Below are positions 1 to 64,000 of a stretch of DNA of 64,000 nucleotides, piece by piece. The notes under the pieces were generated by a model. That model was given only the letters and a program-made list of their open reading frames with translations, made no database searches and had not been told where the DNA came from. Source of the DNA: Bryobacterales bacterium. GTDB lineage: Bacteria; Acidobacteriota; Terriglobia; Bryobacterales; Bryobacteraceae. The position numbers and the translations under genes are program-made. Within the stretch, counting starts at the first letter, position 1; every line of letters begins with the position of its first letter. The stretch lies in contig JADZAF010000099.1 of NCBI GenBank assembly GCA_020852755.1, positions 32,125 through 96,124 on the forward strand, given 5' to 3'.

Positions 1-202
<202 letters not shown>

Positions 203-334
203 CCGCGGCGCACGCTCCCGGTGCGGCGGCACTCCCGCCGCGAGCCCGCCCGGTCAAACGGGCGTTCCCGGGTTTCGTCCGCGCACGCACATTACTCCTT
301 CCTGCTATAAAAGACAACAGGGTAAAATATCTGA

Positions 335-919
335 ATGGGTGATATGATTCGGGCCGTCGACCTGCACGGCTGGGACGCCCTGACCCGGTCCTGGCACGGG
401 CCGGACGAACTTTGCGGCTCGAACGAGGGCAAAGGCCGGGTCTTGCGGGCGCTGCGCAGAATGCCCGGCTCCTGGCACGGCAAGCTGCGGGAACCTGTGC
501 CGGGCGCCGTCCCGCTGACTTTTTGCGCCTCCATCCACGATCTTGGCGATGCGGGCCTGCTGCTGATCGATATGGAGGGATCTCCCGGCGGCCCTCTGGA
601 GGTTGTAGCCGTGATCCCGGCTCACCGGCGCGCCAGGGTCCGGCCCGAGTTCGCATTCGAGTTCGCTTCGTTCGTCCGTTTCCTGGAAGGTCCCGAGAGC
701 AGCGGCTCGGAGCTGGCCATCCACGACCACATCGAAAGGACGCTGCGGGAAACCGATCCTTCCCGGACATTGATCTTCTCGATCGAGGCGCGCTTTGAAG
801 AACCCGAGATCCGCCTCCTGGTGGCGCCCCAGGTGGAGGCGGCTGCCCTCAGCATGATCGCCTGGATGACGGAGAAGGATGCCCTGGACAGCGCCTTCGC
901 CGAACTCAGCGCCACCTGA
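335..919 (+). CDS. hypothetical protein
   Basis: 194-aa ORF in a gene-like position between ddl and ctpA. I recognise no motif. Confidence 0.4.
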   Translation: MGDMIRAVDLHGWDALTRSWHGPDELCGSNEGKGRVLRALRRMPGSWHGKLREPVPGAVPLTFCASIHDLGDAGLLLIDMEGSPGGPLEVVAVIPAHRRARVRPEFAFEFASFVRFLEGPESSGSELAIHDHIERTLRETDPSRTLIFSIEARFEEPEIRLLVAPQVEAAALSMIAWMTEKDALDSAFAELSAT

Positions 920-995
920 CCCCTGACGGTAAAATAGTAGGAAGCGGCAGTCGCCTGCCCGCGCTCAAGAGACCGGACTTCCTGCCGGGAATCCG

Positions 996-2453
996 TTGAT
1001 GCGTGTACCCCTCATACTCGCGCTGCTGTTGGCCTCGCCCGACCTGGATGCGCCCCTGCGCAGCGTCACCGAGGTGTACGCCGTCGTCGAGCAGAACGCG
1101 GCCGATCCGGTGGATCCTGAGGCCGCCTTCTATCGGGGCGCCATCCCGGGCGTGCTGCGCCGCCTGGACCCGCATTCGGTCTTCCTCGATCCCGGCCAGT
1201 TCGAACAGCTCAAGAAGCTGCAGACCTCCACGGATAAGGGGTTTGGGAGCGTGGTTTCCGTTCTGCCCGGCCGGGTGATCGTGCTGCAGACCCTGCCGGG
1301 GACCCCTTCGGCCAAGTCGGGCATGGCGGCGGGCGACGAGATCCTGGCGGTTAACGGCTACGACCTGTCGCGGCTCGACATGGACCAGTTGATCCAGTTG
1401 CTGGGGCAGTCGCGCCAGCAGCCGGCCAGGATCGATGTACGGCGGCCGGGGACGCCCCGCATCCTGCAATTCTCGCTCGTTCCGGAAGAGATGCAGTCGC
1501 CCAGCGTCGACCGCGCATACTTTCTCGAGCCGGGCACCGGCTACGTGCGGGTGACGAGCTTCGACGAGAAGACCGCGGAGCAGATTCGCGAGGCGATCGA
1601 GAAACTGGGCGGACGCCGCTTGAAAGGCCTGGTGCTCGACCTGCGCAACAACCCCGGAGGCATGTTGGAATCGGCGCTGCAGACGGCGTCGCTGTTCCTG
1701 AAACCCGGCGCCCGGCTGTTGAGTGTGCGCGGCCGGGCCGTGGCCGGACGGGAGGAGAAAGTTCCGCCGTCGGCCGAGCCCTACGACTTTGCGCTTTCCG
1801 TGCTCGTCAATGGCCGGAGCGCCAGCGCGGCTGAGATCGTGGCTGGCGCTTTGCAGGACCACGACCGCGCGGCCGTGGTCGGCGAGCCCAGCTTCGGCAA
1901 GGGCCTGGTGGAGTCGGTCTTCCCCTTGAGCGAGGGCGCCGGCCTGGCGCTTACCACCGCTCTGTACTACACTCCCAGCGGGCGCTCCATCCAGCGGCCG
2001 CTCCCCGACGCCCAGTTTGCCCTGGCAGCGACCGCCATGCGGCCCAACGAGAAGCAGGAATTCCGGACCGCCAGGGGCCGCCTGGTCCGGGGCGGAGGCG
2101 GCATCCGGCCCGATCACGTGGTTTTTCCGGAACCCGTGACGCGCCTGCGGGCGGTGCTCGACGGCAGCGGCTCGTTCACCAGCTTCGCCACGGAATACGC
2201 CCGCACTCACAAGGTGACCGGGGAATTCGACGTCACTCCCGCTCTGCTGGACGAGTTCCAGGTCTATCTCTCGCAGCGCGGCATCCAGCCCGGCGTGGCG
2301 GAGTGGTCCAGCGAGCGGCCCTTCATCGCCAACCGGCTCAAGACCGAGATCTTCAACCAGACCCTGGGCGTGGCCAAGGGGGACGAAGTGGAAGCGCAGC
2401 GCGACCCGCAGATCCGCAAGGCTGTCGAGGCCCTCGCGCTGCCTCTACAATAG
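996..2453 (+). CDS. ctpA: C-terminal processing (tail-specific) peptidase, S41 family
   Basis: Signal-like N-terminus, a PDZ-like region (GDEILAVNG) and the S41 catalytic-region motif DLRNNPGG. TTG start per the ORF track. Confidence 0.85.
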   Translation: MMRVPLILALLLASPDLDAPLRSVTEVYAVVEQNAADPVDPEAAFYRGAIPGVLRRLDPHSVFLDPGQFEQLKKLQTSTDKGFGSVVSVLPGRVIVLQTLPGTPSAKSGMAAGDEILAVNGYDLSRLDMDQLIQLLGQSRQQPARIDVRRPGTPRILQFSLVPEEMQSPSVDRAYFLEPGTGYVRVTSFDEKTAEQIREAIEKLGGRRLKGLVLDLRNNPGGMLESALQTASLFLKPGARLLSVRGRAVAGREEKVPPSAEPYDFALSVLVNGRSASAAEIVAGALQDHDRAAVVGEPSFGKGLVESVFPLSEGAGLALTTALYYTPSGRSIQRPLPDAQFALAATAMRPNEKQEFRTARGRLVRGGGGIRPDHVVFPEPVTRLRAVLDGSGSFTSFATEYARTHKVTGEFDVTPALLDEFQVYLSQRGIQPGVAEWSSERPFIANRLKTEIFNQTLGVAKGDEVEAQRDPQIRKAVEALALPLQ

Positions 2454-2458
2454 ATGGG

Positions 2459-3199
2459 ATGCCCATACCCCGGCTGAACCCGCAAGATCTGCAACTGCTG
2501 ACGCAGTTCGACACTCCCACCATCTGCAACGTGATTGAGCTGTTTCAGGTCCGTCCCCGCGACAGCGGCTACATGGACGGGCGCATCCGGGCCTGCTTTC
2601 CGGAAATGCCGCCCATCGCCGGCTACGCTTCCACCGCCACCTTCCGCGGCGCCTTCCCGCAGAGCGGCACGGTCTACGCCACCATCGACCGGCAGATCGA
2701 GGCGTTTGCCGAGCTGCCCGGACCGGCCATCGTGGTATTTCAGGACCTCGACGATCCGCCCGTGGCCGCCACCTTCGGCGAAGTGATGGCCTCCAGTTAC
2801 CAGGCCTTCGGAGCCGCCGGCCTCGTCACCAGCGGCGCGGCGCGCGACCTCGACCAGGTGCGCCGGCTCGGATTCCCCTCTTTCTCCAACGGAGCGATCT
2901 GCTCGCACGGCTACAGCCACCTGACCTCGATTCACGAGCCCGTGCGGGTGGGAGGAATCGCGATCCGGCCGGGAGATCTGCTGCACGCCGACGCCAACGG
3001 CGTCACCACCATTCCGCCCGAGATCGCGCCGGAAGTCGCCGCGGTGGCCGCCGATTTCGTGGCCTGCGAGGCCATCGTGCTCGACTACCTCAAAGGCGGA
3101 GGCCGCGACTTGCCCGCCTACACGGAAGCCAGGCGGGCCTGCATGGATGCGATCGCCGAGTTGGGGAAGCGGGTGCGCCGCCGCGCGGCGGGCGCCTGA
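2459..3199 (+). CDS. RraA family protein (RNase E inhibitor / HMG-CHA aldolase-like fold)
   Basis: MPIPRLNPQDLQLLTQFDTPTICNV... is typical of RraA/MenG-like proteins. Start taken at the internal Met, 6 nt after the ctpA stop; the longer ORF overlaps ctpA. Confidence 0.75.
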   Translation: MPIPRLNPQDLQLLTQFDTPTICNVIELFQVRPRDSGYMDGRIRACFPEMPPIAGYASTATFRGAFPQSGTVYATIDRQIEAFAELPGPAIVVFQDLDDPPVAATFGEVMASSYQAFGAAGLVTSGAARDLDQVRRLGFPSFSNGAICSHGYSHLTSIHEPVRVGGIAIRPGDLLHADANGVTTIPPEIAPEVAAVAADFVACEAIVLDYLKGGGRDLPAYTEARRACMDAIAELGKRVRRRAAGA

Positions 3200-3235
3200 G
3201 AGGCACAAGGCTGCAATGCAGGAGGGAAACCGCCC

Positions 3236-4339
3236 ATGCAGAACGGAAAACTGAACGTCGCCATCGTGGGGCTCGGATTCGGCAAGGAATTCATCCCCAT
3301 CTACCAGTGCCACCCGCAAGCCAGCATGTACGCCATCTGCCAGCGGACCAGAGAGAAGCTGGACGAAGTGGGCGATGCCTTCAAGGTGGAACGCCGCTAC
3401 ACCGATTTCGACGCGCTGCTCCGGGATCCGGAAGTGGACGCCGTCCACATCAACTCGCCCATCCACCTGCATGCCCCGCAGAGCGTAGCCGCCCTGCGGG
3501 CCGGCAAGCACGTGGCCTGCACGGTTCCGGCCGCCACCACGGTGGAAGAATGCCGGCAGATCGTGGAGGCGGCGCGCGAGTCCGGCCGGAATTACATGAT
3601 GATGGAGACCGCCATCTATACCCGCGAGTTTCTCTATGTAAGGGAACTCCGGGACACGGGCAAGCTGGGGCGCATCCAGTTCATGCGCGGCTGCCATCAG
3701 CAGGAGATGGCGGGTTGGCCCGGCTACTGGGAAGGACTGCCGCCCATGCACTACGCCACTCACGCCGTCAGTCCCTGCCTGGCCCTGGTGCGGGGAGAGG
3801 CCGAGTCGGTGGTCTGCTTCGGATCGGGCCGTATCGCCGAACGGCTGATCGCGAAATACGGTTCTCCCTTCGCGGTGGAAAGCGCGCTGTTCAAGGTGCG
3901 CAACCAGCAGCTTGCCTTCGAGGTGACCCGCTCGCTGTTTGAGACCGCGCGGCAGTACGTCGAGAGCTTCGACGTCTACGGCGAGAAAACGGCCTTCGAG
4001 TGGCAGCGCGTGGAGGGCGAAGACCCGGTGGTGCACGAGGGCGAGACGCCGCGGCGGGTGAAGGTTCCCGACTACGCCGGCCTGCTGCCGGAACCGATTC
4101 AACGCTTCACCACCAAGGGCGTGTACGACGAGGCGCACGCTCACCTGTCGTTCATCCAGGGCGGCGGGCACGGGGGATCGCATCCTCACCTGGTGAACGA
4201 GTTCGTCAGCAGCATCCTGGAAGGGCGGCGGCCCTTCCCCGACGTCTACCAATCGGTCAACTGGACCTGCGCCGGCATCTGCGCGCACGAATCGGCCATG
4301 CGAGGCGGGGCCATGGTCCGGCTGCCGGAGTTTCACTAG
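3236..4339 (+). CDS. Gfo/Idh/MocA family oxidoreductase
   Basis: N-terminal Rossmann motif VAIVGLGFG and the family-typical ...DAVHINSPIHLHAPQ... segment. SD GGAGGG lies upstream. Confidence 0.85.
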   Translation: MQNGKLNVAIVGLGFGKEFIPIYQCHPQASMYAICQRTREKLDEVGDAFKVERRYTDFDALLRDPEVDAVHINSPIHLHAPQSVAALRAGKHVACTVPAATTVEECRQIVEAARESGRNYMMMETAIYTREFLYVRELRDTGKLGRIQFMRGCHQQEMAGWPGYWEGLPPMHYATHAVSPCLALVRGEAESVVCFGSGRIAERLIAKYGSPFAVESALFKVRNQQLAFEVTRSLFETARQYVESFDVYGEKTAFEWQRVEGEDPVVHEGETPRRVKVPDYAGLLPEPIQRFTTKGVYDEAHAHLSFIQGGGHGGSHPHLVNEFVSSILEGRRPFPDVYQSVNWTCAGICAHESAMRGGAMVRLPEFH

Positions 4340-4486
4340 GGCGCGCCGGCTGCGACCATTTCCGGAGCCACCAGCGTTTCCCGGCCGCGGCCCGGCAAAC
4401 ACGCTCTCCCGTTTCTTCTCGGCAGAGCGGTTCGATCCAGGCGGCGCCGCTCGCGTATAATCGGTGCGTCGATCCCGGAGGGTGAA

Positions 4487-5035
4487 ATGCTACGAGTCGC
4501 GGGTTGGATTTCCGTTCTGGCCCTGGCCGCCGGCCCGGCCTGTGGGGCCGAGGGCGTGACCATCAGCAGGATCTACGATCAGCAGTTGACCGGGCTGGAA
4601 CGCAACCTGGTCTCCCTGGCCGAGGCCATGCCGCCGGACCGGTTCGGTTTTGCGCCCAATCAGGGCGAGTTCAGCGGCGTGCGCACCTTCGGCCAGCAGG
4701 CCGCTCATACCGCCGCGGTCATCTACTTGTGCGCGGCCAGCGTCCTGGAGGAGAAAGCCCCGGTGGATACGGGCGGCGAAAACGGCCCGGCCGCGTTGAA
4801 GACCCGGGAGGATGTCCTGAAGTACCTGAAGGACGCCTTCGCCTACGGGCATAAGGCCATGGCCTCGCTGACCGAAGCGAACCTCGCCGCCCAGGTCCCC
4901 TCGCCTTTCGGAAAAGGCGCCGTATCGCGGGCCTCCATGGCTTCCGTGATGCTGTGGCACAGCTACGACCACTATGGGCAGATGGTGGTCTACCTGCGCA
5001 TGAACGGGGTCGTGCCTCCGTCCAGCCGCCGGTAG
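4487..5035 (+). CDS. DinB/YfiT-like family protein with signal peptide
   Basis: Signal peptide plus a four-helix-bundle DinB_2-like pattern with conserved His (HTAA...H..DHYGQ). A TATAAT-like box sits about 30 nt upstream. Confidence 0.65.
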   Translation: MLRVAGWISVLALAAGPACGAEGVTISRIYDQQLTGLERNLVSLAEAMPPDRFGFAPNQGEFSGVRTFGQQAAHTAAVIYLCAASVLEEKAPVDTGGENGPAALKTREDVLKYLKDAFAYGHKAMASLTEANLAAQVPSPFGKGAVSRASMASVMLWHSYDHYGQMVVYLRMNGVVPPSSRR

Positions 5036-5036
5036 C

Positions 5037-6290
5037 CTACACGATCACCGAGGCGATCTCGACCTGGGAGCGAATGCCGGCCACCACCACGATGCCGCTG
5101 TCCGTCACGTGGTGGAAGCGGCGGTCCTGCTCCAGGTCGTAGCCGATGGTCGCTTCGGGGGGAACCCGCACGTTCTTGTCGAGGATCGCGCGGCGCACCC
5201 TGGCCCGCCGGCCGATGTCGCAGTTGTCCAGCAGGATCGAGTCTTCCACCACGGCCCCGGCGTGCACGTGGACGCCGCGCGCCAGCACCGAATTGCGCAC
5301 CATCCCGCCGGACAGAATGCAGCCCGCCGAAACGATAGAGTCCAGCGCCTGGCCGCGCCGGTTCTCCTCGTCGAAGGTGAACTTGGCGGGCGGATCCGGG
5401 TATCCCGCCGTGCGCAGCGGCCACTCGGAATTGTACAGGTTCAGCGCGGGGGAGACCGCCCGCAGATCCATGCTGGCTTCGTAATAGGCGTCGATGGTGC
5501 CTACGTCCCGCCAGTAGGGCTTGTAGTCCGGCGCTTCCCCCGGGATCTGGTTGGTCTGGAAATCGTAGGCGAAGATCTCGGCCCGCCCGACCAGGGAGGG
5601 GAGGATGTCCTTGCCGAAGTCATGCGAGCTTCCCTCCTTGGCTGCGTCGTCGCGCAACTCCCGCAGCAGCGTCCGGGTGGAGAAGATGTAGTTCCCCATG
5701 GAGGCGTATACCCGGTCCGCGTCGCCCGGCATGGTGGGTGAATCCGGCCGCTTCTCGTGGAAGCCGATGATGCGCCCGTCGGAGGCCACCTCCACCACTC
5801 CGAACTCGGCCGCCTGTTCCTTGGGCACGGGCACCGCCGCCACCGTCACCTGGGCGCGCCTCTCCAGGTGGTACTCGATCATACTGGCCACGTTCATGCG
5901 GTAGATGTGATCGGCTCCGAAGATGACCACCAGGTGAGGATCGGACTGCTCCACCAGGTTGATGTTCTGAAAAATGGCGTCGGCCGTGCCCTTGTACCAG
6001 GTCTCACCCGCCGAGCGCATCTGGGCCGGGACCGGGATCACGAACTGCTGCTTGAGCAGGCCGCCGAACGCCCAGCCGTCGCTCAGGTGCTGCAGCAGCG
6101 ACTGGCTCTTGAACTGGGTCAGCACGTAGATCGAATAGATTCCGGAATTGATGAAGTTGCTGAGGACGAAATCGATGATCCGGTACTTCCCCCCGAAGGG
6201 AACCGCCGGTTTGGCTCTCTCCTTGGTCAGCGGATAGAGACGGGTTCCCTTTCCACCCGCCAGAACGATGCCGAGCACGCGCAGACGCAT
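5037..6290 (-). CDS. glgC: glucose-1-phosphate adenylyltransferase
   Basis: MRLRVLGIVLAGGKGTRLYPLTKERAKPAVPFGGKYRIIDFVLSN... is the canonical GlgC N-terminus. Start placed at the internal Met of the longer ORF. Confidence 0.9.
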   Translation of the reverse strand: MRLRVLGIVLAGGKGTRLYPLTKERAKPAVPFGGKYRIIDFVLSNFINSGIYSIYVLTQFKSQSLLQHLSDGWAFGGLLKQQFVIPVPAQMRSAGETWYKGTADAIFQNINLVEQSDPHLVVIFGADHIYRMNVASMIEYHLERRAQVTVAAVPVPKEQAAEFGVVEVASDGRIIGFHEKRPDSPTMPGDADRVYASMGNYIFSTRTLLRELRDDAAKEGSSHDFGKDILPSLVGRAEIFAYDFQTNQIPGEAPDYKPYWRDVGTIDAYYEASMDLRAVSPALNLYNSEWPLRTAGYPDPPAKFTFDEENRRGQALDSIVSAGCILSGGMVRNSVLARGVHVHAGAVVEDSILLDNCDIGRRARVRRAILDKNVRVPPEATIGYDLEQDRRFHHVTDSGIVVVAGIRSQVEIASVIV

Positions 6291-6420
6291 AGTTTCACCT
6301 TGAGAGATGCGGCGACAATCGACTCCGAAGCAATATTTTGTCAGCCGCCATCCCGGAGCGCAACCACGAATTGCGCACCTTCCGCGGTCAGCGAATGGCC
6401 GGGGCCTTGTGGTATGTTGA

Positions 6421-7692
6421 GTGCCGATGCAACCCGCAACTGCTAGTGCCACGGCCGCCGCCAGCGGTTCCCGGCGGTGGTACGTCATCGCGGTGCTCAG
6501 CATGGGCATGGTGGTCGCCTACATGCACCGCACCAATATCCCCGTAGCGCTTACGGTGGACGATTTCAAGCGTTTGTTCAGTCTGACCGACGCGGACCGG
6601 GGCTTGCTCAATTCCGCCTTCTTCTGGTCTTATGCCGCGTTGCAGATTCCGGCCGGCTGGGTGGTCGACCGCTACGGTGTCAAGTATCCCTATGCCATCG
6701 GGTTCTTCTTCTGGAGCCTGGTGTCCGCCGGCATGGCGATGTGTACCTCCATGGCCCAGTTATTCGTCCTCCTGTTCTTCCTGGGCGTGGGGGAAAGCGT
6801 GGTGGCCCCGGCCAGCATGCGCTGGATCCGCTTTCACTTCGCGGAAAAAGAGCGCGGGCTCGCAGTAGGGCTGTACATGACCGGCACCAAGCTGGGCCCC
6901 GCCATCGGCCTGCCGACCGCGGCCTGGCTGATCTCCCAGTACGGCTGGCGCGCCTTGTTCATCATCCTCGGATTCGGCAGCCTGGTCTGGCTCGTGCCCT
7001 GGATGCTGCTGGTCAAGAACGATGACCGGCAACTCGAGAAGAAGTCCACGGCGGCGGCCAAGGAAATTCCCATCCCGTTCTCCCGCATCATGGCCAGTCC
7101 GGTCATCTGGGGCACCATCATCGGCACCTTCTGCTACATGTACTTCGTATATTTCTGCCTGCAATGGATGCCGGCTTATTTCGTCGAGCAGCGCAACCTT
7201 TCGTTGACCTCCATGGGCCTGTACAGCTTCTTCAGTTTCGGCGGCATGGCCGGCATGGCCGCGCTGGCCGGCTGGCTGGCCGACCGGATGATCGCCCGCG
7301 GCGGCGACCCGGTCAAAGTCCGCAAGGGCTTCACCATCGCCGGTTTTCTGGTCGCCTCCACGGAGGTTTTCGGGGCTGTTTCCAGCAACGTGAACGTGGC
7401 CCTGTTCTTTGCCGTGTTCTCCCTGACCGGGCTCGGCCTGGCCACGGCCAATTACTGGGCGCTCACCCAGACCCTGGTTCCCGGCGGCGCCATCGGCCGC
7501 ATCGTGGGTGTCCAGAACTGCGCGGCCAATCTGCCGGGCGTGGTCGCCCCGATCCTGACCGGATGGCTGAAGCAGGTGACCGGAAGCTACGAGGCGCCCA
7601 TGCAGGCCATCTGGTTCTTCCTGATCCTGGGAATCGCTTCGTACGCCTTCCTGGTTCGCCGCAAGTACGCGCCTCGAGCAGCGGCGGCGTAG
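6421..7692 (+). CDS. MFS transporter
   Basis: About 12 predicted TM segments with MFS signature-like loops. It is divergent from glgC. Confidence 0.8.
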   Translation: MPMQPATASATAAASGSRRWYVIAVLSMGMVVAYMHRTNIPVALTVDDFKRLFSLTDADRGLLNSAFFWSYAALQIPAGWVVDRYGVKYPYAIGFFFWSLVSAGMAMCTSMAQLFVLLFFLGVGESVVAPASMRWIRFHFAEKERGLAVGLYMTGTKLGPAIGLPTAAWLISQYGWRALFIILGFGSLVWLVPWMLLVKNDDRQLEKKSTAAAKEIPIPFSRIMASPVIWGTIIGTFCYMYFVYFCLQWMPAYFVEQRNLSLTSMGLYSFFSFGGMAGMAALAGWLADRMIARGGDPVKVRKGFTIAGFLVASTEVFGAVSSNVNVALFFAVFSLTGLGLATANYWALTQTLVPGGAIGRIVGVQNCAANLPGVVAPILTGWLKQVTGSYEAPMQAIWFFLILGIASYAFLVRRKYAPRAAAA

Positions 7693-7701
7693 CGTCCGCA
7701 G

Positions 7702-8463
7702 TTAACCGCCCGCCCCGGCCGATCCCAGCGTGATGCGGGTCATCGGCCCGGGAAGGGCGGCCTCGACGCCGGCCTGTTCGATGGCGCTGTGAATCCTCTC
7801 CGGCTGCCGCCGTAAGCCCCTCTGTACGTGCACCAGCGCCGCCCGCCGGATTCCCTCCTGCGGAGCCATCTCCAGAATCGAGCCGATATCGGCGTGTACC
7901 GGCGAAGTTTCGAAAGAGTAGGCCTCGTGGATCAACAGGTCGGCGCCCGCGAAAAGCCTGCGTCCGGCGTCGGTGAACATGCCGTCGCCGCTGTAACACA
8001 GGCGCATTCCTCCCGCCTGGATCCGGACCGCCAGGTTGGTGACCGCGTGCCGGCTTTCGGCGAAATCGAACAATACCTCTTCGTACTCCACCGCCCGGCC
8101 CGGCGCGGCTGCGCGGTACTCGATGGGATACCGGAAGCGGTTTGCCAGGCCGCGGTAGCCATACTCCATCATCCCGGGCAACTGTTCCAGAACGGCAGGC
8201 TGGCTCAGAATCGTCAGCGGCCTGGTGCGGCCGTCCTCCCACATGCGTCCCAGCAGGGCCGGCAATCCGAAGTAGTGGTCGGCGTGCGGATGGCTGATGT
8301 AGATCAGGTCGATGGCGTCGGGGTCCGGCTCGGCCTTCCACACCTGGGGCGGGGCGCTGTAGCCGCAGTCGAGCAGCACGGTGAGACCCGCCCTGACCAG
8401 GATCGAGGTATTGGGAAGGGTTTCGTCGAAGGCTTCGCCGCAGCCGAGAATCAGGGCATCCAT
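7702..8463 (-). CDS. MBL-fold metallo-hydrolase
   Basis: HxHxDH motif (ISHPHADHY) and downstream conserved His/Asp residues. Confidence 0.8.
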   Translation of the reverse strand: MDALILGCGEAFDETLPNTSILVRAGLTVLLDCGYSAPPQVWKAEPDPDAIDLIYISHPHADHYFGLPALLGRMWEDGRTRPLTILSQPAVLEQLPGMMEYGYRGLANRFRYPIEYRAAAPGRAVEYEEVLFDFAESRHAVTNLAVRIQAGGMRLCYSGDGMFTDAGRRLFAGADLLIHEAYSFETSPVHADIGSILEMAPQEGIRRAALVHVQRGLRRQPERIHSAIEQAGVEAALPGPMTRITLGSAGAGG

Positions 8464-8502
8464 GCAACCCAGAATAGCGTCTGCCCGGCCGCGGGTGGGG
8501 CG

Positions 8503-9465
8503 CTACAGAAGGTCGCGCCGCCCGGCCAGTGCGATGCCGCCCAGAACTCCGGCCTGGTCTCCCAGGGCGGAGGGCTCGATGCGGACCTGGTCGACGGGAA
8601 ACATGCGCACCCGCTCGCGCACCGTCTCACGCACGGTATCGAACAGCAGGCCGCCGATCCCGGCCACGCCCCCGCCCAGCACGATGAGGTCGGGGTGCAG
8701 TGCGGTCACCAGGTTCGCCGCCCCGATGCCGAGGTACCGGGCCGCGCGCACCAGGGCGTCCCGCACCGGTTGCTCGCCCGCCTGGGCCGCCTGGGCCATG
8801 TGCCGGGGCGTGATGGCGCCCGCGTCGCCGGCCACCAGTTCGTGCAAACAGGGCGCCAGCCCCGCCCGCACCAGGCGCACCCCTTCCGCGGTAATCGCCG
8901 GTCCGCTGGCCAGCGCTTCCAGGCAGCCGTGGTTGCCGCAGCCGCACAGCGGGCCGCCCGGTAGAACGGTCTGGTGGCCGATCTCGCCGGCCGCTCCCAG
9001 CGCTCCCAGGTGCAGACGCCCGCCGATCACCAGCCCGCCGCCGATGCCCGTGCCCAGCGTGAAGAACACCATCGTGCGGACCGAACGGCCCTTGCCGAAG
9101 GCGAACTCGCCCAGGGCGGCCAGGCGTGCGTCGTTCAGCAGATAGACCGGGCAGTTCAGCCGGGCGGAAAGCGTCTCGGCGACGGGAACGCCCCGCCACT
9201 GCGTGGGCAGGTTGGGCAGGAACAGCGTGGCGCCGCGCGCGAAATCGATCAGTCCGGGCACGCCCATGCCCAGGGCGGCCGGAGACTCCCCGGCCTCGCA
9301 CGCCATGGCGAGGATCTCGGAAGCGATACGTTCCAGCACACTCTCCGGCCCCAGGTGCGACTGGGTGGGGATGGAGCGCGACAGGCGCAGCCGCCCGCTC
9401 GCTTCCCCCAGGGCCAAAGCGACGTTGGTGCCGCCCAAATCGGCGGCGGCGTAAAGCATACTCAT
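8503..9465 (-). CDS. ROK family sugar kinase (glucokinase-like)
   Basis: N-terminal DLGGTN ATP-binding motif and the ROK zinc motif CGCGNHGCLE. The start among the N-terminal Met codons is uncertain. Confidence 0.85.
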   Translation of the reverse strand: MSMLYAAADLGGTNVALALGEASGRLRLSRSIPTQSHLGPESVLERIASEILAMACEAGESPAALGMGVPGLIDFARGATLFLPNLPTQWRGVPVAETLSARLNCPVYLLNDARLAALGEFAFGKGRSVRTMVFFTLGTGIGGGLVIGGRLHLGALGAAGEIGHQTVLPGGPLCGCGNHGCLEALASGPAITAEGVRLVRAGLAPCLHELVAGDAGAITPRHMAQAAQAGEQPVRDALVRAARYLGIGAANLVTALHPDLIVLGGGVAGIGGLLFDTVRETVRERVRMFPVDQVRIEPSALGDQAGVLGGIALAGRRDLL

Positions 9466-10639
9466 GAGTGTGAAGGCCAATCATAAAACAGTTTGCGCCG
9501 CTGTCGCCCTGCTCTGCGGCCTGGCGGCGCTGGCCGGGCAAGCCCTCACGGTGCGCTACAACTATGGCGGCGATTGGAGCGGCCTCTTCGCCACGGGCGC
9601 CCAGGTCGCTCTGCCTCCCGAACTGGCCTTCGAACAGGTCTACCGCTTCCGCAACGATCCGGGCTACGACGGGCAGTTCTATCACCTGATCGCGCATGAC
9701 GCCTTCTTTCTCAACGGCTATCAGAAGCACGTGGACAATCCCCGGCTGCGCTGGCGCCGCATCCTCATCCCCGGCCTGGCTTATGTTCTGGCTCTGGGTG
9801 AGGCGGAGTACGTGGACTTCAACCTGATCGGCGTGAATCTGGCCTTCGTCGTCCTGGGCGCTTACTGGCTGAGCCGCTATGTGGCGCACTACGGTTTTCA
9901 TCCGGGGTGGGGGCTGCTGTTTCCCCTGACTCCGGCGGTGCTCGTTTCGCTGGATCGTTCGACGGTGGATACGGCGCTGGCCGCGCTCGCGGTAGGTTTT
10001 GGACTCTACGGGGCCGCGGCTCCATCCTGGCTGATCTATCCCGTTCTTGCGGCCGCGCCGCTGGCCCGCGAGACCGGCGTGGTTCTGACCGGCGCCTGGT
10101 GTCTCCACCGCCTGCTCCAGCGCGACTGGAGGGGCGCGGCCGCGGGCGCCCTGGCGGCCCTGCCGGCCCTGGTCTGGGTGGCGTTCGTGCACTCCCGGAC
10201 CGCGGCGGACCACACCGTCTTCGCATCGCCCTGGCCGCTGGCGGGGCTGCTGTCCCGCACCCTGCACCCCTTTCAATACAGCACTCACACCGCATGGCTT
10301 CTGAAGGCCGCCCTGCTCGACTACCTGGCCGTGCTGGGTGTCTGGGCCGCCCTTGCGCTTGCCCTGCGCCTTCTGAAAAAAGGCAAGCCCGGCCCGCTGG
10401 AGATCGCGGTTTGGCTGTTCGCGGGCATCTTCGTTCTCTTCCTCCAGCAGCCTCAGGCCTGGGCGGAGACCTACGCCTTCGGCAGAACCATGTCTCCCCT
10501 GCTGATCTGTCTCGCGCTGCTGGCGGTTGCCCGGCGCTTCTACTGGAACCTGGTCCCGCTGGCCATGGCGCTGCCGCGCGTCCTGTTCCAGTTGGGACCG
10601 CAATGGAAAGGAATTCTGCGCGGGATATTATCCCCCTGA
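9464..10639 (+). CDS. hypothetical polytopic membrane protein
   Basis: 391 aa with a signal/anchor N-terminus and 8-10 hydrophobic helices. I recognise no catalytic motif. Confidence 0.55.
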   Translation: MSVKANHKTVCAAVALLCGLAALAGQALTVRYNYGGDWSGLFATGAQVALPPELAFEQVYRFRNDPGYDGQFYHLIAHDAFFLNGYQKHVDNPRLRWRRILIPGLAYVLALGEAEYVDFNLIGVNLAFVVLGAYWLSRYVAHYGFHPGWGLLFPLTPAVLVSLDRSTVDTALAALAVGFGLYGAAAPSWLIYPVLAAAPLARETGVVLTGAWCLHRLLQRDWRGAAAGALAALPALVWVAFVHSRTAADHTVFASPWPLAGLLSRTLHPFQYSTHTAWLLKAALLDYLAVLGVWAALALALRLLKKGKPGPLEIAVWLFAGIFVLFLQQPQAWAETYAFGRTMSPLLICLALLAVARRFYWNLVPLAMALPRVLFQLGPQWKGILRGILSP

Positions 10640-10668
10640 CGGGTGTATGATACAGCGGGTTATTCAAG

Positions 10669-11784
10669 ATGACGCACAGGGAGAGACTGCTCATCGCGCT
10701 GGAAGGAGGCAAGCCTGATCATTTGCCGGCCACGATCCATGGTTGGATGGACTACTGGCGCAATAAGTACATGAATGGCGCGGACCAGTTCGAGGCCTAC
10801 CGCTACTTCGACATGGACGCCCAGATTTTCTACTTCTCCTGGCTGGACGAACCCGTGGTTCCGGCCATGTACTTCACCGGCGACCTGGTGCCCGGTCCGG
10901 ACTGGAGGATCGCCTGCCGCGTGCTGAAGGACGACGAAGTGTCCACGGTGTACGAGTTCGAAATCCGCACTCCCGAAGGCACTCTCACCAAGACCATGGA
11001 GAAGACCGACAAGATGGCCTGGGTGACCGAGTACCCCATCAAGCACAAGGAGCAGATTCACTGGATCCGGAAGTACATGCCCCTGCCGCGCCCCGACATC
11101 GCGGATATCAACCGGGCCTTCGAGCGGATGAGAGACCAGGGCATCCTGCGGGCCGGCATCTTCAATCATCAGGGCGGCTGCTGGCAGGACGCCTGCAATT
11201 ACGTGGGCACCCAGCGCATGATCGTGGAGGCGCACGAGGACCCCGCCTGGGCCCACGAGTTCCTCAAGATCATTCTGGATTACAAGCTGCGATTCGTGGA
11301 GAGCCTGCGGGGCGCGCGCATCGACATGCTGGAGAACGGCGGCGGCGACGGCTCCATGTCGGTGATTTCCCCCAAACTCTTCTCCGAATACTGCGTGCCC
11401 TACGATCGCCAGGTAACCGAGGCCCTGCGCCGTGAGGGCATCAAGGTGGTCTACCACACCTGCGGGAAAATGATGGCCCAGTTGCACCTCATCGCCGGGA
11501 CCGGCGCCGACGCTTCGGAAACCCTGACGCCCGCCACCATGCATGGCGATGCCGACCTGCGCAGGATGAAGGATGTGCTGGGCCGGGAGATGTGCCTGAT
11601 CGGCGGCTTCGACCAGCAGGCCGGCTTCGAACGCGGCGTGAACATCCGGGCGCAGATCGCGAACATCTGGGAGCAGGCGGCTTCGAGCGGCGGCTTCATC
11701 ATGGGCGCCTCGGATCATTTCTTCGAGGGCGAGCCGGAACACATTCGCGAGTACGTGGAAGCCGCGCGCGAGTTGCGCTATTGA
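10669..11784 (+). CDS. uroporphyrinogen decarboxylase (URO-D) family protein, MtaA/CmuA-like methyltransferase type
   Basis: MTHRERLLIALEGGKPDHLPAT... N-terminus and overall length and pattern are typical of URO-D-fold methyltransferases. Its stop overlaps the next start (TGATG). Confidence 0.8.
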   Translation: MTHRERLLIALEGGKPDHLPATIHGWMDYWRNKYMNGADQFEAYRYFDMDAQIFYFSWLDEPVVPAMYFTGDLVPGPDWRIACRVLKDDEVSTVYEFEIRTPEGTLTKTMEKTDKMAWVTEYPIKHKEQIHWIRKYMPLPRPDIADINRAFERMRDQGILRAGIFNHQGGCWQDACNYVGTQRMIVEAHEDPAWAHEFLKIILDYKLRFVESLRGARIDMLENGGGDGSMSVISPKLFSEYCVPYDRQVTEALRREGIKVVYHTCGKMMAQLHLIAGTGADASETLTPATMHGDADLRRMKDVLGREMCLIGGFDQQAGFERGVNIRAQIANIWEQAASSGGFIMGASDHFFEGEPEHIREYVEAARELRY

Positions 11785-12710
11785 TGCAATTCGAATTCTT
11801 CCGGTTCCGTTTTCGCTTTCGCGCGGAGGAGCCCGTCGTTTTCCCGGCCGGCCAGTCCGGCAACATCCTGCGAGGAACGTTCGGCGCCATCTTCCGCCGC
11901 ATCGCCTGCCTGCCGGATTGCCCGGGGCCGGCCTCCTGCCGGCACCGCGGAGAGTGCGCCTACGCGCGGGTGTTCGAGCCGCGCCCGGCTTTCGAAACGG
12001 GCCCCAGCGGCCTGAAGAACTGGCCGCGCCCGTTCGTCTTCCGGGCCTCGCACCTGGACGGGCTGCGCCTGGAGCCGGGCAGCCGGTTTCACTTCGATGC
12101 GCACCTGTTCGACCTGGGCGATCCGCCGCTGCCCTATTTTCTGCTGGCCTTTGCTGAGCTTGCGCGCGAGGGTATCGGACCGCGGCGGGGCCGGGCCGCG
12201 CTGCTCGGCGTGGAGCAGTGGGACCGGGACCGCATGCTCCAGGCCAACGTTCCGCCCGACCGGCTTCTACCCCCGGTCCGGATTCCGCTTGAACCGGACG
12301 CGGGAAAAGTTCGAAACGCGTGCGTGCGCTTCGTCACCCCCACTGAGTTGAAGAGCGGCGAGCGGGTGGCGGAGCGGCCCGAGTTCGCCGTCCTCTTCGC
12401 CCGCGCGCGCGACCGCGTCAGCACCCTCCGGGCGCTCTACGGACCCGGCCCGCTGGATATCGATTTTCAGGGCATGGGTGAACGCGCCTCACGCGTGCGG
12501 ATGACACATTGCGATCTGCATCCCGAGTACGTGGAACGCCGGTCCAGCCGGACGGGGCAGACGCACCGCATCGGCGGCCTGATCGGACAAGCGGTCTACG
12601 AGGGAGAACTGGAGGAGTTCCTGCCGTACCTGCGCGCGGCCCGATGGACCGGGGTGGGACGGCACACGGTGTGGGGAAACGGCGTCATCGAGACCGATGC
12701 CGCCGGGTGA
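11784..12710 (+). CDS. cas6: Cas6-family endoribonuclease homolog (stand-alone, no array in window)
   Basis: N-terminal beta-strand [14 protein letters not shown], then [20 protein letters not shown], a C-x3-C-x5-C-x4-C-Y..VFEP zinc-finger-like insert, and a C-terminal glycine-rich loop [14 protein letters not shown]. All are hallmarks of Cas6. Start at the internal Met overlapping the upstream stop. Confidence 0.6.
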
Positions 12711-12844
12711 GGCCTTGCGGTCCGAACTCATCGGAACTCCGCCTCCGAGCCGCGACCAGAGGGAGCGGTGGAACCGCTCCGCGCCGCCGCCCTTGGAGCC
12801 GCCGCCCCGCCGGGCGATTCCCCCCCGGTGGTACACTCGTCACG

Positions 12845-13483
12845 ATGTCCCGACTGACTGTAATCCTGACGATCGTTCTGTTGATGGCGGGCTGCGCCGG
12901 CGAGGAGCAGGGCTTCGTGCAGCTCTTCAATGGAAAGGACCTGACCGGATGGACCCTGGTCCACGGGAAGGGCCCCGGCTACGTAGTGGAAAACGGAATT
13001 CTGGTCGCGCCCGAGGACGGCGGCGGCAATCTATACACCGAGAAACAATACTCTGATTTTGTGTTTCGCTTCGAGTTCCGCCTCTCTACCAACGGCAACA
13101 ACGGCCTCGGTATCCGCGCGCCGCTGGAGGGGGATGCGGCCTACCAGGGCATGGAGATCCAGATCCTGGATGACTACGGACCGGCGTACAAGGGCCGGCT
13201 CAAGCCCGCTCAGTACCACGGCTCGATCTACGACGTGGTGCCCGCCAGGACCGGCCACCTGAAGCCGGCCGGCGAATGGAACCAGGAAGAAGTCACCGCC
13301 AGCGGCCGGCGGATCACGGTGAAGCTGAACGGCACGGTGATCGTGGATGCCGACCTGGACTCCGTCAAGGACCCCGCGATTCTCGAGAAGCACCCGGGCC
13401 TGGCGCGCGCCAGCGGCCACATCGGCTTCCTGGGCCACAACACCCGCATGGAGTTCCGCAACATCCGCATCAAGGAACTGTAG
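12845..13483 (+). CDS. DUF1080 / 3-keto-disaccharide hydrolase domain protein (lipoprotein-like signal)
   Basis: Signal peptide with Cys (LLMAGCAGE), [10 protein letters not shown], and a ...[22 protein letters not shown]-terminus typical of the family. Confidence 0.8.
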
Positions 13484-13599
13484 CGCGGGGAGGGACGAGT
13501 CCATGCGGGGCAACGCCCTCCGGACTCAGCCCGGCCCCCGAAGCATACCGTGGGATCGCAAGCCTGCGAAAAGCGGAACGTCCCGCCTGTCCCCGCGGT

Positions 13600-14442
13600 T
13601 CACGGTTTCTCGAAGGTGATGGAGCTTTCCGCTCCGAAGCGCTTGTACTCGCTATAGCGGATGTTCAACCGGATCCTCTGCGGGCCCGTGCGGAACTGCA
13701 GGGTGTCGTCCGCCCAGGTCCGCGCCGGGAACCAGTGCCCGCCGTCCACCGGGCGCCGGATGGTCGTGAAGCGCGGGAACAGATTCTCCGATTTCGTGCT
13801 GTAGATCTGGGGCACCGCCTGGCCTTCGGTTCGCACGATGGAGTAGTCCTTCTTGCTCACCCACAGCAGGCCTTCGAACAGGCGCATTCCCGAGAGGATC
13901 TGCCGCGGCCGCGCCTCCAGCACCCAGCAGTCCACCTCGTCCATCCTCTCTTCCCCTCGGAACCGGGTCTCGTACAGGCGCAGCGCCGCGGTGACCAGCA
14001 CCAGCGGCTGAATCTGGCGGATGTCCTGGAAATCCTCGGGCGTCAGGATCAGGCGTTTCAGCGTGTTCAGCGGCGTTTCCAGAAGCTGTTCCGTGCGCTC
14101 CTGCTGTGGCGAAAAGATGATGTCCCGCACCTCGCGATACTCGCCCACCATCATGCCGCGGTCGTTCACTTCCTCGATCGAAACGCTCTGCCGGTAGGTG
14201 TACTGGTTGCGCACCGCTTCGGTTTCGGTTTCCTTCTTTGCCACGTTGCGAGTCAGTTCCGCCAGGGGCGGCTGTGCATCCACCGGAGCTATCAGACAGC
14301 CGAATGCTAAAATGACGCCGATGCTTCCGTGGCGGCGAAACTTCCTTCTGGCCCTTCTGATCGGATGGGCCGTGCTGAGCGTGGCGGGTTTCCTGTATGC
14401 CCGCGAGAAATTCGTGCCTCCCAGCCTGGCCGTGCCCATCAT
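13600..14442 (-). CDS. hypothetical exported protein (LolA-like/outer-membrane lipoprotein-sorting-like fold guess)
   Basis: Arg-rich n-region then hydrophobic IGVILAFGCLIAPVDAQ. There is no in-frame ATG/GTG/TTG near the signal peptide, so the upstream Met pair is used. This overlaps the divergent CPBP start. Confidence 0.45.
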   Translation of the reverse strand: MMGTARLGGTNFSRAYRKPATLSTAHPIRRARRKFRRHGSIGVILAFGCLIAPVDAQPPLAELTRNVAKKETETEAVRNQYTYRQSVSIEEVNDRGMMVGEYREVRDIIFSPQQERTEQLLETPLNTLKRLILTPEDFQDIRQIQPLVLVTAALRLYETRFRGEERMDEVDCWVLEARPRQILSGMRLFEGLLWVSKKDYSIVRTEGQAVPQIYSTKSENLFPRFTTIRRPVDGGHWFPARTWADDTLQFRTGPQRIRLNIRYSEYKRFGAESSITFEKP

Positions 14443-15295
14443 TGCCGCATTCCTCTTCGAGTACCCATTTTATCTGCTGCCCGGATTCGCAGGCGCCCGG
14501 GAGTGGCTTTCCCGGCGGCTCCTGTCTCCCACGCTCGCCGTCCTGCTGACCGCCAGCGCCCTGGCGCCGTATCTGGTCTACAGCCTCGGCGCCGGCCAGT
14601 TTCGATGGGGCGCGCTCGTCCGGCTGGCGGTGCTGGCCGCGGCCGTGTCCTTCTGGTACGTGATCCGGCAGCCCTCCGTCACCGCCGATGTGGCGTTCCT
14701 CGTTCTGCTGGCGGCGCCCATCCTGATGCGCTTCTTCGACTGGGTCTACACCTCGCCGCTGCTCAACCTGGACCTGGATGTCCTGGGCCAGTTGATGCTC
14801 ATCCGCCTGGCCGCGGCCGCGGTCCTCATCTTTCGAAAGCCGGAGGGCGTCGGTTTCGGCTTCCTGCCCACGGCGCGCGAATGGAAGATCGGAGTGCTGC
14901 ACTTCGCCATGTTCATTCCGGTCGGGTTTGCCCTGGCCCTGGCCATCGGACTGTATCGCTTCCAGCCCTCCTTCGGGCCCTGGTGGAAGCCGGTGGGGCT
15001 GTTCGTGGGCATGCTGTGGGTGGTAGCGCTCTCCGAGGAGTTCCTGTTTCGCGGCCTGTTGCAGCGCTGGCTTACCGACTGGCTGGGCCGGCCGCAGGCC
15101 GCTCTGATTCTGGCCGCGCTGCTGTTCGGGTCGGTCCATTTGTGGTTCCGCCAGTTTCCGAACTGGCGCTTCGCGCTGGTGGCCGCCGTGGCGGGCTGGT
15201 TCTACGGCCGCGCCTACCGCGTGGCCGGAGGCATCCGGGCCGCCATGGTGGCGCACGCGCTGACCAACGTGGTGGCGAAGACCCTGTTCGCTTGA
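14309..15295 (+). CDS. CPBP family intramembrane glutamic endopeptidase (CAAX protease-like)
   Basis: Motifs SEEFLFRGLL, FGSVHLW and HALTN in TM helices. The start is uncertain. Confidence 0.7.
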   Translation, partial: KMTPMLPWRRNFLLALLIGWAVLSVAGFLYAREKFVPPSLAVPIIAAFLFEYPFYLLPGFAGAREWLSRRLLSPTLAVLLTASALAPYLVYSLGAGQFRWGALVRLAVLAAAVSFWYVIRQPSVTADVAFLVLLAAPILMRFFDWVYTSPLLNLDLDVLGQLMLIRLAAAAVLIFRKPEGVGFGFLPTAREWKIGVLHFAMFIPVGFALALAIGLYRFQPSFGPWWKPVGLFVGMLWVVALSEEFLFRGLLQRWLTDWLGRPQAALILAALLFGSVHLWFRQFPNWRFALVAAVAGWFYGRAYRVAGGIRAAMVAHALTNVVAKTLFA

Positions 15296-15319
15296 GGACG
15301 CTCCGCGGCTCCTGGGGGG

Positions 15320-16369
15320 ATGTTGAGAGAGGCGATCCGGAGTTTCTTTCCCGGCTACTTCGCCATGGTCATGGCAACGGGGATCGTTTCCATTGCCGCC
15401 CACTGGCTGGAAATGCCTCTGGCCGCCCGGGCCTTGTTCGGGTTCAATGTCGGGCTGTACTGCTTTTTGTGGCTGCTGACGGTCCTGCGCCTGGCCTGGT
15501 TCCCGCGCCTGTTCCTGGACGACCTGTGCGACCACCGCCGCGGCCCGCCCCTGTTCACCCTGGTGGCGGCATCTTCGGTTCTGGGCAGCCAGTTCGTGCT
15601 GCTCGCCGGCCGGTACACCGCCGCTTTCGGTCTCTGGGCGGCCTCGGTGGTTTTGTGGTTCGGCCTGACCTACGCGATCTTTCCCGCCCTGACCGTCAAG
15701 TCCGGCAAACCTCCTTTGCAGGAAGGCATCACCGGAGTCTCGCTGCTGGCCGTGGTGGCCACGCAGTCCATCGCGGTTCTGGGCGCCCTGCTGGCCGCGC
15801 ACTGGCGCCAGCCCTACCGCCTGGAGGCCAATTTCTTCTCCCTCTGTATGTGGCTGTGCGGCGGCATGCTGTACATCTGGATCATCTCGCTGATCTTCTA
15901 CCGCTACACCTTCCTGCGCTTCTCGCCCGCCGACCTGGCCCCTTCCTATTGGATCAACATGGGCGCCATGGCCATCTCCGCGCTGGCTGGAGCGCGGCTG
16001 ATTGAAAACGCGCCTGACGCCCCGTTTCTGAATTCACTGCTTCCGTTCCTCAAGGGCTTCACGCTGTTCTACTGGGCTACCGGCACGTGGTGGATCCCGA
16101 TGCTGGGGGTTCTGGCGGTCTGGCGCTACGTCTACAGGCGGTCCCCGCTCCGGTATGATGCCTCCTACTGGGCGGCGGTGTTTCCTTTGGGCATGTATAC
16201 CGTTTGCACCTGGGAAATGGCCCGGGCGCTGGAGATGGCGTTCCTCTACGCCATCCCCCGGTTCTTCGTGTACGTCGCGCTGGCCGCCTGGGCCGCGGCC
16301 CTGGCGGGCCTGAGCTGGCGCCTGCTGCGCCGCCCGGGGAAGACCATCCCGGCGCCGCAGACCGGCTGA
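15320..16369 (+). CDS. TDT family transporter (TehA / C4-dicarboxylate-malic acid transporter-like)
   Basis: 10-TM protein with the TehA-like N-terminal pattern (FAMVMATGIVSIAAH). Confidence 0.7.
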   Translation: MLREAIRSFFPGYFAMVMATGIVSIAAHWLEMPLAARALFGFNVGLYCFLWLLTVLRLAWFPRLFLDDLCDHRRGPPLFTLVAASSVLGSQFVLLAGRYTAAFGLWAASVVLWFGLTYAIFPALTVKSGKPPLQEGITGVSLLAVVATQSIAVLGALLAAHWRQPYRLEANFFSLCMWLCGGMLYIWIISLIFYRYTFLRFSPADLAPSYWINMGAMAISALAGARLIENAPDAPFLNSLLPFLKGFTLFYWATGTWWIPMLGVLAVWRYVYRRSPLRYDASYWAAVFPLGMYTVCTWEMARALEMAFLYAIPRFFVYVALAAWAAALAGLSWRLLRRPGKTIPAPQTG

Positions 16370-16395
16370 GCGGCGTGCCGGTATATGCTTGTTTC

Positions 16396-17784
16396 ATGAA
16401 ATGCGCGCTGCTGCTGCCGCTGGCCGCCTGGCTGGCGCAGGCCCAGCCCTGGTGCGTGGTTGAGAAACCCACCACGCAGGGGATTCAGGCTGCCATCGAT
16501 GCGTGCTCCGCCAAAGGCGGCGGCGTGGCCTGGGTTCCGCCCGGCCAGTACAGTACCGGTCCGCTCTGGCTCAAGGACAACGTCGAACTCCGGCTGGAAG
16601 CGGGCGCTACCCTCTCGATCAGCCAGAACCGCGCCGACTGGCCGGCCGGCGTTCCGGCCCTGGTCAACTCCCGGGGCGCCCGGAACATTTCCATCACCGG
16701 GAAGGGGACGCTGGACGGCAGAGCGCAGTACGAGTACGCTGACATGCGGGGCCTGGACGTCGAAATCGAAAGGGAGATCGAAAACGCGCGCGCCGCCGGC
16801 GTGGAACTGAAGCGCTACTACCGGACGGGCGTGCAGAAGTACCTGGTCGTGCTCCAGGATTCGCGCGAGATCCGCATCGAGGGTGTCCGCCTGGTCAACT
16901 CGCCGCTCTGGACCGTGCGCCTTCAGGACTGCGATCAGGTGTGGATTCGCGGTGTCTACCTCTACTCGGACCTCGAGAAAGGAGTGAATGCCGACGGGAT
17001 CGATATCGTCTCTACTTCCAACGTCCTGATCTCGGACTCCGTGATCATCACCGCCGACGACGCCATCTGCCTCAAGACCCAGGTGTGGGGCCGCCGCGCC
17101 GCGCGAGAGGCCGCGCGGCCCACCGAGAACGTCACGGTCGCCAATTGCATCCTCTCTTCGTCGTCTTCAGCCATGAAGATCGGCACCGAAACGCACGCCG
17201 GCATCCGGCACGTGGTTTTCTCGAATATCGTGGTGCGGGATTCCAATAAGGCCATCGGAATCGACGTGCTGGACGGCGGCACGGTAAGCGATATCCGCTT
17301 TCACAACGTGACCTTCGAGCTGAATCGCCGGCACTGGAACTGGTGGGGCAGCGCCGAGGTGTTCAAGTTCCAGCTCAAGAAACGCACGCCCCAATCGCCC
17401 CTCGGGCGGATCGAGAACGTCGTCATCGACGGCATTCAGGGCACCGCTCGGGGAACCTCGGTCATGACCGGGCACCCCGAACGCTCCCTCAGGAACATCA
17501 CCATCCGCGGGCTGCGTGTGAAAATGCTTCCGGAGAACAAGCCCGACAAGCGAGCCACCCATGCCATGAGGGCGGAACGGGTCGAGAACCTGACCCTGCG
17601 TGACATCCGTGTGGAATGGGACCAGGAAGCTCCCGAACCGGCCTGGGGCGGCGCCCTGGCCCTTAGCGACATCGATGGACTCGAAATACAGGGCTTTCAC
17701 GGGCAGTCCGGCAGCCGGGACCCATCCGTGCCGGCGGTCTTGAAGGAACGGGTACGGGAGGCGGCGCCCGGCCGGCAGCGGTAG
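16396..17784 (+). CDS. glycoside hydrolase family 28 (polygalacturonase-like, right-handed beta-helix)
   Basis: Signal peptide, and NxDGID / ...DSVIITADDAICLKT... / RVxN beta-helix repeats with the GH28 catalytic Asp cluster. Confidence 0.8.
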   Translation: MKCALLLPLAAWLAQAQPWCVVEKPTTQGIQAAIDACSAKGGGVAWVPPGQYSTGPLWLKDNVELRLEAGATLSISQNRADWPAGVPALVNSRGARNISITGKGTLDGRAQYEYADMRGLDVEIEREIENARAAGVELKRYYRTGVQKYLVVLQDSREIRIEGVRLVNSPLWTVRLQDCDQVWIRGVYLYSDLEKGVNADGIDIVSTSNVLISDSVIITADDAICLKTQVWGRRAAREAARPTENVTVANCILSSSSSAMKIGTETHAGIRHVVFSNIVVRDSNKAIGIDVLDGGTVSDIRFHNVTFELNRRHWNWWGSAEVFKFQLKKRTPQSPLGRIENVVIDGIQGTARGTSVMTGHPERSLRNITIRGLRVKMLPENKPDKRATHAMRAERVENLTLRDIRVEWDQEAPEPAWGGALALSDIDGLEIQGFHGQSGSRDPSVPAVLKERVREAAPGRQR

Positions 17785-17985
17785 AAAGGCCTGTTCGACC
17801 CTCGGGCAGGGGAGAGGGTGATTCCCGGAAAGCGCCCGTGGCGCAAGCCGGATCGGGGCCGTGGATGGCCGGACCTGACGGGAGCAGCAAGCCTCCTCCG
17901 GTGAGATAGAATCGTGGTCTGCGGCGCCGCTCGCGGATCGCACGGACGGCCAACCCCAGAAAGTCTGTCCGGCCGGAGGGGCGCC

Positions 17986-20900
17986 ATGGCCCATACGATT
18001 CTCGTCGTCGGTGATGCCGGCGCGGGTTCCCGCGCCCGCGCACGGTGCTTCCGTGAAGCAGGCTTCGAGGTTCTCGAAGCGGCCGCCGGCACGGATGCGC
18101 TGGAACTCGCCTCCGCGGCTCGCCCGGCGGTTGTCGTCCTCCCCCTGGAATTGCCCGGCGCAGGCGGTTTCAGGCTCTGCAGGCAGTTGAAGGCCGACCC
18201 CCGGACCGCCTCCATTCCCGTCCTGCACATCTCCGGCCGGGGCGGCTCCGCCGGCTATCCCGAGTCGTTGAGAAGCGGGGCCGAAGCCTGCCTTCAGGAG
18301 CCGGTCGATCCGCCAGTCCTGCTCGAAGTGGTGCAGGCGCTGCTCGAAACGAGGCCCGGGCCGGACGCTCCAGGGAAAGCGGAATCGGATGCGGCGGCCA
18401 ATCAAAGGCTGGCGGCCCTGATCGACAGCATTCCCGACGAAGTGTGGTTCGCCGACAATCAGGGCAGGTTTACCCTGGCCAACCCCTCCGCCCTCCGCGA
18501 GTTCCGGATCGATGCGCCGGGCCTCACCACCGTGGAGGACCTGGCCAGGAGCCTGGAAGTGCTTCGCCCCGACGGCGCCCCTCGTCCTCTGGAGGAGGCG
18601 CCGCCGCTGCGTGCCCTGCGCGGGGAGACGGTTCGCGCGCAGGAGGAGATCATACGGACTCCCGCCAGTGGAGACCTGCGGTACCGGGAGGTGAGCGCCT
18701 CGCCGGTCCGTGACGCCGCCGGGATGATCGTGGGCTCGGTTTCCGTGGTCCGCGATATCACTGAGCGCAAGAAAGCCGAACAGGCCTTGCGGGCGGGCGA
18801 AGAGCGGCACCGGACACTGTTTGAGAGGATGACCGAGGCCTTCGCTCTGGGCGAGGTGATCTGCGGAGAAGACGGGGCTCCATGCGACCTACGCTGCCTG
18901 ACCCTGAACCCCGCCTTCGAACGTCAAACCGGCATCAAAGGCGAACGTGTCTCCGGCAGGACGCTGCGGGAAGTTTTTCCCGCAGCCGAAGCAGTGTGGG
19001 TCGAGCGTCTGGGCGCGGTCGCCCTGACCGGGGGGCCGGCACGGTTCGAGGCCTGGTTCGGCCCGCTCAAACGGTGGTTCGAAGTGTCCGCTTTCCGGGC
19101 CGGACCCGGCCGGTTCGGCGTGCTTTTCACCGACGTCACCGCCCGCAGGAGCATTGAAGAGGAGCGGCAGTATCTGGCCGCCGAGCTGGCCAACCGGGTG
19201 GGGGAACTGCAGGCCATCCTCGACGCCGCTCCGGTCCCCATCTGGATCGCCCACGATCCTCAATGCCGGCGCATCACCGGGAACGCCTACGCCGACCAGG
19301 TCGTGATGCATGCGCGGCCGGGCGGCAACATCTCCCTCAGCGCGCCTCCGGACAGCGGCGCCCCTGCGTACCGCGTGTTCCGTGAAGGCGTGGAACTGCG
19401 CCCCGAGGAGTTGCCCGCCCAGGTGGCGGCGGCCACGGGCCGGCCCACCAGACAGGAGGAATTGGAATTGGTGTTTCCGGACGGCCGTGCCGTTACTCTG
19501 CTGATGGCCGCCGTGCCGCTGTTCGATGCCTTGGGAAACGTGCGCGGCGCGGTTGCGGCAGGAGCCGATGTGACCCGGATCAAGAAGGCCGAGGAGGTGC
19601 TCAAGGAAAGCGAGACGGTCCTGCGCAGCTTCTTCGACAGTCCCGGAGTGATACGCGGCATCGTGGAGCTGGCGGAGGGTCGCATCATCCACGTTTCCTG
19701 CAACATTCCGGCGGCGGCCGCGCTGGGAGTGGACCGCGATGCGATCGCGGGCAAGTCTCTGACCGAAGCCGGGGCGCCGCCGGAGATCGAGCGGATGTGG
19801 CTGGCTCTCTCCGATGAGATCCGGAGCACGGGCCAGCCGGTTTCCAGGGAGTATCTCCGCCGGGCGGCCGGGGGGCAGGAGCGCTGGCTGCATGTGACCG
19901 CCTGCTACGTGGGGCTCGGGCGCAACGGAAACCCGCGGTTCGCTTACACCGGCTTCGATGTCACCGAGCGTAAGCGCACCGAAGAGGCGCTGCGCAACAG
20001 CGAGAGGATCTACCGCGCGATCGGCGAGAGCATCGATTACGGGGTATGGGTATGCGACCCCGATGGCCGGAACACGTACGCCAGCGAGTCTTTCCTCAAT
20101 CTGGTGGGCCTGACGCAGGAGCAGTGCTCCAGCTTCGGCTGGGGCGACGTCCTCCATCCCGAGGATTCGCAGCGCACCATCGCGGCCTGGAAGGAGTGCG
20201 TGCGCACGGAGGGGGTGTGGGACATCGAGCACCGCTTCCGCGGCGTAGACGGAGAATGGCATCCCATTCTCGCCCGCGGCGTGCCGGTTCGAGACGAGCA
20301 GGGGCGCATCACCCGCTGGGCGGGCATCAACCTGGACATCGGCCGCCTGAAGCGCGCCGAGCAGTCCCTGCGCGAGAGCGAGCGCCGGGAACGAGCCCGG
20401 GCGGCCGAGCTGGAAGCGGTGATGAATGCGGCTCCCGGCATGATCCTCATTGCCCGCGACGACCAGTGCCGGTACCTTGCGGGCAACTCCATGGCCTACG
20501 ATCTGCTCCGGCGGCCCCCCGGCAGCAATCTCTCCAAGTCCGCCCCGGAAGACGAAAGGCCGGCCAATTTCAGGGTCATGAAGGGTGGAGTCGAAATGCC
20601 GCTCCAGGAACTGCCGCCCCAGAAGGCCGCCTTGACCGGCCAGCCGGTCCGGGATTGCGAAATCGACCTTGCGTTCGATGACGGCTCCTCGGTGAGCCTG
20701 CTCGGCAATGCGGTGCCCATGCTGGACGAGAACGGCCGCCCGCGTGGAGCGGTGGGGGTTTTCATCGACATCACCGAGCGCAAGCGCGCCGAGGACCGCC
20801 TCCGGGAAGCCCAGAAGCTCGAGAGCCTCGGCCTGCTGGCCGGCGGCGTGGCACACGACTTCAACAACCTGCTGGTGGGCGTGGTCGGCAACGCCAGCCT

Positions 20901-21936
20901 GGCCAAGGAGATCCTGCCCCCCGGCGACCCCGCCGTCGAGCTGTTGGACGGGGTCATCAAGACCGGAGAGCAGGCGGCTCACCTCACCCGGCAGATGCTG
21001 GCCTACGCCGGCCGCGGGAAGTTCCTGCTGGAACCGTTGGACCTCTCCGCGCTCATCCCCGAGATGAGCGCCCTGCTGCGCACCTCGATCTCGAAGAAGA
21101 TCGCCCTGCACTTCAACCTGGAAAAGGATCTGCCCGCCATTGAGGCTGATCGCGGCCAGGTGCAGCAGGTGTTCATGAACCTGGCGCTGAACGCCGCCGA
21201 AGCCATCGGCAGCGGCGACGGCCTGATCTCCATCCGCACCGGCGTCCAGGATGTGGACGGGCGTTTTCTCCGCCTCCATCCCCAGGCCGCTTCACTGCCG
21301 CCGGGACGGTACGTGTGCCTGGAGGTGACCGACACGGGCTGCGGCATGGACGAGGCCACCCGGGCCAGGATCTTCGACCCCTTCTTCTCCACCAAGTTTA
21401 CCGGCCGGGGGCTGGGCCTCGCGGCCGTCGCGGGCATCGTTCGCGGACACGGCGGCGCCATCACGGTGAGCAGCATGCCGGGGCAGGGCAGCTGCTTCAC
21501 GGTGCTGCTGCCGCAGGCGGCTCGCGGGGTGGACCAGCGGCCGGCAGTGGCCGGCGCCGACGCGCTCCACGGCGCCGGAACCGTTCTCGTGGTGGACGAT
21601 GAGCAGATCGTCCGCGAGATGGCGCGAAAGGCGCTCCAACGCCACGGCTATACGGTCCTGCAGGCGGACGGCGGGCCGGCCGCGATCGATATCTTCCGTA
21701 GATACCCCGGCGAGATCGCCCTGGTGCTGCTCGACCTGAGCATGCCGGGAATGAGCGGCGAGGAAACGCTGCGCGGGCTCCGCAAAATCCGTCCGGACGT
21801 CAAAGTAGTGCTTTCCAGCGGCTACAGTGAAGCCGAGACGATGGAAGCGTTTCAGGGCCAGCCGGTTTCCGGATTCATCCAGAAACCGTACACGGCCCGG
21901 GGCCTGGCGGAAAAAGTGAAAGCCTGGGTGAGTTGA
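17986..21936 (+). CDS. hybrid sensor histidine kinase/response regulator (N-terminal REC, multiple PAS, HisKA, HATPase_c, C-terminal REC)
   Basis: N-terminal receiver with conserved Asp (VVLPLELPG...), four or more PAS-like segments, an H-box HDFNNLL, a G-box DTGCGMD...GRGLGLA, and a C-terminal receiver (VLVVDDE...LLDLSMPGMSG). Confidence 0.85.
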   Translation: MAHTILVVGDAGAGSRARARCFREAGFEVLEAAAGTDALELASAARPAVVVLPLELPGAGGFRLCRQLKADPRTASIPVLHISGRGGSAGYPESLRSGAEACLQEPVDPPVLLEVVQALLETRPGPDAPGKAESDAAANQRLAALIDSIPDEVWFADNQGRFTLANPSALREFRIDAPGLTTVEDLARSLEVLRPDGAPRPLEEAPPLRALRGETVRAQEEIIRTPASGDLRYREVSASPVRDAAGMIVGSVSVVRDITERKKAEQALRAGEERHRTLFERMTEAFALGEVICGEDGAPCDLRCLTLNPAFERQTGIKGERVSGRTLREVFPAAEAVWVERLGAVALTGGPARFEAWFGPLKRWFEVSAFRAGPGRFGVLFTDVTARRSIEEERQYLAAELANRVGELQAILDAAPVPIWIAHDPQCRRITGNAYADQVVMHARPGGNISLSAPPDSGAPAYRVFREGVELRPEELPAQVAAATGRPTRQEELELVFPDGRAVTLLMAAVPLFDALGNVRGAVAAGADVTRIKKAEEVLKESETVLRSFFDSPGVIRGIVELAEGRIIHVSCNIPAAAALGVDRDAIAGKSLTEAGAPPEIERMWLALSDEIRSTGQPVSREYLRRAAGGQERWLHVTACYVGLGRNGNPRFAYTGFDVTERKRTEEALRNSERIYRAIGESIDYGVWVCDPDGRNTYASESFLNLVGLTQEQCSSFGWGDVLHPEDSQRTIAAWKECVRTEGVWDIEHRFRGVDGEWHPILARGVPVRDEQGRITRWAGINLDIGRLKRAEQSLRESERRERARAAELEAVMNAAPGMILIARDDQCRYLAGNSMAYDLLRRPPGSNLSKSAPEDERPANFRVMKGGVEMPLQELPPQKAALTGQPVRDCEIDLAFDDGSSVSLLGNAVPMLDENGRPRGAVGVFIDITERKRAEDRLREAQKLESLGLLAGGVAHDFNNLLVGVVGNASLAKEILPPGDPAVELLDGVIKTGEQAAHLTRQMLAYAGRGKFLLEPLDLSALIPEMSALLRTSISKKIALHFNLEKDLPAIEADRGQVQQVFMNLALNAAEAIGSGDGLISIRTGVQDVDGRFLRLHPQAASLPPGRYVCLEVTDTGCGMDEATRARIFDPFFSTKFTGRGLGLAAVAGIVRGHGGAITVSSMPGQGSCFTVLLPQAARGVDQRPAVAGADALHGAGTVLVVDDEQIVREMARKALQRHGYTVLQADGGPAAIDIFRRYPGEIALVLLDLSMPGMSGEETLRGLRKIRPDVKVVLSSGYSEAETMEAFQGQPVSGFIQKPYTARGLAEKVKAWVS

Positions 21937-22035
21937 TCTCCGGCCTGCTCATCGCCGGGCGTGCACGCCGGCCACGCTCTGCCTGCCGCGGCAATCGCGC
22001 TGCGTCGTTCCCGCTCACCAGCCGCGAATGAGGAC

Positions 22036-22734
22036 TCAAGCCGTCATTCCCGCCAGCGCGCTCAAATCCAGCCGCCCCGTGTAGATGGCCATGCCGAGGG
22101 CGGCGTGAATGCCCAGCCGCGTCAGTTCCCGGATCTCCTCCAGCGTGGTGATGCCGCCGGCGGCGGTGAGTTCCAGACCGGTGGCGGCGCGCAGGCGGCG
22201 GAACCACTCCAGATCGGTGCCCTGCAGCATGCCTTCCTTGTCCACATAGGTACACAGGAACCCCGAGCAGTAGGGCTCCAGCTGTTTCAGCACCTGCTCC
22301 GCCTCCAGGTTGGTGGCCGAGCGCCAGCCCTTCACCACGATGCGGCCGCCTTTGGAGTCCAGCGCCACGATCAGGCGCTCGCGTCCGGCGGCCGCCGCCA
22401 GGGCTTCCAGAAACTCGCGGTTGATGCCGTCGGAATGAAACGCGGCCGTCCCGACGATGATCCTGTGCGCTCCCTGTTCCACCAGGTCCCGGGCCCGCTC
22501 CACCGAACGCACTCCGCCCCCGGCCCGCACCACCGCGCGCGAAGCCAGCAGGCGCACGATCTCCCCGTTGGAGCCTCTGCCCATGGCGGCGTCCAGGTCG
22601 ATCACCTGGATCTGGGGAAACGCGCGGAACCTCTCCAGCATCTCCAGGGGGCCCTCGGCCTCCAGCGCCTTTTCCCGGCCTTGCACCAGCTGGACGACCT
22701 TGCCGTCCATCAGGTCGATGCAGGGAATGATCAT
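22036..22734 (-). CDS. hisA: 1-(5-phosphoribosyl)-5-[(5-phosphoribosylamino)methylideneamino]imidazole-4-carboxamide isomerase
   Basis: [19 protein letters not shown]... Overlaps the hisF stop by 4 nt (ATGA). Confidence 0.9.
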
Positions 22735-23492
22735 GTCATCCGCACCGGAATGCCGTGGCGGCACAAGGTCTGCTTCAGTTCGGCGATCGAATACGTGCCG
22801 TAGTGGAAGATCGAGGCCGCCAGGGCGGCGTCGGCTTCCCCTTCCGTCAGCACCCGCACGAAGTCTTCCGGCTTTCCGGCGCCTCCCGAAGCGATCACCG
22901 GGATATGGGTGGCTCGCGATACCGCCCGGGTCAGTTCGCAGTCGAAGCCCTGCTGCACGCCGTCGGTGTCCATGGAGGTGAGCAGGATCTCGCCCGCGCC
23001 CAGCTGCTCCCCGCGCACCGACCACTCGACCGCGTCCATGCCTTCATCCACGCGTCCGCCTCGGGTGTACACGTGCCACTGGTCCTCGCCGTGCCGCTTG
23101 GCGTCCACCGCCAGGACCACGGCCTGCGAGCCGAATTCCTGGCTCAGCTCGGCGATCAGTTCGGGACGGCGCACCGCGGCCGTGTTCACCGAGACTTTGT
23201 CCGCCCCGGCCATCAGGATGCGGCGCGCGTCGGCCACCGAGCGTATGCCGCCCCCGACCGTCAGGGGAATGAAGACCTGGCGCGCCGTTCGCGCCACCAC
23301 GTCGGCCATGGTTTCCCGGTCGTCGCTGGATGCCGTGATGTCCAGGAATACCAGTTCGTCGGCGCCTTCGCGGTTGTACCTCTCGGCCAGTTCCACCGGG
23401 TCGCCCGCGTCGCGCAGGTTCACGAAATTGATGCCTTTGACGACCCGGCCTCCGGTTACGTCCAGGCAGGGAATAATCCGTTTGGCGAGCAT
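22731..23492 (-). CDS. hisF: imidazole glycerol phosphate synthase cyclase subunit
   Basis: [20 protein letters not shown]...[13 protein letters not shown]... Confidence 0.9.
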
Positions 23493-23495
23493 AAT

Positions 23496-24089
23496 CTATA
23501 GCTCCACGAAGTTTCGCATGATCTGAAGCCCCAGGTCTCCCGACTTCTCCGGATGGAACTGCACGCCGAAGACGTTGCCGCACTCGAGCACCGCCGTGTA
23601 GGAGACTTCGTAGGTGCAGGCGGCCGCCGTAGCGTCGATCACCGGGGCATAGTAGCTGTGGGCAAAGTACATGTGAGGCTGCGGGCCCAGCCCGGCCAGC
23701 AGTCTCGAGGGACGCACCGGCTCCAGGTTGCTCCAGCCCATGTGGGGGACGCGCGCCGTCAGGGGGAAGCGGCGTACGGCGCCGGCATAGAGTCCCAGCC
23801 CCGCCAGGCCCGGCGCCTCCTCGCTGCCCGTGAACAGCGCCTGCAGGCCCAGGCAGATGCCCAGAAAGGGTACGCCTTTCAGGATCAGATTGAGCAGCGG
23901 GCCGCGCACCTGCATGGCGTCCAGCGCCCGGATCATCTGCCCGAAGTGCCCTACCCCCGGCAGGATCAGCTTGCTCGGGTCGCGCAGACCGTCGGCATCG
24001 CGCACCAGCTCGTACGGCGCGCCCACTTCTTCCAGCGTGTTGGCCACCGAGCGCAGGTTCCCGGCCCCGTAATCCAGGACGGCGATCAT
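23496..24089 (-). CDS. hisH: imidazole glycerol phosphate synthase glutamine amidotransferase subunit
   Basis: [15 protein letters not shown]...GICLGLQ...FHPEKS is a class-I GATase triad context. Confidence 0.9.
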
Positions 24090-24673
24090 AGCAGCCCCTT
24101 GGTGGACGGCAGTTCCCCCCTGAGCCGCCGGTCCTTCGAACAGGCGAACTTCATGGCCCGCGCGAAGCACTTGAAGATCGCTTCCAGCTTGTGGTGGCTC
24201 GAGCGCCCGTAGAGCACGCGGGCGTGCAGGTTGGCCCCGGCGTGCTGGACGAAGCCGCCGAAGAAATCCTCCACCAGCTCCACGTCCAGGTCGCCCACCT
24301 TGCGAACCCGCACCAGGTCCCGGTAGACCAGCGCCGGCCGCCCTCCCAGGTCCACCGCCACCACGGCCAGGGTCTCGTCCATGGGCATGACGAAGTAGCC
24401 GGCGCGGTTGATGCCGCGGCGGTCGCCCAGCGCCTTGGAGAATAGCTGCCCCAGCACGATGCCGGTGTCTTCCACGGTGTGGTGCTGGTCCACATGCAGG
24501 TCGCCGCGCGCCTCCAGCGTCAGATCGAAGCCGCCGTGCCTGGCGAACAGTTCCAGCATGTGGTCCAGGAAGCTCACGCCGGTGGAGATCTGGTAGCGGC
24601 CCCGCCCTTCCAGTTTCAGTACCCCGCGAATGGCTGTTTCGCGCGTCTCCCGTTGGATGCTTGCGGTTCTCAT
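24086..24673 (-). CDS. hisB: imidazoleglycerol-phosphate dehydratase (monofunctional)
   Basis: [25 protein letters not shown]...FLDHML... About 196 aa with no fused phosphatase domain. Confidence 0.9.
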
Positions 24674-25344
24674 AGCACGCTCTCCAGCCCGTTGATGTCG
24701 TCGAGCACGGCGATGGCCTTCTGCTCCTCGAACAGGCGAACCAGTTCGCCGTGGCGCGGGTTGGCGGGCGAGGCGATGCCGATGAAGGGCGCCCCGGCCG
24801 CCAGCGCGCAGCGCGCATCGTCCACCGAGTCGCCCACGTAGTAGAGGCCGCTGCCCGGATGGAGGGAGCGGATCAGCAGCAACCCCTCGGGGTGCGGCTT
24901 CAGCCGGCTCACCTCTTCCATCCCGACAATGGGGTCGAAGGCCACTTGTGGGATGAATCGCCGCAGTGTGAATTCCGCCTCCCATTTCAAACGCCCCGTG
25001 AATACCGCCAGCCGGAAGCGCTCGCTCAGCCTCTCGAACAAACCGTCCGCGGCGATCCAGCGCTCGCGCATGATGAGGCCGTTGGTCCCGTCGCCGTGGA
25101 AGATGGACTGGAAGTAATCGACCACCGTCTGGAACTCGACCCGCACGCCCGCCTCCGCGATCAGCTTGTGGGAGAGCGACCAGTCGTCGTTCCACCCGCC
25201 CTGGTTCTTGATGTCCTGGATCAGGGTGCGGCTGGGCCGCTGCCCGGTGAAGTGCTCCACCGTCTGCTGGATGGTTTCGCGATAGGATTCGGTGACCTCC
25301 ACCAGCACGCCGTCCATGTCGAAGACCAGCAGGCAATTCACCAT
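24670..25344 (-). CDS. HAD-superfamily hydrolase (candidate histidinol-phosphatase)
   Basis: HAD motif I at the N-terminus, [10 protein letters not shown], and a downstream motif IV ([13 protein letters not shown]). It is embedded between hisC and hisB with 4-nt overlaps. Confidence 0.7.
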
Positions 25345-26441
25345 ATCTTCTCCAGTTCGCCCAGGAAACGCCGCACCTGCTCCCGGGTGCCTACCGTCAC
25401 GCGCACGCAGCCGGGGATCTCGTAGCTGCGGTCGCGCACCAGCACGCCCTGTTCCCTCAGGCGGTCGCGGATCTGAACGGCCCGCCGCCCCAGCCGCATC
25501 AGGATGAAGTTGCCCATGCTGCGGAAGTACGGGATGCCGAGCAGTTCCAGCCCCACGCCCAGCAGTTCGCGGGCGGCCAGCACCTCGGCCACGTACTCCT
25601 CCACGTAGGCCCGGTCGCGCACCGCCTCCACCGCGGCCAGCGCCGCCAGCGCGTTCACGCTGTAAGGCGATTGCGCCTTGTGCAGGAAGGCGATGTTGGC
25701 CGGCTGCGAGAACAGGCACCCCAGGCGCAGCGCCGCCATCCCGAACACCTTCGAGAACGTGCGGCTGACGAACAGGTTGGGGCTGCGCTCGATCAGCGGC
25801 AGCCCGGTGATCCCGCAGAACTCGAAGTAGGCTTCGTCGATCAGCACCGCGGCGTTGCGCGCGCGCTTCAGGATCTTCTCGATGGCCGGCAGTTGCACCC
25901 CGGTGCCGGTGGGATTGTTGGGATTGGCGATCAGGATCGCTTTGGTGGAGGGGCCGATGGCGGCCAGCAGTTCCTCCAGCGGAAAGGCCAGGTCTTCCGG
26001 GCGGTAGTCGATCTCGCGGATGCAGGCGCCCGCCACCTCCGCATAAAAGCGGTACATGGCGTAGGCGGGACGCAGCACCACCACCTCGTCGCCCGCGTTG
26101 GCATACGTGTTGACCAGCAGCTGGATGGCCTCGTCGGTGCCGTTGGTCAGAAGCATCTGCTCGGGCCTGACCCGGAAGAACTCGGCCAGCGCGGGCCGCA
26201 CCTGGCTGTACTCGGGGTAGACCGCCATGTGCTCCGCCGTGAGGTTCCCCTTCAGAAATTCGAGCACGCGCGGCGAACAGCCCAACGTGTTCTCGTTGAA
26301 ATCCAGCCGCAGCTTGCCGGCCCGCCCGTCCGTCGGGGGCGAATAGGGGGCCATGTCGAGCACGGATTGCCGCGGGCGCGGCATGCCCTTGCGCAACCGC
26401 GGAGTCTTAGCCACGGCGGCCTGCCTCCGCTGCCCGCGCAC
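25338..26441 (-). CDS. hisC: histidinol-phosphate aminotransferase
   Basis: Class-I aminotransferase motifs NPNNPTG and [16 protein letters not shown]. The start is uncertain: Met codons at 26441, 26387 and 26357 are all possible. Confidence 0.85.
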
Positions 26442-27687
26442 GGGGCGCCGCGGTCCTCGCCTCGACCGAACGGGCGTGCGCTTCCAGGCCCTCCGTCCTC
26501 GCCAGCGCCGTGATCGACGGCGCCAGCGAACGCAGGCCTTCCGCGCTCAGCTTCTGGACGGAAATCACCTTGACGAAATCCGCCGCCGAAAGCCCGCCGC
26601 GCAGCCGCGCCGCGCCGTTGGTCGGCAGCACGTGGTTGGGGCCGGACGCGTAATCGCCGGCGGCTTCGGGACTGAACGGGCCGATGAAGATGCTGCCGGC
26701 GCTGGTGATCCCGGCCAGCAGCGACTCGTCCGGAATGCTCAGGTGCTCCGGAGCGAACCGGTTGGAGATCTCCACCGCCTCGTCCAGCCTCCGCACCAGC
26801 ACGATGGCGCTGTTACGGTCGATCGAACGCCGGGCCACGGGCGCGGTCGGCAGGTCGCTCAGACGCCTCTCGATCTCCACCGCCACCGCCCGCGCCAGCC
26901 GCCGCGAGGGGGTCAGCAGGAAGGCGCTGGCATCCACGTCGTGCTCGGCCTGTGCCAGCATGTCGGCGGCCAGGCGGGCCGGGTCGCCCTCCTCCGCGAT
27001 GATCAGGATCTCCGTCGGGCCGGCAATGAAATCGATGCCCACCTCCCCGGCCAGCAGTTTCTTGGCTGCCGCCACGTAGATGTTGCCGGGGCCCACGATG
27101 CGCTCGGCCCGGGGCACCGTCTTCGTCCCGTACGCCAGGGCCGCGATGGCCTGCGCGCCGCCCATCTGGAACAGGTGCGTCACGCCCAGCCAGTGCGCCG
27201 TGCCGAGAACTGCCGCCGTGGGACGCGGGCAGGCCGCGCAGACCGTCTTTACCCCGGCCACCTGCGCGGGGATCACGGTCATCATCAGCGTCGAGGGCAG
27301 GGGATAGCGGCCGGCTGGGATGTAGGCGCCCACGGTCTCCAGCGGCCGCACGATCTGTCCCACTCTCAACCCGCGGCTCAACTGCCGCTGCTGCTCGCAG
27401 GGCAGCTGCATGGCCGCGAAGGCCCGGATATTGCCGGAGGCCGTTTCCACCGCGCGGCCGAATCCGGACGGCATGGTCCGGGCGGCCGCCTCCAGTTCCG
27501 CTTCCGGCACGCGCACGGAGCGGCCCTCGAAGCCGTCCAGCTTGCGCGCGTATTCCAGCAGACCGCGGTCCCCCCGCTTCTTCACCGCCTCCAGGATGGG
27601 CCGCACCACCGCTTCCGCCCCTTCCATGCGGGCAGCCCGCCGCGCGAAGAGCCTTTCCAACCCCGTGGATTCAAGGACTCGTATCAT
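26407..27687 (-). CDS. hisD: histidinol dehydrogenase
   Basis: About 426 aa, with HisD-typical ...AGPTE.../...DMLAQAEHD... motifs. Confidence 0.9.
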   Translation of the reverse strand: MIRVLESTGLERLFARRAARMEGAEAVVRPILEAVKKRGDRGLLEYARKLDGFEGRSVRVPEAELEAAARTMPSGFGRAVETASGNIRAFAAMQLPCEQQRQLSRGLRVGQIVRPLETVGAYIPAGRYPLPSTLMMTVIPAQVAGVKTVCAACPRPTAAVLGTAHWLGVTHLFQMGGAQAIAALAYGTKTVPRAERIVGPGNIYVAAAKKLLAGEVGIDFIAGPTEILIIAEEGDPARLAADMLAQAEHDVDASAFLLTPSRRLARAVAVEIERRLSDLPTAPVARRSIDRNSAIVLVRRLDEAVEISNRFAPEHLSIPDESLLAGITSAGSIFIGPFSPEAAGDYASGPNHVLPTNGAARLRGGLSAADFVKVISVQKLSAEGLRSLAPSITALARTEGLEAHARSVEARTAAPRARAAEAGRRG

Positions 27688-27692
27688 AGGCG

Positions 27693-28559
27693 CTACATGA
27701 CGATCTTGTTGAGCGGATACTCGACGATTCCCTCGCCGCCCGCCTGCTTCAGGCGCGGGACAATGCTGCGCACCGTCGATTCATCGACGATGGTGTTCAC
27801 CGCCAGCCAGTCCTCGTCGCTCAGGTGGGACACCGTCGGCCGTTTCAGCGCGGGCAGCACGTTGAGAACCGCTGCCAGGTTGTCGCGGTGCACGTTCAGC
27901 ATCAACCCCACCTTGCCCAGAGCCGCGATGGCGCCGTCCAGCAGCATGCGCATGTCCTCCAGCTTGCGCCGCTTCCACTCGTCCTGCCAGGCGTCGCAGT
28001 TGACGATCAGCTGGGTGTTCGATTCCAGCACCGTGTCGATGATCTTGAGCTTGTTGGCGCGCAGCGACGAGCCCGTCTCGGTCACCTCCACGATGGCGTC
28101 GGCCAGCACCGGCGGCTTGACCTCCGTGGCGCCCCAGCTGAATTCCACCTTGGCCTTCACCCCGTGCGCCGCCAGGTAACGCTTGGTGGTCTCCACCAGC
28201 TCGGTCGCGATGATCCTGCCTTCCAGGTCCCGCACGCTGCGGAAGGGTGAAGCCTCCGGCGCCGCCAGCACCCAGCGCACCTTGCCGAAGCTCTGCTTGG
28301 CGTACACCAGGTCGGCCAGAGCGATCACCTGGGCGCCGCTCTCCTCCACCCAGTCGCGGCCGGTGAGCCCCGCGTCCAGAATGCCGTCCTCCACGTAGCG
28401 CGCCATCTCCTGGGCGCGGATGAGCATGCACTCGATTTCCGGGTCGTCGATGCGCGGGAAGTAGGAGCGGCTGCTGGTGGTGATGGAGTAACCCGCCCGC
28501 CGGAACAGGTCGATGGTGGCGTTTTCCAAACTGCCTTTCGGGATGCCGAGCTTGAGCAT
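27693..28559 (-). CDS. hisG: ATP phosphoribosyltransferase (long form)
   Basis: [12 protein letters not shown]... N-terminus and a 288-aa long-form length. The start overlaps the hisI stop. Confidence 0.9.
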
Positions 28560-28939
28560 CACTTCTGCCCTCCGTAGACCGCCCCCGGCACGTAGCTGGG
28601 CGCTTCCGACTCCACCCAGCGGCCTTCGCTGAGCGAGCGGTAAAAGCAGCTCCGGTAGCCGTTGTGGCAGACGCCCGGCCCCAGGGCCTCGACCTGCACC
28701 AGCACGGCGTCCCGGTCGCAGTCCGTGGATATCGATTTCACCGCCAGGCGGTGCCCCGAGGTCTCGCCCTTCATCCAAAGCTTCCGGCGCGAGCGGCTGT
28801 AAAACGTGGCGAAGCCCGTCTCCACGGTTTGCCGGAAGGCCGCTTCGTTCATGTACCCGACCATCAGTACGCGGCCGGAGGCGTGGTCCTGAATCACGGC
28901 GGTCACCAGACCGCCGGCTTTGTCGAAGTCCAGATCCAT
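28559..28939 (-). CDS. hisI: phosphoribosyl-AMP cyclohydrolase
   Basis: ...[17 protein letters not shown]...WMKGETSGH... is conserved HisI. Start placed at the ATG (MDLDFD...); the track's upstream TTG extension is less likely. Confidence 0.85.
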
Positions 28940-28949
28940 TGAGCGCAAC

Positions 28950-28978
28950 AAAAAAGCCCGCCATCTTTCGTGGCGGGC
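28950..28978 (-). terminator. his attenuator terminator: GCCCGCCA-cgaaaga-TGGCGGGC stem followed by UUUUUU (read on minus strand)
   Basis: An 8-bp GC stem with a 7-nt loop and a 6-U run lies immediately 5' of the hisI start, inside the leader region. Coordinates are accurate to about +/-1. Confidence 0.7.
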
Positions 28979-29023
28979 GTCCTTTCCTTTTACGATTTCG
29001 AGTGAGTTCGAAGCGCGCGCCCG

Positions 29024-29077
29024 TCACACGATGGCGTGGTGGTGATGAGGATGCCGGGCGCTGCGAACTGCTAACAT
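29024..29077 (-). CDS. hisL: his operon leader peptide [17 protein letters not shown] (His-codon attenuator)
   Basis: Minus-strand ATG TTA GCA GTT CGC AGC GCC CGG CAT CCT CAT CAC CAC CAC GCC ATC GTG TGA is preceded by SD GAGGAA. Five of 17 codons are His, four of them consecutive. A terminator follows, and the overlapping segments GCGCCCG/CGGGCGC/CGCCCG allow alternative pairing. Confidence 0.75.
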
Positions 29078-29096
29078 GAATTCCTCAGTATATCAG

Positions 29097-30404
29097 ATGC
29101 CCCGATTCTCTGCGGCTGTCCTGGCGGCTGCTGCTGGTTGGGCGGCCCTGGCTTCGGCCCAGAGCCGCTGGGACCCCGGCCGGGCCGCCGCGCAATCCAT
29201 CTCCGAACAGACCGGCGGCCGCCTGAAACTGCGCGGCGAATTCCGCTCCCGGATGGAAGCCCGCACCGGCGTCGGTTTCGGACGCGAGACCGGCATCGAG
29301 AACCCGCTCTTCCGCACCCGCCTGGGCATGGAGTATCAGGCCGCCCCCTGGCTGAAGCTGGCGGGCCTGGCGCAGGATTGCCGCGCCCCTCTCTATGGAC
29401 GCCCGGCGCCTGCATCGGCCCGCGACACCCTGGACCTGCACGAAGGCTACCTGGAGTTCTTCCCCGGCCGCAAGCGGGGTTTCGGCGCTCTGCTGGGCCG
29501 CCAGATGCTCAGCCTGGGCGAAGGACGCGTGCTGGGAATCTCCAACTGGGCCAATACCTCGCGCACCTACGATACCGCCCGCTTCTACTATCGCCTGCCC
29601 AACGCCCGGCTGGAGGTCCTGCTGGCTTCCTTCGTCAAGCCGCGCAGCAGCGAGTTCAACCGCCCCGGACTCGGCGACCGCTTGTGGGGCACCTACAACT
29701 CCTTCTCGAATTGGCTTCCCAAAGGCGTAGTCGAGATCTACGCCTTTCGGCGCGATCAGAACCGGCCGGGAGGTTTCTCCGGAACCGGCCGGCTGGGAAT
29801 CAATACCCTGGGCGTCCGCGTGGCGGCGCCTCTTGCCGGCGCGCTGCGCTACAGCCTCGAAACCGCCGTGCAGTCCGGCAAGGTGGGCGAGAAACCCCAG
29901 CGAGGCTTCGCCTGGTTCTCCAACCTCTCCCGGCCGGTCCGCCTGCGCTGGCCGGTCGATCTCTCCATCGAGTACAAGTATGCCTCCGGCACGGACGATC
30001 CCGGCGGCGGCCGCAGCACGACTTTCGATCAGCTCTACGCCTCCAACCACGACAAGTTCGGCCACGCCGACCTGCTCGGCTGGCAGAACATCCACAACCT
30101 GCGCTCCCTCAACACCGTGCACTTCACCAAGGGCCTGGTGCTCAACCTGATGTACAACAATAGCTGGCTGGCCAGCGCCCGCGACGCGCTCTACAACGGG
30201 CAGGGGCGCGCGATCGCGCGGGCTCCCAGGGGGGATGCCGGGCGGCACATCGGCCAGGAACTCGACCTGTACGCCGTCAGTCAATGGGGCGGCATCCAGT
30301 TGGGCGCCGGCTTCGCCCACTTCTTCGCCGGCGGGTTCCTGAGGCAATCCACTCCAGGGGTCAACACACGCTACCTGTACGTGTTTCAGAGCTACACGTT
30401 CTGA
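29097..30404 (+). CDS. alginate export family outer-membrane beta-barrel protein
   Basis: Signal peptide MPRFSAAVLAAAAGWAALASA, then beta-strand-rich sequence with alternating aromatics and a C-terminal ...YVFQSYTF barrel terminus. Start moved to the second Met because the first ATG overlaps the hisL start (CATG). Confidence 0.65.
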   Translation: MPRFSAAVLAAAAGWAALASAQSRWDPGRAAAQSISEQTGGRLKLRGEFRSRMEARTGVGFGRETGIENPLFRTRLGMEYQAAPWLKLAGLAQDCRAPLYGRPAPASARDTLDLHEGYLEFFPGRKRGFGALLGRQMLSLGEGRVLGISNWANTSRTYDTARFYYRLPNARLEVLLASFVKPRSSEFNRPGLGDRLWGTYNSFSNWLPKGVVEIYAFRRDQNRPGGFSGTGRLGINTLGVRVAAPLAGALRYSLETAVQSGKVGEKPQRGFAWFSNLSRPVRLRWPVDLSIEYKYASGTDDPGGGRSTTFDQLYASNHDKFGHADLLGWQNIHNLRSLNTVHFTKGLVLNLMYNNSWLASARDALYNGQGRAIARAPRGDAGRHIGQELDLYAVSQWGGIQLGAGFAHFFAGGFLRQSTPGVNTRYLYVFQSYTF

Positions 30405-30410
30405 AGGCGC

Positions 30411-31877
30411 TCAGCCGTGCAGGAAGTCTTCCCGCCGCAGCCCCAGCCGCCCGATCTTGGAAGCCAGGGTGGTCGGCCTGATGCCCAGCAGCGCGGCCGC
30501 TCCGTTGGAGCCGTAGATCTTCCCCCGGGCGAGCTGCAGCGCCGCCGCGATCATCTGCTTCTCCCGTTCCTTCAGTCCGGCCAGCGTTCCGGCTTCGGCC
30601 GGCGCCTCCGCTCCCGAACGAACCGGGGCTGCCGGCGAGGAGTGGTCGGCCGCCGCGAGGTTGAGAGCGAAGGCGCCATGCGCGGCAAGGATCACCGCCC
30701 GTTCAATCACATTCTGCAGTTCCCGCACGTTCCCCGGCCAGTCGTAGCGGTTCAGCGCGTCCTTCTGCGCTCTCGTCAATACCGGGACTTTGATCCTCAG
30801 TTTCCGCGCATGCAGGCGGAGGAAGTGTTCCGCCAGCGGAAGGATGTCCTCCCGCCGCTCCCTGAGCGGCGGGATTTCCAACGGGAAGACGCTGAGCCGG
30901 TAGTACAGGTCCGTCCGGAAGCGGCCGGCCGCCGTCTCCAGGGCCAGAGGCCGGTTGGTCGCCGAGATCAGCCGGACATCCACCGTCCGGGTGCGCTCCT
31001 CACCGATCCGCTCGAACTGCCGTTCCTGAATCACACGCAGCAGTTTTCCCTGCAAATCCGGGGGAATCTCGCCGACCTCGTCCAGGAAGAGCGTGCCCCC
31101 GTGGGCCAGTTCGAAACGGCCCACCCGGTCCTTGATCGCCCCGGTGAAAGCGCCCCGCACGTGGCCGAAAAACTCGCTCTCGAACAGGTCCTTCGGTATG
31201 GCCGCGCAGTTGACGCGCACCAGCGGCTTGCCGCGCCGCGCGCTCAGCTCGTGGACCGCCCTGGCCACCAGTTCTTTCCCCGTCCCCGACTCGCCGTGGA
31301 TCAGGACGCTGGCATCGGTGCCCGCCACCATGCCGATCTGGCTCCGGATTCGGGCCAGCGCCGCGCTCGGGCCGATCAATTCCTCCAGGCCGCCGCCCGC
31401 CTGCAATTCGGTCCGCAGATACTCGTTCTCGCGCTCCAGGCTCTTCTGGCGGTCGATGCAACTGATGGCCCCCACCGTCCCGGCGATCTCCCCGGCCGCG
31501 TTGCGGTACGGGCTCGCTTCCACCCGGATCCAGGAGGTCGTCCCGTCCTTGCGGATCAGTTCGTGCTCGTAGTCCTCCTCGGATCCCGCCAGCCGCTCCT
31601 GCAGACGGCGCCGCATGCGCTCCCAGTTCTTGCGCGGGGAGAGTACCTCGTAGCTGATCCGTCCCAGCAGTTCCTCCGGCTCGTAGCCGCTGATGGCCTT
31701 CATGCGGGCGTTGGCATAGAGGATTCGACTCTCGTGGTCGGTGATCAGCACACCTTCCGCCAGGCTGTCGAGGATGGTGCGGTGGAACTCCTCCCGTTCG
31801 CGGTACAGGACAGCCAGGTCGGCTTTGTCAGGCACGTGTGTGCCGGTCCCGATCAGGTCTTCCCCGGAGTGCTGCAT
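30411..31877 (-). CDS. sigma54-dependent Fis-family transcriptional activator with N-terminal PAS domain
   Basis: PAS region, AAA+ sigma54-interaction motifs (GESGTGKE, GAFTGA, ESELFGH), and a C-terminal Fis-type HTH. Confidence 0.85.
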   Translation of the reverse strand: MQHSGEDLIGTGTHVPDKADLAVLYREREEFHRTILDSLAEGVLITDHESRILYANARMKAISGYEPEELLGRISYEVLSPRKNWERMRRRLQERLAGSEEDYEHELIRKDGTTSWIRVEASPYRNAAGEIAGTVGAISCIDRQKSLERENEYLRTELQAGGGLEELIGPSAALARIRSQIGMVAGTDASVLIHGESGTGKELVARAVHELSARRGKPLVRVNCAAIPKDLFESEFFGHVRGAFTGAIKDRVGRFELAHGGTLFLDEVGEIPPDLQGKLLRVIQERQFERIGEERTRTVDVRLISATNRPLALETAAGRFRTDLYYRLSVFPLEIPPLRERREDILPLAEHFLRLHARKLRIKVPVLTRAQKDALNRYDWPGNVRELQNVIERAVILAAHGAFALNLAAADHSSPAAPVRSGAEAPAEAGTLAGLKEREKQMIAAALQLARGKIYGSNGAAALLGIRPTTLASKIGRLGLRREDFLHG

Positions 31878-31889
31878 GCCCCTATCATA

Positions 31890-31947
31890 ACAACTGGAAT
31901 TCGTTGAAAACAACGGAAACAGAGATATAACAACCGAAAAGAGTTGT
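31890..31947 (+). promoter_or_regulatory. two dyad sites ACAAC-N8-GTTG(T), candidate activator binding sites (UAS)
   Basis: ACAACtggaattcGTTG at about 31890-31906 and ACAACcgaaaagaGTTGT at about 31930-31947. Their centres are about 40 bp apart and they lie 45-100 bp upstream of the -24 element. Confidence 0.4.
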
Positions 31948-31989
31948 CGCATTAGTAGAAATTCCTTTTGTGTTCAATGATTTGTGATT

Positions 31990-32004
31990 TGGCTCCCCAC
32001 TTGC
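31990..32004 (+). promoter_or_regulatory. sigma54 (-24/-12) promoter candidate TTGGCTC-N5-TTGC upstream of pirin-yceI
   Basis: GG at 31991-31992 and GC at 32003-32004, exactly 10 nt apart. SD GGAGAG and the ATG at 32031 follow at the appropriate distance. A divergent sigma54 activator is adjacent. Confidence 0.5.
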
Positions 32005-32030
32005 CCTTACAGAAGCCGGAGAGACAGCCA

Positions 32031-32753
32031 ATGATCACGGTTCGCAAAGCGGAAGACAGAGGCCACGCCGACCATGGCTGGCTGGACACCCGGCACACCT
32101 TTTCCTTCGCGGACTATTGGGACCCGGACCACGTCCGCTTCGGCGCGCTGCGGGTCATCAACGAGGATCGCGTCAGCGGAGGACAGGGCTTCGGGATGCA
32201 CCCCCATCGCGACATGGAGATCCTCTCGTATGTCGTTTCCGGAGTCCTGGAGCACCGGGACAGCATGGGAAACCGCGCGCGGATGAAGGCCGGCGAGGTC
32301 CAGCGCATCAGCGCCGGAACCGGCATCCTGCACAGTGAATACAACCCGTCCCCGGTGGAGCCGGTGCACTTCCTGCAGATCTGGATCACGCCGGACCGCC
32401 GCGGAGTCGAGCCCCGCTACACCGAGAAGTCGTTCCGCGAAATGGAGACCGGCCGCTTGGTGCTGGCCGCCTCCAAAACGGGCCGCGAAGACTCCATCCC
32501 GATTCACCAGGACGCTGACGTCTTCATCGCCCGTCTGCCGGCGGGCGGAGAACTCGAACACCGCTTCGCCCCCCGGCGCACCGGATGGGTGCAACTGATC
32601 GCCGGCAGCCTGTCGTGCAACGGCGTGTCCCTGAAGCCCGGTGATGGCGCCGCCATCACTGGGGAAGAACGCATCAGCCTCCGGGCCGCACAGGATTCCC
32701 ACTGGCTGCTCTTCGACCTCAACCAAATCGACGCAACCGAAAGGAGAAACTGA
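32031..32753 (+). CDS. pirin family protein
   Basis: Cupin motifs HPHRDMEILSYVVSG...H. Confidence 0.85.
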   Translation: MITVRKAEDRGHADHGWLDTRHTFSFADYWDPDHVRFGALRVINEDRVSGGQGFGMHPHRDMEILSYVVSGVLEHRDSMGNRARMKAGEVQRISAGTGILHSEYNPSPVEPVHFLQIWITPDRRGVEPRYTEKSFREMETGRLVLAASKTGREDSIPIHQDADVFIARLPAGGELEHRFAPRRTGWVQLIAGSLSCNGVSLKPGDGAAITGEERISLRAAQDSHWLLFDLNQIDATERRN

Positions 32754-32755
32754 CT

Positions 32756-33313
32756 GTGAGTCAATCCCAGGCCGCGGGTTCCGCCCCCGTCACCTATACC
32801 ATCGATCCGGCGCATTCGAGCGCCCACTTCAAGGTCCGCCATATGATGATTTCCAACGTGCGCGGAGAGTTCGGCAAGGTAGCCGGCAGCGTGCACTTCG
32901 ACGCCGCCCGCCCGGAACAATCGCGGGTCTCGGCGGAAATCGACGTGAGTTCGATCAATACACGCGAGCCGCAGCGTGACGCGCACCTGAAGAGCGCGGA
33001 TTTCCTCGACGCGGAGAATTACCCGTCCATTCGCTTTGAGTCCAGGAAGGTCGAGCCGGCCGGACCGGCCGCCTACCGGGTTGCCGGCGACCTGACCATC
33101 CGCGGCGTCTCGCGGGAAGTGGTGTTGACGGTCAACGGCCCGACGCCCGAGAGCAGGGATCCCTGGGGCGCCATGCGCAGCGGCGCCGAAGCGACTGCGC
33201 GGATCAGCCGCAAGGACTTCGGTCTTACTTGGAACCAGGTGCTCGAAACCGGCGGAGTCCTGGTCGGCGACGAAGTCGACATCAACATCGACGTCGAACT
33301 GGTGAAAGCCTGA
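32756..33313 (+). CDS. YceI family protein
   Basis: YTIDPAHSSAHFKVRHMMISNVRGEF... is the YceI-like lipid/polyisoprenoid-binding fold. Confidence 0.85.
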   Translation: MSQSQAAGSAPVTYTIDPAHSSAHFKVRHMMISNVRGEFGKVAGSVHFDAARPEQSRVSAEIDVSSINTREPQRDAHLKSADFLDAENYPSIRFESRKVEPAGPAAYRVAGDLTIRGVSREVVLTVNGPTPESRDPWGAMRSGAEATARISRKDFGLTWNQVLETGGVLVGDEVDINIDVELVKA

Positions 33314-33385
33314 CGGCAGCGCTCCTGCCCCACGCCGCCGCTGGCGTCGGTCGCGTCCGCCGCGGGCTGATCCCGGGCGGCCGGT

Positions 33386-36300
33386 CTACCCGTTTTCCCC
33401 CGCGGTTCGGGCGATCTGAAGGAGATAAAAGCGCAGCATATCCTGCTGCCGTCCGGAGAGGGCCTGCTCCTCGATCCGGATAATCTGCTTCACTTCCTTC
33501 ATCGCCCGGACCACGCTGGTGGGAAGCTCCACCGAGCCCCGGGGCATTGACGACAGGTATTCGAAAGCCGCCCGCAGAAAGTGCTGCAGCGAATCCTCGG
33601 CCGGCCCGCTCAGGAACGTCGCCACCTCGCGCGGCTTCTTGGAGATGCCGGAGGTGAAGGGCATCTCGGAAACCGGTGTGCGTTGAGCGATCGAGTGCAG
33701 CGCCGTGGCCAGTTCCACGAAGCTCGCCACGCGCGTGAATACCGGTTCCTGCAGCAGCTCCCAGGCCTTCTCGCGCCAGCCCCGGATCTTTTCCGGAAGC
33801 TCCAGCAGCCGTTCCACCTCCCCGCGCCAGGAGGCCGGCACCCCGCCCCCGATCTCCCGCAGCAGCGCGCCGGCGCTGGTGTTGAAGAGGTCCGGCTGCA
33901 GCAGCACCGCCAGGTCCGGCCGCAGCGCCGGCAGCAGCCGCGGGATGAAGCGATCACCTTCGAAGAACTCGGCCACTTGCACGCCGTGCCGGCGCACCAC
34001 TTCCTTTTGGAACAGCGGGATGGTGGTCCGGATGGAATCCACGTCTTCGCGCAGCAGGGTGAAGGCCGAATTGCCGGCCGGGAACGCGCGCTCCATGGCG
34101 CCCAGCCAGCGCAGCTCCACGTCGTGATAGAGCCGCAGCGAATGCAGGATCTCGTAGACCGGAAGGTGCGGCAGGATCCTGCCGGACAGCATGCCCTCGC
34201 CTTCCCCCTCCGAGGACGGGGTTCGGGCGAACGAACTCAGCGTCCGGAACAGCCCGGTGGTCAACTGGTTGATGCCCAGCAGCAGGGTCTGGGCCTGGTT
34301 GTGCCCGATGGCCCGCAGCGAGCTGCCGTGCCGCGCCAGGGGCACGGTGGCCGCGATCCGCTCCAGGATCTTGTGTCCCCGGCTGGCGGCCACTCCCGGA
34401 GCCGGCCGCACCGTCGGCCGGTCCCGCAGCGGCGGCAGCGTCCGGGCGATGAAGTACGAGATCGCGTAGATGCCCACCACGTCCTCTTCGCGGCCGTAGA
34501 GGATCCGGCGGAAGTTTTCCGCCGCGAGTTTCATGAATTCGTCGAACAGTGGGTCCTGCAATCCCACCGTCAGGCGCCCCAGCTCCTGGAGACCGCGATT
34601 GGTGAATTGGAGCCGGGTTTCCGTCAACGGCTCCGCCGCGCGGCGCAGCTCGTTGGCCGAGAATCGCTGGGCCTGCGTCAGGTGATACAGCACCTGCGCC
34701 AGTTCCTCCACGGGCAGGTGCCGCAGCCGTTCCGCCAGGTTGCTCTGGAAGGTCCGGAGGTCGCCGCTGGCGAACAGTCCCATCAGGGGCGTGGCGGCAT
34801 AGCGCGCGCTGCGCTTGGCCGAAGCTTCCACGAGCCTGCCCAGGGCGGCTTCATTCTCGGAAGTCAGGATGAAGGCGCGCCGGCCGGAGATCGGCGCCAG
34901 GTAGCCGCCCTGCCGCTGCATCGGCTCGCCGCTGCCCATCTTGATGCGCACCTGCCCCACCAGGCCGCGCTCGGCCAGCCAGCGCACGATCTCGTACTTC
35001 GCCTTTTTGAAGGCGGCCAGCCCGGCGGTCTGGCCGACCTGCTGGCTCAGATCCGAGCCGGCGATGAAGACCTCGCACACCATGTCGGAAAACCGCTCCT
35101 CGGTGCTCTCGTTCAACCGGCGGCTCTGGATGGCGTAGTCCCACAGCTTTCCCAGGTAGGCCGGCACGTTGCGCACCACTTCCAGGTCCTCATACAAAGG
35201 CACCAGCCAGATGGAAGGCAGCTCCGGGCAGCCCGAGCGCAGCGCCTGCTCGCGCTTGGCCCGGATCTTGCGGTCCAGCGAGATCAGCGCTTCGGCATCG
35301 GACGCCATGCTCACCTGCAGCGCCAGCACCATGCCGGGGTTGCCCTGCCGGCCCGAAATCTCGTTGATCTCTACAATGTTGTGCACCGTGGTGTCGATGG
35401 CGAAGGGATCCGGCGAGGTCACCAGGTTCTGATGGATGCGCGGCGTGATCACGAAGCGCCGCAGCAGGTCGCGGTAGCCCGCCGCGGCCAGGGCGAATTC
35501 ACTGTCCCGGACGTGCTTGCGCAACTCGCCCAGGTGCGCCCGCAGCGTCTTGCGCAGGGCTTTGTTCAGCGCGAAGTAGTGTTCCAGGGTCTGCCGCCGC
35601 TGCCGCCGCAGTTCCAGCATTCGCCGCTCCAGGCGGTCGTTATGCTCCCACAGCGAGACCACCGGGTCCTGCGCCAGGCGCAGCTTCATCCCCAGCCTGC
35701 GGACTACGCCCGGCCGCACGTCGTAGGGGAGCAGGCCGCGGTAGCGGCGCTCGAGCTGGTGGGTCAGATCGGTGATCGCGTCGAATAGCGCACTGAAGCG
35801 CCGGTTGGCCATCGGCAGCCGCCGCACTTCCTCCACCAGGTTCGGATCCACCGGAAGAGCCGGGTTGGCCCTCAGGAGCATGGCCAGCAGCCGCCCCAGC
35901 CGGGCGCAATTCTCCATCAGCACCGTCGCCACCAGGCGGTGCCCCTGCCCCGACGGCCGGTTGCTGCCGTCCCAATCGCCCCAGTAGGAGAGAAAGGTGG
36001 GGCACTCCGTGGCGGAGCTGAAGCGGGCGAAATCCTCTGCCGCGATCATCGCGTCCAGGTCCAGCAGCAATTCAGTGCCTTCACCCCGCGAGTCGATCGC
36101 CACGTTGAGTCCCAGAAACTCGCGCGCCAGTTCTCTCGCCAGCGGCTGCTCCAGTTCGTCCGCCGGCCGGCCCGCGGTCAGGTTGGCGACGGCGCGCTCC
36201 CAGAGCATCTCCGACTGGATCGAGTACATCTGGGTGGGGTGTACGGTGCGATCGAAAAGCCGCTGCCGGAATGAAACCTGCCGGCGCCCCAGGTCGTCCT

Positions 36301-38971
36301 TGACCAGTTCCTGGTCCAACTGCTGTTCGAGCTTCCTGCCGTCGTCCGCCCGGGCCAGGGCCAGCCACTCCTGGGCCAGTTCCAGGCGGTCCCGGAAGCG
36401 CGAACCGAAGACCTCCAGGCGGTCGTTCAGGAACTCCCCCGGAGAGGCCGCGTCCGCGCTCCACTTGGCGGGCGCGTTCAGTTCCTTCAACTCCCGCCCG
36501 ATGCGCTCCCGGCAGGACTCGGCCACCCGGCTGCTGAAGGCCGCCCACTGCCGCTCCCGCTCGGCTCGCTCCACCCCCTGGTAGAGGCGCCGGCTGGAAA
36601 CGGCCAGCCATTTCCGGTTGTAGTGGGATTCCTCTTCCGCGATCAGCCGGTTCAGATCGATCAGGACGCGGCGGGTCTTGGTTCGAAGCCGGTCCGCGCC
36701 GTCCGTGCCGCCCAGAGTCAGCCGGAACGATTTTCGCGCGGTCTCGAAGCCCTCTTCGGTACGCGCGAAGGTGGAAAGCGGGACGAGGCCGATTCCCTGG
36801 CGCGCCAGTCCCGAGGCGATCCAATCCAGCGAGATTCCCGCCGGGAGCTGCCGCAGCGTCATGCGCGGATACATGCTGCCCGCCGGGCGGGTGAGCGCGA
36901 TCCCGAAGGGATTGCGTTCCGAAGGCAGACCGGCCGCCGCCGTCTCGAGCGCGCTCATCCGCTCCTCGAAGATCGCGTTCCGCAGCCGCCAGTACGAGTT
37001 GGTGCTCTGCGCTCCCTTGCGGTAGAACAGGTAGGCCAGCAGCATCGCTCCGATGTTCGGCGCGATGGTGCTGTTGACGGCTTCAAACCGCCGGTGCAGC
37101 TCCGCGTCCCGGATCTCGATCACCGAAAGCCGGGCGCCCGCCAGGCAATCCGTCTTCGAGAGCGAATGCACCGTGACCACCCGGCCGGCCTGTTCCGCCG
37201 TGAGGTAGCCCCGGCCCGCCAGGTCGTCGGCCAGTTGCCGCAGCGTGGCGGGTCCCTGCAATTCCCTGGAAGGCGCCACGTTCTGGTAGGAAAGGTCGTC
37301 GATCACCAGCACCCCGCGCTCCAGGAAATGCCGGAGCAGGGTGCGCAGCGCCTCTTCGGAAAAGACCTGGCCGGTGGCGTTGTGCGGGTTGTTGAAGACC
37401 ACCGCTCCGTGATTGCGCCACGCGGGGTCCCCGGCCAGCCGCTGCTCGACCGCCTCGATCATCCGCTCCACGTCCAGTTCAAACTCCGGGGTAAGGGGAA
37501 CCGCGGTCACTTTCGGGAAGCAGTGTTCGTAGGTCCAGCTCAGGTCCGGAATCACCACCTCCCGGATCCCGCAGTGGAACCCGAGCAGGCTGAGACCGGT
37601 GCGCGCCGATCCGCTCACCGCCATGCAGCGGTCGAAGCGGTACTCCGGGTGATGCCGCAGGAAAGCGGCAAGGAAAGCGCCGGGCAGTTCCGCGTGCCGG
37701 GCCGGCAGCGCTTCGAGCAGTTCGAGGAACCCCAGCCCCTCGAAGGGATCGCCGATGAACGAGTCGCGCAGCGCGGGCTCCCACAGTCTCTCCGCCCGCT
37801 CCGCGGCCCGCGCGGATGCCGCATCCAGCCGCTGTTCGATCCTCTCTCCCCAGGCGCTCGAAATCCGGGCTGCCCTGGCCTGGATCGCGGCAATGGCCGC
37901 TCCGGCCGCCCGGTAGGCCCCCTCCAGAACCGCATGGTTTTCGTCGTACAGCCGTTCCTCCGCCTCCGGCCGGGTTTCCAATTTCGGCAATCCCCGCTTC
38001 AGCAGAAAGGTCAATAGTTCGACTTCGGCCGCCGAGGGAGTGCCCTTCACTTGAAAGTGCAAGGTCTCGATCATCCGGATGAATTCGTCGAAACCGGCGA
38101 TGAAGACCGTGGACAGTTCCTTGAGGCGCGGGGAGAAGATGCCCGGAGTGAGGAACCGCAGGGTGCGGTGCATCATCTTCGCTTCCCGCGCCACCGACAG
38201 GTGGTTCGGGGCGTCGTTCACCTCCACGATGAACAGCGGGTAGTCGCGGCTGATCAGCCGCAGCCTGCGCCGCGTCTCTTCCGGAAGAATCCTGCCCAGC
38301 AGCACGAAAGACGGCCGGACCCCATTGGGCGCCAGGGAGGTTTCCAGCAGCGTCGCGGCGGCGCTTTCGTTTTCGGGAAGCGGATGCAACCGGAGCGCCT
38401 CAAACTGCCTCAGGTGAGGCGGAATCCGGATCCCGTGCGTGAAGATGGTCGCCGGCAGGTGCTCCAACTGCGTCGAGAGGGCGTGAAAGAAGACCCGCAG
38501 CGCCTCGTAGATCCCGCCCGACGCCAGGATCACTTCCCGCCGCCCGGTCTTCTCGCCGAAATCGTAGGTCAGCGGCTCCGGCTGTTTCGCCAGCCACTCG
38601 CCGAACAGCCGGATCAGCTCCCCCGGCTTGTTCTTCAGGAATCCGCCCCGCGGCAGATACGGCGCGCTGTTCCGGATGAGGTTCAGCAGGAACTCGATTT
38701 TGCCCCGGTCTTCCGCCTCCCAGCCCAGCTCGGCGCTCAGAGCCTGCGCCAGGTCGCCCGTCCCCGCCTTCTCTCCCCCTTCCAGTCCCAGCGCGATTCG
38801 GGCATACAATTCCGCCAGGCGCGGGTCCTGCACCGGGTTGCCGATATGGAAGTTGACGCGCTCTTCGGGCGGCGCGGGCGAGGACGCCGTGGCTTCGCTG
38901 ATCTCCGAAACCACCGCGGCCTTCACCGGCCGCAGGGCAAAGACGTCGGGTGAACTCTCACGCATGCGCAT
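33386..38971 (-). CDS. 1861-aa multidomain protein: class-I/II PLP aminotransferase-fold domain(s) fused to a C-terminal divergent PEP-carboxylase-like domain
   Basis: Aminotransferase motifs at residues 527-534 (NNPHNATG) and 603-615 (SLSKTDCLAGARL), with VNFHIGNPVQDP near the N-terminus. C-terminal region: GRQGNP (cf. PEPC GGDRDGNP), VPLYEDLEVVRNVP (cf. VPLFETxxDLxNA), FIAGSDLSQQ (cf. MIGYSDSAKD), KMGSGEPMQRQGG (cf. FHGRGGSIGRGG), and a C-terminal ...IARTAGENG (cf. ...IAAGMRNTG). Confidence 0.65.
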   Translation of the reverse strand: MRMRESSPDVFALRPVKAAVVSEISEATASSPAPPEERVNFHIGNPVQDPRLAELYARIALGLEGGEKAGTGDLAQALSAELGWEAEDRGKIEFLLNLIRNSAPYLPRGGFLKNKPGELIRLFGEWLAKQPEPLTYDFGEKTGRREVILASGGIYEALRVFFHALSTQLEHLPATIFTHGIRIPPHLRQFEALRLHPLPENESAAATLLETSLAPNGVRPSFVLLGRILPEETRRRLRLISRDYPLFIVEVNDAPNHLSVAREAKMMHRTLRFLTPGIFSPRLKELSTVFIAGFDEFIRMIETLHFQVKGTPSAAEVELLTFLLKRGLPKLETRPEAEERLYDENHAVLEGAYRAAGAAIAAIQARAARISSAWGERIEQRLDAASARAAERAERLWEPALRDSFIGDPFEGLGFLELLEALPARHAELPGAFLAAFLRHHPEYRFDRCMAVSGSARTGLSLLGFHCGIREVVIPDLSWTYEHCFPKVTAVPLTPEFELDVERMIEAVEQRLAGDPAWRNHGAVVFNNPHNATGQVFSEEALRTLLRHFLERGVLVIDDLSYQNVAPSRELQGPATLRQLADDLAGRGYLTAEQAGRVVTVHSLSKTDCLAGARLSVIEIRDAELHRRFEAVNSTIAPNIGAMLLAYLFYRKGAQSTNSYWRLRNAIFEERMSALETAAAGLPSERNPFGIALTRPAGSMYPRMTLRQLPAGISLDWIASGLARQGIGLVPLSTFARTEEGFETARKSFRLTLGGTDGADRLRTKTRRVLIDLNRLIAEEESHYNRKWLAVSSRRLYQGVERAERERQWAAFSSRVAESCRERIGRELKELNAPAKWSADAASPGEFLNDRLEVFGSRFRDRLELAQEWLALARADDGRKLEQQLDQELVKDDLGRRQVSFRQRLFDRTVHPTQMYSIQSEMLWERAVANLTAGRPADELEQPLARELAREFLGLNVAIDSRGEGTELLLDLDAMIAAEDFARFSSATECPTFLSYWGDWDGSNRPSGQGHRLVATVLMENCARLGRLLAMLLRANPALPVDPNLVEEVRRLPMANRRFSALFDAITDLTHQLERRYRGLLPYDVRPGVVRRLGMKLRLAQDPVVSLWEHNDRLERRMLELRRQRRQTLEHYFALNKALRKTLRAHLGELRKHVRDSEFALAAAGYRDLLRRFVITPRIHQNLVTSPDPFAIDTTVHNIVEINEISGRQGNPGMVLALQVSMASDAEALISLDRKIRAKREQALRSGCPELPSIWLVPLYEDLEVVRNVPAYLGKLWDYAIQSRRLNESTEERFSDMVCEVFIAGSDLSQQVGQTAGLAAFKKAKYEIVRWLAERGLVGQVRIKMGSGEPMQRQGGYLAPISGRRAFILTSENEAALGRLVEASAKRSARYAATPLMGLFASGDLRTFQSNLAERLRHLPVEELAQVLYHLTQAQRFSANELRRAAEPLTETRLQFTNRGLQELGRLTVGLQDPLFDEFMKLAAENFRRILYGREEDVVGIYAISYFIARTLPPLRDRPTVRPAPGVAASRGHKILERIAATVPLARHGSSLRAIGHNQAQTLLLGINQLTTGLFRTLSSFARTPSSEGEGEGMLSGRILPHLPVYEILHSLRLYHDVELRWLGAMERAFPAGNSAFTLLREDVDSIRTTIPLFQKEVVRRHGVQVAEFFEGDRFIPRLLPALRPDLAVLLQPDLFNTSAGALLREIGGGVPASWRGEVERLLELPEKIRGWREKAWELLQEPVFTRVASFVELATALHSIAQRTPVSEMPFTSGISKKPREVATFLSGPAEDSLQHFLRAAFEYLSSMPRGSVELPTSVVRAMKEVKQIIRIEEQALSGRQQDMLRFYLLQIARTAGENG

Positions 38972-38999
38972 TCAATGCCGGCTGCTGGGGAAAGCGCCG

Positions 39000-39989
39000 T
39001 TACGAGCCTTCCCGTTTCCCCTCGCCCGGCAGTTGCTTCTTGACGCCGCCCTCCATGGCCAGCTCCAGAAACCGCTGGAACATGGCTGAAAGCTTGGACT
39101 CCCTTTCGGCATCCGGCGACCATAGGGAAACGATGGTGCGGGCGTTCTTCAGATTCTGGCTCGCCTCGGCCAGGCGCGCGGCCTGCGGGCTCAGCAGCAG
39201 CAGTTCCGGACTGCTCTTCAACAGCGCCAGTTCCTCGCCCTCGAAGGCCAGCTTCATGCGGCTGCGCTTCAGTTCGTCTTCGGTGCGCTTCTCCGCCAGA
39301 ATCGCTTCCTGCTCCAGTTCGCTCCGGCGCAGATCGTATTTCTTGATTTCCAGTTCGTGCTCCGAAAGCGCAATCTGCTCGTCGGCCTCGATCTTCGCCC
39401 GGGCGGCCGCCACCCGGGCCTGCTGGTTGAGCAGTTCGGTCTGTTCCAGAATGCGCGCCGATTCTCGCCGCCGCATGGCTTCCGCAATCTCGGGATCGGC
39501 GGGGTCCACCGACTGCACGGTCAGGGAAACCAGTTCCAGGCCGAACTGCGGCGCCCGCGCCGTGATGCCCGCCGTGAGGTGCCCGCCCAGCTTCTCCGAG
39601 GACAGCTCCTCGATCACGTATTTCTCGGTGTACTCCTTGACGATGCCCTGGATGACCGTCTCGAATTCCTTGGCGGCCTTCACCACCGCGTCCCGTTTCC
39701 ACCCGCCCACGCGGACCAGGCTCTCCAGGTTGTCCCTCGAGGGGGCCACCGTGACTACCAGCGCGGTCCGGATCTGCACGCTGCCGCGGGCCGCGCCCTC
39801 GATCTTCAACTCGATCTGGTGGGTGGTGCCGGGCAGCGCCAGGCTGAAATGGCGGGGATAGAAAGCCCCGCCGCGCAGCCGGATCTTCCCATCGGCCTCA
39901 TACAGCACCAGCTGGTCCGGCTTGCGAAGCCGGTATTCGTATATGGCCAGCGCGATCAGTAGCGCGGCAACAACCACTGCGATCCACAT
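39000..39989 (-). CDS. SPFH/band-7 (stomatin/flotillin-like) family protein
   Basis: N-terminal TM anchor, an SPFH core, and a long Ala/Glu-rich coiled coil. It ends 29 nt upstream of the 1861-aa ORF on the same strand. Confidence 0.8.
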   Translation of the reverse strand: MWIAVVVAALLIALAIYEYRLRKPDQLVLYEADGKIRLRGGAFYPRHFSLALPGTTHQIELKIEGAARGSVQIRTALVVTVAPSRDNLESLVRVGGWKRDAVVKAAKEFETVIQGIVKEYTEKYVIEELSSEKLGGHLTAGITARAPQFGLELVSLTVQSVDPADPEIAEAMRRRESARILEQTELLNQQARVAAARAKIEADEQIALSEHELEIKKYDLRRSELEQEAILAEKRTEDELKRSRMKLAFEGEELALLKSSPELLLLSPQAARLAEASQNLKNARTIVSLWSPDAERESKLSAMFQRFLELAMEGGVKKQLPGEGKREGS

Positions 39990-40103
39990 TGTCTTCAGTT
40001 CTCCCGGGGCGGTGCGATCGGCTAGTAAGGCGGGCGGCCAGGCTACGGCAACAGCCCCGCCCTGGGCGCGTACGGCTCGTGATTCTCCTGCCCCATGTCT
40101 CGA

Positions 40104-42320
40104 TTATCGCGCAAGGCTCTCTATGTAGCGTCCGTCGTAGTAGTAGAAGAAGCCGTCCTCCGCTCCAATGATCAGGTCCAGCTTTCCGTCCCCGTTCCAG
40201 TCCACGACATTGGGCGTCGGATTATGTCCGGCCAGTTTCGCACGGACCAGCGTTCCGCGCAACTGCATCACCGGCCGTTCCTGGCTGCCGGTATTCTCGT
40301 GCCACACCGGCCCTTCGTCGGAATCGGTCACCAGGTCCAGGTCTCCGTCGCGGTCCAGGTCGGCCAGCTCGATCTTCCTCCGGCCGCTCGCCCCCGCGCG
40401 CCCCGATGCCAGGTTCAGAAACCGGCCGGCCGGGGTCACGAAGATCCGTTCCGGGGGCAGCAGGCGCAGACCACCGTTCCCCTTCGTCCGCCGGTAGAGG
40501 CTCAGGTAGCCCTGGTGGTTGAGCATCACCAGGTCGGGCAGGCCGTCCCGGTCCCAGTCCACGATCTTTGGAGTGGTCCGCCACTGGGTGACCAGTTGCT
40601 TTCCCACCGGCTGCCACCAGTTCCACTCCGGCTTGGGGGCCGGCCCCGGCCACTCCACCTCCACCGGTGCGGCCGCGGCCAGTTCCGGCGCGGTCTTCGT
40701 CCCTGTGTTGCGGTACCAGACGATGTCGCCCCGGATGTCGTTCACCAGGATATCCAGCTTCCCGTCCAGGTCCCAGTCCCCCACTGACGGATTGCTGTAG
40801 CCCCACTTGGCCTCCGCGGGCCCTTGAATCGATCCGTCCGGGCCGGCGATCCTGCGGGTCGTCCTGCCGCCCGCTTTGAGATACCCGCGGTCGGCGAACA
40901 CCGGCTCCTGCCGTGTGCCCGTGTTCTCGAAGAACTGCAGGTAGCCCGCGGAAGTTCCGGCCAGGATGTCGAGCCGTCCATCCCCGTTCCAGTCCACCGC
41001 CACGGGCCGGGACAGCACTCCGGCCTTGAGATACGGGTCGACCTGCTCCAGGTACCGTGGGGCCGCCAGTTCCGGCTCCGACCCGCGCGGCGCCATGTTC
41101 TCCGCCAGCGAAACCGTGCCGTCCTCTTCCGCGATCAGCAGCGAAGGGCCTCGGTCCGCCCGCCAGTACACCACCCGCGGCTGGATCATGCACAGGTCCA
41201 TGCGCAGCGGGACCCCGCCTGCCCGCACCAGCTCGCCGGCCGCCAGCCGCGGCGCCGTCCGGGTCCCGGTGTTGCGAAACAGCGTGACCGTGTCCACGAA
41301 GCTGCCGCCGATCAGGTCGAACACCCCCCGGCCGAGCCAGTCCACCGGGCTGGGCGCCGGGCTGCCGTACAGGTCGACCGGCCTGCCGCCCGCTTCCAGC
41401 TTGACGGGCGGCTCGTAGTCCGGCCGCTCATTGGCGCCCCGGTTGCGGTGCAGGTAGACGTAGCCGTGCAGCGGCCCGCGCGTCCACTCGCCCTTTTCGT
41501 TGAAGGCGTCGTCCCAGCCGTAATCGCGCCAGTCGCTCACCCCCACCAGCAGGTCGATGCGCCCGTCTCCGTCCCAGTCGAACGGCTGCCACATCTCGTC
41601 CCGGCCGATGAAGTAGTCCCGGGCGGGCGTCACCTTCACGAAGCGGGACAGGCGATTGCGGCGGAAGTCGGAGTAGTAGCCTCCGATGGTGACCAGGTCC
41701 GCGGCGCCGTCGCCGTTGAAATCGGCGGCGGTCAGCTCTCTCAGCCCGGGGCCCAGCCACTCGGCCCGCTCGAACAGGGGATCCAGGTTGGAACCCAGGT
41801 TCACGAAAAGGTAGGTGCCGTTGTAGGGACGGTCCGGACAGGCGATCACCAGGTCCGTGTCGCCGTCGCCGTCCGCGTCCAGCGCCGCCGGCCGGGGCTG
41901 CAAGCCGACCGCGACACGGTTCCTGACTCCGCTCCGGCCATAGGTGATGCGGTCGCCCGTGCCCACCATGGCCGGAGCCGCGAGACGGCGGGTCTCGCCT
42001 CCCGCGCCTTCGTCGAAATAAACGTAGTAAGCCGGCGCGCCGGACGAAAAGAAACTCACCCGGGCGGCCGGGTTGCGCCATTCGGTCTTGGAAGGGAGCA
42101 CATCGCGGTCCCCTTCCGCGATCACCCGCACCGAATCGGGGTTGAACCCCGCGGGCGCCGTGAATTCCAGCGCAACCGGAACGCCCTTCGCCGCGGCGCA
42201 GGGGTGCCGGATCCGCAGCCGGTTTGACGTCGGCCACACAGCCTGCCCGCGCTTCTCGATGGCGGCACCCCAGAGAACAGCGGCCAGGAGCAGTGGAACG
42301 GGCAGGAGGCGCATGGGCAT
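40104..42320 (-). CDS. FG-GAP/VCBS-like repeat exported protein
   Basis: Signal peptide, and repeated DxDGDGxxDL(v) Ca-binding-like motifs (DADGDGDTDL, DFNGDGAADL, DWDGDGRIDL, DWNGDGRLDI, DWDLDGKLDI, DWDRDGLPDL, DLDRDGDLDL, DWNGDGKLDL). Confidence 0.7.
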   Translation of the reverse strand: MPMRLLPVPLLLAAVLWGAAIEKRGQAVWPTSNRLRIRHPCAAAKGVPVALEFTAPAGFNPDSVRVIAEGDRDVLPSKTEWRNPAARVSFFSSGAPAYYVYFDEGAGGETRRLAAPAMVGTGDRITYGRSGVRNRVAVGLQPRPAALDADGDGDTDLVIACPDRPYNGTYLFVNLGSNLDPLFERAEWLGPGLRELTAADFNGDGAADLVTIGGYYSDFRRNRLSRFVKVTPARDYFIGRDEMWQPFDWDGDGRIDLLVGVSDWRDYGWDDAFNEKGEWTRGPLHGYVYLHRNRGANERPDYEPPVKLEAGGRPVDLYGSPAPSPVDWLGRGVFDLIGGSFVDTVTLFRNTGTRTAPRLAAGELVRAGGVPLRMDLCMIQPRVVYWRADRGPSLLIAEEDGTVSLAENMAPRGSEPELAAPRYLEQVDPYLKAGVLSRPVAVDWNGDGRLDILAGTSAGYLQFFENTGTRQEPVFADRGYLKAGGRTTRRIAGPDGSIQGPAEAKWGYSNPSVGDWDLDGKLDILVNDIRGDIVWYRNTGTKTAPELAAAAPVEVEWPGPAPKPEWNWWQPVGKQLVTQWRTTPKIVDWDRDGLPDLVMLNHQGYLSLYRRTKGNGGLRLLPPERIFVTPAGRFLNLASGRAGASGRRKIELADLDRDGDLDLVTDSDEGPVWHENTGSQERPVMQLRGTLVRAKLAGHNPTPNVVDWNGDGKLDLIIGAEDGFFYYYDGRYIESLAR

Positions 42321-42366
42321 GAGTCTATTCTGGGGGAGACGAGCCCGCCCCCGCCACTCGCGCCGG

Positions 42367-43686
42367 CTACCGCGATCCCGGGCCCGCCTGCTCTTCCGTG
42401 ACCTTCTCCGGCAGTTTGAAGCCCAGGTAAGTCCCCGAACTGATCCCCATCAGGATCAGCATCTGATTGTCGAAGACGGGCATCACCAGGTCCCGCAGCG
42501 ACGTCCAGAGAAAGTACACGCCTAACGCCACTGTCCAGACGAAGATCTGCAGCCGGTGAAAGCTGATGCCGCTGGAGTCGGAGAGGATGTCCCGGATCCA
42601 CCCTTTGGTTCCGCGAATGGCCGGCTCCGGCTCCGCCAGTTCGGCGCGCACCTGCGCCAGCCGGTTCTCCTTGGCCTGCAGCTCCTTCTCGAGTTCTCCG
42701 AGATTGGACGGGACCGCTGCCTGCGCTTTGGCTGCCACCGCCGCCTGGCCTTCCTCCACTTTCCGCTTCAACCCGGCCAGGCCCTGGCTGCCGTCCAGCC
42801 GGTTGACCAGCGCGGCTGCCTCCGTCTTCAGCGACTCGCGCTTCTCCGTAGCCTTCGTCCATTTGTCCGCGTCCACCATCAGGGCGGTCAGACCGGTAGC
42901 CGCGCTGATGCCCATCAGGATCAGGGCGTCGTTGGTCAAAGGCGCTGCCGACTGGGTCATCAGGGAGATGTAGCACCAGGATGCCAGCACCAGCAGAAAC
43001 CATGCCGCCATTTGCGTCCGCGCCAGGCTGTACGGCCTCCGCCTGCCGTCCGGCGGTGGAGGACCACTGTCGCGCAGCAGGTCGGAACGCCGCGCCAGCA
43101 CCACCACCAGCACCGCCAGCGCCAGCAGGGCGGCATAGATGATGTAGCTGTACCAGCGCTGCAGGTTCAGCCGCAGCATGACTGTGCTGGCGATAGGTTC
43201 TTTGCCGGGCACCCCGACCGACACCAGGATCCTGTTCTGGTCGGCCCGCCGTGCCGCGATCAAAACCCGCCGCCAGTTCCTTTGCTCCTCGGCATCCGAC
43301 AAGTCGGGATACAGGTAAAAGCCGAGCCTGCTGACGGCATCCTGCGCGGGCCCCATCACGCTGGCGGTCACTTTCTTCAGCGGCTGGCCGTCCAGGAACA
43401 GAATGATGGATTCGACATTCGCGGGCTTGTCGGCCCATCGATCGAGATGGGCCACGTCCACCAGGATCTTGTGCTTGAGGTTCACCGTCGTGCCGTGTTC
43501 CGTATCGGCATTCATCACGGCCGCCACCCTCGGTGTTTCGGAACTCGGAGCCGGGGGCGTCTGCTTGACTTCGGGTTTCGCCTCGGGCGTCTGGGCCTGC
43601 GCAACGGCCAGGAACAGGGAGCCGGCCAAGGCCGGCGCGATCCGCTTAAACACGCTGTCCTCCAGCGGCTCGAACTCTCCTCGCAT
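42367..43686 (-). CDS. hypothetical exported/membrane protein with central TM helices and coiled-coil
   Basis: Signal peptide (IAPALAGSLFLAVAQA), two or more TM segments and a coiled-coil segment. The start is uncertain. Confidence 0.45.
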   Translation of the reverse strand: MRGEFEPLEDSVFKRIAPALAGSLFLAVAQAQTPEAKPEVKQTPPAPSSETPRVAAVMNADTEHGTTVNLKHKILVDVAHLDRWADKPANVESIILFLDGQPLKKVTASVMGPAQDAVSRLGFYLYPDLSDAEEQRNWRRVLIAARRADQNRILVSVGVPGKEPIASTVMLRLNLQRWYSYIIYAALLALAVLVVVLARRSDLLRDSGPPPPDGRRRPYSLARTQMAAWFLLVLASWCYISLMTQSAAPLTNDALILMGISAATGLTALMVDADKWTKATEKRESLKTEAAALVNRLDGSQGLAGLKRKVEEGQAAVAAKAQAAVPSNLGELEKELQAKENRLAQVRAELAEPEPAIRGTKGWIRDILSDSSGISFHRLQIFVWTVALGVYFLWTSLRDLVMPVFDNQMLILMGISSGTYLGFKLPEKVTEEQAGPGSR

Positions 43687-43826
43687 CCCTCCGGACCCCG
43701 CATGCGTTCCCCTGGGATGCCAGTGACTTCGTGCCTCCTCAAAGGTGATACTCCCTTCAACCGTTGCCGTCAAGAGAAAATTCCCCTGACCTGCAACGGT
43801 CCGGCGGCCGGTAGGATAATTCCTGC

Positions 43827-45599
43827 ATGAGAAATTGCCTGCCCTTCCTTTCTGTGCTGGCGGCCGGCGCCATGGTCGCCGCCCCTCCGGTGCGCCCCGT
43901 CTCCGAACGTATCCGGATTGAAAGCAATATCGTGGTTCCCATGCGGGACGGCGTCAAGCTCTATGCGGACATCTACCGGCCGGACCGCGACGGGAAGTTT
44001 CCCGTTCTGGTGGTCCGCACGCCCTACGGCAAGCAGCGCGACGGAATGCACGAGACCAAGATCCAGTTCGCCCAGCGCGGTTACGCCGTGGTTATCCAGG
44101 ACACGCGCGGGCGCTACGAATCCGAGGGTGCCTGGGATCCCTTCCGCAACGAGGCTCAGGACGGGTACGACACGGTCGAATGGGCCGCCCGGCAGCCCTG
44201 GTCCAACGGCAAGGTGGGTATGGAAGGCGGCTCCTATCTGGGCAATGTGCAGTGGCAGGCCGCCGCCCTGACCCCTCCCAGCCTGGTGGCCATCTTTCCC
44301 GCCGTGGCCTCCACCAGCCTCTACCACAACACCTTCTATCACGGCGGCGCCTTCAAGCTGGCGGTGTCCTACGGCTGGGGCGCGGTCCGGATGCCGCTGC
44401 GCATCATGTATCCCCAGTACTGGCACACCGAGCCCTACGCCCCGCCCGAACTGAAGTACGAGACCATCATGTGGCGCCTGCCTCTCGGTGAACTGGACCG
44501 GGCGTCCTCCGGCCAGGCCGTGCGCCACTGGCGCGACTGGGTCAAGCACCAGAGCTACGACGATTACTGGCGCGCCATCAGCGTGGAGGAGAAGTTTGAC
44601 CAGGTGAAAGTTCCCGCTCACACCCACGGCGGCTGGTTCGACCTCCTGCTCAACGGGACTCTCAACGGCTTCACCGGCATGCGTCGAAACGGGGGCAGCG
44701 AGATCGCGCGGCGCGGCGCCAAAATGACGGTGGGCCCCTGGGGGCACGGCCCCAGCCGCAAGTTCGGCGATGTCGATTTCGGACCCGAGGCCATGCGCCG
44801 GCTTTTCGAGCGCGAGCTGCAGTGGTTCGACCACTACCTGATGGGCATCGACAACGGCATTGACCGCGAGCCGCCCGTGGAGATCTTTCTCATGGGCATC
44901 AACCGCTGGGTGCGCTTTGACGACTGGCCCATCCCCGGCGCCCGCCCCACCCCGTTCTACCTTTCGAGCGGCGGCAGCGCCAACACCGTGCGCGGCGACG
45001 GCACGCTGGGCGAGGCGCGGCCCTCCGGCGCCCCATCCGACCACTTCCGCTATGACCCCAACCAGCCCGTCCCCACCGTCGGCGGCAACGACTGCTGCGG
45101 CCTCCCGGTTTCAGCCGGTCCGGTGGACCAGCGCCCGGTGGAGGACCGGCACGACGTGCTGGTATACACCAGCGGCATCCTGAAGGAGCCGCTGGCCATC
45201 GCCGGGCCGGTGCGCATGAAGCTCCACGCCGCCACCGACGGGCCGGACACCGACTGGTTCATCAAGCTGGTGGACGTCCACCCCAACGGCTTCGCCATGA
45301 ACATCGCGGAGGGCATTCTCCGGGCCCGTTACCGGAACGGATATGACCGCCCCGAGTTGCTCAAGCCCAACCAGGCCTACGAGTTCGAGATCGACATGCG
45401 GGCCACCGCCAACGTCTTCCTTCCCGGCCACCGCATCCGGGTGGACATAACCAGCAGCAACTTCCCGCAGTTCGACCGCAACCTGAACAGCGGCGAGGAC
45501 CTGGCCACCGGGACCAAAGTGCGTGTGGCCGCCCAGACGGTCTTCCACACCGCCGCCCGGCCCTCACATATCCTGCTGCCGGTGATTCCCATGCCGTAG
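43827..45599 (+). CDS. CocE/NonD family hydrolase (S15 X-Pro dipeptidyl-peptidase-like)
   Basis: Signal peptide, VPMRDGVKLYADIYRP...FPVLVVRTPYGK, and the nucleophile context GGSYLG. Confidence 0.8.
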   Translation: MRNCLPFLSVLAAGAMVAAPPVRPVSERIRIESNIVVPMRDGVKLYADIYRPDRDGKFPVLVVRTPYGKQRDGMHETKIQFAQRGYAVVIQDTRGRYESEGAWDPFRNEAQDGYDTVEWAARQPWSNGKVGMEGGSYLGNVQWQAAALTPPSLVAIFPAVASTSLYHNTFYHGGAFKLAVSYGWGAVRMPLRIMYPQYWHTEPYAPPELKYETIMWRLPLGELDRASSGQAVRHWRDWVKHQSYDDYWRAISVEEKFDQVKVPAHTHGGWFDLLLNGTLNGFTGMRRNGGSEIARRGAKMTVGPWGHGPSRKFGDVDFGPEAMRRLFERELQWFDHYLMGIDNGIDREPPVEIFLMGINRWVRFDDWPIPGARPTPFYLSSGGSANTVRGDGTLGEARPSGAPSDHFRYDPNQPVPTVGGNDCCGLPVSAGPVDQRPVEDRHDVLVYTSGILKEPLAIAGPVRMKLHAATDGPDTDWFIKLVDVHPNGFAMNIAEGILRARYRNGYDRPELLKPNQAYEFEIDMRATANVFLPGHRIRVDITSSNFPQFDRNLNSGEDLATGTKVRVAAQTVFHTAARPSHILLPVIPMP

Positions 45600-45737
45600 G
45601 CCCGCGGCTGGCCGCGCCCGGATTACAGCAGGGGACCAGGCAAGGGAACACTCAAAGGTGGCGTTGAAAACGTAAGCCCGCCCGAGCCGGCAGGCTTCCC
45701 GGGTTGCGGCCGTGCCGCGCTGTGATACAGTACCGCC

Positions 45738-46664
45738 ATGAGAACAGTGATCCTGTCACTGGTGTTTGTCCTCTGGGCGCCGGCCGCGGATTTCGAGATT
45801 CTCGACCAGGCCGAGTTTCGCAGGCTCTTTCCGCCGGACGCGAAGGTCGAGCGGCTGGTCACGGGCCTCCAGTTCACCGAGGGGCCGGTCTGGATGCCGG
45901 GTCAGGCGGGGGGCTACCTGGTATTCAGTGACATTCCGGCCGACGAGCTGAAGCGCTGGGACCGGCGAGGCGGATTGCAGCTCTATCGCAAACCCAGCAA
46001 TAACGCCAACGGAAACACACTGGACCGCGAGGAACGCCTGGTCACCGCCGAACACGGCGGGCGCCGCATCTCACGGACGGAAAAGAACGGCACGGTCACC
46101 ACCGTGGTGGACAGCTTCGAGGGCAGAAAACTGAACTCGCCCAATGACGTGGTAGTCGCTTCCGACGGCGCCATCTGGTTTACCGATCCCGACTACGGGC
46201 TGTCCGGCCGTCCCAGGGAGCAGGCCGGTAACTACGTCTTTCGCCTGGACACGAAGACTAACCGCCTGACCGCCGTCATTAAGGACTTCGACAAGCCCAA
46301 CGGACTCTGTTTTTCGCCCGATGAGTCGCGGCTCTATGTGGCCGATTCCGGCAAACCGCGCCACATCCGCGTCTTCAAGGTGACAGCCGGCGGAGAGGTG
46401 AGCGGCGGCGAGGTGTTCGCGGCCATCGACAAGGGCGGACCCGACGGGATCCGCTGCGACGAGGGCGGCCGGGTCTGGTCCAGTTCCGGCGACGGCGTCC
46501 AGATCTTCTCCCCGCAGGGCCGCCTCGTCGCCCGGGTCCTGCTGCCGGAGTCCGCCGCCAACCTGGCCTTCGGCGGCCGTGCCGGCCGGACCCTGTTTCT
46601 GACCGCGCGCAAGTCCCTCTACGCGGTCGAGACGCTGGTCAGGGGAGCGCCGCGCCCGAAGTAG
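45738..46664 (+). CDS. SMP-30/gluconolactonase/LRE family protein
   Basis: FTEGPVW...SNNANGNTLD...SPNDVVVASDGAIWFTDP... are six-bladed propeller lactonase motifs. Confidence 0.8.
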   Translation: MRTVILSLVFVLWAPAADFEILDQAEFRRLFPPDAKVERLVTGLQFTEGPVWMPGQAGGYLVFSDIPADELKRWDRRGGLQLYRKPSNNANGNTLDREERLVTAEHGGRRISRTEKNGTVTTVVDSFEGRKLNSPNDVVVASDGAIWFTDPDYGLSGRPREQAGNYVFRLDTKTNRLTAVIKDFDKPNGLCFSPDESRLYVADSGKPRHIRVFKVTAGGEVSGGEVFAAIDKGGPDGIRCDEGGRVWSSSGDGVQIFSPQGRLVARVLLPESAANLAFGGRAGRTLFLTARKSLYAVETLVRGAPRPK

Positions 46665-46686
46665 CGCCGGGCAGCGGCATCTGCTG

Positions 46687-47154
46687 TCAGAGTTCCAGAA
46701 ACGTCGCCCAGGCGTGCGCCCGTTCGCCATCCCGCCCGGACAGCGCGGCTTCCGTCAGGATACGGCGCTTGCGCCTCTCCACTACCCAGCCCCGCACCTC
46801 CAGGTCTTCGCCCGCGGCGACCGGGCGGCGAAGCCGGACCCGCAACTCGCAGGTGAGTGCCTGGGAGCCCGATGTCGCCGCCGCTTGCGACATGGCCTCG
46901 TCCAGTACCGTCGCCACCAGGCCGCCATGTACGACCCCCCGGAAGCTCTCCAGGTCGCTCGAAGCGACCCAACGCGCCGCCGCGGTGTCGTTGCCGGCAG
47001 TGAAGTGCAATCGCAGGCCGCGGGGATTCTCGGACCCGCAGGCAAAGCACCGGCTGTTTCTCCATGCCGGTGCGGGGGCCGCCGCTTCGCTCACTAACCG
47101 TACCTCCTCGGCCTCCGCAATCGCGACCCTGTGTCCCGCCCCGCAGCCCACCAT
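46687..47154 (-). CDS. PaaI-family (hotdog fold) thioesterase
   Basis: HGGLVATVLDEAM is the hotdog thioesterase signature. The start is uncertain. Confidence 0.65.
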   Translation of the reverse strand: MVGCGAGHRVAIAEAEEVRLVSEAAAPAPAWRNSRCFACGSENPRGLRLHFTAGNDTAAARWVASSDLESFRGVVHGGLVATVLDEAMSQAAATSGSQALTCELRVRLRRPVAAGEDLEVRGWVVERRKRRILTEAALSGRDGERAHAWATFLEL

Positions 47155-47203
47155 AACATACCCGAAAGTCCGGTAACCCGGACGCTGCCTGGTGCGCCGG
47201 TTC

Positions 47204-47896
47204 TCAGGAGCGGCCGGTGGTGCGGTAGCGGTCCGCTACGAAATCCCAGTCGATGACGTTATGGAAGGCGGCCACGTAGTCGGCCCGCCGGTTTTGATAC
47301 TTCAGGTAATACGCGTGCTCCCACACGTCCAGGCCAAGAAGAGCGGTGCGGCCCTGGGTCGCCGGATTGTCCTGGTTGGGGGTACTCTCGATGCGCAACT
47401 GCCTGTTCGCATCCATGGCCAGCCACGCCCAGCCGCTGCCGAAGACCCCCATGGCGGCGCGGGTGAACTGTTCCTGGAATCTGTCGAAGCTTCCGAACGC
47501 CTGGTCGATGGCTCGGGCCAGTTCGCCTTTGGGCGCGCCGCCCTTCCTGGACATCATCTGCCAGAAGAGGCTGTGGTTCAGGTGGCCGCCTCCGTGATTG
47601 CGCACCGCCGTCCGCACGCCCTCCGGAAGCCCGCTCCAGCCGCTTACCAGTTCCTCCAGGCTGCGTCCCTGCAGGTTCGGGTGAGCGGCCAGGGCCGCGT
47701 TCAAATTGTTCACGTAGGCCGCATGATGGCGGCTGTGGTGAATCTCCATCGTGCGGGCGTCGATGTGCGGCTCCAGCGCGTCGTAGGCGTACGGCAGAGA
47801 GGGCAGGGAAAAGGCGGCCTTCGGCTGCGCCGCCAGTGAAACGGGACCTCCGGCCAACAGAACTCCCAGTACCGATCGTCTTGTCAACAGTGTCAT
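47204..47896 (-). CDS. sodA: Fe/Mn superoxide dismutase with N-terminal export signal
   Basis: [28 protein letters not shown]...DVWEHAYY. The N-terminus is RR-containing ([12 protein letters not shown]). Confidence 0.9.
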
Positions 47897-47990
47897 CCTC
47901 CGCGGTCAGAGTTCGGCGTTGTAACTTACGCTTATCTGATGCGCGGGTCTTCCGCGGGGTGGCAGAAACAATTCCCGGTGGGCGTGTTGT

Positions 47991-48034
47991 GGCCGGAAAG
48001 GTCCGGGCGGAAACTCCGGAGGACCTTTCCGGCC
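47991..48034. repeat. 14-bp perfect inverted repeat GGCCGGAAAGGTCC / GGACCTTTCCGGCC (16-nt spacer)
   Basis: Read directly. It lies immediately 3' of the spy-like gene stop and 5' of sodA, and is not followed by a U-run. Confidence 0.6.
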
Positions 48035-48048
48035 GGAGTGGGGCAGGA

Positions 48049-48567
48049 TCAGGGGCGCGCGCCGAAGGGGCAGTTCATCCCCATGCCGCGCCCGCCGCGG
48101 CGGCCGAACCCCATGCCCATCCCGCCGCCGCCGAGCTTCTCCACCTGCTCTCGCTGGGCGGCGGTCAGAACATTGTTATAGAAATCGGCGTAGGCCGTGG
48201 CGTGGATGGCCCGCATTTTTCCGCTTAACGCGCCCAGGCTGGCCGACAGATTCCCGATCTGGTCGGTCCGGTTCACCTTGATCGCCGCTGCCAGCGCATC
48301 CTGCGCCTTCTGCAGTTCCGTCCGCAAGGTCTGCGACGCGGTGAAGGCCTGCTCGAAGATCGACTTGGCCTGGGTCTTCTGGGTCTCGGTCAGGTTGAGT
48401 ACGGCCGCCATTCGGCTGATGCGCCACTCCATCCACTGTTGAGGATCGGTCTGGCTCTGTCCGGCCTGAGGCGCGCGTCCGCGCAGGCCGAAGCCCGGTC
48501 CCTGCGCCGGCAGCAGGCCGGCCATCAAGGCTCCGATCAGGAGCGTCTGCAATGCGATTCTTTTCAT
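48049..48567 (-). CDS. Spy/CpxP-family periplasmic chaperone-like protein (LTxxQ motif)
   Basis: Signal peptide, LNLTETQKTQ and LTAAQREQ motifs. A perfect SD AAGGAGG sits 7 nt upstream of the chosen Met. Confidence 0.65.
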   Translation of the reverse strand: MKRIALQTLLIGALMAGLLPAQGPGFGLRGRAPQAGQSQTDPQQWMEWRISRMAAVLNLTETQKTQAKSIFEQAFTASQTLRTELQKAQDALAAAIKVNRTDQIGNLSASLGALSGKMRAIHATAYADFYNNVLTAAQREQVEKLGGGGMGMGFGRRGGRGMGMNCPFGARP

Positions 48568-48833
48568 GGGTTCCTCCTTGTGCCCTTGCCGGGTGCATAT
48601 GGGAGGCCGATTGCAGGAAATTGGGAATGAATGAGTTAGCAGAAAAGCCCCGGGAAGCGGGCGCAATCATTGCGTGTTCCCGAAGCGCCGGGCGCAGGAT
48701 CTGCGCGGTGCTTTCCTCCCGCTACGCCGCCTGGATTGCAGCACGGCCCGCAATGACGTGTCCGAGGAGCAGGGACACGTAGGAACGTGCGCCACCACGT
48801 GGGGCCGCAGTGGCGCACGTCTTCAACCTGCCG

Positions 48834-49931
48834 CTACCGGACTACCCGCGCGCCCTTGCCTTTCATGGCCGCTTCCACTTCCTTCAGCGACGCCATGGTG
48901 GTGTCGCCCGGAGTGGTCATGGCCAGGGCTCCGTGGGTCGCGCCATAGTTCACCGCTTCCGCCGCCGTCTTGCCGGCCAGGAACGCGTAGGCCAGTCCGG
49001 AAGCGAAACTGTCGCCGCCCCCGACCCGGTCGTAGATCTCCAGGTTCTCGCGCAGCGGCGCTTCGTGGAACTCGCCTTCGCTCCATACGATGGCGCCCCA
49101 GTCGTTGAGGGTCGCGGTCTTGGCGTTCCGCAGCGTGGTGGCCACCACCTGGAAGTTCGGGTACATCTTACAGACCTCCCCGATCATCTTGCGGAAGTTC
49201 GCCGGGTCCAGCTTGGAGATGTGCTCGTCCATCCCCGGCACCTCGAAACCCAGGCCCGCCGTGAAGTCCTCTTCGTTGCCGATCATCACGTCCACCAGCG
49301 AGGCGATCCGGCGGTTCACCTCCACCGCCCGGGCGACCCCGCCCTGCGACTTCCATAGCGAGGGCCGGAAGTTCAGATCGTAGGAGATCACCGTCCCGGC
49401 CGCGTGCGCCGCTTCCAGAGCCTCGATCACCGTGTCCGCGGTCGTGGCCGACAGCGCCGCGAAGATTCCGCCGCAGTGGAACCAGCGCACCCCTTCGTCC
49501 ACGAACAGGCGCTTCCAGTCGATGTCGCCGGGCTTGATCTGCGAAGCCGCCGACCAGGCGCGGTCCGAGCAGCCCACCGCGCCCCGTATGCCGTAGCCCT
49601 TTTCGGTGAAGTTGAGCCCCACCCGCGCGGCCCGGCCGATACCGTCGAACGGCACCCACTTGACGTGCGAGAGGTCCACTCCGCCTTGCAGCATCAGGTC
49701 CTCGAGCAGCCGCCCGACCTCGTTGTCGACGATGGCCGTGACCACCGTGGTCCGCAGCCCGAAACAGCGCCGCAGTCCCCGGACCACGTTGTACTCGCCG
49801 CCGCCTTCCCACACCTGGAACTGCCGGGTGGTCCGGATGCGCCCGTCTCCGGGATCCAGACGGAGCATGATCTCGCCCAGCGCCGCCGCGTCCCACCGGC
49901 ACTCTTCGCGCGACTTGATCTTCAACGCCAT
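48834..49931 (-). CDS. kdgK: PfkB-family sugar kinase (2-dehydro-3-deoxygluconokinase-like)
   Basis: Ribokinase-fold motifs including the C-terminal GGGDSFASG. It is adjacent to eda. Confidence 0.8.
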   Translation of the reverse strand: MALKIKSREECRWDAAALGEIMLRLDPGDGRIRTTRQFQVWEGGGEYNVVRGLRRCFGLRTTVVTAIVDNEVGRLLEDLMLQGGVDLSHVKWVPFDGIGRAARVGLNFTEKGYGIRGAVGCSDRAWSAASQIKPGDIDWKRLFVDEGVRWFHCGGIFAALSATTADTVIEALEAAHAAGTVISYDLNFRPSLWKSQGGVARAVEVNRRIASLVDVMIGNEEDFTAGLGFEVPGMDEHISKLDPANFRKMIGEVCKMYPNFQVVATTLRNAKTATLNDWGAIVWSEGEFHEAPLRENLEIYDRVGGGDSFASGLAYAFLAGKTAAEAVNYGATHGALAMTTPGDTTMASLKEVEAAMKGKGARVVR

Positions 49932-49933
49932 GT

Positions 49934-50611
49934 TCACGCCCCTCCCCGGATCTTGCGGATCAGCTCCAGCGTATTGCGCACGTTGTCCGCGATGCCCCGG
50001 TAATCGCGCGCCTTGATCAGCTCTTTCCGGATCAGGTTCGAACCCATCCCCACGCAGGCCACGCCGGCGTCGAACCACGCTTTGAGCGACGCTTCGGTGC
50101 TTTCGACTCCGCCGGTGGGCATGATGGAAACCCAGGGGCAGGGCGCCTTGACCGACTTCACGAAGGCCGGCCCGCCCACTTCTTTCCCGGGAAACACCTT
50201 CACGATCTCACAGCCCAGTTCCTCGGCCTGCGAGATCTCCGAAGCGCTGCCGCAGCCCGGCGAATAGGGGATCTTGCGCCGGTTGCAGGCCTTCGCCACG
50301 TCCGGGTTCAGCACCGGGCCCACCACGAAATTGGCGCCGCAGTTGATATAGAGCCCGGCCGTGACTGGATCGACCACCGAACCGACGCCCAGAATCATTT
50401 CGGGAAGTTCTTTTGCGCAGTACCGCTCCAGCTCGGTGAACACCTCCCAGGCATGGTCGCCCCGGTTGGTGAATTCCAGCAGCCGGCATCCGCCGGCCAT
50501 GCACGCGGCCGCTACTTCGCGCGCCACCTCCACGCTGGGATCGTAAAAAACGGGCACCATGCCGGTTTCGATCATGGTGTTCAGTACCTTCAGTCGCATG
50601 AATCGCGCCAT
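49934..50611 (-). CDS. eda: KDPG / KHG aldolase
   Basis: MIETGMVPVF...GGCRLLEFTNR...GPAFVKSVKAPCPWVSIMPTGGV is the Eda family. Confidence 0.85.
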   Translation of the reverse strand: MARFMRLKVLNTMIETGMVPVFYDPSVEVAREVAAACMAGGCRLLEFTNRGDHAWEVFTELERYCAKELPEMILGVGSVVDPVTAGLYINCGANFVVGPVLNPDVAKACNRRKIPYSPGCGSASEISQAEELGCEIVKVFPGKEVGGPAFVKSVKAPCPWVSIMPTGGVESTEASLKAWFDAGVACVGMGSNLIRKELIKARDYRGIADNVRNTLELIRKIRGGA

Positions 50612-50676
50612 GTATTGCTCCTTTCGATATCGGTTCCGAGGCAGTCTCCGGCTGTCTCGGACATCCTTATCTCAAT

Positions 50677-51651
50677 CTACCAAGTTCGCTCCTTGAGGAT
50701 TTCCTGGATCTGTTCCCTGGCCACCGGCAGCTTGTCGATGTGCTGCCGCAGCCAGTTCGAAAAGTCCTTCTCGATGGCCTCGCTCCAGCGCGCGTCGATC
50801 TGGCCCGCGGTGTACTTGCCTTCCCGCAGCCGCTGGTGGCCGAACATGTCCCGAAGCCGCACTACCTCGGAAGTCTTTACCACCTGCTCCGCGAGGTGCG
50901 GCGGGATGAAGATGACCGCCCCGTTTCTTCCCAGCACCACGTCGCCGGGCATCACCGTGGCCTGTCCGATGCGCACCGGGCAGTTGATGCCCATCAGCGT
51001 GGTATTGAATCTCGGCCCCAGCATGCCGAAGTGATGCGAGGGATGGTAGGAGCGGATGAAAGAGGTGAAGTTCTCCATCTCCTGCAAGCCGGCGATGTCG
51101 CGCACCGCGCCGTCGTAGACGATGCCGTTGCCGCTCTTGGCGTAGATGGAATTCCCCACGTTGTCCCCGATCGAAGGCCCGTCCAGCTTGTTGCCGTAGT
51201 GGTCCACTACGTAGACGTCGCCCGGCTGCAGCATGTCCACCGGCCAGGCGTTGGTTCCCCCGATCCGCTTCTCCTTCTTGCCCACCTCTTCAATCACCTT
51301 CTGGACGTCCGGGCGGCCGGGCATCCACACCGCCGTAAGCGCGCGGCCCACCAGCACCTTGTCCGGATGAATCGTCATCCAGCCATCCTCGTACTGGTAG
51401 TTGAAGTTGGCGTTGCGCAACACCGACCAGGCTTCCTCCAGCGTCACCGCCTGCATTCGCTTCAGAATCCCGTCCGCAACCCGGGGACGGCCGTCCGGAA
51501 AGCGCTCTCCTTTCCATTCCGGCGTGTACTGCACGAGTTCCGCTTTCGAAAAGGCTCCGGGCTGCGCCCGTGCCGGCAGGGCCAGGCCGGCCCCTGCCAC
51601 GATCAGGACAAACATTCCGCCGCTCAATGATCTTTTCATCCGTTGCTCCAT
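50677..51651 (-). CDS. exported RraA/MenG-like (HMG-CHA aldolase-fold) family protein
   Basis: Signal peptide (FVLIVAGAGLALPARAQ) plus an RraA-like C-terminal half (DVYVVDHYG...DGAVRDIAGL). At 324 aa it is larger than canonical RraA. Confidence 0.6.
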   Translation of the reverse strand: MEQRMKRSLSGGMFVLIVAGAGLALPARAQPGAFSKAELVQYTPEWKGERFPDGRPRVADGILKRMQAVTLEEAWSVLRNANFNYQYEDGWMTIHPDKVLVGRALTAVWMPGRPDVQKVIEEVGKKEKRIGGTNAWPVDMLQPGDVYVVDHYGNKLDGPSIGDNVGNSIYAKSGNGIVYDGAVRDIAGLQEMENFTSFIRSYHPSHHFGMLGPRFNTTLMGINCPVRIGQATVMPGDVVLGRNGAVIFIPPHLAEQVVKTSEVVRLRDMFGHQRLREGKYTAGQIDARWSEAIEKDFSNWLRQHIDKLPVAREQIQEILKERTW

Positions 51652-51814
51652 ATCAGGCGTTCCCGCGAGTGGGAACCCGGCGCCGGTGGCGCGTTGTTAA
51701 CGTGCGGCGCCCGCCCGTGACACACGCTTCCTTCTCCGAAAGGGCTCCGTCCGGTGTCCTTTCAGGATAATCGCCGGTGCCGGGTCACTGCTGGTCGGTT
51801 ACTGCCGGCGCCCT

Positions 51815-52219
51815 TTACTTATCGGAGGCGGCCGGCTGGACCTGTTGCGGGGGCTGGGCAACCTGGCTCCGCCACCATCCACCTCCCCGGGCGGCGAACC
51901 CGCGGCCCCGGCCGGCGCCCCATCCGCCGCCCCACGCCGCGCCTCCCCGGCCGCCACGCCGGCCGCCGCCGAATCCGAGCGGCCGGCCCTGCCCGACCGG
52001 GCGGCCAGTCAGGTCGCAGATTCCGTCCTTGTCCCTGTCATTCCACGCGCAGGGGACGCCTCCCCGCCCGCGCCCGCAGATCACCTGCTGGTCCTGTTGT
52101 TGAACGGCTCCGGGCGCCTGGGCCTGCGGTTGCGAGATCCCCTGGTCCCGGTTTTGGGCCGGCAGCATGGCCGCCGGCATCAGTATCGCTGCCATTGCCC
52201 ACAGCAAAATAGTCCTCAT
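51815..52219 (-). CDS. small exported Gly/Arg-rich, 4-Cys protein (hypothetical)
   Basis: Signal peptide, then CGRGRGGVPCAWNDRDKDGICDLTG, then GGGRRGGRGG repeats. The alternative plus-strand ORF is antisense to tlpA. Confidence 0.4.
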   Translation of the reverse strand: MRTILLWAMAAILMPAAMLPAQNRDQGISQPQAQAPGAVQQQDQQVICGRGRGGVPCAWNDRDKDGICDLTGRPVGQGRPLGFGGGRRGGRGGAAWGGGWGAGRGRGFAARGGGWWRSQVAQPPQQVQPAASDK

Positions 52220-52239
52220 AAGATCTCCAGTTGCCTTGG

Positions 52240-52806
52240 CTACCCTTTCCGCGCCAGTTGCTCCGCGATCGCGGAGCGCCACTCCTGGTCGCCCGTCCAC
52301 CCTACCTTCTTCTTAATGACCCGGCCGCGCTTGTCCAGCAGGACCAAAACAGGTACGTACAGAAGCTTGTCCGGCGGGTGCTCGAGATACCGCACCGCCT
52401 CGGCCCGGGCGAGCACCCCCACCGGGAAGGTGAGACCGTAGAGGCTCCGGTACATCGGCAGCACCCGGGCGGCATCGGTGTCGATGGCCAGGGCGACCGC
52501 CAGAAAGCCCCGGGCGCCGAAATCCTCGTACAGTTTCTGAATTCCCGCCGAGGCCTGCTTGCAGGTCGGGCAACTGGTGGTCATGAAATCGATCAGCACC
52601 ACCTTGCCCGGCTGCTTGTGTACCTCGAGCACCTGGCCGTCAATCGTCTGGATCTTCAGCGGAAGGCTCGGACCAGCGGCGGCGCTGTTCTGCGCTGCCC
52701 GCACCAGGCCCGCCACGCCGGGGAGGAGGGCCGCCCGGCAAAGCCACTCCCGTCGCCGCATGGCGGCTCCGCTTTCCCGGTCGAGCAGAGGTCTTATGTC
52801 TGCCAT
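52240..52806 (-). CDS. TlpA-family thiol:disulfide oxidoreductase (thioredoxin fold, CPTC)
   Basis: CxxC motif SCPTC in a thioredoxin-fold context, with an N-terminal signal/anchor. Confidence 0.75.
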   Translation of the reverse strand: MADIRPLLDRESGAAMRRREWLCRAALLPGVAGLVRAAQNSAAAGPSLPLKIQTIDGQVLEVHKQPGKVVLIDFMTTSCPTCKQASAGIQKLYEDFGARGFLAVALAIDTDAARVLPMYRSLYGLTFPVGVLARAEAVRYLEHPPDKLLYVPVLVLLDKRGRVIKKKVGWTGDQEWRSAIAEQLARKG

Positions 52807-52875
52807 GACGGTTTCAGACTATCAGATCCTGGTAGTAGGTGCAACTAACACCTAAGGGCCGCAGCGCGCTCCTTC

Positions 52876-53913
52876 TCAGGCCGTCGCCGCCGCGGGCGTC
52901 CCCGCCCGCAGCCCGATGTCCTCCAGAAGGATCCTCAAGTCTTCCTTCTCCGCGGCCGTCAGGTTGTCTCCGGGTTCGCGCACCGGGCCGCCTGCCAGCC
53001 CCAGAATGTCCATCGCGGCCTTGGTGACTCCCACGTAGAGGTGGCCGGCTGTGTAGCCCGGCAGCATCCAGGGGTCCCGGCCGCGGTTGCGCGCGCAGGC
53101 CGCGATGAAGCTGTACCAGCGCCCGATCTTCTCCATCACCTGGCGCACCGCCAGGAAGTCGCAGCGGTCGGCGGCCTCCAGCAGGGACAAGGTCAGCTCC
53201 GGCGCCAGGTTTGCCAGGGAGGTCACGAATCCCGGACATCCCAGGGCTGCCTCGCAGGCAAACTGCACCTCGCCGATCCCGCACAGCACCGTCATCCTGG
53301 CGGGGTCAATGGCGTCCCGCATGGCCTTGAACAGCACCGGGTCGCTGGTGTTCTCCTTGTCTCCCACGATGTTCGGGTGCTCGGCGCAGCGCACCATCAG
53401 GTGCGGCGGCATCCATAGCTTGGACACGGCCGTGTTGTTATAAATAATGATCCCGATGGTAAGGGCATCGGCCAGCCGCAGGTAGTGCCGCACCAGCCCT
53501 TCTTCACTGGGCACATGGTAGTAGGGCAGAACCACCTGAACGCCGTCCGCGCCGGCCCGCTCGGCCGCCTTCGACAACCGGATGGCCTGATCGGTTCCAG
53601 CCGCCCCGGTTCCCCCCAGCACCGGCAGTTTGCCGCCGGCACAGTCCACCACTGTCTCGATCACCTGCAGCCGCTCGGCGTCCGACAGCGCGTACGCCTC
53701 GCCGGTGCTGCCGGTCGGCACGAGCACAAAGCGCTTTCCCGCGCACCGTTCCACCAGGAAACGCGTGTTGGCCTTCAGACCCTCCAGGTCCAGGCTGCCG
53801 TCCCTGTTGAAGGGCGTCGTTTGTACGATGACCACCGCCTTCACGGTTTCTCGTAGTACTTCCGGTTTCAATGGCATTTCAGCCTTCTTTCCGAGCTGTT
53901 CGCTCATTCTCAA
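52876..53913 (-). CDS. DapA/NAL family (dihydrodipicolinate synthase-like) lyase, probably a 2-keto-3-deoxy-sugar acid aldolase/dehydratase
   Basis: TIM-barrel Schiff-base lyase family motifs (VPTGSTGE..., ...YYHVPS...). Adjacent to the KDG genes. Confidence 0.75.
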   Translation of the reverse strand: MRMSEQLGKKAEMPLKPEVLRETVKAVVIVQTTPFNRDGSLDLEGLKANTRFLVERCAGKRFVLVPTGSTGEAYALSDAERLQVIETVVDCAGGKLPVLGGTGAAGTDQAIRLSKAAERAGADGVQVVLPYYHVPSEEGLVRHYLRLADALTIGIIIYNNTAVSKLWMPPHLMVRCAEHPNIVGDKENTSDPVLFKAMRDAIDPARMTVLCGIGEVQFACEAALGCPGFVTSLANLAPELTLSLLEAADRCDFLAVRQVMEKIGRWYSFIAACARNRGRDPWMLPGYTAGHLYVGVTKAAMDILGLAGGPVREPGDNLTAAEKEDLRILLEDIGLRAGTPAAATA

Positions 53914-53922
53914 AATCCGCGA

Positions 53923-54936
53923 TCACCATCCCAGAGCCATGGCGCCGGCTCCCAAGGCCAGGCCTGCGCTGAAGCCGATCGTCTTCACCTTCATGAATTC
54001 GCGGCGGGAGTGGGCCAGCATGGGCAGCATTCCATGGCCGTCCTGGACAATCGAGTTCGCCAGCAGAACGCTCAGCGGCACCGCGCCCTCGGCGAAAAGC
54101 GTGACAAAAACCAGGTGCGGGCCGGATTCGGGGATCAGGCCCACCAGGCAGGCGATCCATAGCACCATCCATTTCCCCCGCCGCAGGCTGGCCTCCAGGT
54201 GTAGCACCTCCGTAAGCAGATGCATGGCGGCCAGCGCGCCCAGCGTCCACAGGAAGACGCGCGGGGCATGCTTTTTCGCCACGTGCCGCCACAGATGTTC
54301 CCGAAGAAAGTGATCCGGGACCGTGGCCACGATGAACAGAGCCAGGGCCGAAACGACGGCCAGGCTGCCCCGAATCCAGTTCCACTCCGCCGGACCCAAT
54401 TGCCCGGTCAGGATTCCGGCCAGAAAGAGCCCCACAACAACCGACAGGACTCCTCTCTCGGCCGAACAGTCCTGCCACTCGGCCCGCACCCGTCTGAGTT
54501 CGAAATACGTCCGCCGGTCCTCCGCGTGCACTTCGAGGCAGGCTGCCGGCCGGTGCGTCAGGCGCCTCCCGCCCAGCAGATCCACCAGCACTCCGGCGAC
54601 GAGGCCGGAGACAGCCAGTATGACCATCAGGAACACGGCCTGCCGGGGGACCAGAGCCAGCATGACGAAAGCTTCGTCGCCGCTGGCGGCGATCATGGCC
54701 GTCACCACCGCTCCAAGCGTCAAGACGCCGTGCGAATACATCGCCACCGCCGCGAAGGCGCCCAGGCAGCCCGGCGTCACGCCCAGCAGCGCCGCCAGCA
54801 GGTACTGTCCCCAGCGGCGCCCGGCCAGCCGGGTTTGCCATCTTCCACCGCTCACCACGTTCAGGTACTCGATCAGCAGCATCATCGCCATGACGAAGGC
54901 GGTGATCAGTAGGGCGGTCTTGACCGGTTCGATCAT
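53923..54936 (-). CDS. putative 10-TM permease (ArsP_2-like heavy-metal/organoarsenical exporter family, tentative)
   Basis: Polytopic membrane protein with two internally repeated halves. The family assignment is from memory. Confidence 0.45.
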   Translation of the reverse strand: MIEPVKTALLITAFVMAMMLLIEYLNVVSGGRWQTRLAGRRWGQYLLAALLGVTPGCLGAFAAVAMYSHGVLTLGAVVTAMIAASGDEAFVMLALVPRQAVFLMVILAVSGLVAGVLVDLLGGRRLTHRPAACLEVHAEDRRTYFELRRVRAEWQDCSAERGVLSVVVGLFLAGILTGQLGPAEWNWIRGSLAVVSALALFIVATVPDHFLREHLWRHVAKKHAPRVFLWTLGALAAMHLLTEVLHLEASLRRGKWMVLWIACLVGLIPESGPHLVFVTLFAEGAVPLSVLLANSIVQDGHGMLPMLAHSRREFMKVKTIGFSAGLALGAGAMALGW

Positions 54937-54943
54937 CGGCGGC

Positions 54944-55408
54944 TTACGCTTTCCGCCTGATCGGCCACTGGCATACCCGGCCGATCCCCTGGCGTGCCAG
55001 GAGTCCGGCGCGGTCCTCCGCCTTGCACCCTGGAAAGAGGAAGCGCGGGTCCTCGAGCTCCTCCTTCAGAAAAGCCTCGAGAACTTCCTCGACGGAACCG
55101 CTCACCAACGGGATGATGCGTATGCCTGCCGAAGCCAGCATGGCCACCGCGGGGCGCGAGACCACGCCGCAAATCAGCACTTCCACCCCCAGGCTCCGAA
55201 GCAGCTTCACCCGGTTCACCGGAGCCACGCCTTTCAAAACCGCGGCTGTCCGCTCCAACGCGCGCCCGCCCAGGCACTCCACCGCCAGCAGCCGGCCGGC
55301 GAAATCGAACGTGGCGGCAATCCGGCTCCGGCTGATGGGGAATGCGACTGTTACCGCTCCGCTTCGGGGCGATCTGGCGCTAGCAGTAGGATCCTGGCTC
55401 GATGGCAT
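54944..55408 (-). CDS. NifX/NifB-family (dinitrogenase FeMo-cofactor-binding domain, DUF-like) protein
   Basis: VAFPIS...FDFAG..., ...ICGVVS.../...IPLVSGSVEEVLEAF... is the NifX/NafY-like fold. Its 5' end overlaps the racemase 3' end and no clean start codon is found. Confidence 0.55.
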   Translation of the reverse strand: MPSSQDPTASARSPRSGAVTVAFPISRSRIAATFDFAGRLLAVECLGGRALERTAAVLKGVAPVNRVKLLRSLGVEVLICGVVSRPAVAMLASAGIRIIPLVSGSVEEVLEAFLKEELEDPRFLFPGCKAEDRAGLLARQGIGRVCQWPIRRKA

Positions 55409-56087
55409 ACTCCAGCGCTCTCTCCGCATGCAGCAGGGTGGTATCGAACAACGGCAGGGGGCTATCGTGCCGCGACAGCAGCAGGGGCAGCTCCGTGCAA
55501 CCCAGAACGAGGCCCTGGGCGCCTGCCGTCCTCAGCTTCTCAATAATCCCCACGCACTCGCGCCGCGACTCGGGGCGGATCTCTGCCCGGCACAGCTCCT
55601 GGTAGATGATCGAGTTGACTCGAGCCTGGTCGTCGGACGCCGGCGCCAGCATCTCGATTCCCCACCGCTCGAGCGCCTCCCGGAAGAACTTCTCGCGCAT
55701 CGTGAAGACCGTTCCCAGCATGCCCACCACTTGCAGTCCCGCCGCGCGTATCGCCTGCGCCGTGGCGTCCATAATGCTGAGCAGTGGCATCCTGGTCGCC
55801 GCTTGCACCTCCTCAAAGACGATGTGCATCGTGTTCGTCGCGATCAGGCCGAAATCCGCTCCGGCCAACCGCAGGCGCTCCAGGGCATCCGCCATGGCCA
55901 GGGCTGCTTCCGTCCAGCGCCCCTGCTTCTGCCACTGGACAAACTGCTGGAACCGGACGCTGTAAATGAGAATCTCCGGGTATCCGAAGTCGCCGAAGCG
56001 GGCGGTGTATGAGCGGGTGATGTGCTCGTAATAAGTGGTCGTGGATTCCGGGCTCATGCCCCCGAGAATGCCGATTTTGCGATACAT
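55380..56087 (-). CDS. aspartate/glutamate racemase family protein
   Basis: MYRKIGILGGMSPESTTTYY... and ...LVLGCTELPLL... carry the two catalytic Cys/Thr motifs. Confidence 0.8.
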   Translation of the reverse strand: MYRKIGILGGMSPESTTTYYEHITRSYTARFGDFGYPEILIYSVRFQQFVQWQKQGRWTEAALAMADALERLRLAGADFGLIATNTMHIVFEEVQAATRMPLLSIMDATAQAIRAAGLQVVGMLGTVFTMREKFFREALERWGIEMLAPASDDQARVNSIIYQELCRAEIRPESRRECVGIIEKLRTAGAQGLVLGCTELPLLLSRHDSPLPLFDTTLLHAERALEYAIEPGSYC

Positions 56088-56989
56088 GCCGCGTCCTTTC
56101 CTTCGAGCAGAGCCCGCAGGCCCTCCCAAACCCGCCGAATATCGGCCGCGCAGCCCTCCCGCCGGTGCTCCACCACGGCCATCCCGCGGATCTGGGCCGC
56201 CGTCACGCCCGGGTCGTAGCGGATCCTGCCTGCCAGGGCGAACTTCTGGCTGCGTGCCCAGGCTTCAATCCGTGTAGTGATCTCCGGGTTCAGGTCCCAC
56301 TTGTTGACCGAGACGGCCAGGGGGATCCCGAAGTGATGCGCCAGGGCTGCCACCCGCTCCAGGTCATGCAGGCCGCTAAGGGTCGGCTCGCTTACCGCCA
56401 GGACAAGATCCGCCCCGGTGATGCATGCAATGACCGGGCATCCGATGCCCGGTGGCCCGTCGCTGATGACCAGTTCGATGCCCCGCTCTCCGGCCAGCCG
56501 GGCTGCGTTCCCCCGCACCGTGCTCACCAGCTTGCCGGAGTTCTCCGCCGCCACCCCGAGCCTGGCGTGTACCATGGGACCGCAGCGGGTCTCGGAAATG
56601 AACCAGTGGCCGTTAACCACGGGGCCGAACTCGATGGCCTGTTCGTTACAGAACCAGGCGCAGACTCCGCAGCCCTCGCACAAGATCGGATCGATGCGAA
56701 ACGTTCTTTCAACAGTCCCGTTTCCCGGACCGTCGCCGAAAACGGCATCGAAGCGGCACACCTCCTCGCATTTGCCGCAGGCAGTGCAGTGCCCCGGCCT
56801 GATTTGCGCCCGCTGGCCGCCCGCAAACGGGAAGCGCCTGACGTTGCGCGGCCCGAGCACCAGGTGGAGATCCGCGGCGTCCACGTCGCAGTCCGCCAGT
56901 ACGCAGGGCTGCCCCAAGGCGGCGAAAGAAGCTACCAGGGAGGTCTTGCCCGTGCCTCCCTTGCCGCTGATTACGGCCAGCTCCTTCAT
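56054..56989 (-). CDS. MinD/ParA-superfamily P-loop ATPase with inserted 4Fe-4S ferredoxin-type Cys motifs
   Basis: Deviant Walker A SGKGGTGKTS, and CxxCxxC(E)...C motifs (CTACGKCEEVC, CEGCGVCAWFC). Confidence 0.75.
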   Translation of the reverse strand: MKELAVISGKGGTGKTSLVASFAALGQPCVLADCDVDAADLHLVLGPRNVRRFPFAGGQRAQIRPGHCTACGKCEEVCRFDAVFGDGPGNGTVERTFRIDPILCEGCGVCAWFCNEQAIEFGPVVNGHWFISETRCGPMVHARLGVAAENSGKLVSTVRGNAARLAGERGIELVISDGPPGIGCPVIACITGADLVLAVSEPTLSGLHDLERVAALAHHFGIPLAVSVNKWDLNPEITTRIEAWARSQKFALAGRIRYDPGVTAAQIRGMAVVEHRREGCAADIRRVWEGLRALLEGKDAACIAKSAFSGA

Positions 56990-57837
56990 CGCTGTGCCTC
57001 GCATCCTGCCAGCCGCGTCAGGAGGTCCTCCAGCCGTTCGCGGAATTCCGGCACGGCCTCGCACGCCAGGACGCCCCGGGAATACGCCTCGGCAACCCTC
57101 CGGTTGTCCGGGATCTCGGCCAACACGTCGATTCCGTGCCGCCGGCAGTACGCCCGCGTCTCCCGGTCGCCTGAGTCGGACCGGTTGATCACCACGCCGA
57201 ACGGCAGGTGCAGCGCCCGGACCATCTCGACGGCCAGTTGGAGGTCGGAAAGTCCGAACGGGGTGGGTTCGGTCACCAGAGCGACAAAATCGGAGCCGCG
57301 CACGCTTTCAATCACGGCGCACGAGGTCCCGGGCGGGGAATCCACGATCACCAGGTCCGCCTCCGGAGCCGACGCCTTCACCCTCCGGACCAGCGGCGCG
57401 CTCATCGCTTCCCCGACCTCAAGCACCCCGCGCACGAACTGGAGGGGACCCGACTGGCCCGCTTCGAGCCTGCCCGTCTTACGGGTCCCCTCTCTGATGG
57501 CCCCGGCGCGGCAGACCAGAAGACAGCCGCCGCAGGCATGACACAGCTCCGGGTAGACAATTACCGTGCCGGCCACGCAGACGATGGCACTGTACTGGCA
57601 GATCTCGCCGCAAAGGCCGCAGCGCGTGCACTTCTTCTCATCTACCTGTGGATAGAGTCTTCCAACCGGCCGCGAGAGGGTGATCCCGGGCTTGAGGAAG
57701 ATATGACCATTCGGTTCCTCCACATCGCAATCGACGTAGACAACACGCAACCCCTTGGATGTCGCCAGGTAGGCAAGGTTTACCGCCACCGTCGTCTTCC
57801 CGGTTCCGCCTTTTCCGCTGGCTATGGCGATGCGCAT
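56986..57837 (-). CDS. MinD/ParA-superfamily P-loop ATPase with 4Fe-4S ferredoxin-type Cys motifs (paralog)
   Basis: SGKGGTGKTT; CTRCGLCGEIC and CHACGGCLLVC. A 4-nt ATGA overlap with the downstream paralog. Confidence 0.75.
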   Translation of the reverse strand: MRIAIASGKGGTGKTTVAVNLAYLATSKGLRVVYVDCDVEEPNGHIFLKPGITLSRPVGRLYPQVDEKKCTRCGLCGEICQYSAIVCVAGTVIVYPELCHACGGCLLVCRAGAIREGTRKTGRLEAGQSGPLQFVRGVLEVGEAMSAPLVRRVKASAPEADLVIVDSPPGTSCAVIESVRGSDFVALVTEPTPFGLSDLQLAVEMVRALHLPFGVVINRSDSGDRETRAYCRRHGIDVLAEIPDNRRVAEAYSRGVLACEAVPEFRERLEDLLTRLAGCEAQR

Positions 57838-57925
57838 GGAGGTTTTTCAGGTGTCCTTGGGCCAAGCCGGCCCCGGCCCGGCCCCGTAGTCCTGAGAGTC
57901 GGGTTGACCGGGCCGGCGCCGAAAG

Positions 57926-58204
57926 CTACTCCTCCTTTGTGTCCCTGGCTTCGAGATCTTCGATCCGTTTCCGAAGATCCTGGAACGCATTCCCGAACCA
58001 TCCCGCATTCCGTTGCCGGCCGGTCAGGCCTGTGGCATGGAACCAGTTGCGACGTCCCCTGCCGGCCCCGCGGCCCCGGCCCCGATATCCTCTGCCGCCC
58101 CCCGGCTGCACGCTGCCGGGACCATCGCGGCCACTGCAGAATCCCGCTCCGCGCCCTGTTCCCGGACCCGCTCCGAGCGGGCCTGTTCGATCCCCAAATG
58201 GCAT
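57926..58204 (-). CDS. DUF5320-like small protein
   Basis: MPFGDRTGPLGAGPGTGRGAGFCSG... is a Gly-rich N-terminus with a C-terminal coiled-coil. Confidence 0.6.
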   Translation of the reverse strand: MPFGDRTGPLGAGPGTGRGAGFCSGRDGPGSVQPGGGRGYRGRGRGAGRGRRNWFHATGLTGRQRNAGWFGNAFQDLRKRIEDLEARDTKEE

Positions 58205-58225
58205 TGTTGAACCTCCTGTCTTTCT

Positions 58226-58744
58226 TCAGATCCTTGTTAAGAACGCGCCGCATCTCGGGCACTCAGTCCGGTTGCATGGCTGGCCTGGCGCGTGCGGCGC
58301 TTTGTGGCCGCAGTTCGGGCACACGCACATGCCGCCCGGTCCCGCGGAGAAAGGCCCGCTCATTCGCCCGCGCTCTCGGCCCCCGCCCCCTTGAGAGCGC
58401 CGCCTCCCGGCGCCGCAGCCCGGCATCCGGAAGTCCGGCTGTGCGAGCCTCCCGTCCAGAAAAGCTCCCAGCACCTCTTCGATGCCGCCGCACACAAAGC
58501 CGATGACCCGCACGCCCGCGGACGCGAGCCTGGCCTCCAGAACCGCGGAGATGGCGCCGCAGATGAGGACCTTGGCGCCCAGCCCGGACACCTCGGCGGC
58601 ACGGCCCGCGGCGTCCTCCCGGGCCAACCGCTTCTTCTCGCGGCTCACTTCCCGTCCGTCCTCGACCTCAACCAGCAGCACCGCGCCGGCGCTGTCGAAC
58701 ACGGGCGATACGCGATCCTGCCAGTGCGGAATCGCGATTCTCAT
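58226..58744 (-). CDS. NifX/NifB-family domain protein with C-terminal Cys4 zinc-ribbon tail
   Basis: MRIAIPHWQDRVSPVF...LICGAIS... NifX-like domain, then GMCVCPNCGHK...CPRCG. Confidence 0.6.
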   Translation of the reverse strand: MRIAIPHWQDRVSPVFDSAGAVLLVEVEDGREVSREKKRLAREDAAGRAAEVSGLGAKVLICGAISAVLEARLASAGVRVIGFVCGGIEEVLGAFLDGRLAQPDFRMPGCGAGRRRSQGGGGRERGRMSGPFSAGPGGMCVCPNCGHKAPHAPGQPCNRTECPRCGAFLTRI

Positions 58745-58765
58745 CGCTCACCCGGCATGCACGGC

Positions 58766-58780
58766 GGGTGCCAGTCCGAA
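58766..58780 (-). promoter_or_regulatory. sigma54 promoter candidate TGGCAC-N5-GTGC (minus strand) upstream of the NifX-like/DUF5320/MinD-like gene run
   Basis: Minus-strand 5'-TGGCACCCGCCGTGC-3' has a perfect -24 TGGCAC and GC at -12. It lies only 17 nt upstream of the annotated ATG, which would imply a near-leaderless mRNA. Confidence 0.3.
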
Positions 58781-58853
58781 ACTCTCGGGAAACCCGGGTA
58801 TAACACTGCAAAGTGCCCGGATGCGCCGCTCCTGGCGCTTGCATGCTGCACTG

Positions 58854-58866
58854 GTGTAAGTTACAC
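58854..58866. promoter_or_regulatory. 13-bp perfect palindrome GTGTAAgTTACAC in the divergent intergenic region
   Basis: Read directly. It lies 10 nt upstream of the sigma54 activator start codon. Confidence 0.45.
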
Positions 58867-58876
58867 TGAAAACGCC

Positions 58877-60217
<1,341 letters not shown>

Positions 60218-60244
60218 CCGTGCATTCCGCGCGAGTGCCGCGGC

Positions 60245-60260
60245 TGGCCCCCGGCGTGCT
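60245..60260 (+). promoter_or_regulatory. sigma54 promoter candidate TGGCCC-N5-GTGCT upstream of the two plus-strand NifX-like genes
   Basis: GG at 60246-60247 and GC at 60258-60259, 10 nt apart. The ATG at 60289 is about 30 nt downstream, with AAAGAGAA before it. Confidence 0.35.
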
Positions 60261-60288
60261 CCAGGTCCGGTTCGAGCGAAAGAGAATC

Positions 60289-60699
60289 ATGAAACTGGCA
60301 GTCACTTCCCACGGCCCTCAGCTCCATTCCGCCCTCGACCCCCGCTTCGGCCGCGCCCGCCATTTCATCGTCGTCGATACCGAAACCGGCGCATCCACGG
60401 CGGTCGACAATTCCGCCGTATTGGATCTGGCCCAGGGGGCGGGAATACAGGCGGGCAGGCGGATCGTCGAACTGGGAGTCGAGGCCCTCGTCACCGGACA
60501 CGTCGGTCCCAAGGCGCTGGCCATCTTGCGGGCCGGCCGCGTGCGGATCTACACCGGCGCCTCCGGAGCCGTGGCTGACGCCCTCGAACTGTTCAGGCAA
60601 GGCAGGCTGGCCTGCTTGGATTCAGCGGACCCGCCAGGAGCCGGGGCCACGGCCGGTGCTTCCTTCCCCGCCGGAACCCGTCGAACCCAGCATTCCTAG
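60289..60699 (+). CDS. NifX/NifB-family domain protein
   Basis: MKLAVTSHGPQLHSALDPRFGRARHFIVVD...VTGHVGPKALAILRAGRVRIY is typical. Confidence 0.6.
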   Translation: MKLAVTSHGPQLHSALDPRFGRARHFIVVDTETGASTAVDNSAVLDLAQGAGIQAGRRIVELGVEALVTGHVGPKALAILRAGRVRIYTGASGAVADALELFRQGRLACLDSADPPGAGATAGASFPAGTRRTQHS

Positions 60700-60712
60700 G
60701 AGTAACCTCGTC

Positions 60713-61057
60713 ATGAACCTGCGAATCGCGCTCCCCCTCGCCGGGGGCCAGTTGTCCGCCCACTTCGGGCACTGTGAGAAGTTTGCCTTCATCGATGTCG
60801 ACTACATCGCCAGGGAGGTCCTCTGCGCCTCCGAAGTAGACGCCCCCGAGCATGAGCCCGGCCTGCTGCCGCGCTGGCTGCGCGAGCGCGGCGTCAACCT
60901 CGTGATCGCCTCCGGCATCGGCGCGCGCGCCACCCGCTTGCTCAACGACGCTCAAATCGGCGTCCTCACCGGCGCGCCGGCCCGGGAGCCCGCCGCCCTC
61001 GTGCGCGACTACCTGGACGGCCGCCTGACCACCGGGCGTAACGCCTGCGACCACTGA
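60713..61057 (+). CDS. NifX/NifB-family domain protein
   Basis: MNLRIALPLAGGQLSAHFGHCEKFAFIDVD...LVIASGIGARA. Confidence 0.6.
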   Translation: MNLRIALPLAGGQLSAHFGHCEKFAFIDVDYIAREVLCASEVDAPEHEPGLLPRWLRERGVNLVIASGIGARATRLLNDAQIGVLTGAPAREPAALVRDYLDGRLTTGRNACDH

Positions 61058-61463
61058 GGGCGCCGCATCAGTACTCTCACCCGTTCGCACCGGCCGGAAC
61101 CCTGTCCAATTCCCGCCCCTTTCCAGGTACCAGTACTTTGACGGCCCGGAGCTTCCCGGCTCGCCGGTAGCCGCTCCGGCCTCTAACTCCTGTCCGTGCA
61201 TCATGGATCCCGGAACTTGCGCTCTCCCGCCACCTCCCGCCGGACGTCCCGCAGCCCGGCATCTCCTGTTCCGGGTACCATTACCCGGCTGTCCTATTAC
61301 GGACGTAGAAGTCCGGTTAATGCCGCCAATTACAGCTAATTTCCTCGCATTTTCGCCGGTATTTTTACCCGTCGCCTTTTTTCCCGGGTCCTGGTATCCT
61401 CTGCGGCCTCTCGCGCCGCCCGCACACCGCCTGCCAAACGCATAGAAGTACTGAGAATCACCT

Positions 61464-61522
61464 GCGTTGCATGCCTCCCTGTCAGTCTGGAAGACTATCG
61501 CCGAGTCCTATACGTGCAACGC
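61464..61522 (+). other. nested inverted repeats (GCGTTGCAUG...CGUGCAACGC outer stem; AGTCT-gga-AGACT inner) in a 570-nt non-coding region
   Basis: Read directly. It lies 110-170 nt upstream of the J-domain gene. This is a candidate structured 5' UTR or small RNA. Confidence 0.3.
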
Positions 61523-61629
61523 CCGGAACCCCGGATTCACCTGCCTGTTGGTTGTAGTATCGATTCGGCTTTTTTTGCGTAAATCCAGGCAAATTAGAAC
61601 GTATACTGTAAGTCAAATCGGAACAGGGA

Positions 61630-62268
61630 ATGACCGAAGAGCGCTTCGTCGATTATTACGAGCTGATGCAGATCAGCCCTGCCGCCGAGCCGGAGACCAT
61701 CCAGCGCGTCTTTCGCATGCTGGCCGCCCGTTATCACCCCGATAACACCCAGACCGGCGACCTGGAGAAGTTCCTGCTGCTCGGCCAGGCTCGCGACATC
61801 CTCGAAGACCCCGAAAAGCGGGCCGCCTATGATGCCCTCCGGCAGGAAGAGAAACAGAAGCCCCTGGCGGTCTTTTCCCTGAAGGAATTCGCGGTCGGAA
61901 TCGACGGCGAGGCCAACCGCCGCCTGGGAGTCCTCTGCCTCCTCTACCACCAGCGGCGCGTCAGCCCGGACAAGCCCAGCTTGTCCCTCCTCGACCTCGA
62001 GAGTATCATGTCGTTTCCCCGCGAACACCTGGTCTTCACCCTCTGGTACCTCTCCGAGAAGCATCAGGTCCGGCGGGACGAAACCAGCAACTATGTCATT
62101 ACCGCCGAAGGCATCGACTACGTCGAATCCAAGCTCTCCTCGAACCGCGTCATCTACCGCCTGCTCAAGTCCGCGGAGTACGGTTCGGCCGCCAGCGACG
62201 ACCTTCGAATTTGGCTCAACGAAGAAGTAATTGATAGCCCCCACGGCAATGGGACTGGAAGGTTATGA
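61630..62268 (+). CDS. J-domain (DnaJ-like) protein
   Basis: Helix II-HPD-helix III: LAARYHPDNTQTGD...RAAYD. The C-terminal 130 aa is unassigned. Confidence 0.7.
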   Translation: MTEERFVDYYELMQISPAAEPETIQRVFRMLAARYHPDNTQTGDLEKFLLLGQARDILEDPEKRAAYDALRQEEKQKPLAVFSLKEFAVGIDGEANRRLGVLCLLYHQRRVSPDKPSLSLLDLESIMSFPREHLVFTLWYLSEKHQVRRDETSNYVITAEGIDYVESKLSSNRVIYRLLKSAEYGSAASDDLRIWLNEEVIDSPHGNGTGRL

Positions 62269-62780
62269 ATAAGCAGAAGCCGCTTCGGCCCGATCCCCTT
62301 CGCGTCCGGGCCGCCCCGATCGAAACGAGTAATCCGCTGCCCCATCCCTCCCTCTCGGGTTTCTCCTGGGAGATGGGGGTTACGCTCAGTAAACTGGCCT
62401 TTGTCGTCGTCGCCGTCGCCTTCACGCTGGTCGTGCTGAAGGAGTGGCCCTGGCTCCGCGAGCGCGGCATGGCCCTGCTGCCCGATCCCGTCGCCCGGTT
62501 CTTCACGTCGGAACGGGCGCCCGAGGCCGAGGAAGGCAGGCTGAGCAGGCTCCGCGCCCGCGTTCTGAACGAGGTCGGCCCCCGCGAGCGTTCGGCCCAG
62601 TCCAAATCGCCCGCCGGTTTCACCGTTGGCTCCACCAAAGACCAGGTCCGCGCCATCCAGGGAGCGCCCACCCGCGCCACCGCCGACGTCTGGTACTACG
62701 GGGAGTCCGAAGTGCACTTCATCAACAACCGGGTCGTCCTGTGGCGGAGTTCCAGTACAAGTCCGCTCCGGACCCGGTAA
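62265..62780 (+). CDS. hypothetical single-pass membrane protein, translationally coupled (ATGA) to the J-domain gene
   Basis: One TM helix (LAFVVVAVAFTLVVL) and a soluble C-terminal domain. Confidence 0.5.
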   Translation: MNKQKPLRPDPLRVRAAPIETSNPLPHPSLSGFSWEMGVTLSKLAFVVVAVAFTLVVLKEWPWLRERGMALLPDPVARFFTSERAPEAEEGRLSRLRARVLNEVGPRERSAQSKSPAGFTVGSTKDQVRAIQGAPTRATADVWYYGESEVHFINNRVVLWRSSSTSPLRTR

Positions 62781-62795
62781 GCTGTTCCGCCCGCT

Positions 62796-63995
62796 CTACT
62801 CGATTCGCTCCGTCCCGAAAATGTCGTCGGCCGGCGCCGTATGGCGCGTGAAGTAGAGTTTTACCGCCCGCTCCATGTCGGGGTAGCGGATCTCCACCGG
62901 CTCGCTCTCGTACTCCTTGATCCACTGGATGATCGTGCAGATATCGTTGGGCAGGCAGGCCCGCAGCTCCCTGGCCCCCGCCTGGCGGCACAGCTTCCGG
63001 AGTTTCAGCGCGCTGTCCGGCTCGGCCGGGATCGCCCGGGTGCTGGTCACCTGCTCGAAAATCGCGTCGAACACCGTGGCGTCCACCGGCTCCACGTAGA
63101 TCTTGTTGTGGATGCGCCGCAGAAACGCCTCGTCGGCCAGTTCCGAAGGGTCCAGGTTGGTCGAGAAAACCACCATCAACTCGAACGGAATCTGGAACTT
63201 GACCCCGTACCGCAGGCTCAGGTAGTCCACCCGCCGGTCCAGCGGCAGGATCCACCGGTTCAGCAGCTTCCGCGGCGACATCACCTGCCGCCCGAAGTCG
63301 TCGATCACCAGGATCCCGTTGTTCGCCTTCATCTGCAGCGGCGCCGCGTAGATCTGCGACGCCGTGTCCAGCCGCAGTTCCAGCATGCCCGGCGTCATCT
63401 CGCCCCCCGTCACGATGAACGGCCGCTTGCACACCACCCACCGCCCGTCGTTCTGCGAACCCGGTTCCCCCACCCGCTCGTGAACCACCGGGTCGTACAC
63501 CACGATGATCTGCCCGTCCACCTCCACCGCGTACGGGATCAGCACCGTGTCCTCGTAGATGCGCATCAGCCGTTCCGCCAGGCTGGTCTTGCCGTTGCCC
63601 GTAGGCCCGTACAAAAACAACGACTTCTGCGACACCAGCGCCGGCCCCAACTGGTCCAGCAGCCGGTCCGTCACCACCAGGTCCGAGAGCGCCTTCATCA
63701 GCGATTCCCGCGACACCTTCACCTTCGCCATCTGCGCCCGCACCGCCTTGTGGTACTCCCGGATCGAAACCGGCGCCGGCCCCGCATAGTGCGAGATGCG
63801 CCTCCGGTTCACCGCCAGCCGGTGCCCCGCGTTGGTCAGCGTGAACGAGTAATCCTCGCCCATGATGCCCTTTACGTCCAGGATCTGCTGCTGCCGCAGC
63901 GACCGGAATACCTGCTCCACAACCCGGTGGGGCAGTTTCAGCGACTGGCACAACCCGAAGATCGTGCTGGTCCCCTCCATGTAGGCTCGCCGCAC
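62796..63995 (-). CDS. AAA-type P-loop ATPase (family unassigned); may extend past the window edge
   Basis: Walker A GPTGNGKT, Walker B ILVIDDFG, and sensor-1-like VFSTN. Confidence 0.6.
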   Translation of the reverse strand: MRRAYMEGTSTIFGLCQSLKLPHRVVEQVFRSLRQQQILDVKGIMGEDYSFTLTNAGHRLAVNRRRISHYAGPAPVSIREYHKAVRAQMAKVKVSRESLMKALSDLVVTDRLLDQLGPALVSQKSLFLYGPTGNGKTSLAERLMRIYEDTVLIPYAVEVDGQIIVVYDPVVHERVGEPGSQNDGRWVVCKRPFIVTGGEMTPGMLELRLDTASQIYAAPLQMKANNGILVIDDFGRQVMSPRKLLNRWILPLDRRVDYLSLRYGVKFQIPFELMVVFSTNLDPSELADEAFLRRIHNKIYVEPVDATVFDAIFEQVTSTRAIPAEPDSALKLRKLCRQAGARELRACLPNDICTIIQWIKEYESEPVEIRYPDMERAVKLYFTRHTAPADDIFGTERIE

Positions 63996-64000
63996 GATCA

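Follow-up and report, generated by a model that had tools for sequence, protein, structure and literature searches.

A genuine Cas6, matching its family far beyond chance, is encoded at positions 11784..12710 (+ strand) of the window, the 64-kb stretch of Bryobacterales DNA analysed here, and its gene stands alone within those 64 kb. The Cas6 family is widespread in the Acidobacteriota, the lone state is usual in related soil acidobacteria, and lone and cas-linked copies alike are under purifying selection. We favour, with moderate confidence, the reading that the window harbours an ordinary Cas6 in an 'empty' genomic state, processing CRISPR arrays located elsewhere in the genome.

Identity and conserved residues of the Cas6 protein

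Cas6 is the enzyme that cleaves CRISPR transcripts to guide RNAs, typically as a metal-independent endoribonuclease that cuts 8 nt from the 3' end of the repeat RNA. In solved structures its fold consists of two tandem ferredoxin-like/RRM domains, a C-terminal glycine-rich loop being a hallmark of the RAMP proteins, and the catalytic set (His/Tyr/Lys or Arg/Lys) varies by Cas6 family.

The open reading frame list and the translation showed the cas6 gene of the window to be intact and full length, encoding a 308-aa Cas6-family RAMP endoribonuclease (NCBI protein MCC6858572.1), and the ATG at 11784 agreed with the N-terminus of homologues in an alignment. An earlier sequence-only reading had placed this protein in the Cas6 family, and profile searches bore this out. 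The PADLOC Cas6 profile PDLC01477 was matched with E=2.9e-75, aa 1-304 of 308 aligning with profile positions 1-294 of 296, a second Cas6 profile (PDLC01496) was matched with E=6.3e-47, and the Pfam family PF10040 was matched over aa 181-301 with 54.4 bits against a cut-off of 25; a search of NCBIfam with the protein returned no matches. An AF2 model (pLDDT 85.8, pTM 0.85) was compared with the PDB using Foldseek, and each of the top 35 matches was either a Cas6 structure or a fusion protein containing Cas6 (best E=3.3e-12). The PDB sequence search retrieved no significant match, such that relatives of known structure were found by fold comparison alone. The identity of the protein was already known, in that an NCBI protein 100% identical to it bears the name Cas6. 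The protein is probably an active and otherwise normal Cas6 pre-crRNA endoribonuclease.

The N-terminal strand, the G-N-x-LRG-x-FG motif and the glycine-rich loop described in the sequence-only reading were all present. The strand corresponds to aa 3-14, a beta strand in the AF2 model, and the N-terminal motif reads G26-N27-x2-R30-G31-x2-G34. The glycine-rich loop, encoded at 12648..12683 (+ strand; aa 289-300), lies inside the PF10040 match and has the pattern G290-x-G292-R293-x3-W297-G298-x-G300, the named residues of which were invariant in alignments of the relatives. The residues R30, R87, H90, K190 and H261 were likewise invariant or nearly so, and at each position examined that varies little or not at all in the family, the window protein carries the conserved residue. 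Three of these (R30, H90 and H261) are candidate catalytic residues, picked as invariant positions only.

A Cys4 insert is encoded at 11907..11957 (+ strand), with the spacing C42-x3-C46-x5-C52-x5-C58 and the continuation C58-x-Y60-x2-VFEP. The four cysteines and the VFEP sequence had been identified correctly before, whilst the last gap is x5 and not x4. All four cysteines were invariant in a 21-sequence alignment, and among 77 relatives in other genomes each was kept in no fewer than 72, namely in 60-64 of the 65 lone relatives and in all 12 of those that are cas-linked. Model confidence is reduced in this region (pLDDT 64-74 in the AF2 model), and the insert is probably a metal-binding site. 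The likening of this insert to 'zinc-finger Cas6 variants' found no support in literature searches, which yielded nothing specific on zinc or iron-sulfur Cas6 proteins.

Absence of other CRISPR-Cas components from the window

The absence of a CRISPR array and of further cas genes from the 64 kb, as claimed before, was upheld by repeat searches, Rfam, tblastn and Pfam. No array above chance was detected in the window by TRF, a direct-repeat search or a spaced k-mer scan, and Rfam returned no families. The repeat motif of the relatives produced 9 matches in the window against 5.1+/-2.0 expected, all of them with 3 mismatches, and no repeat-like hairpin was found above chance. When type I-B Cas proteins from relatives were compared with the window by tblastn, no match was obtained, and amongst 53 of the 58 window open reading frames of at least 110 aa, which were searched against Pfam, Cas6 was the sole cas family.

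Both flanks were as previously described, with a 391-aa membrane protein lacking a Pfam match upstream (9464..10639, + strand) and a PF06439 (DUF1080 / 3-keto-disaccharide hydrolase) gene downstream (12845..13483, + strand; Pfam E=4.8e-45), the ATG of which lies at 12845. The spacer between cas6 and the latter gene (12711..12844; 134 nt) contains neither a CRISPR repeat nor a relic repeat.

The upstream URO-D-superfamily gene

The gene immediately upstream of cas6 (10669..11784, + strand) encodes a 371-aa protein matching the Pfam URO-D family PF01208 (E=2e-20), with 73.5 bits against a cut-off of 23.9. The more specific label of an 'MtaA-like methyltransferase', applied in the sequence-only reading, is weak: the NCBIfam model for MtaA/CmuA (TIGR01463) scored 54.8 bits against a cut-off of 235.4, that for MtbA (NF041608) 30.3 bits against 600, and that for hemE (TIGR01464) 17.1 bits against 302.95, and the general URO-D superfamily assignment alone holds.

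The stop and start codons of the two genes meet in the sequence TGATG (11782..11786, + strand), read in the context ...TAT TGA TGC..., with the URO-D TGA at 11782-11784 and the cas6 ATG at 11784-11786. The reported overlap is thus confirmed, at one shared base, and it suggests that the two genes are probably co-transcribed; translational coupling may accompany this. A consensus scan for sigma-70-type promoters returned 2 sites against 0.4 expected, and a sigma-70-like match upstream of the URO-D gene (TGGAAA-16-TATTAT; 10604..10631, + strand) could tentatively be taken as the start of a URO-D/cas6 transcript.

The overlap and the promoter-like site, in suggesting co-transcription, are what might commend the view that the URO-D-like enzyme and Cas6 make up a two-gene module, in which RNA processing would be tied to an enzyme of the methyl-transfer or corrinoid type. 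We regard this as scarcely credible, since no URO-D homologue was found within 10 kb of Cas6 at any of 80 loci from other Acidobacteriota, no Cas6 neighbour was found at any of the three loci of close URO-D orthologues (74-81% identical) that were examined, and the MtaA/CmuA cut-offs were missed widely. The neighbours of these three orthologues were instead a glycan-utilisation cluster, which also speaks against the module, a P-type ATPase with a VWA protein, and a PMT glycosyltransferase. With the pair recurring on neither side, a functional URO-D/Cas6 module was rejected, and the one-base overlap is an accident of gene order with no sign of shared function. At one locus (L083), a URO-D orthologue likewise had a protein of 391 aa nearby that matched no Pfam family.

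Genomic context of Cas6 in other Acidobacteriota

The family is carried by 542 species genomes. The comparison set comprised 80 Cas6 loci from other Acidobacteriota, each considered with a neighbourhood of up to 10 kb. An association with a cas operon or CRISPR array, which the window gene lacks within 64 kb, was found in 12 of these 80 relatives, all with cas genes no more than 10 kb away and 11 with an array as well. Ten of the 12 cas-linked loci were type I-B-like, including cas3, cas8, cas7, cas5, cas1, cas2 and cas4 with some partly decayed, and the other two (L010 and L015) were of type I-G. What adjoined cas6 in the relatives was one of two variants of type I-B, a type I-G module, or no module at all, and in some relatives the I-B or I-G modules and their arrays lay directly downstream of cas6.

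A lone cas6 was found at 33 of the 43 loci having full 10-kb flanks, with housekeeping genes that vary by lineage as its neighbours. Complete or nearly complete genomes with a lone copy include OY970385.1, where cas6 lies inside 3,874,611-3,895,525, CAWJDO010000002.1 (5.4 Mb) and CAVTDS010000004.1 (1.9 Mb). Clustering of approximately 1,290 neighbouring open reading frames from the 80 loci revealed no conserved partner gene around lone cas6; the largest family occurred in 16 of the 80 loci at most, and those that recurred were common families of housekeeping, regulatory or outer-membrane proteins. Among the best 120 of 2709 Cas1-profile matches there was no sign of a cas1 gene elsewhere on the large contigs with a lone cas6, only two contigs that were already cas-linked being matched. 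Literature searches yielded nothing specific on genomically isolated Cas6 or on Cas6 in Acidobacteria; the 'standalone Cas6' of PMC5965381 refers to a protein outside the effector complex, not to genomic isolation.

In the Cas6 phylogeny lone and cas-linked copies were intermixed, and one clade of about 17 species contained lone copies only, an observation that would also suit a CRISPR-independent role. The loci L039 and L040 were collinear over 9.7 kb at 81% DNA identity as far as the 3' end of cas6, past which L039 alone carried cas8b-cas7-cas5-cas3-cas1-cas2-cas4 and an array. In two genome pairs, homology was limited to the cas6 open reading frame. A graded decay was also evident amongst the relatives, which ranged from complete loci, through loci whose effector genes were broken up or absent (L041, L074, L076 and L078), to a two-repeat mini-array (L066) and single relic repeats downstream of cas6 (L035, L044 and L069).

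Selective constraint on lone copies

Where dS was unsaturated, the dN/dS of lone copies ranged from 0.06 to 0.25, with cas-linked copies falling in the same range, and in lone pairs these values hold beyond dS 0.5, indicating long-term constraint on the lone copies. Within an alignment of 77 relatives (65 lone and 12 cas-linked) no column separated the two groups, and the invariant residues were all retained in the lone copies.

These values bear on the suggestion that the window cas6 is the leftover of a decayed CRISPR-Cas locus, still intact yet without present function. The decay series in the relatives speaks for such an origin. We nonetheless hold this to be unlikely, given the constraint on lone pairs out to such divergence, the intact reading frame of the window gene with its full complement of checked residues, and the lack of any relic repeat or cas pseudogene adjoining it, the downstream spacer being only 134 nt long.

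Purifying selection on lone copies would also be in keeping with a Cas6 that has been co-opted for a CRISPR-independent job, for example the processing or regulation of host RNAs bearing a repeat-like hairpin, and that is hence retained in the core genome. The preponderance of relatives without cas genes within 10 kb, the lone-only clade, with its lineage-specific synteny with housekeeping genes, and the genome pairs in which homology is confined to cas6 all lend themselves to this explanation. A switch of substrate ought to be traceable in the protein, however, and the want of any discriminating column argues against it, as do the intermixing of lone and cas-linked copies in the phylogeny and the sharing of every invariant residue between them. 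Neither a conserved partner gene nor, in the window, a repeat-like hairpin above chance was found, and we consider such a job improbable. There is a slimmer chance that the lone cas6 of Bryobacterales and other Acidobacteriota is a resident host RNA endonuclease with a cellular substrate, possibly metal-dependent or redox-sensitive through its Cys4 insert, and that CRISPR-Cas modules repeatedly land beside this ready-made processing enzyme.

Predicted substrate and significance

Arrays at the I-B-type loci have a common 37-nt repeat, of which GAAGUAAUCGAUGCCCCUUCGCGAAGGGGACUGAAAU is an example, with a 3' hairpin and a ACTGAAAC-type tail; the repeat of L010 (type I-G) is unlike it. The repeats of cas-linked relatives possess the hairpin and 8-nt tail expected for Cas6. 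By analogy, the substrate of the window Cas6 should be the hairpin of such a 37-nt repeat, with cleavage at its base. Binding would be to the short hairpin near the 3' end (CCCC-loop-GGGG) in a repeat ending A(C/T)TGAAA(C/T), and a cut at the base of the hairpin would leave an 8-nt 5' handle.

Under the reading favoured here, that of an ordinary Cas6 serving arrays elsewhere, the window would show a known modular pattern in its 'empty' state, with cas6 by itself in a core region of the chromosome, and the target in the source genome would be CRISPR transcripts encoded at other loci. Action upon distant arrays, the first of the two alternatives offered in the sequence-only reading, is the most plausible interpretation, and is the most likely one in our estimation. 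That neither an array nor an effector operon was seen in the 64-kb window counts against it.

For the window itself the significance of these results is small, the Cas6 being correctly annotated already and the proposed methyl-transfer link having failed. Their broader use lies in the description of one Cas6 family that, within a phylum, is usually encoded alone and under purifying selection. Should many such genomes prove devoid of any array, they would offer a clear-cut example of a Cas protein retained for a non-CRISPR purpose. If distant arrays exist, the family would instead measure how often a separate locus supplies crRNA processing, which, if true, bears on the scoring of CRISPR-Cas loci as complete.

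Comparison with known systems

The window protein resembles the COG5551 / PF10040-type Cas6 (PDLC01477) of type I-B and related class 1 systems in its full-length profile match, its probably two-lobed Cas6 fold and its glycine-rich loop, and also in that the gene of its relatives adjoins cas3-cas8-cas7-cas5-cas1-cas2-cas4 and arrays with 37-nt repeats, a 3' hairpin and a ATTGAAAC-like tail. It differs in having no array or cas gene within 64 kb and in its invariant C-x3-C-x5-C-x5-C insert. The same overall fold is shared with the Cas6 structures of Sulfolobus solfataricus (4ILL, 3ZFV), Thermus thermophilus (TTHB231/TTHA0078; 4C9D, 4C8Y) and Pyrococcus furiosus (3PKM), with Foldseek E of 3e-12 to 1e-7 and TM of 0.42-0.67, although identity to these is only 12-18% and their catalytic residues are not transferable to the window Cas6. 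The upstream gene, for its part, resembles the URO-D superfamily, which includes the MtaA/CmuA methylcobamide:CoM methyltransferases, in its PF01208 match, yet falls far under the NCBIfam cut-offs of MtaA/CmuA, MtbA and HemE and has no conserved link to Cas6.

An 'attractor' role has been described for cas6, as a gene that keeps its place while modules are swapped (Koonin and Makarova 2019, PMC6452270), and the fixed cas6 and variable module of L039 and L040, collinear up to the cas6 stop codon, fit this description, as do the differing modules that neighbour cas6 in the relatives generally. What the paper describes, however, is the swapping of effector modules next to a cas6 and/or adaptation module that stays in place, whereas the commonest state observed here is a cas6 that is wholly alone and under purifying selection.

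Identity and isolation of Cas6

The 308-aa protein encoded at 11784-12710 (+) is a Cas6, as the sequence-only reading had proposed. The PADLOC Cas6 profile PDLC01477 covered residues 1-304 (E=2.9e-75), another PADLOC Cas6 profile matched at E=6.3e-47, and the C-terminal domain corresponded to Pfam PF10040 (54.4 bits; cut-off, 25). A sequence search of the PDB revealed no relatives, and the best PDB matches of an AlphaFold2 model (pLDDT 85.8, pTM 0.85; 21 homologues as input) were all Cas6 structures, among them 4ILL, 4C9D, 3ZFV and 6DD5 (E down to 3e-12, TM 0.5-0.67). The protein is 100% identical to MCC6858572.1 from a Bryobacterales (Acidobacteriota) metagenome-assembled genome, already named Cas6 by NCBI, and is thus new only as a sequence within a family that is known and has been annotated before. 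All Cas6 motifs listed in the sequence-only reading were present, with a correction to the Cys motif, which is C-x3-C-x5-C-x5-C, the last gap being x5 and not x4. The four Cys, the G-rich loop, R30, H90 and H261 were invariant or nearly so among Cas6 relatives. The Cys4 site is probably metal-binding; no literature on a metal-binding Cys4 site in Cas6 was found.

Within the 64 kb, cas6 stands alone, and the earlier statement that neither an array nor another cas gene is present was borne out by every search applied. No CRISPR array was detected in the window by TRF, direct-repeat search, spaced k-mer scan or Rfam, and the nine matches to the Cas6-family repeat motif, all with three mismatches, were at chance level (5.1+/-2.0 expected). 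The window yielded no match in tblastn searches that used relatives' type I-B Cas proteins as queries, and Pfam analysis of 53 of the 58 window ORFs of at least 110 aa identified no cas family besides Cas6. The region is core chromosome, since it harbours histidine-biosynthesis genes (22036-29027, (-); two His_biosynth-family genes, an aminotransferase, histidinol dehydrogenase and the ATP phosphoribosyltransferase HisG). Also encoded are a nucleotidyl transferase with a GlmU-like hexapeptide domain, a ROK-family protein, superoxide dismutase, a KDPG/KHG-type aldolase and sigma-54 activators. A cluster at 54944-61057, unrelated to the Cas6 finding, comprises three small PF02579 (dinitrogenase FeMo-cofactor-binding family) proteins, two CbiA-type P-loop ATPases with 4Fe-4S ferredoxin motifs, an Asp/Glu racemase and a PAS/sigma-54 activator. 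An 1861-aa ORF at 33386-38971 (-) had a single Pfam match, an aminotransferase class I/II domain at residues 434-757.

The neighbouring URO-D gene

A co-directional URO-D-superfamily gene (371 aa, 10669-11784) lies directly upstream of cas6 in the window, which has a G+C content of 66%. The reported overlap of the two genes was recovered, with one base common to the URO-D stop TGA (11782-11784) and the cas6 start ATG (11784-11786), the latter fitting the N-terminus of homologues. This overlap, together with a weak sigma-70-like site directly upstream of the URO-D gene, suggests that the pair is probably a single transcript. Downstream, a 134-nt spacer separates cas6 from the next gene, and reading its sequence revealed no relic repeat.

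The Cas6 relatives sampled comprised 80 Acidobacteriota loci, each from a different species, drawn from 542 species genomes with the Cas6 family. None of the 80 encoded a URO-D homologue within 10 kb of Cas6, nor was Cas6 found beside any of three close URO-D orthologues examined, which were instead accompanied by a glycan-utilisation cluster, a P-type ATPase with a VWA protein, and a PMT-type glycosyltransferase, respectively. The closest database relatives were 73-81% identical for the URO-D protein versus 62% at most for Cas6. These loci speak against a meaningful pairing, and functional coupling of Cas6 to URO-D is highly improbable; the orphan Cas6 of the original interpretation stands, without its URO-D link. 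The upstream protein scored far too low for the MtaA/CmuA, MtbA and HemE models of NCBIfam to pass their cut-offs, hence its earlier designation as an MtaA-like methyltransferase is not established. The locus of orthologue P0125 (L081:1-9050; 79% identical to the window URO-D) encodes an outer-membrane beta-barrel protein, GH95, DUF5703, URO-D, a URO-D paralogue and RhaM, a glycan-utilisation cluster. This setting is a hint that the subfamily may act on carbohydrates and not in methyl transfer.

Lone and cas-linked Cas6 relatives

Complete 10-kb flanks to either side of cas6 were available for 43 loci, and 33 of these had no cas gene nearby. Clustering of approximately 1,290 neighbouring ORFs, aimed at a conserved partner, identified no family in more than 16 of the 80 loci, and synteny was limited to within sub-clades. 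Recurrent neighbours were unrelated housekeeping, regulatory or outer-membrane proteins, including a formyltransferase with an ACT domain, a thioesterase, a TPR protein, translation initiation factor IF-3, an AAA+ ATPase with a response-regulator domain and an outer-membrane beta-barrel protein.

Cas genes were located within 10 kb downstream of cas6 in 12 of the 80 loci, 11 of which also carried a CRISPR array. PADLOC recognized a type I-B-like operon in two variants (Cas3, Cas8a-like or Cas8b, Cas7, Cas5, Cas1, Cas2, Cas4), and assigned loci L010 and L015 to type I-G (Cas3g, Cas8g/Csx17, Cas7g, Cas5-6g/Csb2, Cas4-Cas1, Cas2). Both I-G loci (L010:9974-20067, L015:9974-20909) have a stand-alone Cas6 of the window's family directly upstream, despite type I-G's own Cas5-Cas6 fusion. 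Arrays adjoining I-B-type loci had a common 37-nt repeat, e.g. GAAGTAATCGATGCCCCTTCGCGAAGGGGACTGAAAT, unlike that of the L010 array (ATTTCCGCGACTCTTAAGTCGCGGCCCCATTGAAGC). In the I-B-type repeat, a short 3'-proximal hairpin precedes an 8-nt tail, A(C/T)TGAAA(C/T), the classic layout of a Cas6 substrate. From established Cas6 biochemistry, the cut would fall at the hairpin base and leave an 8-nt 5' handle.

Neighbour-joining analysis gave a tree in which lone Cas6 copies were intermixed with cas-linked ones, and one clade of approximately 17 species contained lone copies only. Lone cas6 pairs had dN/dS values of 0.06-0.25 at dS 0.1-0.8, as did cas-linked pairs, and no alignment column separated the two groups. 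These observations argue that lone copies are kept as enzymes of an unaltered kind, neither decaying nor visibly changed in function. That cas6 is a functionless remnant is unlikely, as purifying selection speaks against it; a CRISPR-independent host role for Cas6 is about as unlikely. We moderately favour the interpretation that the window gene is an ordinary Cas6 in an empty state, kept for processing CRISPR transcripts that originate from other parts of the genome. The significance lies in the pattern across the phylum, where lone Cas6 genes are under selection, not in the window locus itself.

Origin of the lone state

Lone locus L040 and cas-linked locus L039 were collinear (81% DNA identity over 9.7 kb) up to the cas6 3' end, beyond which L039 alone continues into a type I-B operon, complete and with an array. 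Intermediate states were evident in L041, L074, L076 and L078, where effector genes are fragmented or missing, whilst L035, L044 and L069 each retained one relic repeat, located 80-400 nt downstream of cas6, and L066 a two-repeat mini-array. Several copies of an approximately 17-nt motif, TTTTGCGAAACGAAGCC, with variants such as GCGGAACGAAGCC and CCGAACGAA, occur between the cas6 stop and the relic repeat (L035:10950-11370, L044:10965-11180), and may represent an element that is leader-like or regulatory. Two further locus pairs, L051 versus L041 (9960-10951) and L069 versus L079 (10001-10920), had DNA homology (81-84%) in the cas6 ORF only, both flanks being unrelated, as if cas6 were the sole retained or transferred unit.

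A fixed "attractor" cas6, beside which modules are exchanged, has been described previously (PMC6452270). The Acidobacteriota loci match this pattern in that cas6 is fixed and the modules vary, and go beyond it in frequently having nothing beside cas6.

Follow-up and report, generated by a model that had tools for sequence, protein, structure and literature searches.

A conserved His-codon leader element and predicted attenuator upstream of the his operon in Bryobacterales and other Terriglobia (Acidobacteriota)

Within the window, by which is meant the whole 64-kb stretch of Bryobacterales DNA that was analysed, a complete his operon of nine genes lies on the minus strand directly downstream of a short leader element. 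The upstream neighbour of the element is a divergent gene for an outer-membrane protein of the Pfam family Alginate_exp, and the CATG described earlier as common to the leader ATG and the longest form of this divergent ORF (29076) is present. An alternative ATG of the Alginate_exp ORF, at 29097, gives a more typical signal peptide. Among the neighbouring genes there was neither a HisR-like regulator nor another comparable amino-acid operon. The features of the leader and the operon are, in the order of transcription:

29095..29087, minus strand: putative extended -10 promoter element TGATATACT, with TG at 29095..29094 and the hexamer TATACT at 29092..29087, 9 nt before the leader ATG.
29086..29081, minus strand: GAGGAA, formerly proposed as a Shine-Dalgarno (SD) sequence, located past the -10 box and ahead of the ATG; probably not a functional SD.
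29077..29024, minus strand: leader ORF, hisL-like, 17 codons plus TGA, with the ATG at 29077..29075 and the stop at 29026..29024.
29069..29054, minus strand: segment 1 (AGUUCGCAGCGCCCGG), 5' strand of a predicted anti-antiterminator or pause hairpin in the minimum-energy fold of the window sequence.
29053..29036, minus strand: putative regulatory His codons, CAT (codon 9), CCT, and CAT CAC CAC CAC (codons 11-14).
29028..29018, minus strand: segment 2 (UGUGACGGGCG), 5' strand of the predicted antiterminator, which includes the stop UGA and pairs with 28979..28969.
29012..28997, minus strand: small hairpin UUCGA-ACUCAC-UCGAA obtained by folding, between segments 2 and 3 and enclosed by the antiterminator helix.
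28979..28969, minus strand: segment 3 (CGCCCGCCACG), 3' strand of the predicted antiterminator, overlapping the terminator 5' arm.
28978..28950, minus strand: intrinsic terminator, stem GCCCGCCA / UGGCGGGC with the 7-nt loop CGAAAGA, followed by U6.
28939..28559, minus strand: hisI, the first operon gene (NCBIfam and Pfam).
28939..22036, minus strand: his operon, consisting of hisI, hisG, hisD, hisC, a HAD hydrolase gene, hisB, hisH, hisF and hisA (NCBIfam and Pfam).

The codons of the leader ORF are ATG TTA GCA GTT CGC AGC GCC CGG CAT CCT CAT CAC CAC CAC GCC ATC GTG TGA, and the sequence-only reading that five of the 17 codons are His, four of them consecutive, agrees base for base with the window sequence. 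This is the sole site with at least five His in seven codons in all six frames of the 64 kb, where shuffles expect 0.04.

Related loci were collected by a scan for HisI with one genome per species, and the best 80 loci, with a HisI identity of 61-83%, were kept. Almost all of them are labelled Acidobacteriota, chiefly Bryobacteraceae, Solibacter-like or other Terriglobia metagenome-assembled genomes, and two of the loci have other taxon labels. Nearly all of the best 80 loci have a short ORF rich in His that stops 62-80 nt ahead of hisI. A strict test demanded a TAnnnT hexamer placed 6-11 nt ahead of an ATG, an ORF rich in His, and a hairpin of the form CCCGC...GCGGG with a T-run. It was passed by 64 of the 80 loci as well as by the window, and shifted or reverse-complemented control regions gave 0/75, 0/77 and 0/77 as compared to 61/77 for the real hisI upstream regions. 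The aligned family used below consists of 65 sequences, the 64 relatives and the window, and the covariance model R1 was built from the 64 relatives with the window left out. R1 matches the window at full length (model positions 1-128) at 29077..28948 on the minus strand with 80.1 bits and an E-value of 5.9e-21, the next best R1 match in the 64-kb window having 16 bits, and among the 16 loci rejected by the strict test the model detects the element directly before hisI in 14. Homologous short ORFs were in this way recovered from 64 regex-positive and 14 model-positive related loci. The His-codon run and the terminator, whose conservation in related genomes had been named as decisive for the sequence-only reading, are both part of the element that 78 of the best 80 related his loci carry, and in one of the two remaining loci (L078) a contig end interrupts the sequence. 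As judged by these sequence comparisons, the element is real and is conserved in the his loci of Bryobacterales and other Terriglobia (Acidobacteriota).

The terminator is composed of a 5' arm GCCCGCCA at 28978..28971 and a 3' arm TGGCGGGC at 28963..28956, which by the terminator scan form a stem of 8 pairs, 7 of them G-C, followed by T6 at 28955..28950. Folded alone it has an energy of -17.7 kcal/mol (z = -4.8), and 0/200 shuffles were equally stable. It begins 45 nt past the leader stop, and 10 nt separate the last T of its run from the hisI ATG (28939), in accordance with what had been claimed for it. Since the upstream neighbour is divergent, it is not the terminator of a preceding gene. 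The core stem is kept in 65/65 aligned sequences, and the U-run is conserved across the family with 5-8 U.

The start of hisI has no SD in the window, and an SD was found in only 7/65 relatives. The hisI gene starts 4-16 nt after the U-run in most loci and 30-130 nt further downstream in several, where hairpin and U-run are unchanged, and the terminator hairpin may also hinder the translation of hisI. One explanation of the element would place its action mainly there, the hairpin 11-33 nt before the SD-less hisI start blocking 30S binding until a stalling ribosome opens it, with termination secondary or absent. The missing SD fits such a mechanism, as does the distance of 4-16 nt, which places the hairpin within reach of the initiating ribosome, and leaderless short ORFs with translational attenuation are documented in mycobacteria, where the polycysteine ORFs act on translation (10.1101/834739). 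A hairpin followed by a conserved run of 5-8 U is however the signature of an intrinsic terminator, and the loci with the more distant hisI keep both parts unchanged, and a mainly translational mechanism is considered unlikely here. Transcriptional and translational effects could coexist, and the reading followed below is that of attenuation by transcription termination.

Across the family the leader peptide varies from 14 to 25 residues with 3-8 His, and His makes up 23.6% of the residues in the 65 leader peptides as against 2.0% in the genes of the window. The spacing of the ATG and the conserved CGGG of segment 2 varies between 39 and 63 nt and is a multiple of three in 41/53 family loci. 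This in-frame length variation, together with the enrichment of His codons, suggests that the leader ORF is translated. CAU accounts for 65% of the His codons in the leaders. Its share is 18% in the window genes (Fisher p = 3e-32 for the excess in the leaders) and 28% in the hisI genes that these leaders precede. The preference could be due to selection for the wobble-read codon or to avoidance of G+C where the stretch must stay unpaired.

The Rfam family His_leader (RF00514) had no match at E <= 10 in 28000..30000, T-box had none at E <= 10 in the same interval nor at gathering score in the window, and no Rfam family reached its gathering score anywhere in the 64-kb window. The sole local Rfam match, to Thr_leader with 22 bits, aligns only the terminator and was set aside as one that terminators in general would give. 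In other phyla his genes are commonly controlled by a T-box or by HisR, according to the relevant passages of PMC9413887, which speaks for a sensor other than the ribosome, whether T-box-like tRNA-sensing RNA, metabolite-sensing RNA or RNA-binding protein, with the His codons being incidental. The leader of about 125 nt is however too short for a T-box, neither T-box nor any other Rfam family accounts for it at E <= 10 or at the gathering thresholds, and what is conserved from the promoter to segment 2 is an in-frame ORF, rich in His and beginning with ATG, and not a structure, which makes a sensor of this kind very unlikely.

The three segments for which alternative pairing had been proposed are all present, GCGCCCG at 29061..29055, CGGGCGC at 29023..29017 and CGCCCG at 28979..28974. 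In the alignment they correspond to three conserved GC-rich segments, of which segment 1 (CCGUCGCCCGG) stands just before the His run, segment 2 (GCGACGGGCG) follows it, and segment 3 (CGCCCGCCGC) contains the terminator 5' arm. RNAalifold on the MAFFT alignment returned the 7-bp terminator core alone, because the variable-length ORF and loop regions align too poorly, and the named helices were tested individually in place of de novo RNAalifold prediction. The proposed 2:3 pairing (CGGGCG with CGCCCG) was correct and extends to about 10-11 bp, between 29028..29018 and 28979..28969. In the family alignment 78% of the cells of this antiterminator helix are paired, a share that drops to 35-47% if the partner is displaced by 1-3 columns. 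Its covariation score of 0.161, compared with 0.097 for shuffles that ignore sequence relatedness, was reached by 0/500 of these. Compensatory changes occur at two pairs, both flanking, namely 113:176 (GC 21, UA 12, CG 4, AU 2) and 104:185 (GC 36, CG 7). The segment 3 columns of these pairs, 176 and 185, covary with segment 2 and are mostly unpaired in the terminator, and because they mostly lie outside the terminator stem the covariation signal is specific to the antiterminator. The covariation supports a predicted antiterminator formed by segment 2 and the terminator 5' arm. Hairpins like the small UUCGA-ACUCAC-UCGAA hairpin were seen by eye in relatives, for instance UUCGACCCAUAUCGAA.

The pairing of segments 1 and 2 was less well anticipated. 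The register GCGCCCG with CGGGCGC forms a perfect 7 bp in the window, although in the family it is 66% paired and does not differ from shuffles. The 1:2 helix of the family is instead CCGUCGC with GCGACGG, which is supported by covariation, is 74.5% paired and has UA 21 and CG 15 at pair 41:107, with a shuffle control that ignores phylogeny. Read from the alignment, the window forms 4/7 pairs of this family register, one of them a G-U wobble. In the minimum-energy fold of the window, segment 1 (29069..29054) has a longer pairing, with 29027..29005. The energies in the window are -22.6 kcal/mol for the antiterminator, -17.7 kcal/mol for the terminator and -24.3 kcal/mol for the 1:2 hairpin. For the window sequence alone the antiterminator and 1:2 folds were no stabler than shuffles (z about -1.1 and -1.2), the whole leader having z = -1.0, and the support for these two predicted folds is entirely comparative.

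Pair 41:107 couples the second position of a Val/Ala codon to the synonymous third position of an Arg codon, and because a Val/Ala change is thereby linked to a synonymous Arg change, a constraint on the RNA is argued for. The same pair bears on the suggestion that the product of the ORF is itself functional, a His-rich micropeptide that might for instance bind metals, and that the hairpin is no more than its terminator. His-rich peptides can bind metals and the ORF is conserved, but pair 41:107 keeps RNA pairing and not peptide sequence, the residues conserved outside the His run (R..., RRA) coincide with the GC-rich pairing segments, the peptide varies from 14 to 25 residues, and the element is always found immediately upstream of hisI; a functional micropeptide is on these grounds highly improbable. 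A chance His-codon run beside an ordinary terminator, for which the many hairpins formed by GC-rich DNA and the weak single-sequence fold z-scores might be cited, is refuted by the comparative data (78/80 related loci, 0 control regions passing, R1 E-value of 6e-21) and by the 0.04 such His runs that shuffles expect per window, and is hardly credible.

The end of the ORF in the window differs from that of its relatives. The typical family peptide ends in ...RRA(L/V)(F/S)*, and in most relatives segment 2 is read as CGA CGG GCG, whereas the stop codon of the window is a CGA-to-TGA change relative to the family and the UGA falls within segment 2. The C-to-U change that creates this UGA is matched by a G-to-A change in segment 3 (CCGC to CCAC) and by a U in the terminator 3' arm, and among the aligned sequences the triple U, A, U in segment 2, segment 3 and 3' arm is found in the window only. 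Because the stop-creating change is compensated in segment 3 and in the 3' arm, both alternative helices are preserved in the window. A ribosome terminating at the UGA of the window would mask segment 2 no less effectively than one does in the relatives.

The effect of ribosome position on the alternative pairings was modelled by folding. In equilibrium folding of the full-length leader the terminator was lost with a ribosome footprint on the first His codons and retained with one on the later ones. Because the equilibrium fold keeps the terminator at the later His codons, the switch would have to be kinetic, as in classical models. Full-length equilibrium folding with footprints was set aside as ambiguous, with doubtful pairings across the ribosome and a pairing of segment 1 with the 3' arm. 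In the test that replaced it, only the RNA existing before the 3' arm is transcribed was folded, and the output was the probability that the 5' arm is sequestered. With the ribosome on the His codons the median over the 65 loci was about 0.86, with 64/65 loci above 0.7 and the window at 0.83-0.98, and with the ribosome at the stop codon the median was 0.39, as was the value for the window. With the ribosome left out, the 5' arm is still sequestered in many loci under the equilibrium model (median 0.79), the 2:3 pairing often being preferred. The 1:2 'superattenuation' step is not evident from the thermodynamics, and the branch from no translation to termination is the least supported of the modelled branches. 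It must rely on the order of folding, because the equilibrium model without a ribosome often prefers 2:3. For the 1:2 pairing, equilibrium folding showed no preference over 2:3 in many loci.

Initiation on the leader ORF appears to differ from what had been proposed from the single sequence. The family does not keep the GAGGAA to which an SD role was assigned, and only 2/65 members have anything SD-like at positions -16..-4 relative to the leader ATG. What is conserved in the same region is TGnTAnnnT, which was found in 61/65 aligned members, the hexamer TATACT itself in 39, with a wider consensus of T-n-TG-n-TATACT. Between the hexamer and the ATG there are 8 nt in 39 of the 65 sequences, while 18 have 9 nt, 7 have 10 nt and one has 7 nt. 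The sequence further upstream of the -10 element is not conserved and the neighbouring genes differ between loci. The leader lacks a good -35, and a promoter scan therefore gave no sigma-70 site with two hexamers there. The promoter call rests on the conserved extended -10, and the TGnTATACT element would act as the promoter.

A -10 box is found 7 +/- 1 nt ahead of the start of transcription in other bacteria (PMC3896937), and leaderless genes are recognised by a TANNNT that begins some 12 bp ahead of the start codon (PMC3160421). The gap from -10 to ATG is here 1-3 nt longer than the usual 6-7 of leaderless genes (PMC3160421, PMC3896937), from which a 5' UTR of 0-3 nt is predicted. A UTR of 1-3 nt and a true 5'-AUG are equally likely, and in both cases the predicted leader transcript is too short at its 5' end to hold an SD. 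A -10 element a few nt before the ATG, with a gap of 8-10 nt in 64/65 sequences, and the absence of an SD are the sequence marks of leaderless genes, and the leader mRNA is probably leaderless or nearly so. The layout TGnTAnnnT-N6-9-ATG recurs at the predicted starts of five other genes of the window, which suggests that leaderless initiation is common in the source organism.

The core of the sequence-only reading, namely a His leader peptide, a terminator and a competing antiterminator before a his operon, is corroborated by the conservation in 78/80 loci, the covariation of the antiterminator and the identity of the downstream genes. The hallmarks of an attenuator are found together, a His-rich leader before the his operon, a terminator between the ORF and hisI, and an antiterminator that excludes the terminator, and on bioinformatic grounds the element is very probably a ribosome-mediated transcription attenuator of the his operon. 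In the proposed mechanism, transcription would start at the extended -10 (TGATATACT) close to the ATG, giving a 5' UTR of 0-3 nt, and the 17-codon ORF would be translated without a Shine-Dalgarno. When His-tRNA is scarce the ribosome would stall on the His codons (29053..29036) and cover segment 1, leaving segment 2 (29028..29018) free to pair with segment 3 (28979..28969) once the latter is made. The 2:3 pairing would sequester the terminator 5' arm, and RNA polymerase would continue into hisI-hisG-hisD-hisC-...-hisA. When His-tRNA is plentiful the ribosome would reach the UGA (29026..29024) inside segment 2 and mask that segment, the terminator hairpin (28978..28956 and U6) would form, and transcription would end 10 nt before hisI. 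If there is no translation, segment 1 would pair with segment 2 and the terminator would again form.

A more specific form of the mechanism is given about even chances of being right. The his leader of Bryobacterales would then be leaderless (UTR of 0-3 nt), with ribosomes loading at the 5' end of the nascent RNA, and the same hairpin would gate the translation of the SD-less hisI, which would make the element a combined transcriptional and translational, SD-independent attenuator. Such an attenuator may belong to a broader class of leaderless sensors of amino acids in Acidobacteriota.

In a 2010 survey, almost no predicted attenuator of Acidobacteriota had an assigned function, as stated in the relevant part of PMC2965389. 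The element offers a concrete, testable function for the leader of the his operon in Acidobacteriota, an abundant and poorly understood soil phylum, and adds one more lineage to the independently recognised His leader peptides, pointing to recurrent evolution. It is also a well-defined RNA family that Rfam lacks, and the 78 related loci, the alignment and the covariance model R1 could serve for its curation and for annotation. If the leaderless start is true, SD-less attenuation would be known beyond the Actinobacteria, where the pertinent sections of the papers cited below describe it, and the element would be a compact natural His-responsive switch of about 150 bp including the promoter.

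The designation 'classical' given in the sequence-only reading holds for the textbook logic of the attenuator and not for membership of the enterobacterial His_leader family, RF00514 being unmatched at E <= 10. A search of the full-text literature found no description of an acidobacterial his attenuator, which is not proof of absence. The element is uncatalogued and without a matching Rfam family, and the attenuation mechanism itself is textbook. It has in common with hisL of E. coli and Salmonella (RF00514) a short ORF with a run of His codons, a terminator just before the first his gene, and a stall-dependent pairing that sequesters the 5' arm. The window has 5 His among 17 codons (3-8 His in the family) versus 7 consecutive His in enterobacterial hisL, the first gene is hisI here and hisG there, and the host phylum here is Acidobacteriota. 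The ORF here abuts the promoter without an SD, whereas enterobacterial hisL is SD-led. The leader peptide, the terminator and the antiterminator make up the his attenuator logic of the window, and the same logic is described in the relevant passages of PMC3896937 and PMC9413887.

Candidate His-leader attenuators have also been proposed in Firmicutes, where those of the Bacillus cereus group, Peptostreptococcaceae and Erysipelotrichales are treated in the corresponding section of PMC9413887 and a hisS/hisZ His leader of bacilli in that of PMC2965389. As far as these sections go, the Firmicutes leaders resemble the present element in being lineage-specific, in having 3-5 His codons with terminator and antiterminator hairpins, in lacking a match to RF00514, and in being based on comparative genomics only. 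They belong to another phylum and leaderless initiation is not mentioned in those sections, and the likeness to the window is one of description. The closest parallels for a leader ORF without a ribosome binding site are actinobacterial, namely the ilvB leader of C. glutamicum (Morbach 2000, as cited in the relevant passage of PMC4046766) and the mycobacterial polycysteine ORFs. These sense Val (ilvB) and Cys (polycysteine) in a different phylum. Like the element as predicted here, they have a sensory short ORF whose start coincides with the transcript 5' end or adjoins it, ahead of an operon for amino-acid biosynthesis.

The leader ORFs of the his leader element are biased in how they spell histidine. 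In the leader ORFs of the window and of the related loci L001-L079, CAU makes up 65% of the leader-peptide His codons (211 CAU, 112 CAC); its share is 18% for genes of the window and 28% for hisI at the same loci. This bias could have a role in decoding speed or in keeping the stretch unstructured. At one locus (L074:2830-2965) the His-codon run, CAT CAC CAC CAC CAT, lies in a different reading frame from the -10-proximal ATG. R1, the covariance model built from 64 relatives without the window, nevertheless gives the RNA element there 46 bits; the shift may be an assembly indel, or the leader may be decayed or frameshifted.

The terminator and its surroundings vary as well. Seven relatives (L014, L021, L029, L031, L033, L038 and L045) have an extra GC-rich inner hairpin within the terminator loop, with terminators of -20 to -27 kcal/mol, and the terminator of L052 is present as a tandem duplicate. 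On either side of the terminator of the window lie:

28980..28987, minus strand: GGAAAGGA, a purine tract adjoining the terminator on its 5' side, also in relatives at the corresponding position
28937..28955, minus strand: hisI start region, without a Shine-Dalgarno sequence, the start being 10 nt past the terminator U-run

The alignment shows the purine tract to be kept in about half of the 65-sequence family. Its pairing with the U-run can extend the terminator, and such pairing leaves the conserved G residues of the tract unaccounted for. An SD-like motif precedes hisI in only 7 of the 65 related loci, and hisI translation may also be affected by the terminator hairpin.

Two other genes of the window were noted:

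24670..25338, minus strand: HAD-superfamily hydrolase, TIGR01548-like (below its cut-off), between hisC and hisB
33386..38971, minus strand: 1861-aa ORF, from the Pfam scan

The hydrolase is a candidate for the histidinol-phosphate phosphatase step. For the long ORF, Pfam gives a single match at E <= 1e-5, to an aminotransferase class I/II domain in its middle part (residues 434-757); the other approximately 1500 residues have no match at that threshold.

Upstream of the leader, the divergent gene has two possible starts:

29076..29097, plus strand: alternative Alginate_exp start codons, ATG 29097 versus ATG 29076

The start is probably ATG 29097 (MPRFSAAVLAAAAGWAALASAQS, signal-peptide-like) rather than 29076. 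Since the 5' end of the gene overlaps the his leader promoter whichever start is used, the two divergent promoters must, from their positions, be interleaved.

The distance from promoter to leader ATG differs in two relatives:

L046:2867-2989: leadered variant, from leader ATG position and R1 match
L060:2863-2989: leadered variant, from the same two features

Here 17-19 nt separate the TATACT box, the hexamer of the extended -10 element, from the leader ATG; L046 carries AGGAA. With R1 scores of 77-79 bits, both are, as judged from sequence, leadered variants of the same element. Elsewhere in the window, a motif scan picked out five ordinary genes whose predicted ATG is preceded, at a distance of only 6-9 nt, by an extended -10-like TGnTAnnnT:

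6427, plus strand: ATG
12845, plus strand: ATG
14321, plus strand: ATG
45738, plus strand: ATG
52806, minus strand: ATG

Such matches near an ATG number 8 in the window, close to the approximately 5 of a rough chance estimate, and are of note for coinciding with long-ORF starts, not for their raw number. Because of these five genes, leaderless mRNAs are suggested to be frequent in this organism.

Follow-up and report, generated by a model that had tools for sequence, protein, structure and literature searches.

A conserved 1861-residue protein joins a class I aminotransferase module to a predicted, divergent PEP carboxylase-fold module and is encoded beside an SPFH gene

INTRODUCTION

Could a single polypeptide lead PEP through oxaloacetate to aspartate? 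PEP carboxylase (PEPC) is known in two sequence types, the bacterial/plant and the archaeal one. The question is raised by one very long frame in a 64,000-nucleotide stretch of a Bryobacterales bacterium contig (JADZAF010000099.1, the whole stretch being the window hereafter), which a preliminary description, made from the letters alone, had read as a class I aminotransferase fused to a divergent PEPC-like C-terminal domain. Here we analysed the frame, its modules, their catalytic residues and the neighbouring genes.

RESULTS

The frame encodes one conserved polypeptide

The giant ORF lies on the minus strand, a point left unstated before, and runs as a single uninterrupted frame of 1861 codons plus a stop codon at 33386..38971, as had been claimed; the NCBI call of the identical protein (P0001) has 1859 aa, which would fit initiation two codons further on. 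Homologues of full length number more than 120, at 52-79% identity and ~100% coverage, and relatives with chains of ~1790-1950 aa are present in at least six phyla, in 284 out of the 185,579 species genomes, a patchy distribution combined with a very high and even conservation (~50% identity between phyla along the 1861 aa). The C-terminal family comprises only 206 clusters among 1.84 billion representatives, and in every complete member the domain forms the end of a ~1800-1950-aa chain and is never free-standing. Pieces of only 200-1400 aa are found among the database entries, as would be expected if two or three adjacent genes had been joined by a frameshift or an assembly error; these pieces, however, are contig ends or long-read contigs with differing break points in which the SPFH neighbour (below) is broken too, and the same architecture and length recur in hundreds of independent assemblies of several phyla, by which the artefact reading is already refuted and can be put aside with near certainty. 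Thus, the fusion is real and strongly conserved, not an assembly join, and the gene product, which contains no hydrophobic segment, is one soluble 1861-aa polypeptide of three modules with variable helical linkers.

Whether the fusion is conserved or split in related genomes had been raised as a check, and the protein proved to be full-length in the 284 species genomes, and no natural split form was detected. Candidate split forms in the long-read contigs of one sample were rejected for their differing break points and the likewise broken SPFH gene. Databases name the family only 'aminotransferase' or 'hypothetical'; no described architecture of this kind was found in the libraries searched or in full-text literature searches, in agreement with the preliminary description, and the latter searches also returned no biochemical data for any member.

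The central module is a class I aminotransferase

When the whole protein and each module in turn were scanned against Pfam, NCBIfam and PADLOC, PF00155 alone was matched, at residues 434-757 (E 1.4e-15, 57.8 bits versus a gathering cut-off of 19.7) and from profile position 51 onwards; with the module searched alone (residues ~431-790, 36602..37681, minus strand) the score rose to 61.4 bits. The motifs quoted earlier were found in place, NNPHNATG at 527-534 and SLSKTDCLAGARL at 603-615, and the claimed class I core with its PLP-lysine was thereby confirmed. N531, D559, Y562, K606, R614 and R750, housed in the motifs NPHNATG, DDLSY, SLSK, GARL and FRLT, are each invariant in 174/174 members of the family alignment, whose identities go down to 36%; by motif, we take them to be N194, D222, Y225, K258, R266 and R386 of pig AspAT. 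The PLP-lysine is K606 (codon 37154-37156). Foldseek placed the module next to Thermus AspAT, LysN, MsAT, KAT and ACC synthase (E ~1e-14, TM 0.65-0.69) at 14-21% identity to the solved enzymes. A near-invariant and unusual segment, DLSWTYEHCFP, also belongs to this module.

The amino-acid specificity was not indicated by NCBIfam, in which many equivalogs gave weak partial matches and none came near its cut-off, the best being AvtA (valine-pyruvate transaminase, E 1.5e-8, 33.8 bits versus a cut-off of 402), nor by the structural neighbours, which span AspAT, LysN, KAT and ACC synthase. The invariant Arg457 was considered as a counterpart of the distal-carboxylate lysine of subgroup Ib AspAT; the spacing differs in the one alignment that reaches this stretch of the chain.

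The C-terminal module has a predicted PEPC fold

Residues ~891-1861 (33389..36301, minus strand) escape all PEPC sequence models. Neither PEPcase (PF00311) nor PEPcase_2 (PF14010) was matched in Pfam at E up to 10 by the whole protein or its C-terminal 1002 aa, no PEPC model in NCBIfam at E up to 1, and no PEPC in family-profile HMM searches of PDB sequences; only noise came from BLASTP and tblastn searches with E. coli Ppc of the giant protein, the window and the 83 loci. The profile searches proposed as a refuting check therefore upheld the aminotransferase part through PF00155 but returned no significant match to the PEPcase families for the PEPC-like part.

The structure model of the module (pLDDT 79.5, pTM 0.81) tells otherwise: the top 38 of 38 Foldseek matches were PEPC (E 3e-9 to 2e-6), and the next match had E 0.5, so that the predicted fold, an eight-stranded barrel with its surrounding helices, is specifically that of PEPC to the exclusion of other PEP/pyruvate barrels. 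In the model, conserved motifs follow the successive strands, namely TVH911PTQ, WGDWDGSNR1005P, TPR1178IHQ and LQVSM after strands 1-4, and VPLYE1261, AGSD1307LSQ1310, KMGS1347GEPMQR1353QGG and LRT1407FQ1409S after strands 5-8; RDR1518PTVR1522P, LR1553AI and the C-terminal E-N1860-G1861 stand behind the barrel. The motifs quoted earlier all occur (VPLYEDLE at 1257-1264, FIAGSDLSQQ at 1302-1311, KMGSGEPMQRQGG at 1344-1356 and the terminal TAGENG).

At the sequence level, an hhalign comparison with E. coli Ppc as a lone sequence was unstable (one profile gave E 0.086, another a different top alignment at E 0.32). Against a reference profile built from a diverse 11-sequence alignment of plasmid-borne ppc genes, it gave E 0.014 (0.006 in local mode with relaxed settings) at a probability of 3-6%, a score no better than that of block-shuffled controls. 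We therefore relied on the count of colinear identities invariant in both the giant family and bacterial/archaeal PEPC, which amounted to 25 versus 2-7 in reversed or block-shuffled controls. The landmark order of PEPC is in this sense reproduced as had been claimed, except for one assignment: GRQGNP (1207-1212), previously equated with GGDRDGNP, stands before barrel strand 4, and the true counterpart is WGDWDGSNRP (997-1006) after strand 2. Taken together, the model shows a highly divergent PEPC-fold barrel, and the proposed union of a class I aminotransferase and a divergent PEPC-like C-terminal domain in one conserved chain is borne out.

Most catalytic residues of PEPC are retained and a few are replaced

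With PEPC residues numbered as in E. coli, hhalign paired H138 with H911, R253 with R1005, E506 with E1261, D543 with D1307, R587 with R1353, R699 with R1518, R703 with R1522 and R713 with R1553, and each counterpart is invariant in 174/174 members. The catalytic His, which had been thought substituted, is thus present, TVH911PTQ being aligned with TAHPTE, and so are the metal ligands E1261 (E506 of PLFE) and D1307 (D543 of GYSDS). Among the arginines for the PEP phosphate, R1518 and R1553 are taken from the alignment, whereas R1178, also invariant in the family, lies outside it and was equated with R396 by strand order only, TPRIHQ ending model strand 3 as DIRQ does in PEPC. The C-terminal Gly is invariant. 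The residues of the PEPC aspartate/malate allosteric site found no aligned counterparts; a single one, N881, was assigned to N1860 (N in 157/174 members, S in 16/174), by its position from the C-terminus.

A non-catalytic ligand sensor or scaffold that regulates or organises the aminotransferase, the alternative offered in the preliminary description, would go along with the missing PEPC profile match, some replaced canonical residues, and the long helical linkers and SPFH scaffold partner. But E1261 and D1307 are 100% invariant among 174 members with identity down to 36%, likewise H911, R1178, R1353, R1518, R1522, R1553 and the C-terminal Gly, and such residues are normally lost in pseudo-enzymes; this invariance of the His, the metal ligands, R1353 and the assigned PEP-phosphate arginines therefore disfavours the pseudo-enzyme reading, which we consider improbable.

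Other PEPC residues are replaced. The Lys of GYSDSxK is changed to Q1310 (K546), as noticed earlier, and this Gln is fixed in all 174 members. In place of the Gly-rich loop FHGRGGxxGRGG stands K-M-G-S-G-E-P-M-Q-R-Q-G-G, where the first Arg is substituted (R581 to S1347) and the second is kept (R587=R1353); the preliminary description had listed the Arg of GRGG as apparently substituted. H579 is changed to M/L at 1345, positions 1345 and 1347 varying among few residues; E141 is Q914 in TVHPTQ; and TEQGE is altered, its assignment to T1407/Q1409 resting on model strand order outside the hhalign alignment.

In PEPC, Lys546 is linked to bicarbonate handling, and because it is replaced here the second substrate may not be bicarbonate. 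Both modules might then be catalytic with the PEPC-fold module using PEP or a related 2-oxo/enol-phosphate acid without carboxylation, by phosphoryl transfer or hydrolysis to enolpyruvate/pyruvate and on to alanine, by the reverse reaction, or by attack on another electrophile. The changes at the bicarbonate/mobile-loop sites (K546, R581, H579 and E141) speak for such chemistry, as do valine-pyruvate transaminase as best partial aminotransferase model and a sequence distance to both PEPC types equal to their distance to other barrels. Yet the counterparts of Arg587 and of His138, which acts in the carboxyphosphate step of PEPC, are invariant, the fold is that of PEPC and of no other PEP/pyruvate barrel, and plain PEP hydrolysis would squander a high-energy phosphate; the non-carboxylating options, even when pooled, appear to us somewhat unlikely.

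The N-terminal module and the linkers

Residues 1-335 (37967..38971, minus strand) form an alpha/beta domain, which includes the quoted VNFHIGNPVQDP at 39-50 and had been described as a tandem aminotransferase-like region. Searches of Pfam, NCBIfam and PDB sequences gave it no match, and relatives were found only within the giant-protein family. In the structure model its strands and helices follow one another as they do in the large domain of fold-type I PLP enzymes, and when it was aligned by hhalign with the aminotransferase module of the same family, a topologically equivalent register came out at E 0.077. The tandem idea hence fits in register and secondary-structure order but lacks a profile match beyond that E-value, and resemblance to a lysine-less PLP-fold large domain is a weakly supported suggestion from these two lines. 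The PLP-lysine position is taken by Arg262 (R in 161/174 members), H42, G44, P46, E146, G153, S259 and R272 are invariant, and a peptide near the N-terminus (residues 11-35) is conserved. Both linkers on this strand are poorly conserved: linker 1 (residues ~336-430, 37682..37966, minus strand) is modelled as one long helix at 349-401 with low pLDDT at both ends, and linker 2 (residues ~791-890, 36302..36601, minus strand) is helical.

A membrane-anchored SPFH gene accompanies the giant gene

A gene for a 329-aa SPFH/Band-7 protein (39000..39989, minus strand) precedes the giant ORF, with 28 nt between its end and the start of the latter. Its product matches PF01145 with 38 bits versus a cut-off of 23.6, and begins with a single transmembrane helix (residues 1-19, mean hydropathy 2.18) followed by RLRK and an E/K/R/A/L-rich helical region; neither an NCBIfam model nor a PDB sequence was matched. 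This conserved partner gene had been missed in the preliminary description.

In 75 of 83 loci an SPFH gene immediately precedes the giant gene in the same orientation. Of the remaining eight, five have no upstream flank, and in the other three a CstA-family (pyruvate/peptide) transporter gene directly follows the giant gene, a further point in favour of a PEPC-fold module working without carboxylation. No other conserved neighbour was found among the 83 loci. The SPFH identity falls in step with that of the giant protein, the two being on the same contigs, and the giant gene and its dedicated membrane-anchored SPFH gene make up a two-gene unit, conserved in Acidobacteriota, Ignavibacteriota/Melioribacteraceae, Kryptoniota, Calditrichota and Anaerolineae; the giant protein is also present in KSB1. 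Full-text searches found no literature on such an operon. From gene order and parallel divergence, a physical association of the SPFH protein with the enzyme is suggested speculatively.

Such a self-contained pair, patchily distributed and with no conserved metabolic neighbours, might instead be a stress, defence or secondary-metabolite cassette outside central metabolism. Against this, PADLOC matched neither protein, biosynthetic-cluster neighbours were absent, and the even conservation is unlike that of fast-evolving defence genes, making the cassette reading highly improbable.

DISCUSSION

One of the closest known systems is archaeal-type PEPC (atPEPC/PepcA, PF14010; 3odm), which shares the barrel and the placement of catalytic residues after its strands (Foldseek E 5e-9, most of the chain covered), with only 15% identity and PF14010 unmatched. 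Archaeal-type PEPC is a free-standing chain of ~55-60 kDa (PMC8100219), whereas the C-terminal module has ~970 residues, roughly twice as many, and is always the C-terminal part of a long chain. In size it is nearer to bacterial/plant PEPC (Ppc, PF00311; 1jqn, 3zge, 5vyj), both having ~900-980 residues, and colinear motifs are shared from TAHPTE/TVHPTQ, GGDRDGNP/GDWDGSNRP, VISMA/QVSMA, PLFE/PLYE and GYSDS/AGSDL to GRGGxxGRGG/GSGEPMQRQG, SRPxKR/DRPTVR, LRAIP/LRAIG and the terminal N-x-G. It differs from this type in the unmatched PF00311, the changes at K546, H579, R581 and, by strand order, TEQGE, its different inserts and the fusion to other modules. The aminotransferase module has the full PLP set of class I enzymes (PF00155) such as Thermus AspAT, LysN, kynurenine aminotransferases and ACC synthase, which are, however, homodimers of ~400-aa chains, while in the giant protein the module is embedded between two others.

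The explanation we tentatively prefer, as a serious possibility although not a probable one, is a dual enzyme that converts PEP via oxaloacetate to aspartate, as read from the sequences. Both modules would be active: the C-terminal one would bind PEP with Mg2+/Mn2+, transfer the phosphoryl group to bicarbonate and release oxaloacetate as in PEPC, and the aminotransferase would turn this unstable 2-oxo-dicarboxylate into aspartate with glutamate or another donor. Carboxylation and transamination combined would therefore make an essentially irreversible PEP-to-aspartate conversion by one chain, with the net reaction PEP + HCO3- + amino donor -> aspartate + Pi. More speculatively, the N-terminal module could take the place of the partner subunit required by class I aminotransferases, which would allow a dimeric enzyme to be fused to a tetramer-forming one, and the SPFH protein could keep the assembly at the cytoplasmic membrane face.

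Assembly into membrane-bound rings or cages is a general trait of SPFH proteins (PMC12624060, PMC11348225). As in the HflK/C-FtsH and stomatin-NfeD pairs, a membrane-anchored SPFH gene adjoins a conserved specific partner in the giant locus; here the partner is a predicted soluble 1861-aa metabolic enzyme, and the pairing is known from the genes. The fullest version of the dual-enzyme explanation, a membrane-tethered metabolic machine of a kind not recognised before, in which a third, very deep PEPC lineage is linked, via an internal pseudo-dimer, to the aminotransferase acting downstream of it and the enzyme is held or enclosed at the cytoplasmic membrane by an SPFH ring or cage, is in our estimation unlikely. 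If true, it would be the first SPFH assembly with a central-metabolic client, as opposed to a protease or membrane protein, and the tethered enzyme might make a local site of bicarbonate capture and aspartate synthesis.

For bacterial SPFH proteins, whose functions are mostly unknown, the giant protein is a concrete candidate client, and the idea is testable in Melioribacter, some members of which are in culture. The channelling of unstable oxaloacetate would have a natural example in a covalent PEPC-aminotransferase fusion, which should interest enzymologists as well as those who engineer aspartate-family products. The giant family would constitute a third, deeply divergent PEPC lineage missed by current annotation profiles. 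If PEP is carboxylated, one anaplerotic CO2-fixing step is absent from the metabolic models of Ignavibacteria, Melioribacteraceae, Anaerolineae, Calditrichia, KSB1 and Bryobacteraceae, groups that are frequent in sediments, sludge, hot springs and soils, and the giant protein may form aspartate straight from PEP and bicarbonate.

The giant gene is a single gene and its fusion is universal

The window has a G+C content of ~66%, and the giant ORF runs uninterrupted on the minus strand from 38971 down to 33386, encoding 1861 residues, in which all motifs quoted in the preliminary description were located where it had placed them. A deposited metagenome-assembled genome of Bryobacterales (Acidobacteriota) encodes an identical protein, which was called with two codons fewer and annotated only as 'pyridoxal phosphate-dependent aminotransferase'. 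Among 5.8 billion proteins searched, >120 were homologues of 1848–1924 aa (52–79% identity, ~100% coverage), and relatives were found in 284 of 185,579 genomes scanned, one per species, namely those of Bryobacteraceae/Solibacteraceae, Ignavibacteriota, Melioribacteraceae, Kryptoniota, Calditrichota and Chloroflexota-Anaerolineae; cluster look-ups added candidate division KSB1 to the host range.

By a full HMMER pass over 1.84 billion representatives, the C-terminal 1002 residues were retrieved in only 206 clusters, the complete members of which were all 1790–1950 aa with the domain always C-terminal; a 994-aa 'free' representative of the domain shares its cluster with an 1891-aa protein. Short N-terminal pieces on long contigs came from one long-read sample, ERZ25039514, whose loci L095 (8001–13621) and L096 (6975–13617) carry the giant gene called as three pieces. 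Natural fission was rejected here, since the break points differ between the two genomes (410+558+911 versus 339+695+675) and the upstream SPFH gene of L096 is split too, so the pieces are indel errors. Given the full-length homologues and the C-terminal position of the domain in every complete member, the fusion is thus universal in this family, conserved rather than split in related genomes, and the hundreds of full-length homologues exclude the merging of adjacent genes or an assembly join.

An intact aminotransferase module follows a possible pseudo-partner

Conservation and two AlphaFold2 models (residues 1–859, pLDDT 85.4, pTM 0.80; residues 860–1861, pLDDT 79.5, pTM 0.81) delimited three conserved modules, with variable helical linkers between them. 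The middle one (residues ~431–790) is a bona fide PF00155 member (E = 1.4e-15, 57.8 bits versus a cut-off of 19.7), and in Foldseek it matched class I enzymes (E ~1e-14, TM 0.65–0.69), including Thermus AspAT, LysN, multiple-substrate aminotransferase, kynurenine aminotransferases and ACC synthase. N531, D559, Y562, the Schiff-base K606, R614 and R750 were invariant in 174/174 full-length members with identity down to 36%, bearing out the class-I core with its PLP lysine.

The N-terminal module (residues 1–335) matched nothing in Pfam, NCBIfam or the sequences of the PDB, and searches for relatives of it found none beyond the giant-protein family. Its predicted strand/helix order parallels the large domain of PLP fold-type I, and its hhalign pairing with the family's own aminotransferase module is topologically equivalent (ILASGG/VSGSA, LLGRILPEE/NNPHNATGQ, VEVNDAPNH/IDDLSYQNV), albeit at a weak E of 0.077 and with Arg262 at the PLP-lysine position. 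With a parallel predicted fold order set against the missing profile match and this E-value, the tandem pseudo-dimer suggested earlier is plausible, and the module might serve as a surrogate partner subunit. Two further stretches, a near-invariant DLSWTYEHCFP in the aminotransferase module (residues 478–488 region, window 37508–37540) and an N-terminal peptide, F11...KAAxVSEISEATASSP (residues 11–35, window 38867–38941), are both conserved well above ordinary aminotransferase needs and may be interface or docking elements.

The C-terminal module has a PEPC fold and counterparts of several PEPC active-site residues

The C-terminal module (residues ~891–1861) matched no sequence profile in Pfam, NCBIfam or an HMM search of PDB sequences, so the proposed PEPC likeness held for the fold and not for the profile: the best 38 Foldseek matches in the PDB were all PEPCs (E = 3e-9 to 2e-6; maize, E. 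coli, Arabidopsis, Flaveria and archaeal type), and the match after these had an E of 0.5. Profile–profile comparison with 11 PEPCs, plasmid- or chromid-borne ppc products of proteobacteria and a haloarchaeon with 29–58% identity to the E. coli enzyme (MG1655 reference), was weak (E = 0.014; 0.006 under relaxed settings) and yet colinear across 631 columns. It superposed 25 residues invariant in both families, versus 2 in the reversed control and 2–7 in ten block-shuffled ones.

In this hhalign alignment, E. coli T136, H138, P139 and T140 correspond to T909, H911, P912 and T913; R253 to R1005; S475 to S1221; P503, L504 and E506 to P1258, L1259 and E1261; S542 and D543 to S1306 and D1307; G580 and G582 to G1346 and G1348; R587 and G589 to R1353 and G1355; R699, P700 and R703 to R1518, P1519 and R1522; and R713, A714 and I715 to R1553, A1554 and I1555. 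By strand order only, R396 (DIRQ) was paired with R1178 (TPRIHQ), and TEQGE with T1407/Q1409 (LRTFQS). Each mapped residue is invariant in 174/174 members, and each of the eight barrel strands in the model terminates in a PEPC-mapped motif. Accordingly, the TAHPTE histidine, thought to be substituted, is retained as H911, and the counterpart of GGDRDGNP is WGDWDGSNRP (997–1006), GRQGNP instead preceding strand 4. Alignment and model together show a barrel in which the PEPC histidine and both metal ligands are predicted to have counterparts, as are the second arginine of the loop and two PEP-phosphate arginines.

Four PEPC residues are replaced (K546 by Q1310, H579 by M/L1345, R581 by S1347, E141 by Q914); Q1310 and Q914 are fixed in 174/174 members, and a small set of residues occurs at each of positions 1345 and 1347. 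The suspected loss of the GYSDSAKD lysine and a GRGG arginine therefore holds, except that the second loop arginine is kept. Lys546 of PEPC has been linked to bicarbonate handling, and its replacement speaks for the main rival to a PEPC reaction, a barrel that puts PEP to a different use, which we consider somewhat less likely than the PEPC reaction itself.

Proposed chemistry

Conservation and modelling show that one conserved single chain combines an aminotransferase site that is intact with a barrel of PEPC fold. From the complete invariance of the mapped residues across phyla, we infer that both sites work; a non-catalytic barrel is quite unlikely. PEPC forms carboxyphosphate and enolate and then fixes CO2 to give oxaloacetate (PMC8100219). 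The simplest chemistry joining both sites, which we put forward tentatively, is that the barrel would perform this reaction and the oxaloacetate would then be transaminated to aspartate.

A gene for a dedicated SPFH membrane protein accompanies the giant gene

Directly upstream on the minus strand, after a 28-nt gap, lies an SPFH/Band-7 gene (PF01145, 39000–39989, 329 aa), whose product carries a single transmembrane helix at its N terminus together with a charged helical region. The giant protein is devoid of hydrophobic segments. By tblastn, 75 of the 83 loci, which come from five phyla, carry an SPFH orthologue as the next gene upstream in the same orientation, and the SPFH homologues share taxa, contigs and a parallel identity gradient (100 to 56%) with the giant protein, showing that the two are encoded together. 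Five of the remaining eight loci have no upstream sequence; the other three, L012 (11557–13775, CstA gene apparently frameshifted), L037 (11615–13684) and L073 (7471–9567), form one Bryobacteraceae/Solibacteraceae subclade with the upstream flank present and a CstA-family (PF02554, pyruvate/peptide transporter) gene directly downstream on the same strand. Clustering of all flanking ORFs gave no conserved neighbour besides SPFH, and defence-system models matched neither protein.

The other window neighbours (among them YceI, pirin, sigma-54 activator, his genes, FG-GAP protein, S15 peptidase) are unrelated and not conserved elsewhere. The 738-aa FG-GAP/VCBS-repeat protein (40104–42320, minus), upstream of the SPFH gene, and a more distant 1340-aa hybrid histidine kinase (17914–21936, plus) with several PAS domains and two matches to receiver domains are not kept beside the giant gene in other genomes. 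The mechanical ORF bearing hisG (27693–29027, minus, 444 aa), followed by hisD (26407–27687), has its HisG domain beginning at residue 204, so either translation truly starts well inside this ORF or the protein is extended by ~200 aa at its N terminus. Two long overlapping ORFs at 13652–16005 (716 aa, minus; 558 aa, plus) had no Pfam match and no tandem repeats were found there; the AT skew of block 14001–16000 is unusually strong (−0.36).

Placement among known systems

The C-terminal module shares structural homology with PEPC, the archaeal type being the nearest, and is predicted to work alike. Because it fails the profiles of both PEPC Pfam families and partly lacks the glycine-rich loop signature, we place it outside both known types and regard it as a third lineage, one that occurs fused. 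Full-text literature searches turned up no paper about this architecture or the SPFH operon. SPFH proteins generally assemble as rings or cages (PMC12624060, PMC11348225), and an SPFH ring might tether the giant enzyme to the membrane or enclose it. The surprising parts are this SPFH pairing and a possible new class of PEPC.

Follow-up and report, generated by a model that had tools for sequence, protein, structure and literature searches.

A probable Bryobacterales counterpart of the ORP gene cluster and OrpR regulator of Desulfovibrio vulgaris

Background

The ORP ("orange protein") metalloprotein cluster of sulfate reducers has a redox-sensing sigma-54 regulator, OrpR (PMC8359166, PMC6345978, PMC3897727). 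In D. vulgaris Hildenborough (DvH), the cluster (DVU2103-2109) is arranged as orp5-orp4-orp3, orpR and orp7-orp8-orp9. ORP binds its metal cluster non-covalently, with Mo and Cu in Desulfovibrio, and the activity of OrpR is confined to potentials near -425 mV, in sulfidic culture. The Mrp/NBP35 P-loop is the single ORP component with a demonstrated activity, namely Fe-S transfer, and cell division is the only published suggestion for the physiological role of ORP.

In the present study, a 64 kb stretch of DNA (herein the window) from a Bryobacterales MAG (Acidobacteriota) was analyzed, and a gene cluster at 53923-61057 was identified as, very probably, the homologue of the DvH ORP cluster together with its dedicated regulator. 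This identification is based on sequence homology, the order of the genes, shared motifs and the geometry of the promoters; Fe-S binding, redox response, complex formation and the identity of the bound metals are inferred from homology. For OrpR, Orp3, Orp4, Orp5 and Orp7 of DvH, the comparison relied only on descriptions in the literature, a small number of printed residues and a MAG from the Desulfovibrionaceae.

Results

The features are listed in Table 1, where related loci are designated by L numbers. The gene starts called on a near-identical public contig (L001) were those of the preliminary description, whose features were all recovered in place or within a few bases.

Table 1. Genes and putative regulatory elements of the cluster (window positions)
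Feature	Position	Strand	Evidence
ArsP_2-family 10-TM permease, last gene of the operon	53923..54936	-	PF11449 125.3 bits
PF02579 protein, 154 aa	54944..55408	-	Pfam 36.4 bits (ORF 54944-55429); L001 gene call
Asp/Glu-type racemase	55380..56087	-	PF01177 Asp_Glu_race 147.5 bits (ORF 55380-56129); L001 gene call
MinD-type ATPase, 311 aa, Orp3-like by position	56054..56989	-	CbiA + Fer4 (ORF 56054-57064); L001 gene call
MinD-type ATPase, 283 aa, Orp4-like by position	56986..57837	-	CbiA/ParA + Fer4; L001 gene call
DUF5320 protein, 92 aa, Orp5-like	57926..58204	-	PF17253 54.3 bits (cut-off 27)
PF02579 + Gly/Arg linker + six-Cys/His motif, 172 aa	58226..58744	-	Pfam 34.1 bits
Predicted sigma-54 -24/-12 promoter CTGGCACCCGCCGTGCA	58758..58774	-	Motif search, related loci
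Candidate OrpR-binding palindrome TTGCATGCTGCAC	58839..58851	.	Consensus TTGCA-N3-TGCAA
OrpR homologue, 446 aa	58877..60217	+	Pfam, Cys motif, GAFTDA; L001 gene call
Possible degenerate second OrpR site GTGCATTCCGCGC	60220..60232	.	Read from sequence, directly 3' of orpR stop
Predicted sigma-54 -24/-12 promoter CTGGCCCCCGGCGTGCT	60244..60260	+	Motif search, related loci
Orange-protein (Orp8/ORP) homologue, 136 aa	60289..60699	+	PF02579 74.8 bits (ORF 60220-60699); L001 gene call
Stand-alone Orp9/MrpORP C-terminal Di-Nase domain homologue, 114 aa	60713..61057	+	PF02579 63.8 bits (ORF 60656-61057); L001 gene call

The regulator is composed of PAS, Sigma54_activat, AAA_lid_14 and HTH_8 domains (Pfam), the last of the Fis type, in agreement with the sigma-54 activator with a Cys-rich PAS domain described previously. 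The PAS domain carries the motif C46-x-D48-x6-C55-x3-C59 (CSDVFRASICEQSC), whose spacing, C-x-D-x6-C-x3-C, is identical to that of the DvH OrpR sensor residues C52, D/E54, C61 and C65 (PMC8359166); this putative site therefore matches the published [4Fe-4S] redox sensor. The AAA+ domain contains the unusual loop variant GAFTDA, shared with DVU2106 of DvH (PMC4641369). Among the 120 best homologues of the regulator, the Cys motif was observed in 119 and GAFTDA in all 120, and both are also present in the enhancer-binding protein adjoining the orp genes of a Desulfovibrionaceae locus (L086). A protein 100% identical to the regulator is encoded in a Bryobacterales MAG.

In the plus-strand operon, the best PDB match of the first protein is the D. 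gigas ORP (2WFB, E 9.2e-20, 42% identity). The second matches profile positions 264-365 of 365 of the MrpORP family (NCBIfam NF041136, 110 bits), is 54% identical to residues 376-487 of DVU2109 over 112 aa without gaps (E 1e-37), and contains the motifs HFGHCE and PEHEPGLLP and a C-terminal CDH. Unlike DvH Orp9/MrpORP, it is unaccompanied by an Mrp P-loop domain, and no Mrp/NBP35 gene was found in the window. With their two minus-strand relatives, these proteins make up the four small NifX/NafY-fold proteins of the preliminary description, all of which were placed in PF02579 (Nitro_FeMo-Co; gathering cut-off, 26.3 bits).

The minus-strand operon begins with the 172 aa PF02579 protein, the tail of which had been taken for a Cys4 zinc ribbon; it is instead a strictly conserved motif of six Cys and one His, CxCPxCGxxxPHxxGxPCxxxxCPxCG, kept in 19 loci in fused or stand-alone form. 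The 154 aa protein is a paralogue of its N-terminal domain, and the LICG and F..PGC motifs are common to both in an alignment of the four paralogues. The DUF5320 protein, correctly described as Gly-rich, has a pI of 11.4, 24 Gly, 17 Arg+Lys and 8 aromatic residues, with a charged helix at the C-terminus; it starts with MPFGD, and the first codons of DvH orp5 are printed as MPYGD followed by G (Fig S1B of PMC3897727; primer in PMC6345978), a DUF5320 N-terminus. The two ATPases, recognized earlier as paralogous MinD-type proteins with two CxxCxxC...C motifs each, both contain GKGGTGKT and an inserted 2x[4Fe-4S] ferredoxin domain with two CxxCxxCxxxC motifs, and their genes overlap by 4 nt. The 311 aa protein shares 43-52% identity with the second ATPase of Desulfobacterota ORP-MinD-MinD operons, and for the 283 aa protein (published Orp4, 31 kDa; PMC8359166) identity to the first member of the ATPase pair at other loci is 42-57%. 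Two distinct MinD-Fer4 paralogues occur in the same order as in about 70 Desulfobacterota ORP operons, and DUF5320-MinD-MinD repeats the DvH order orp5-orp4-orp3.

Three features of this operon, the PF02579 protein fused to the six-Cys/His motif, the racemase and the permease, set it apart from the published DvH cluster. The racemase (TIGR00035 asp_race, 199 bits; cut-off 93) shares 29 and 34 nt with the adjoining genes, in agreement with the overlapping gene ends noted before, and a 48% identical racemase lies 3' of PF02579 genes beside an OrpR homologue in L092. The 10-TM permease said to follow the cluster (NCBIfam NF037962 arsenic_eff, 139 bits; cut-off 100) starts 7 nt past the last PF02579 gene, and thus the minus-strand unit extends to 53923. 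An ArsP_2 gene near OrpR is also present in a Bryobacteraceae locus (L087), and the permease is a lineage-specific accessory. Beyond the cluster, a gene for an Fe/Mn superoxide dismutase was observed at a distance of 6 kb.

Predicted sigma-54 promoters are located directly 5' of both operons, at positions kept in related loci; counting both strands, the window has only 18 motifs of this kind. From the end of the minus-strand motif to the ATG at 58744 there are 13 nt, and therefore the transcript is predicted to be near-leaderless; the gap is also 13 nt in L028 and about 13-19 nt in L006. The plus-strand motif lies 28 nt 5' of the ORP gene, and the ORP genes of L006, L010, L013 and L034 are preceded by equivalent promoters. 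The candidate palindrome adjoins the OrpR gene in every locus with an OrpR at least 67% identical, and shares the core GCAnnnTGC with the DvH site GGGCGYRTTTTGCGCCC via intermediate forms, whereas its flanks differ from those of the DvH operator. It has one mismatch against its own consensus and, by count alone, shows no statistical enrichment. The palindrome lies 25 nt from the orpR ATG (31 nt in DvH), and its centre is 73 nt from the -24 GG, as in DvH; palindrome, spacer and a -24/-12 element with the GTGC variant of the -12 thus reproduce the geometry of the printed DvH orp2 promoter. The same palindrome probably also supplies the -35 element (TTGCAT, N17, TACACT at 58862-58867) of a sigma-70 promoter for the regulator gene itself, a layout (TTGCAn-N17/18-TAnnCT) kept in L001, L002, L004 and L006. 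Taken together, the predicted promoters and palindrome in front of the operons are consistent with the co-regulation suggested for these genes.

Across 24 non-redundant loci with a Cys-motif OrpR, MinD1 and the six-Cys PF02579 protein were each present in 18 (the latter within 8 kb of OrpR), MinD2 in 16, the Orp9 C-terminal-like protein in 13, DUF5320 in 11 and Mrp in 10; ORP was present in 21, a count inflated because roughly half of the loci were gathered with ORP as bait.

Discussion

The preliminary description proposed a metal-cluster-binding set, distinct from nitrogenase maturation, under a sigma-54 PAS regulator, and this part has stood; the system is, however, not an uncharacterised one, as the ORP/OrpR homologue has been published. 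The suggested role in carrying or inserting clusters for an unknown client stays hypothetical; in DvH, cluster transfer has been demonstrated only from MrpORP to the ORP proteins themselves. Several points count against the ORP identification, among them the differing flanks, the mismatch and the lack of enrichment of the palindrome. The locus lacks the Mrp/NBP35 P-loop part of Orp9. The putative second site, in front of the ORP operon, is a degenerate one placed too close to the promoter: it lies only about 12 nt from the -24 element, and its function is uncertain. L002 has a perfect palindrome at the equivalent spot and L004 has the site GTGCATTTTGCAT. Moreover, the host, with the dismutase nearby, is no obvious strict anaerobe, and the ORP system has been described as anaerobe-specific.

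Membership of all four small proteins in PF02579, the family of NifX, NafY and the NifB C-terminal domain, might suggest that they deliver FeMo-co or NifB-co to a nitrogenase, or a nitrogenase-like enzyme, whose genes lie in another part of the genome. This is hardly credible, as the 64 kb window lacks any nifH-type motif, in line with the absence of nifHDK noted earlier, and no nif-type or radical-SAM gene was found among the ORFs profiled (33-64 kb); the small proteins match ORP, MTH1175, TM1290 and the C-terminal domain of MrpORP best, rather than NifX or NafY, the partners (the MinD-Fer4 pair, DUF5320 and OrpR) are those of the ORP system, and the cited ORP literature does not describe that system as nitrogenase maturation. 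A role in cell division or positioning, with membrane-associated MinD-like ATPases and a racemase supplying D-amino acids for septal peptidoglycan, also has points in its favour: the abnormal morphology of DvH strains mutated in orp genes or orpR prompted the proposal of a positioning ATPase, the DVU2106 regulon is annotated as "cell division" in published papers, and a MinD-like amphipathic helix at the C-terminus has been reported for Orp3 and Orp4, as has a polar location for MrpORP. Both ATPases of the window also end, by eye, in amphipathic-looking segments (EFRERLEDLLTRL and IRRVWEGLRALLEG), and two OrpR loci encode an Asp/Glu racemase. Nevertheless, we regard this role as very unlikely: the DvH authors themselves term it unclear, no MinC, MinE or Fts gene occurs among the profiled adjacent ORFs, each ATPase has eight Fe-S cysteines, every partner is a metal-cluster protein, and the racemase is found in only 2 of about 25 loci.

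In a functional variant of the ORP/OrpR reading, the OrpR regulon might serve at low redox potential, under sulfidic conditions, in the capture, storage or export of metal sulfides and thiometallates. Anionic metal-sulfide species would be bound by the PF02579 domains and by cationic segments rich in Gly and Arg, and the co-transcribed permease would carry the metal or complex across the membrane. Parallels are IssA, which holds thioferrate and whose Gly/Arg/aromatic tail has been proposed to wrap it, and ORP, which holds [S2MoS2CuS2MoS2]3- non-covalently. The composition of the DUF5320 protein and the 31 aa Gly/Arg linker (pI 12) of the 172 aa protein resemble the cationic IssA tail, the reported activity of OrpR at about -425 mV in sulfidic culture is consistent with such conditions, and several OrpR loci include metal-type transporters, of the ArsP_2 (the window, L087), ABC-3 (L004, L088) and P-type ATPase (L002) families, with CDF and TauE transporters at others. 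However, only about 6 of 25 loci have a transporter, the families differ from locus to locus, none has been reported for the DvH cluster, the likeness to the IssA tail is one of composition only (tblastn hits between Gly/Arg-rich segments appear only with composition correction off), and metal data for these proteins are restricted to Desulfovibrio. On these comparisons, such a function is unlikely.

For the preferred reading, an ORP/OrpR homologue, we propose a model drawn from sequence comparison. The regulator would be permanently bound to the TTGCA-N3-TGCAA palindrome in the divergent intergenic region. At a very low redox potential, the PAS domain would hold a [4Fe-4S] cluster on C46, C55 and C59, and possibly D48, and the AAA+ domain of the cluster-bearing regulator would open sigma-54 RNA polymerase complexes at both -24/-12 promoters; as the potential rises, the cluster would degrade and the PAS domain would block activation. 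Negative autoregulation of orpR is also predicted, because the palindrome overlaps its own sigma-70-type promoter. The induced genes would encode a set of metal-sulfur-binding proteins: ORP, predicted to bind an anionic metal-sulfide cluster by non-covalent contacts (one of Mo/Cu in Desulfovibrio); the Orp4/Orp3-type ATPase pair, each presumably with two [4Fe-4S] sites; the cationic Orp5-type DUF5320 protein; the stand-alone Orp9 C-terminal domain; and two more PF02579 proteins, one carrying the fused six-Cys/His motif. In this lineage, the racemase and the ArsP_2 permease have been added to the operon.

As a very probable copy of the published ORP cluster, the locus extends the range of an established system and does not define a new one. 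OrpR has previously been reported as restricted to Deltaproteobacteria, and the host described here is an acidobacterium.

Organization of the gene cluster

Ten tightly spaced genes were observed between 53923 and 61057 in the window, which has a GC content of approximately 66% (Table). The minus strand holds seven genes between 58744 and 53923, which are separated by -34 to +88 nt; the plus strand holds the regulator gene and the other two PF02579 genes. The gene calls in L001, a near-identical public contig, agree with those in the window. The Pfam assignments matched the preliminary description for all ten genes, and its placement of four small proteins in the NifX/NifB family was upheld in a profile search, as all four scored above the gathering threshold of PF02579 (Nitro_FeMo-Co). 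No intrinsic terminators above chance were found in a scan; therefore, the operon ends were set from gene spacing only. A DHDPS-family gene located 9 nt downstream of the permease gene was left out of the operon because this gene groups with the adjoining sugar-acid genes and is not recurrent across loci.

Genes and regulatory sites of the cluster
Feature	Coordinates	Strand	Evidence
ArsP_2 permease	53923-54936	-	Pfam
PF02579 protein	54944-55408	-	Pfam, above gathering threshold
Asp/Glu racemase	55380-56087	-	Pfam
MinD/CbiA-type ATPase with Fer4	56054-56989	-	Pfam
MinD/CbiA-type ATPase with Fer4	56986-57837	-	Pfam
DUF5320 protein	57926-58204	-	Pfam
PF02579 protein with six-Cys/His motif	58226-58744	-	Pfam, above gathering threshold
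Sigma-54 -24/-12 promoter CTGGCACCCGCCGTGCA	58774-58758	-	Pattern match, directly upstream of operon, strand correct
Candidate OrpR operator palindrome TTGCATGCTGCAC	58839-58851		Consensus TTGCA-N3-TGCAA, cross-locus recurrence
PAS-AAA+-HTH sigma-54 activator	58877-60217	+	Pfam
Possible second operator	60220-60232		Degenerate, directly 3' of regulator stop codon
Sigma-54 -24/-12 promoter CTGGCCCCCGGCGTGCT	60244-60260	+	Pattern match, directly upstream of operon, strand correct
PF02579 protein, ORP homologue	60289-60699	+	Pfam, above gathering threshold
PF02579 protein, Orp9 C-terminal domain homologue	60713-61057	+	Pfam, above gathering threshold

The neighbours of the cluster are unrelated to it and include genes for PfkB, KDPG aldolase, a redoxin, an Fe/Mn superoxide dismutase, the DHDPS-family protein, and RraA-like and DnaJ-domain proteins. 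The dismutase gene (47204-47896, minus strand) lies 6 kb from the cluster, which the literature calls anaerobe-specific. Further upstream, an ORF of 1861 aa (33386-38971, minus strand) has an aminotransferase class I/II domain as its sole Pfam match. Directly downstream of the redoxin gene, the ORF at 51815-52219 (minus strand) encodes a signal-peptide-like N-terminus, three cysteines, and a long Gly/Arg/Trp-rich tail (GGGRRGGRGGAAWGGGWGAGRGRGF...). This ORF had no match in a Pfam profile search and fits a real gene because its GC3 is 0.81; a kinship to orp loci was rejected, as the tblastn matches to Gly/Arg regions were compositional only.

Regulator, promoters, and operator

The regulator contains PAS_4/PAS_9, Sigma54_activat (228 bits), AAA_lid_14, and HTH_8 domains and shows 100% identity to a Bryobacterales MAG protein. 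The gene adjoins both operons in a divergent layout, with a -24/-12 promoter before each operon. The PAS domain carries the motif C46-S-D48-x6-C55-x3-C59, with spacing identical to that of OrpR (DVU2106) from Desulfovibrio vulgaris Hildenborough (DvH), in which the corresponding residues are C52, D/E54, C61, and C65 (PMC8359166). The DvH domain holds a redox-labile [4Fe-4S] cluster dependent on C52, C61, and C65, with Asp/Glu conserved at position 54. The Cys motif was kept in 119 of the 120 closest regulator homologues and also in the OrpR-like genes of Desulfobacterota orp loci. GAFTDA, an unusual form of the sigma-54 contact loop GAFTGA that is likewise listed for DVU2106 (PMC4641369), was observed in the window regulator and in all 120 homologues.

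These 120 proteins are approximately 73-79% identical to the window regulator, and their names include Bryobacteraceae, Acidobacteriaceae, Terriglobales, and Phycisphaerae. Regulator identity between Acidobacteriota and Phycisphaerae is approximately 73-79%, whereas that to the best Desulfobacterota copies is only 55-59%. Such unusual conservation across phyla suggests that the regulator either spread horizontally in recent times or is very strongly constrained. A homologue in L089, a related locus (7838-10601), is 77% identical with an intact Cys motif and has a ferritin gene and a short ORF resembling ORP as its neighbours; the ATPases and DUF5320 are not adjacent.

A relaxed -24/-12 pattern gave 18 matches over both strands of the window. 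The whole-window count of TGGCAC-N5-TTGC was rejected as promoter evidence, as the 44 observed versus approximately 70 expected sites are uninformative; only the position and cross-locus conservation of the sigma-54 motifs carry weight. Equivalent motifs were observed before the corresponding genes in many related loci. The promoter of the minus-strand operon ends 13 nt before the first start codon (both within 58744-58774), and therefore the predicted transcript would be nearly leaderless, without a Shine-Dalgarno sequence. The same gap is 13 nt in L028 (within 5159-5189) and approximately 13-19 nt in L006 (within 9845-9875), two related loci.

The candidate operator palindrome adjoins the regulator gene in every locus with a regulator at least 67% identical to that of the window. 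In loci where regulator identity is 55-59%, the operator is either of the DvH type, GGGCGYRTTTTGCGCCC, or intermediate in form, GGGTGCATTTTGCCCCC being one example, and these sites lie 70-180 nt upstream of most sigma-54 promoters in their loci. Through these intermediates, the core GCAnnnTGC is common to both forms, whereas the flanks differ (TTGCA...TGCAA in the window and GGGCG...CGCCC in DvH). Compared with the printed DvH orp2 promoter (PMC3897727, Fig S1B), the distance from the operator centre to the -24 GG is 73 nt in both cases, the -12 element is GTGC in both cases, and the distance from the regulator ATG to the operator is 31 nt in DvH and 25 nt in the window. The possible second operator is too near the promoter and too degenerate to be called with confidence. 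Unlike DvH, no obvious IHF consensus was found by eye between the operator and promoter.

The left half of the operator (TTGCAT), a 17-nt spacer, and TACACT (58862-58867) might form a sigma-70-type promoter for the regulator itself. This tentative assignment parallels DvH OrpR, for which a promoter overlapped by the operator and negative autoregulation have been described. The TTGCAn/TACACT-type arrangement is conserved in four related loci (L001, L002, L004, and L006), and a generic sigma-70 scan did not flag the putative promoter. The TACACT element lies only 9 nt from the regulator ATG. Two other candidates were rejected: CTGGCGCTTGCATGC at 58833, as a sigma-54 promoter of the regulator, has spacing one base short, and related loci show it to be the operator palindrome; the palindrome GTGTAAGTTACAC at 58855-58867, as an operator, was assigned to the putative sigma-70-type promoter because only TACACT recurs across loci, at the -10 distance from the TTGCAn half-site.

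Proteins of the cluster

The best solved-structure match of the ORP homologue is the D. gigas orange protein 2WFB (E 9.2e-20, 42% identity). The adjacent gene product contains HFGHCE, PEHEPGLLP, and a terminal CDH, motifs that have been described for the MrpORP (Orp9, DVU2109) Di-Nase domain, and aligns at 54% identity, ungapped, with residues 376-487 of DVU2109, using the sequence from the supplementary alignment of the published paper. Against the NCBIfam MrpORP model, this protein scored 110 bits (cut-off 450), matching the C-terminal third only. A full two-domain Mrp-Di-Nase Orp9 was not found; the Di-Nase domain is encoded alone, as a stand-alone gene, and the window has no Mrp/NBP35 gene.

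Both ATPases have the deviant Walker A motif GKGGTGKT and two CxxCxxCxxxC motifs, and the two paralogues keep the order seen in Desulfobacterota ORP operons. No solved structure was found for this MinD-Fer4 subfamily. The start of DvH orp5 in the printed orp2 promoter, MPYGDG, matches the DUF5320 N-terminus (MPFGD in the window), the comparison covering the Orp5 N-terminus only; hence, DUF5320-MinD-MinD would reproduce orp5-orp4-orp3. Beyond the Marseille and Lisbon papers, no literature was found on DUF5320, Orp3/Orp4, or OrpR.

For the first protein of the minus-strand operon, the preliminary description had proposed a Cys4 zinc ribbon. The Cys-rich tail is indeed present, but in place of Cys4, a strictly conserved motif of six cysteines plus a histidine (CxCPxCGxxxPHxxGxPCxxxxCPxCG) was observed. 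The PF02579 domain is followed by a 31-aa Gly/Arg linker (pI 12) and then by this motif, with no 70-aa tail. Across loci, the motif is either fused to PF02579 or encoded as a stand-alone protein. The latter is seen in four related loci, L016, L064, L095, and L034 (3988-4287, an ORF of 99 aa with a Gly-rich N-terminal half), and in L034, the gene lies just upstream of the DUF5320 gene and ORP. This stand-alone protein could correspond to the small iron-sulfur protein that the literature assigns to the ORP operon.

Distribution of the components

At least about 20 usable OrpR loci were obtained in a metagenome scan. Co-occurrence was determined within 8 kb in 24 pooled, non-redundant loci in which the regulator carries the Cys motif and the flank extends for 6 kb or more. 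ORP was present in 21 of the 24 loci, a figure inflated because about half of these loci were gathered with ORP as bait. The PF02579-six-Cys/His protein was present in 18, an Orp9 C-terminal-domain-like protein in 13, and Mrp in 10. Of the other genes for which the preliminary description had suggested a co-occurrence check, the ATPases MinD1 and MinD2 (Orp4- and Orp3-like, respectively, by operon position) were present in 18 and 16 of the 24 loci and DUF5320 in 11. The neighbourhoods of the best homologues of the window regulator contain DUF5320, two ATPases, and PF02579 genes. These results show that the core comprises ORP, two Fe-S ATPases, DUF5320 (putative Orp5), the Orp9 C-terminal domain, and the PF02579-six-Cys/His protein, and that the Mrp P-loop, racemase, and transporters are optional. 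An ORP-baited genome scan returned at least 578 relatives, of which the best 80 are almost all from Desulfobacterota, with the core order ORP-MinD1-MinD2-PF02579; only these 80 were listed, and thus they provide no measure of taxonomic spread.

Among the surveyed loci, ArsP_2 recurs once, in a Bryobacteraceae locus (L087), and the racemase recurs once, in L092. In the latter locus (11909-14549), OrpR (66% identical) is followed, in order, by a pair of PF02579 genes and by genes for a 1-Cys peroxiredoxin and for an Asp/Glu racemase 48% identical to that of the window, so the window racemase is probably no chance insertion. In two otherwise identical Phycisphaerae contigs (L003, 4997-6781, and L002, 6132-7915), the MinD-Fer4 pair is called as separate genes in one contig and is joined into one protein of 594 aa in the other; the fusion may be genuine or may stem from a difference in assembly or a frameshift. 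A Desulfovibrionaceae locus (L086) has two genes (4317-4760 and 5783-6200) between the OrpR-like gene and ORP, absent from the window, whose products start with MGRPRKCRF and MPRPRKCRR and are presumably DUF134-type DNA-binding proteins.

Discussion

The ORP cluster was reportedly defined in a 2011 paper in the Journal of Bacteriology. In the DvH cluster and OrpR regulon (DVU2103-DVU2109), orp5-orp4-orp3 and orp7-orp8-orp9 are divergently transcribed from sigma-54 promoters under the activator OrpR; Orp3 and Orp4 are MinD-like proteins with two [4Fe-4S] motifs each, the orange protein, Orp8, carries a non-covalently held Mo-Cu sulfide cluster, and in Orp9 (MrpORP) a PF02579 "Di-Nase" domain is joined to a P-loop domain of the Mrp/NBP35 type (Fievet 2011, 2014, 2021; Pardoux 2019). 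The cluster of the present study has most of the features that define the OrpR/ORP system. First, a PAS-AAA+-HTH activator with the Cys triad plus Asp and GAFTDA is flanked by two divergent sigma-54 operons. Second, homologues of ORP (Orp8) and the Orp9 Di-Nase domain are present, together with the order DUF5320 (putative Orp5), MinD-Fer4, MinD-Fer4. Third, a candidate palindromic operator would overlap the putative regulator promoter. One defining feature, the full two-domain MrpORP, is lacking, as the C-terminal domain occurs here without the P-loop domain. Unlike DvH, the window has two extra PF02579 genes, one of them, with the fused six-Cys/His motif, standing first in its operon, and a racemase and an ArsP_2 permease predicted to be co-transcribed. 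The ORP and Orp9 C-terminal domain genes lie on the regulator strand, and no Orp7 was identified. The differences in host phylum, operator flanks, and accessory genes are within the variation seen among Desulfobacterota loci.

A scheme for the regulation of the cluster is well supported by this homology. The activator would stay on the operator, and at very low potential, with its [4Fe-4S] cluster intact, it would activate both sigma-54 promoters; oxidation would silence the activator. The products are probably metal-sulfur proteins that assemble as in DvH. Herein, we propose that they would constitute a metal-sulfide-cluster-binding complex, made only under strongly reducing conditions.

Other functions were also considered. 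The storage or export of metal sulfides seems rather unlikely, despite the resemblance of the first minus-strand PF02579 protein to IssA, which stores iron-sulfur as thioferrate in Pyrococcus furiosus. In IssA, a non-nitrogenase protein from anaerobes whose ligand is an anionic inorganic Fe-S polymer, a globular PF02579/IPR003731 domain precedes a disordered segment that is cationic and rich in Gly and Arg. However, the cationic segment in the window is short and is followed by the six-Cys/His motif, and the long cationic Gly-rich sequence, similar in composition to the IssA tail, belongs to a separate polypeptide, the DUF5320 protein (comparison based on PMC5524996). The likeness is one of composition, and nanoparticle formation is a feature of IssA. 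The window cluster has a sigma-54 activator, whereas IssA is regulated otherwise. IssA responds to sulfur through SurR. Regarding export, transporters were observed in a minority of OrpR loci and in varied families (ArsP_2 in the window; ABC-3, P-type ATPase, and CDF elsewhere).

A role in cell division is quite improbable. The ATPases share the deviant Walker A motif and the SIMIBI-class fold with MinD and Mrp/NBP35/ApbC, but the MinC and MinE partners of true MinD were not found among the adjacent ORFs profiled, and the ATPases carry an inserted 2x[4Fe-4S] ferredoxin domain, whereas Mrp/NBP35 proteins have a bridging CXXC motif. Nitrogenase cofactor maturation would be consistent with four proteins above the PF02579 threshold, a fold family that includes NifX, NafY, and the NifB C-terminal domain and whose members bind complex metal-sulfur clusters by means other than classical Cys ligation. 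Nevertheless, this function is extremely unlikely: no NifH motif was found in six-frame translations of the window, as the preliminary description had stated in finding no nitrogenase genes; the neighbouring genes concern sugar-acid catabolism or encode a redoxin and a DnaJ-domain protein; and the nearest relatives are ORP, MTH1175, TM1290, and the MrpORP C-terminal domain, not NifX or NafY. The metal-sulfide-cluster-binding complex is the reading we prefer.

A broader speculation, which we consider doubtful, is that the OrpR regulon outside sulfate reducers might be a portable module induced at low redox potential. The PF02579 domains and cationic Gly/Arg-rich proteins (DUF5320 and the six-Cys/His fusion) would capture anionic metal sulfides, coupled to a membrane transporter in some lineages. 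Soil bacteria that are facultatively anoxic would use the module to store, detoxify, or export metal sulfides, rather than as a cell-division factor. If so, the regulator identity of approximately 75-79% between Acidobacteriota and Phycisphaerae would reflect the recent horizontal spread of this module.

Work on the ORP system dates back to 2011 and has dealt with one group of organisms only, and OrpR was published as restricted to Deltaproteobacteria. The occurrence in Acidobacteriota corrects this range: a complete regulator-plus-operon module is present in this phylum, and also in Phycisphaerae according to the names of the closest homologues, with the sensor cysteines and promoter spacing conserved in the acidobacterial module. 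In addition, the uncharacterised Pfam family DUF5320 is tied, through the N-terminal residues compared, to a named component, Orp5. The cluster opens no new class of biology; rather, it extends the known ORP/OrpR system and provides a second, phylogenetically distant context for experiments on ORP function.
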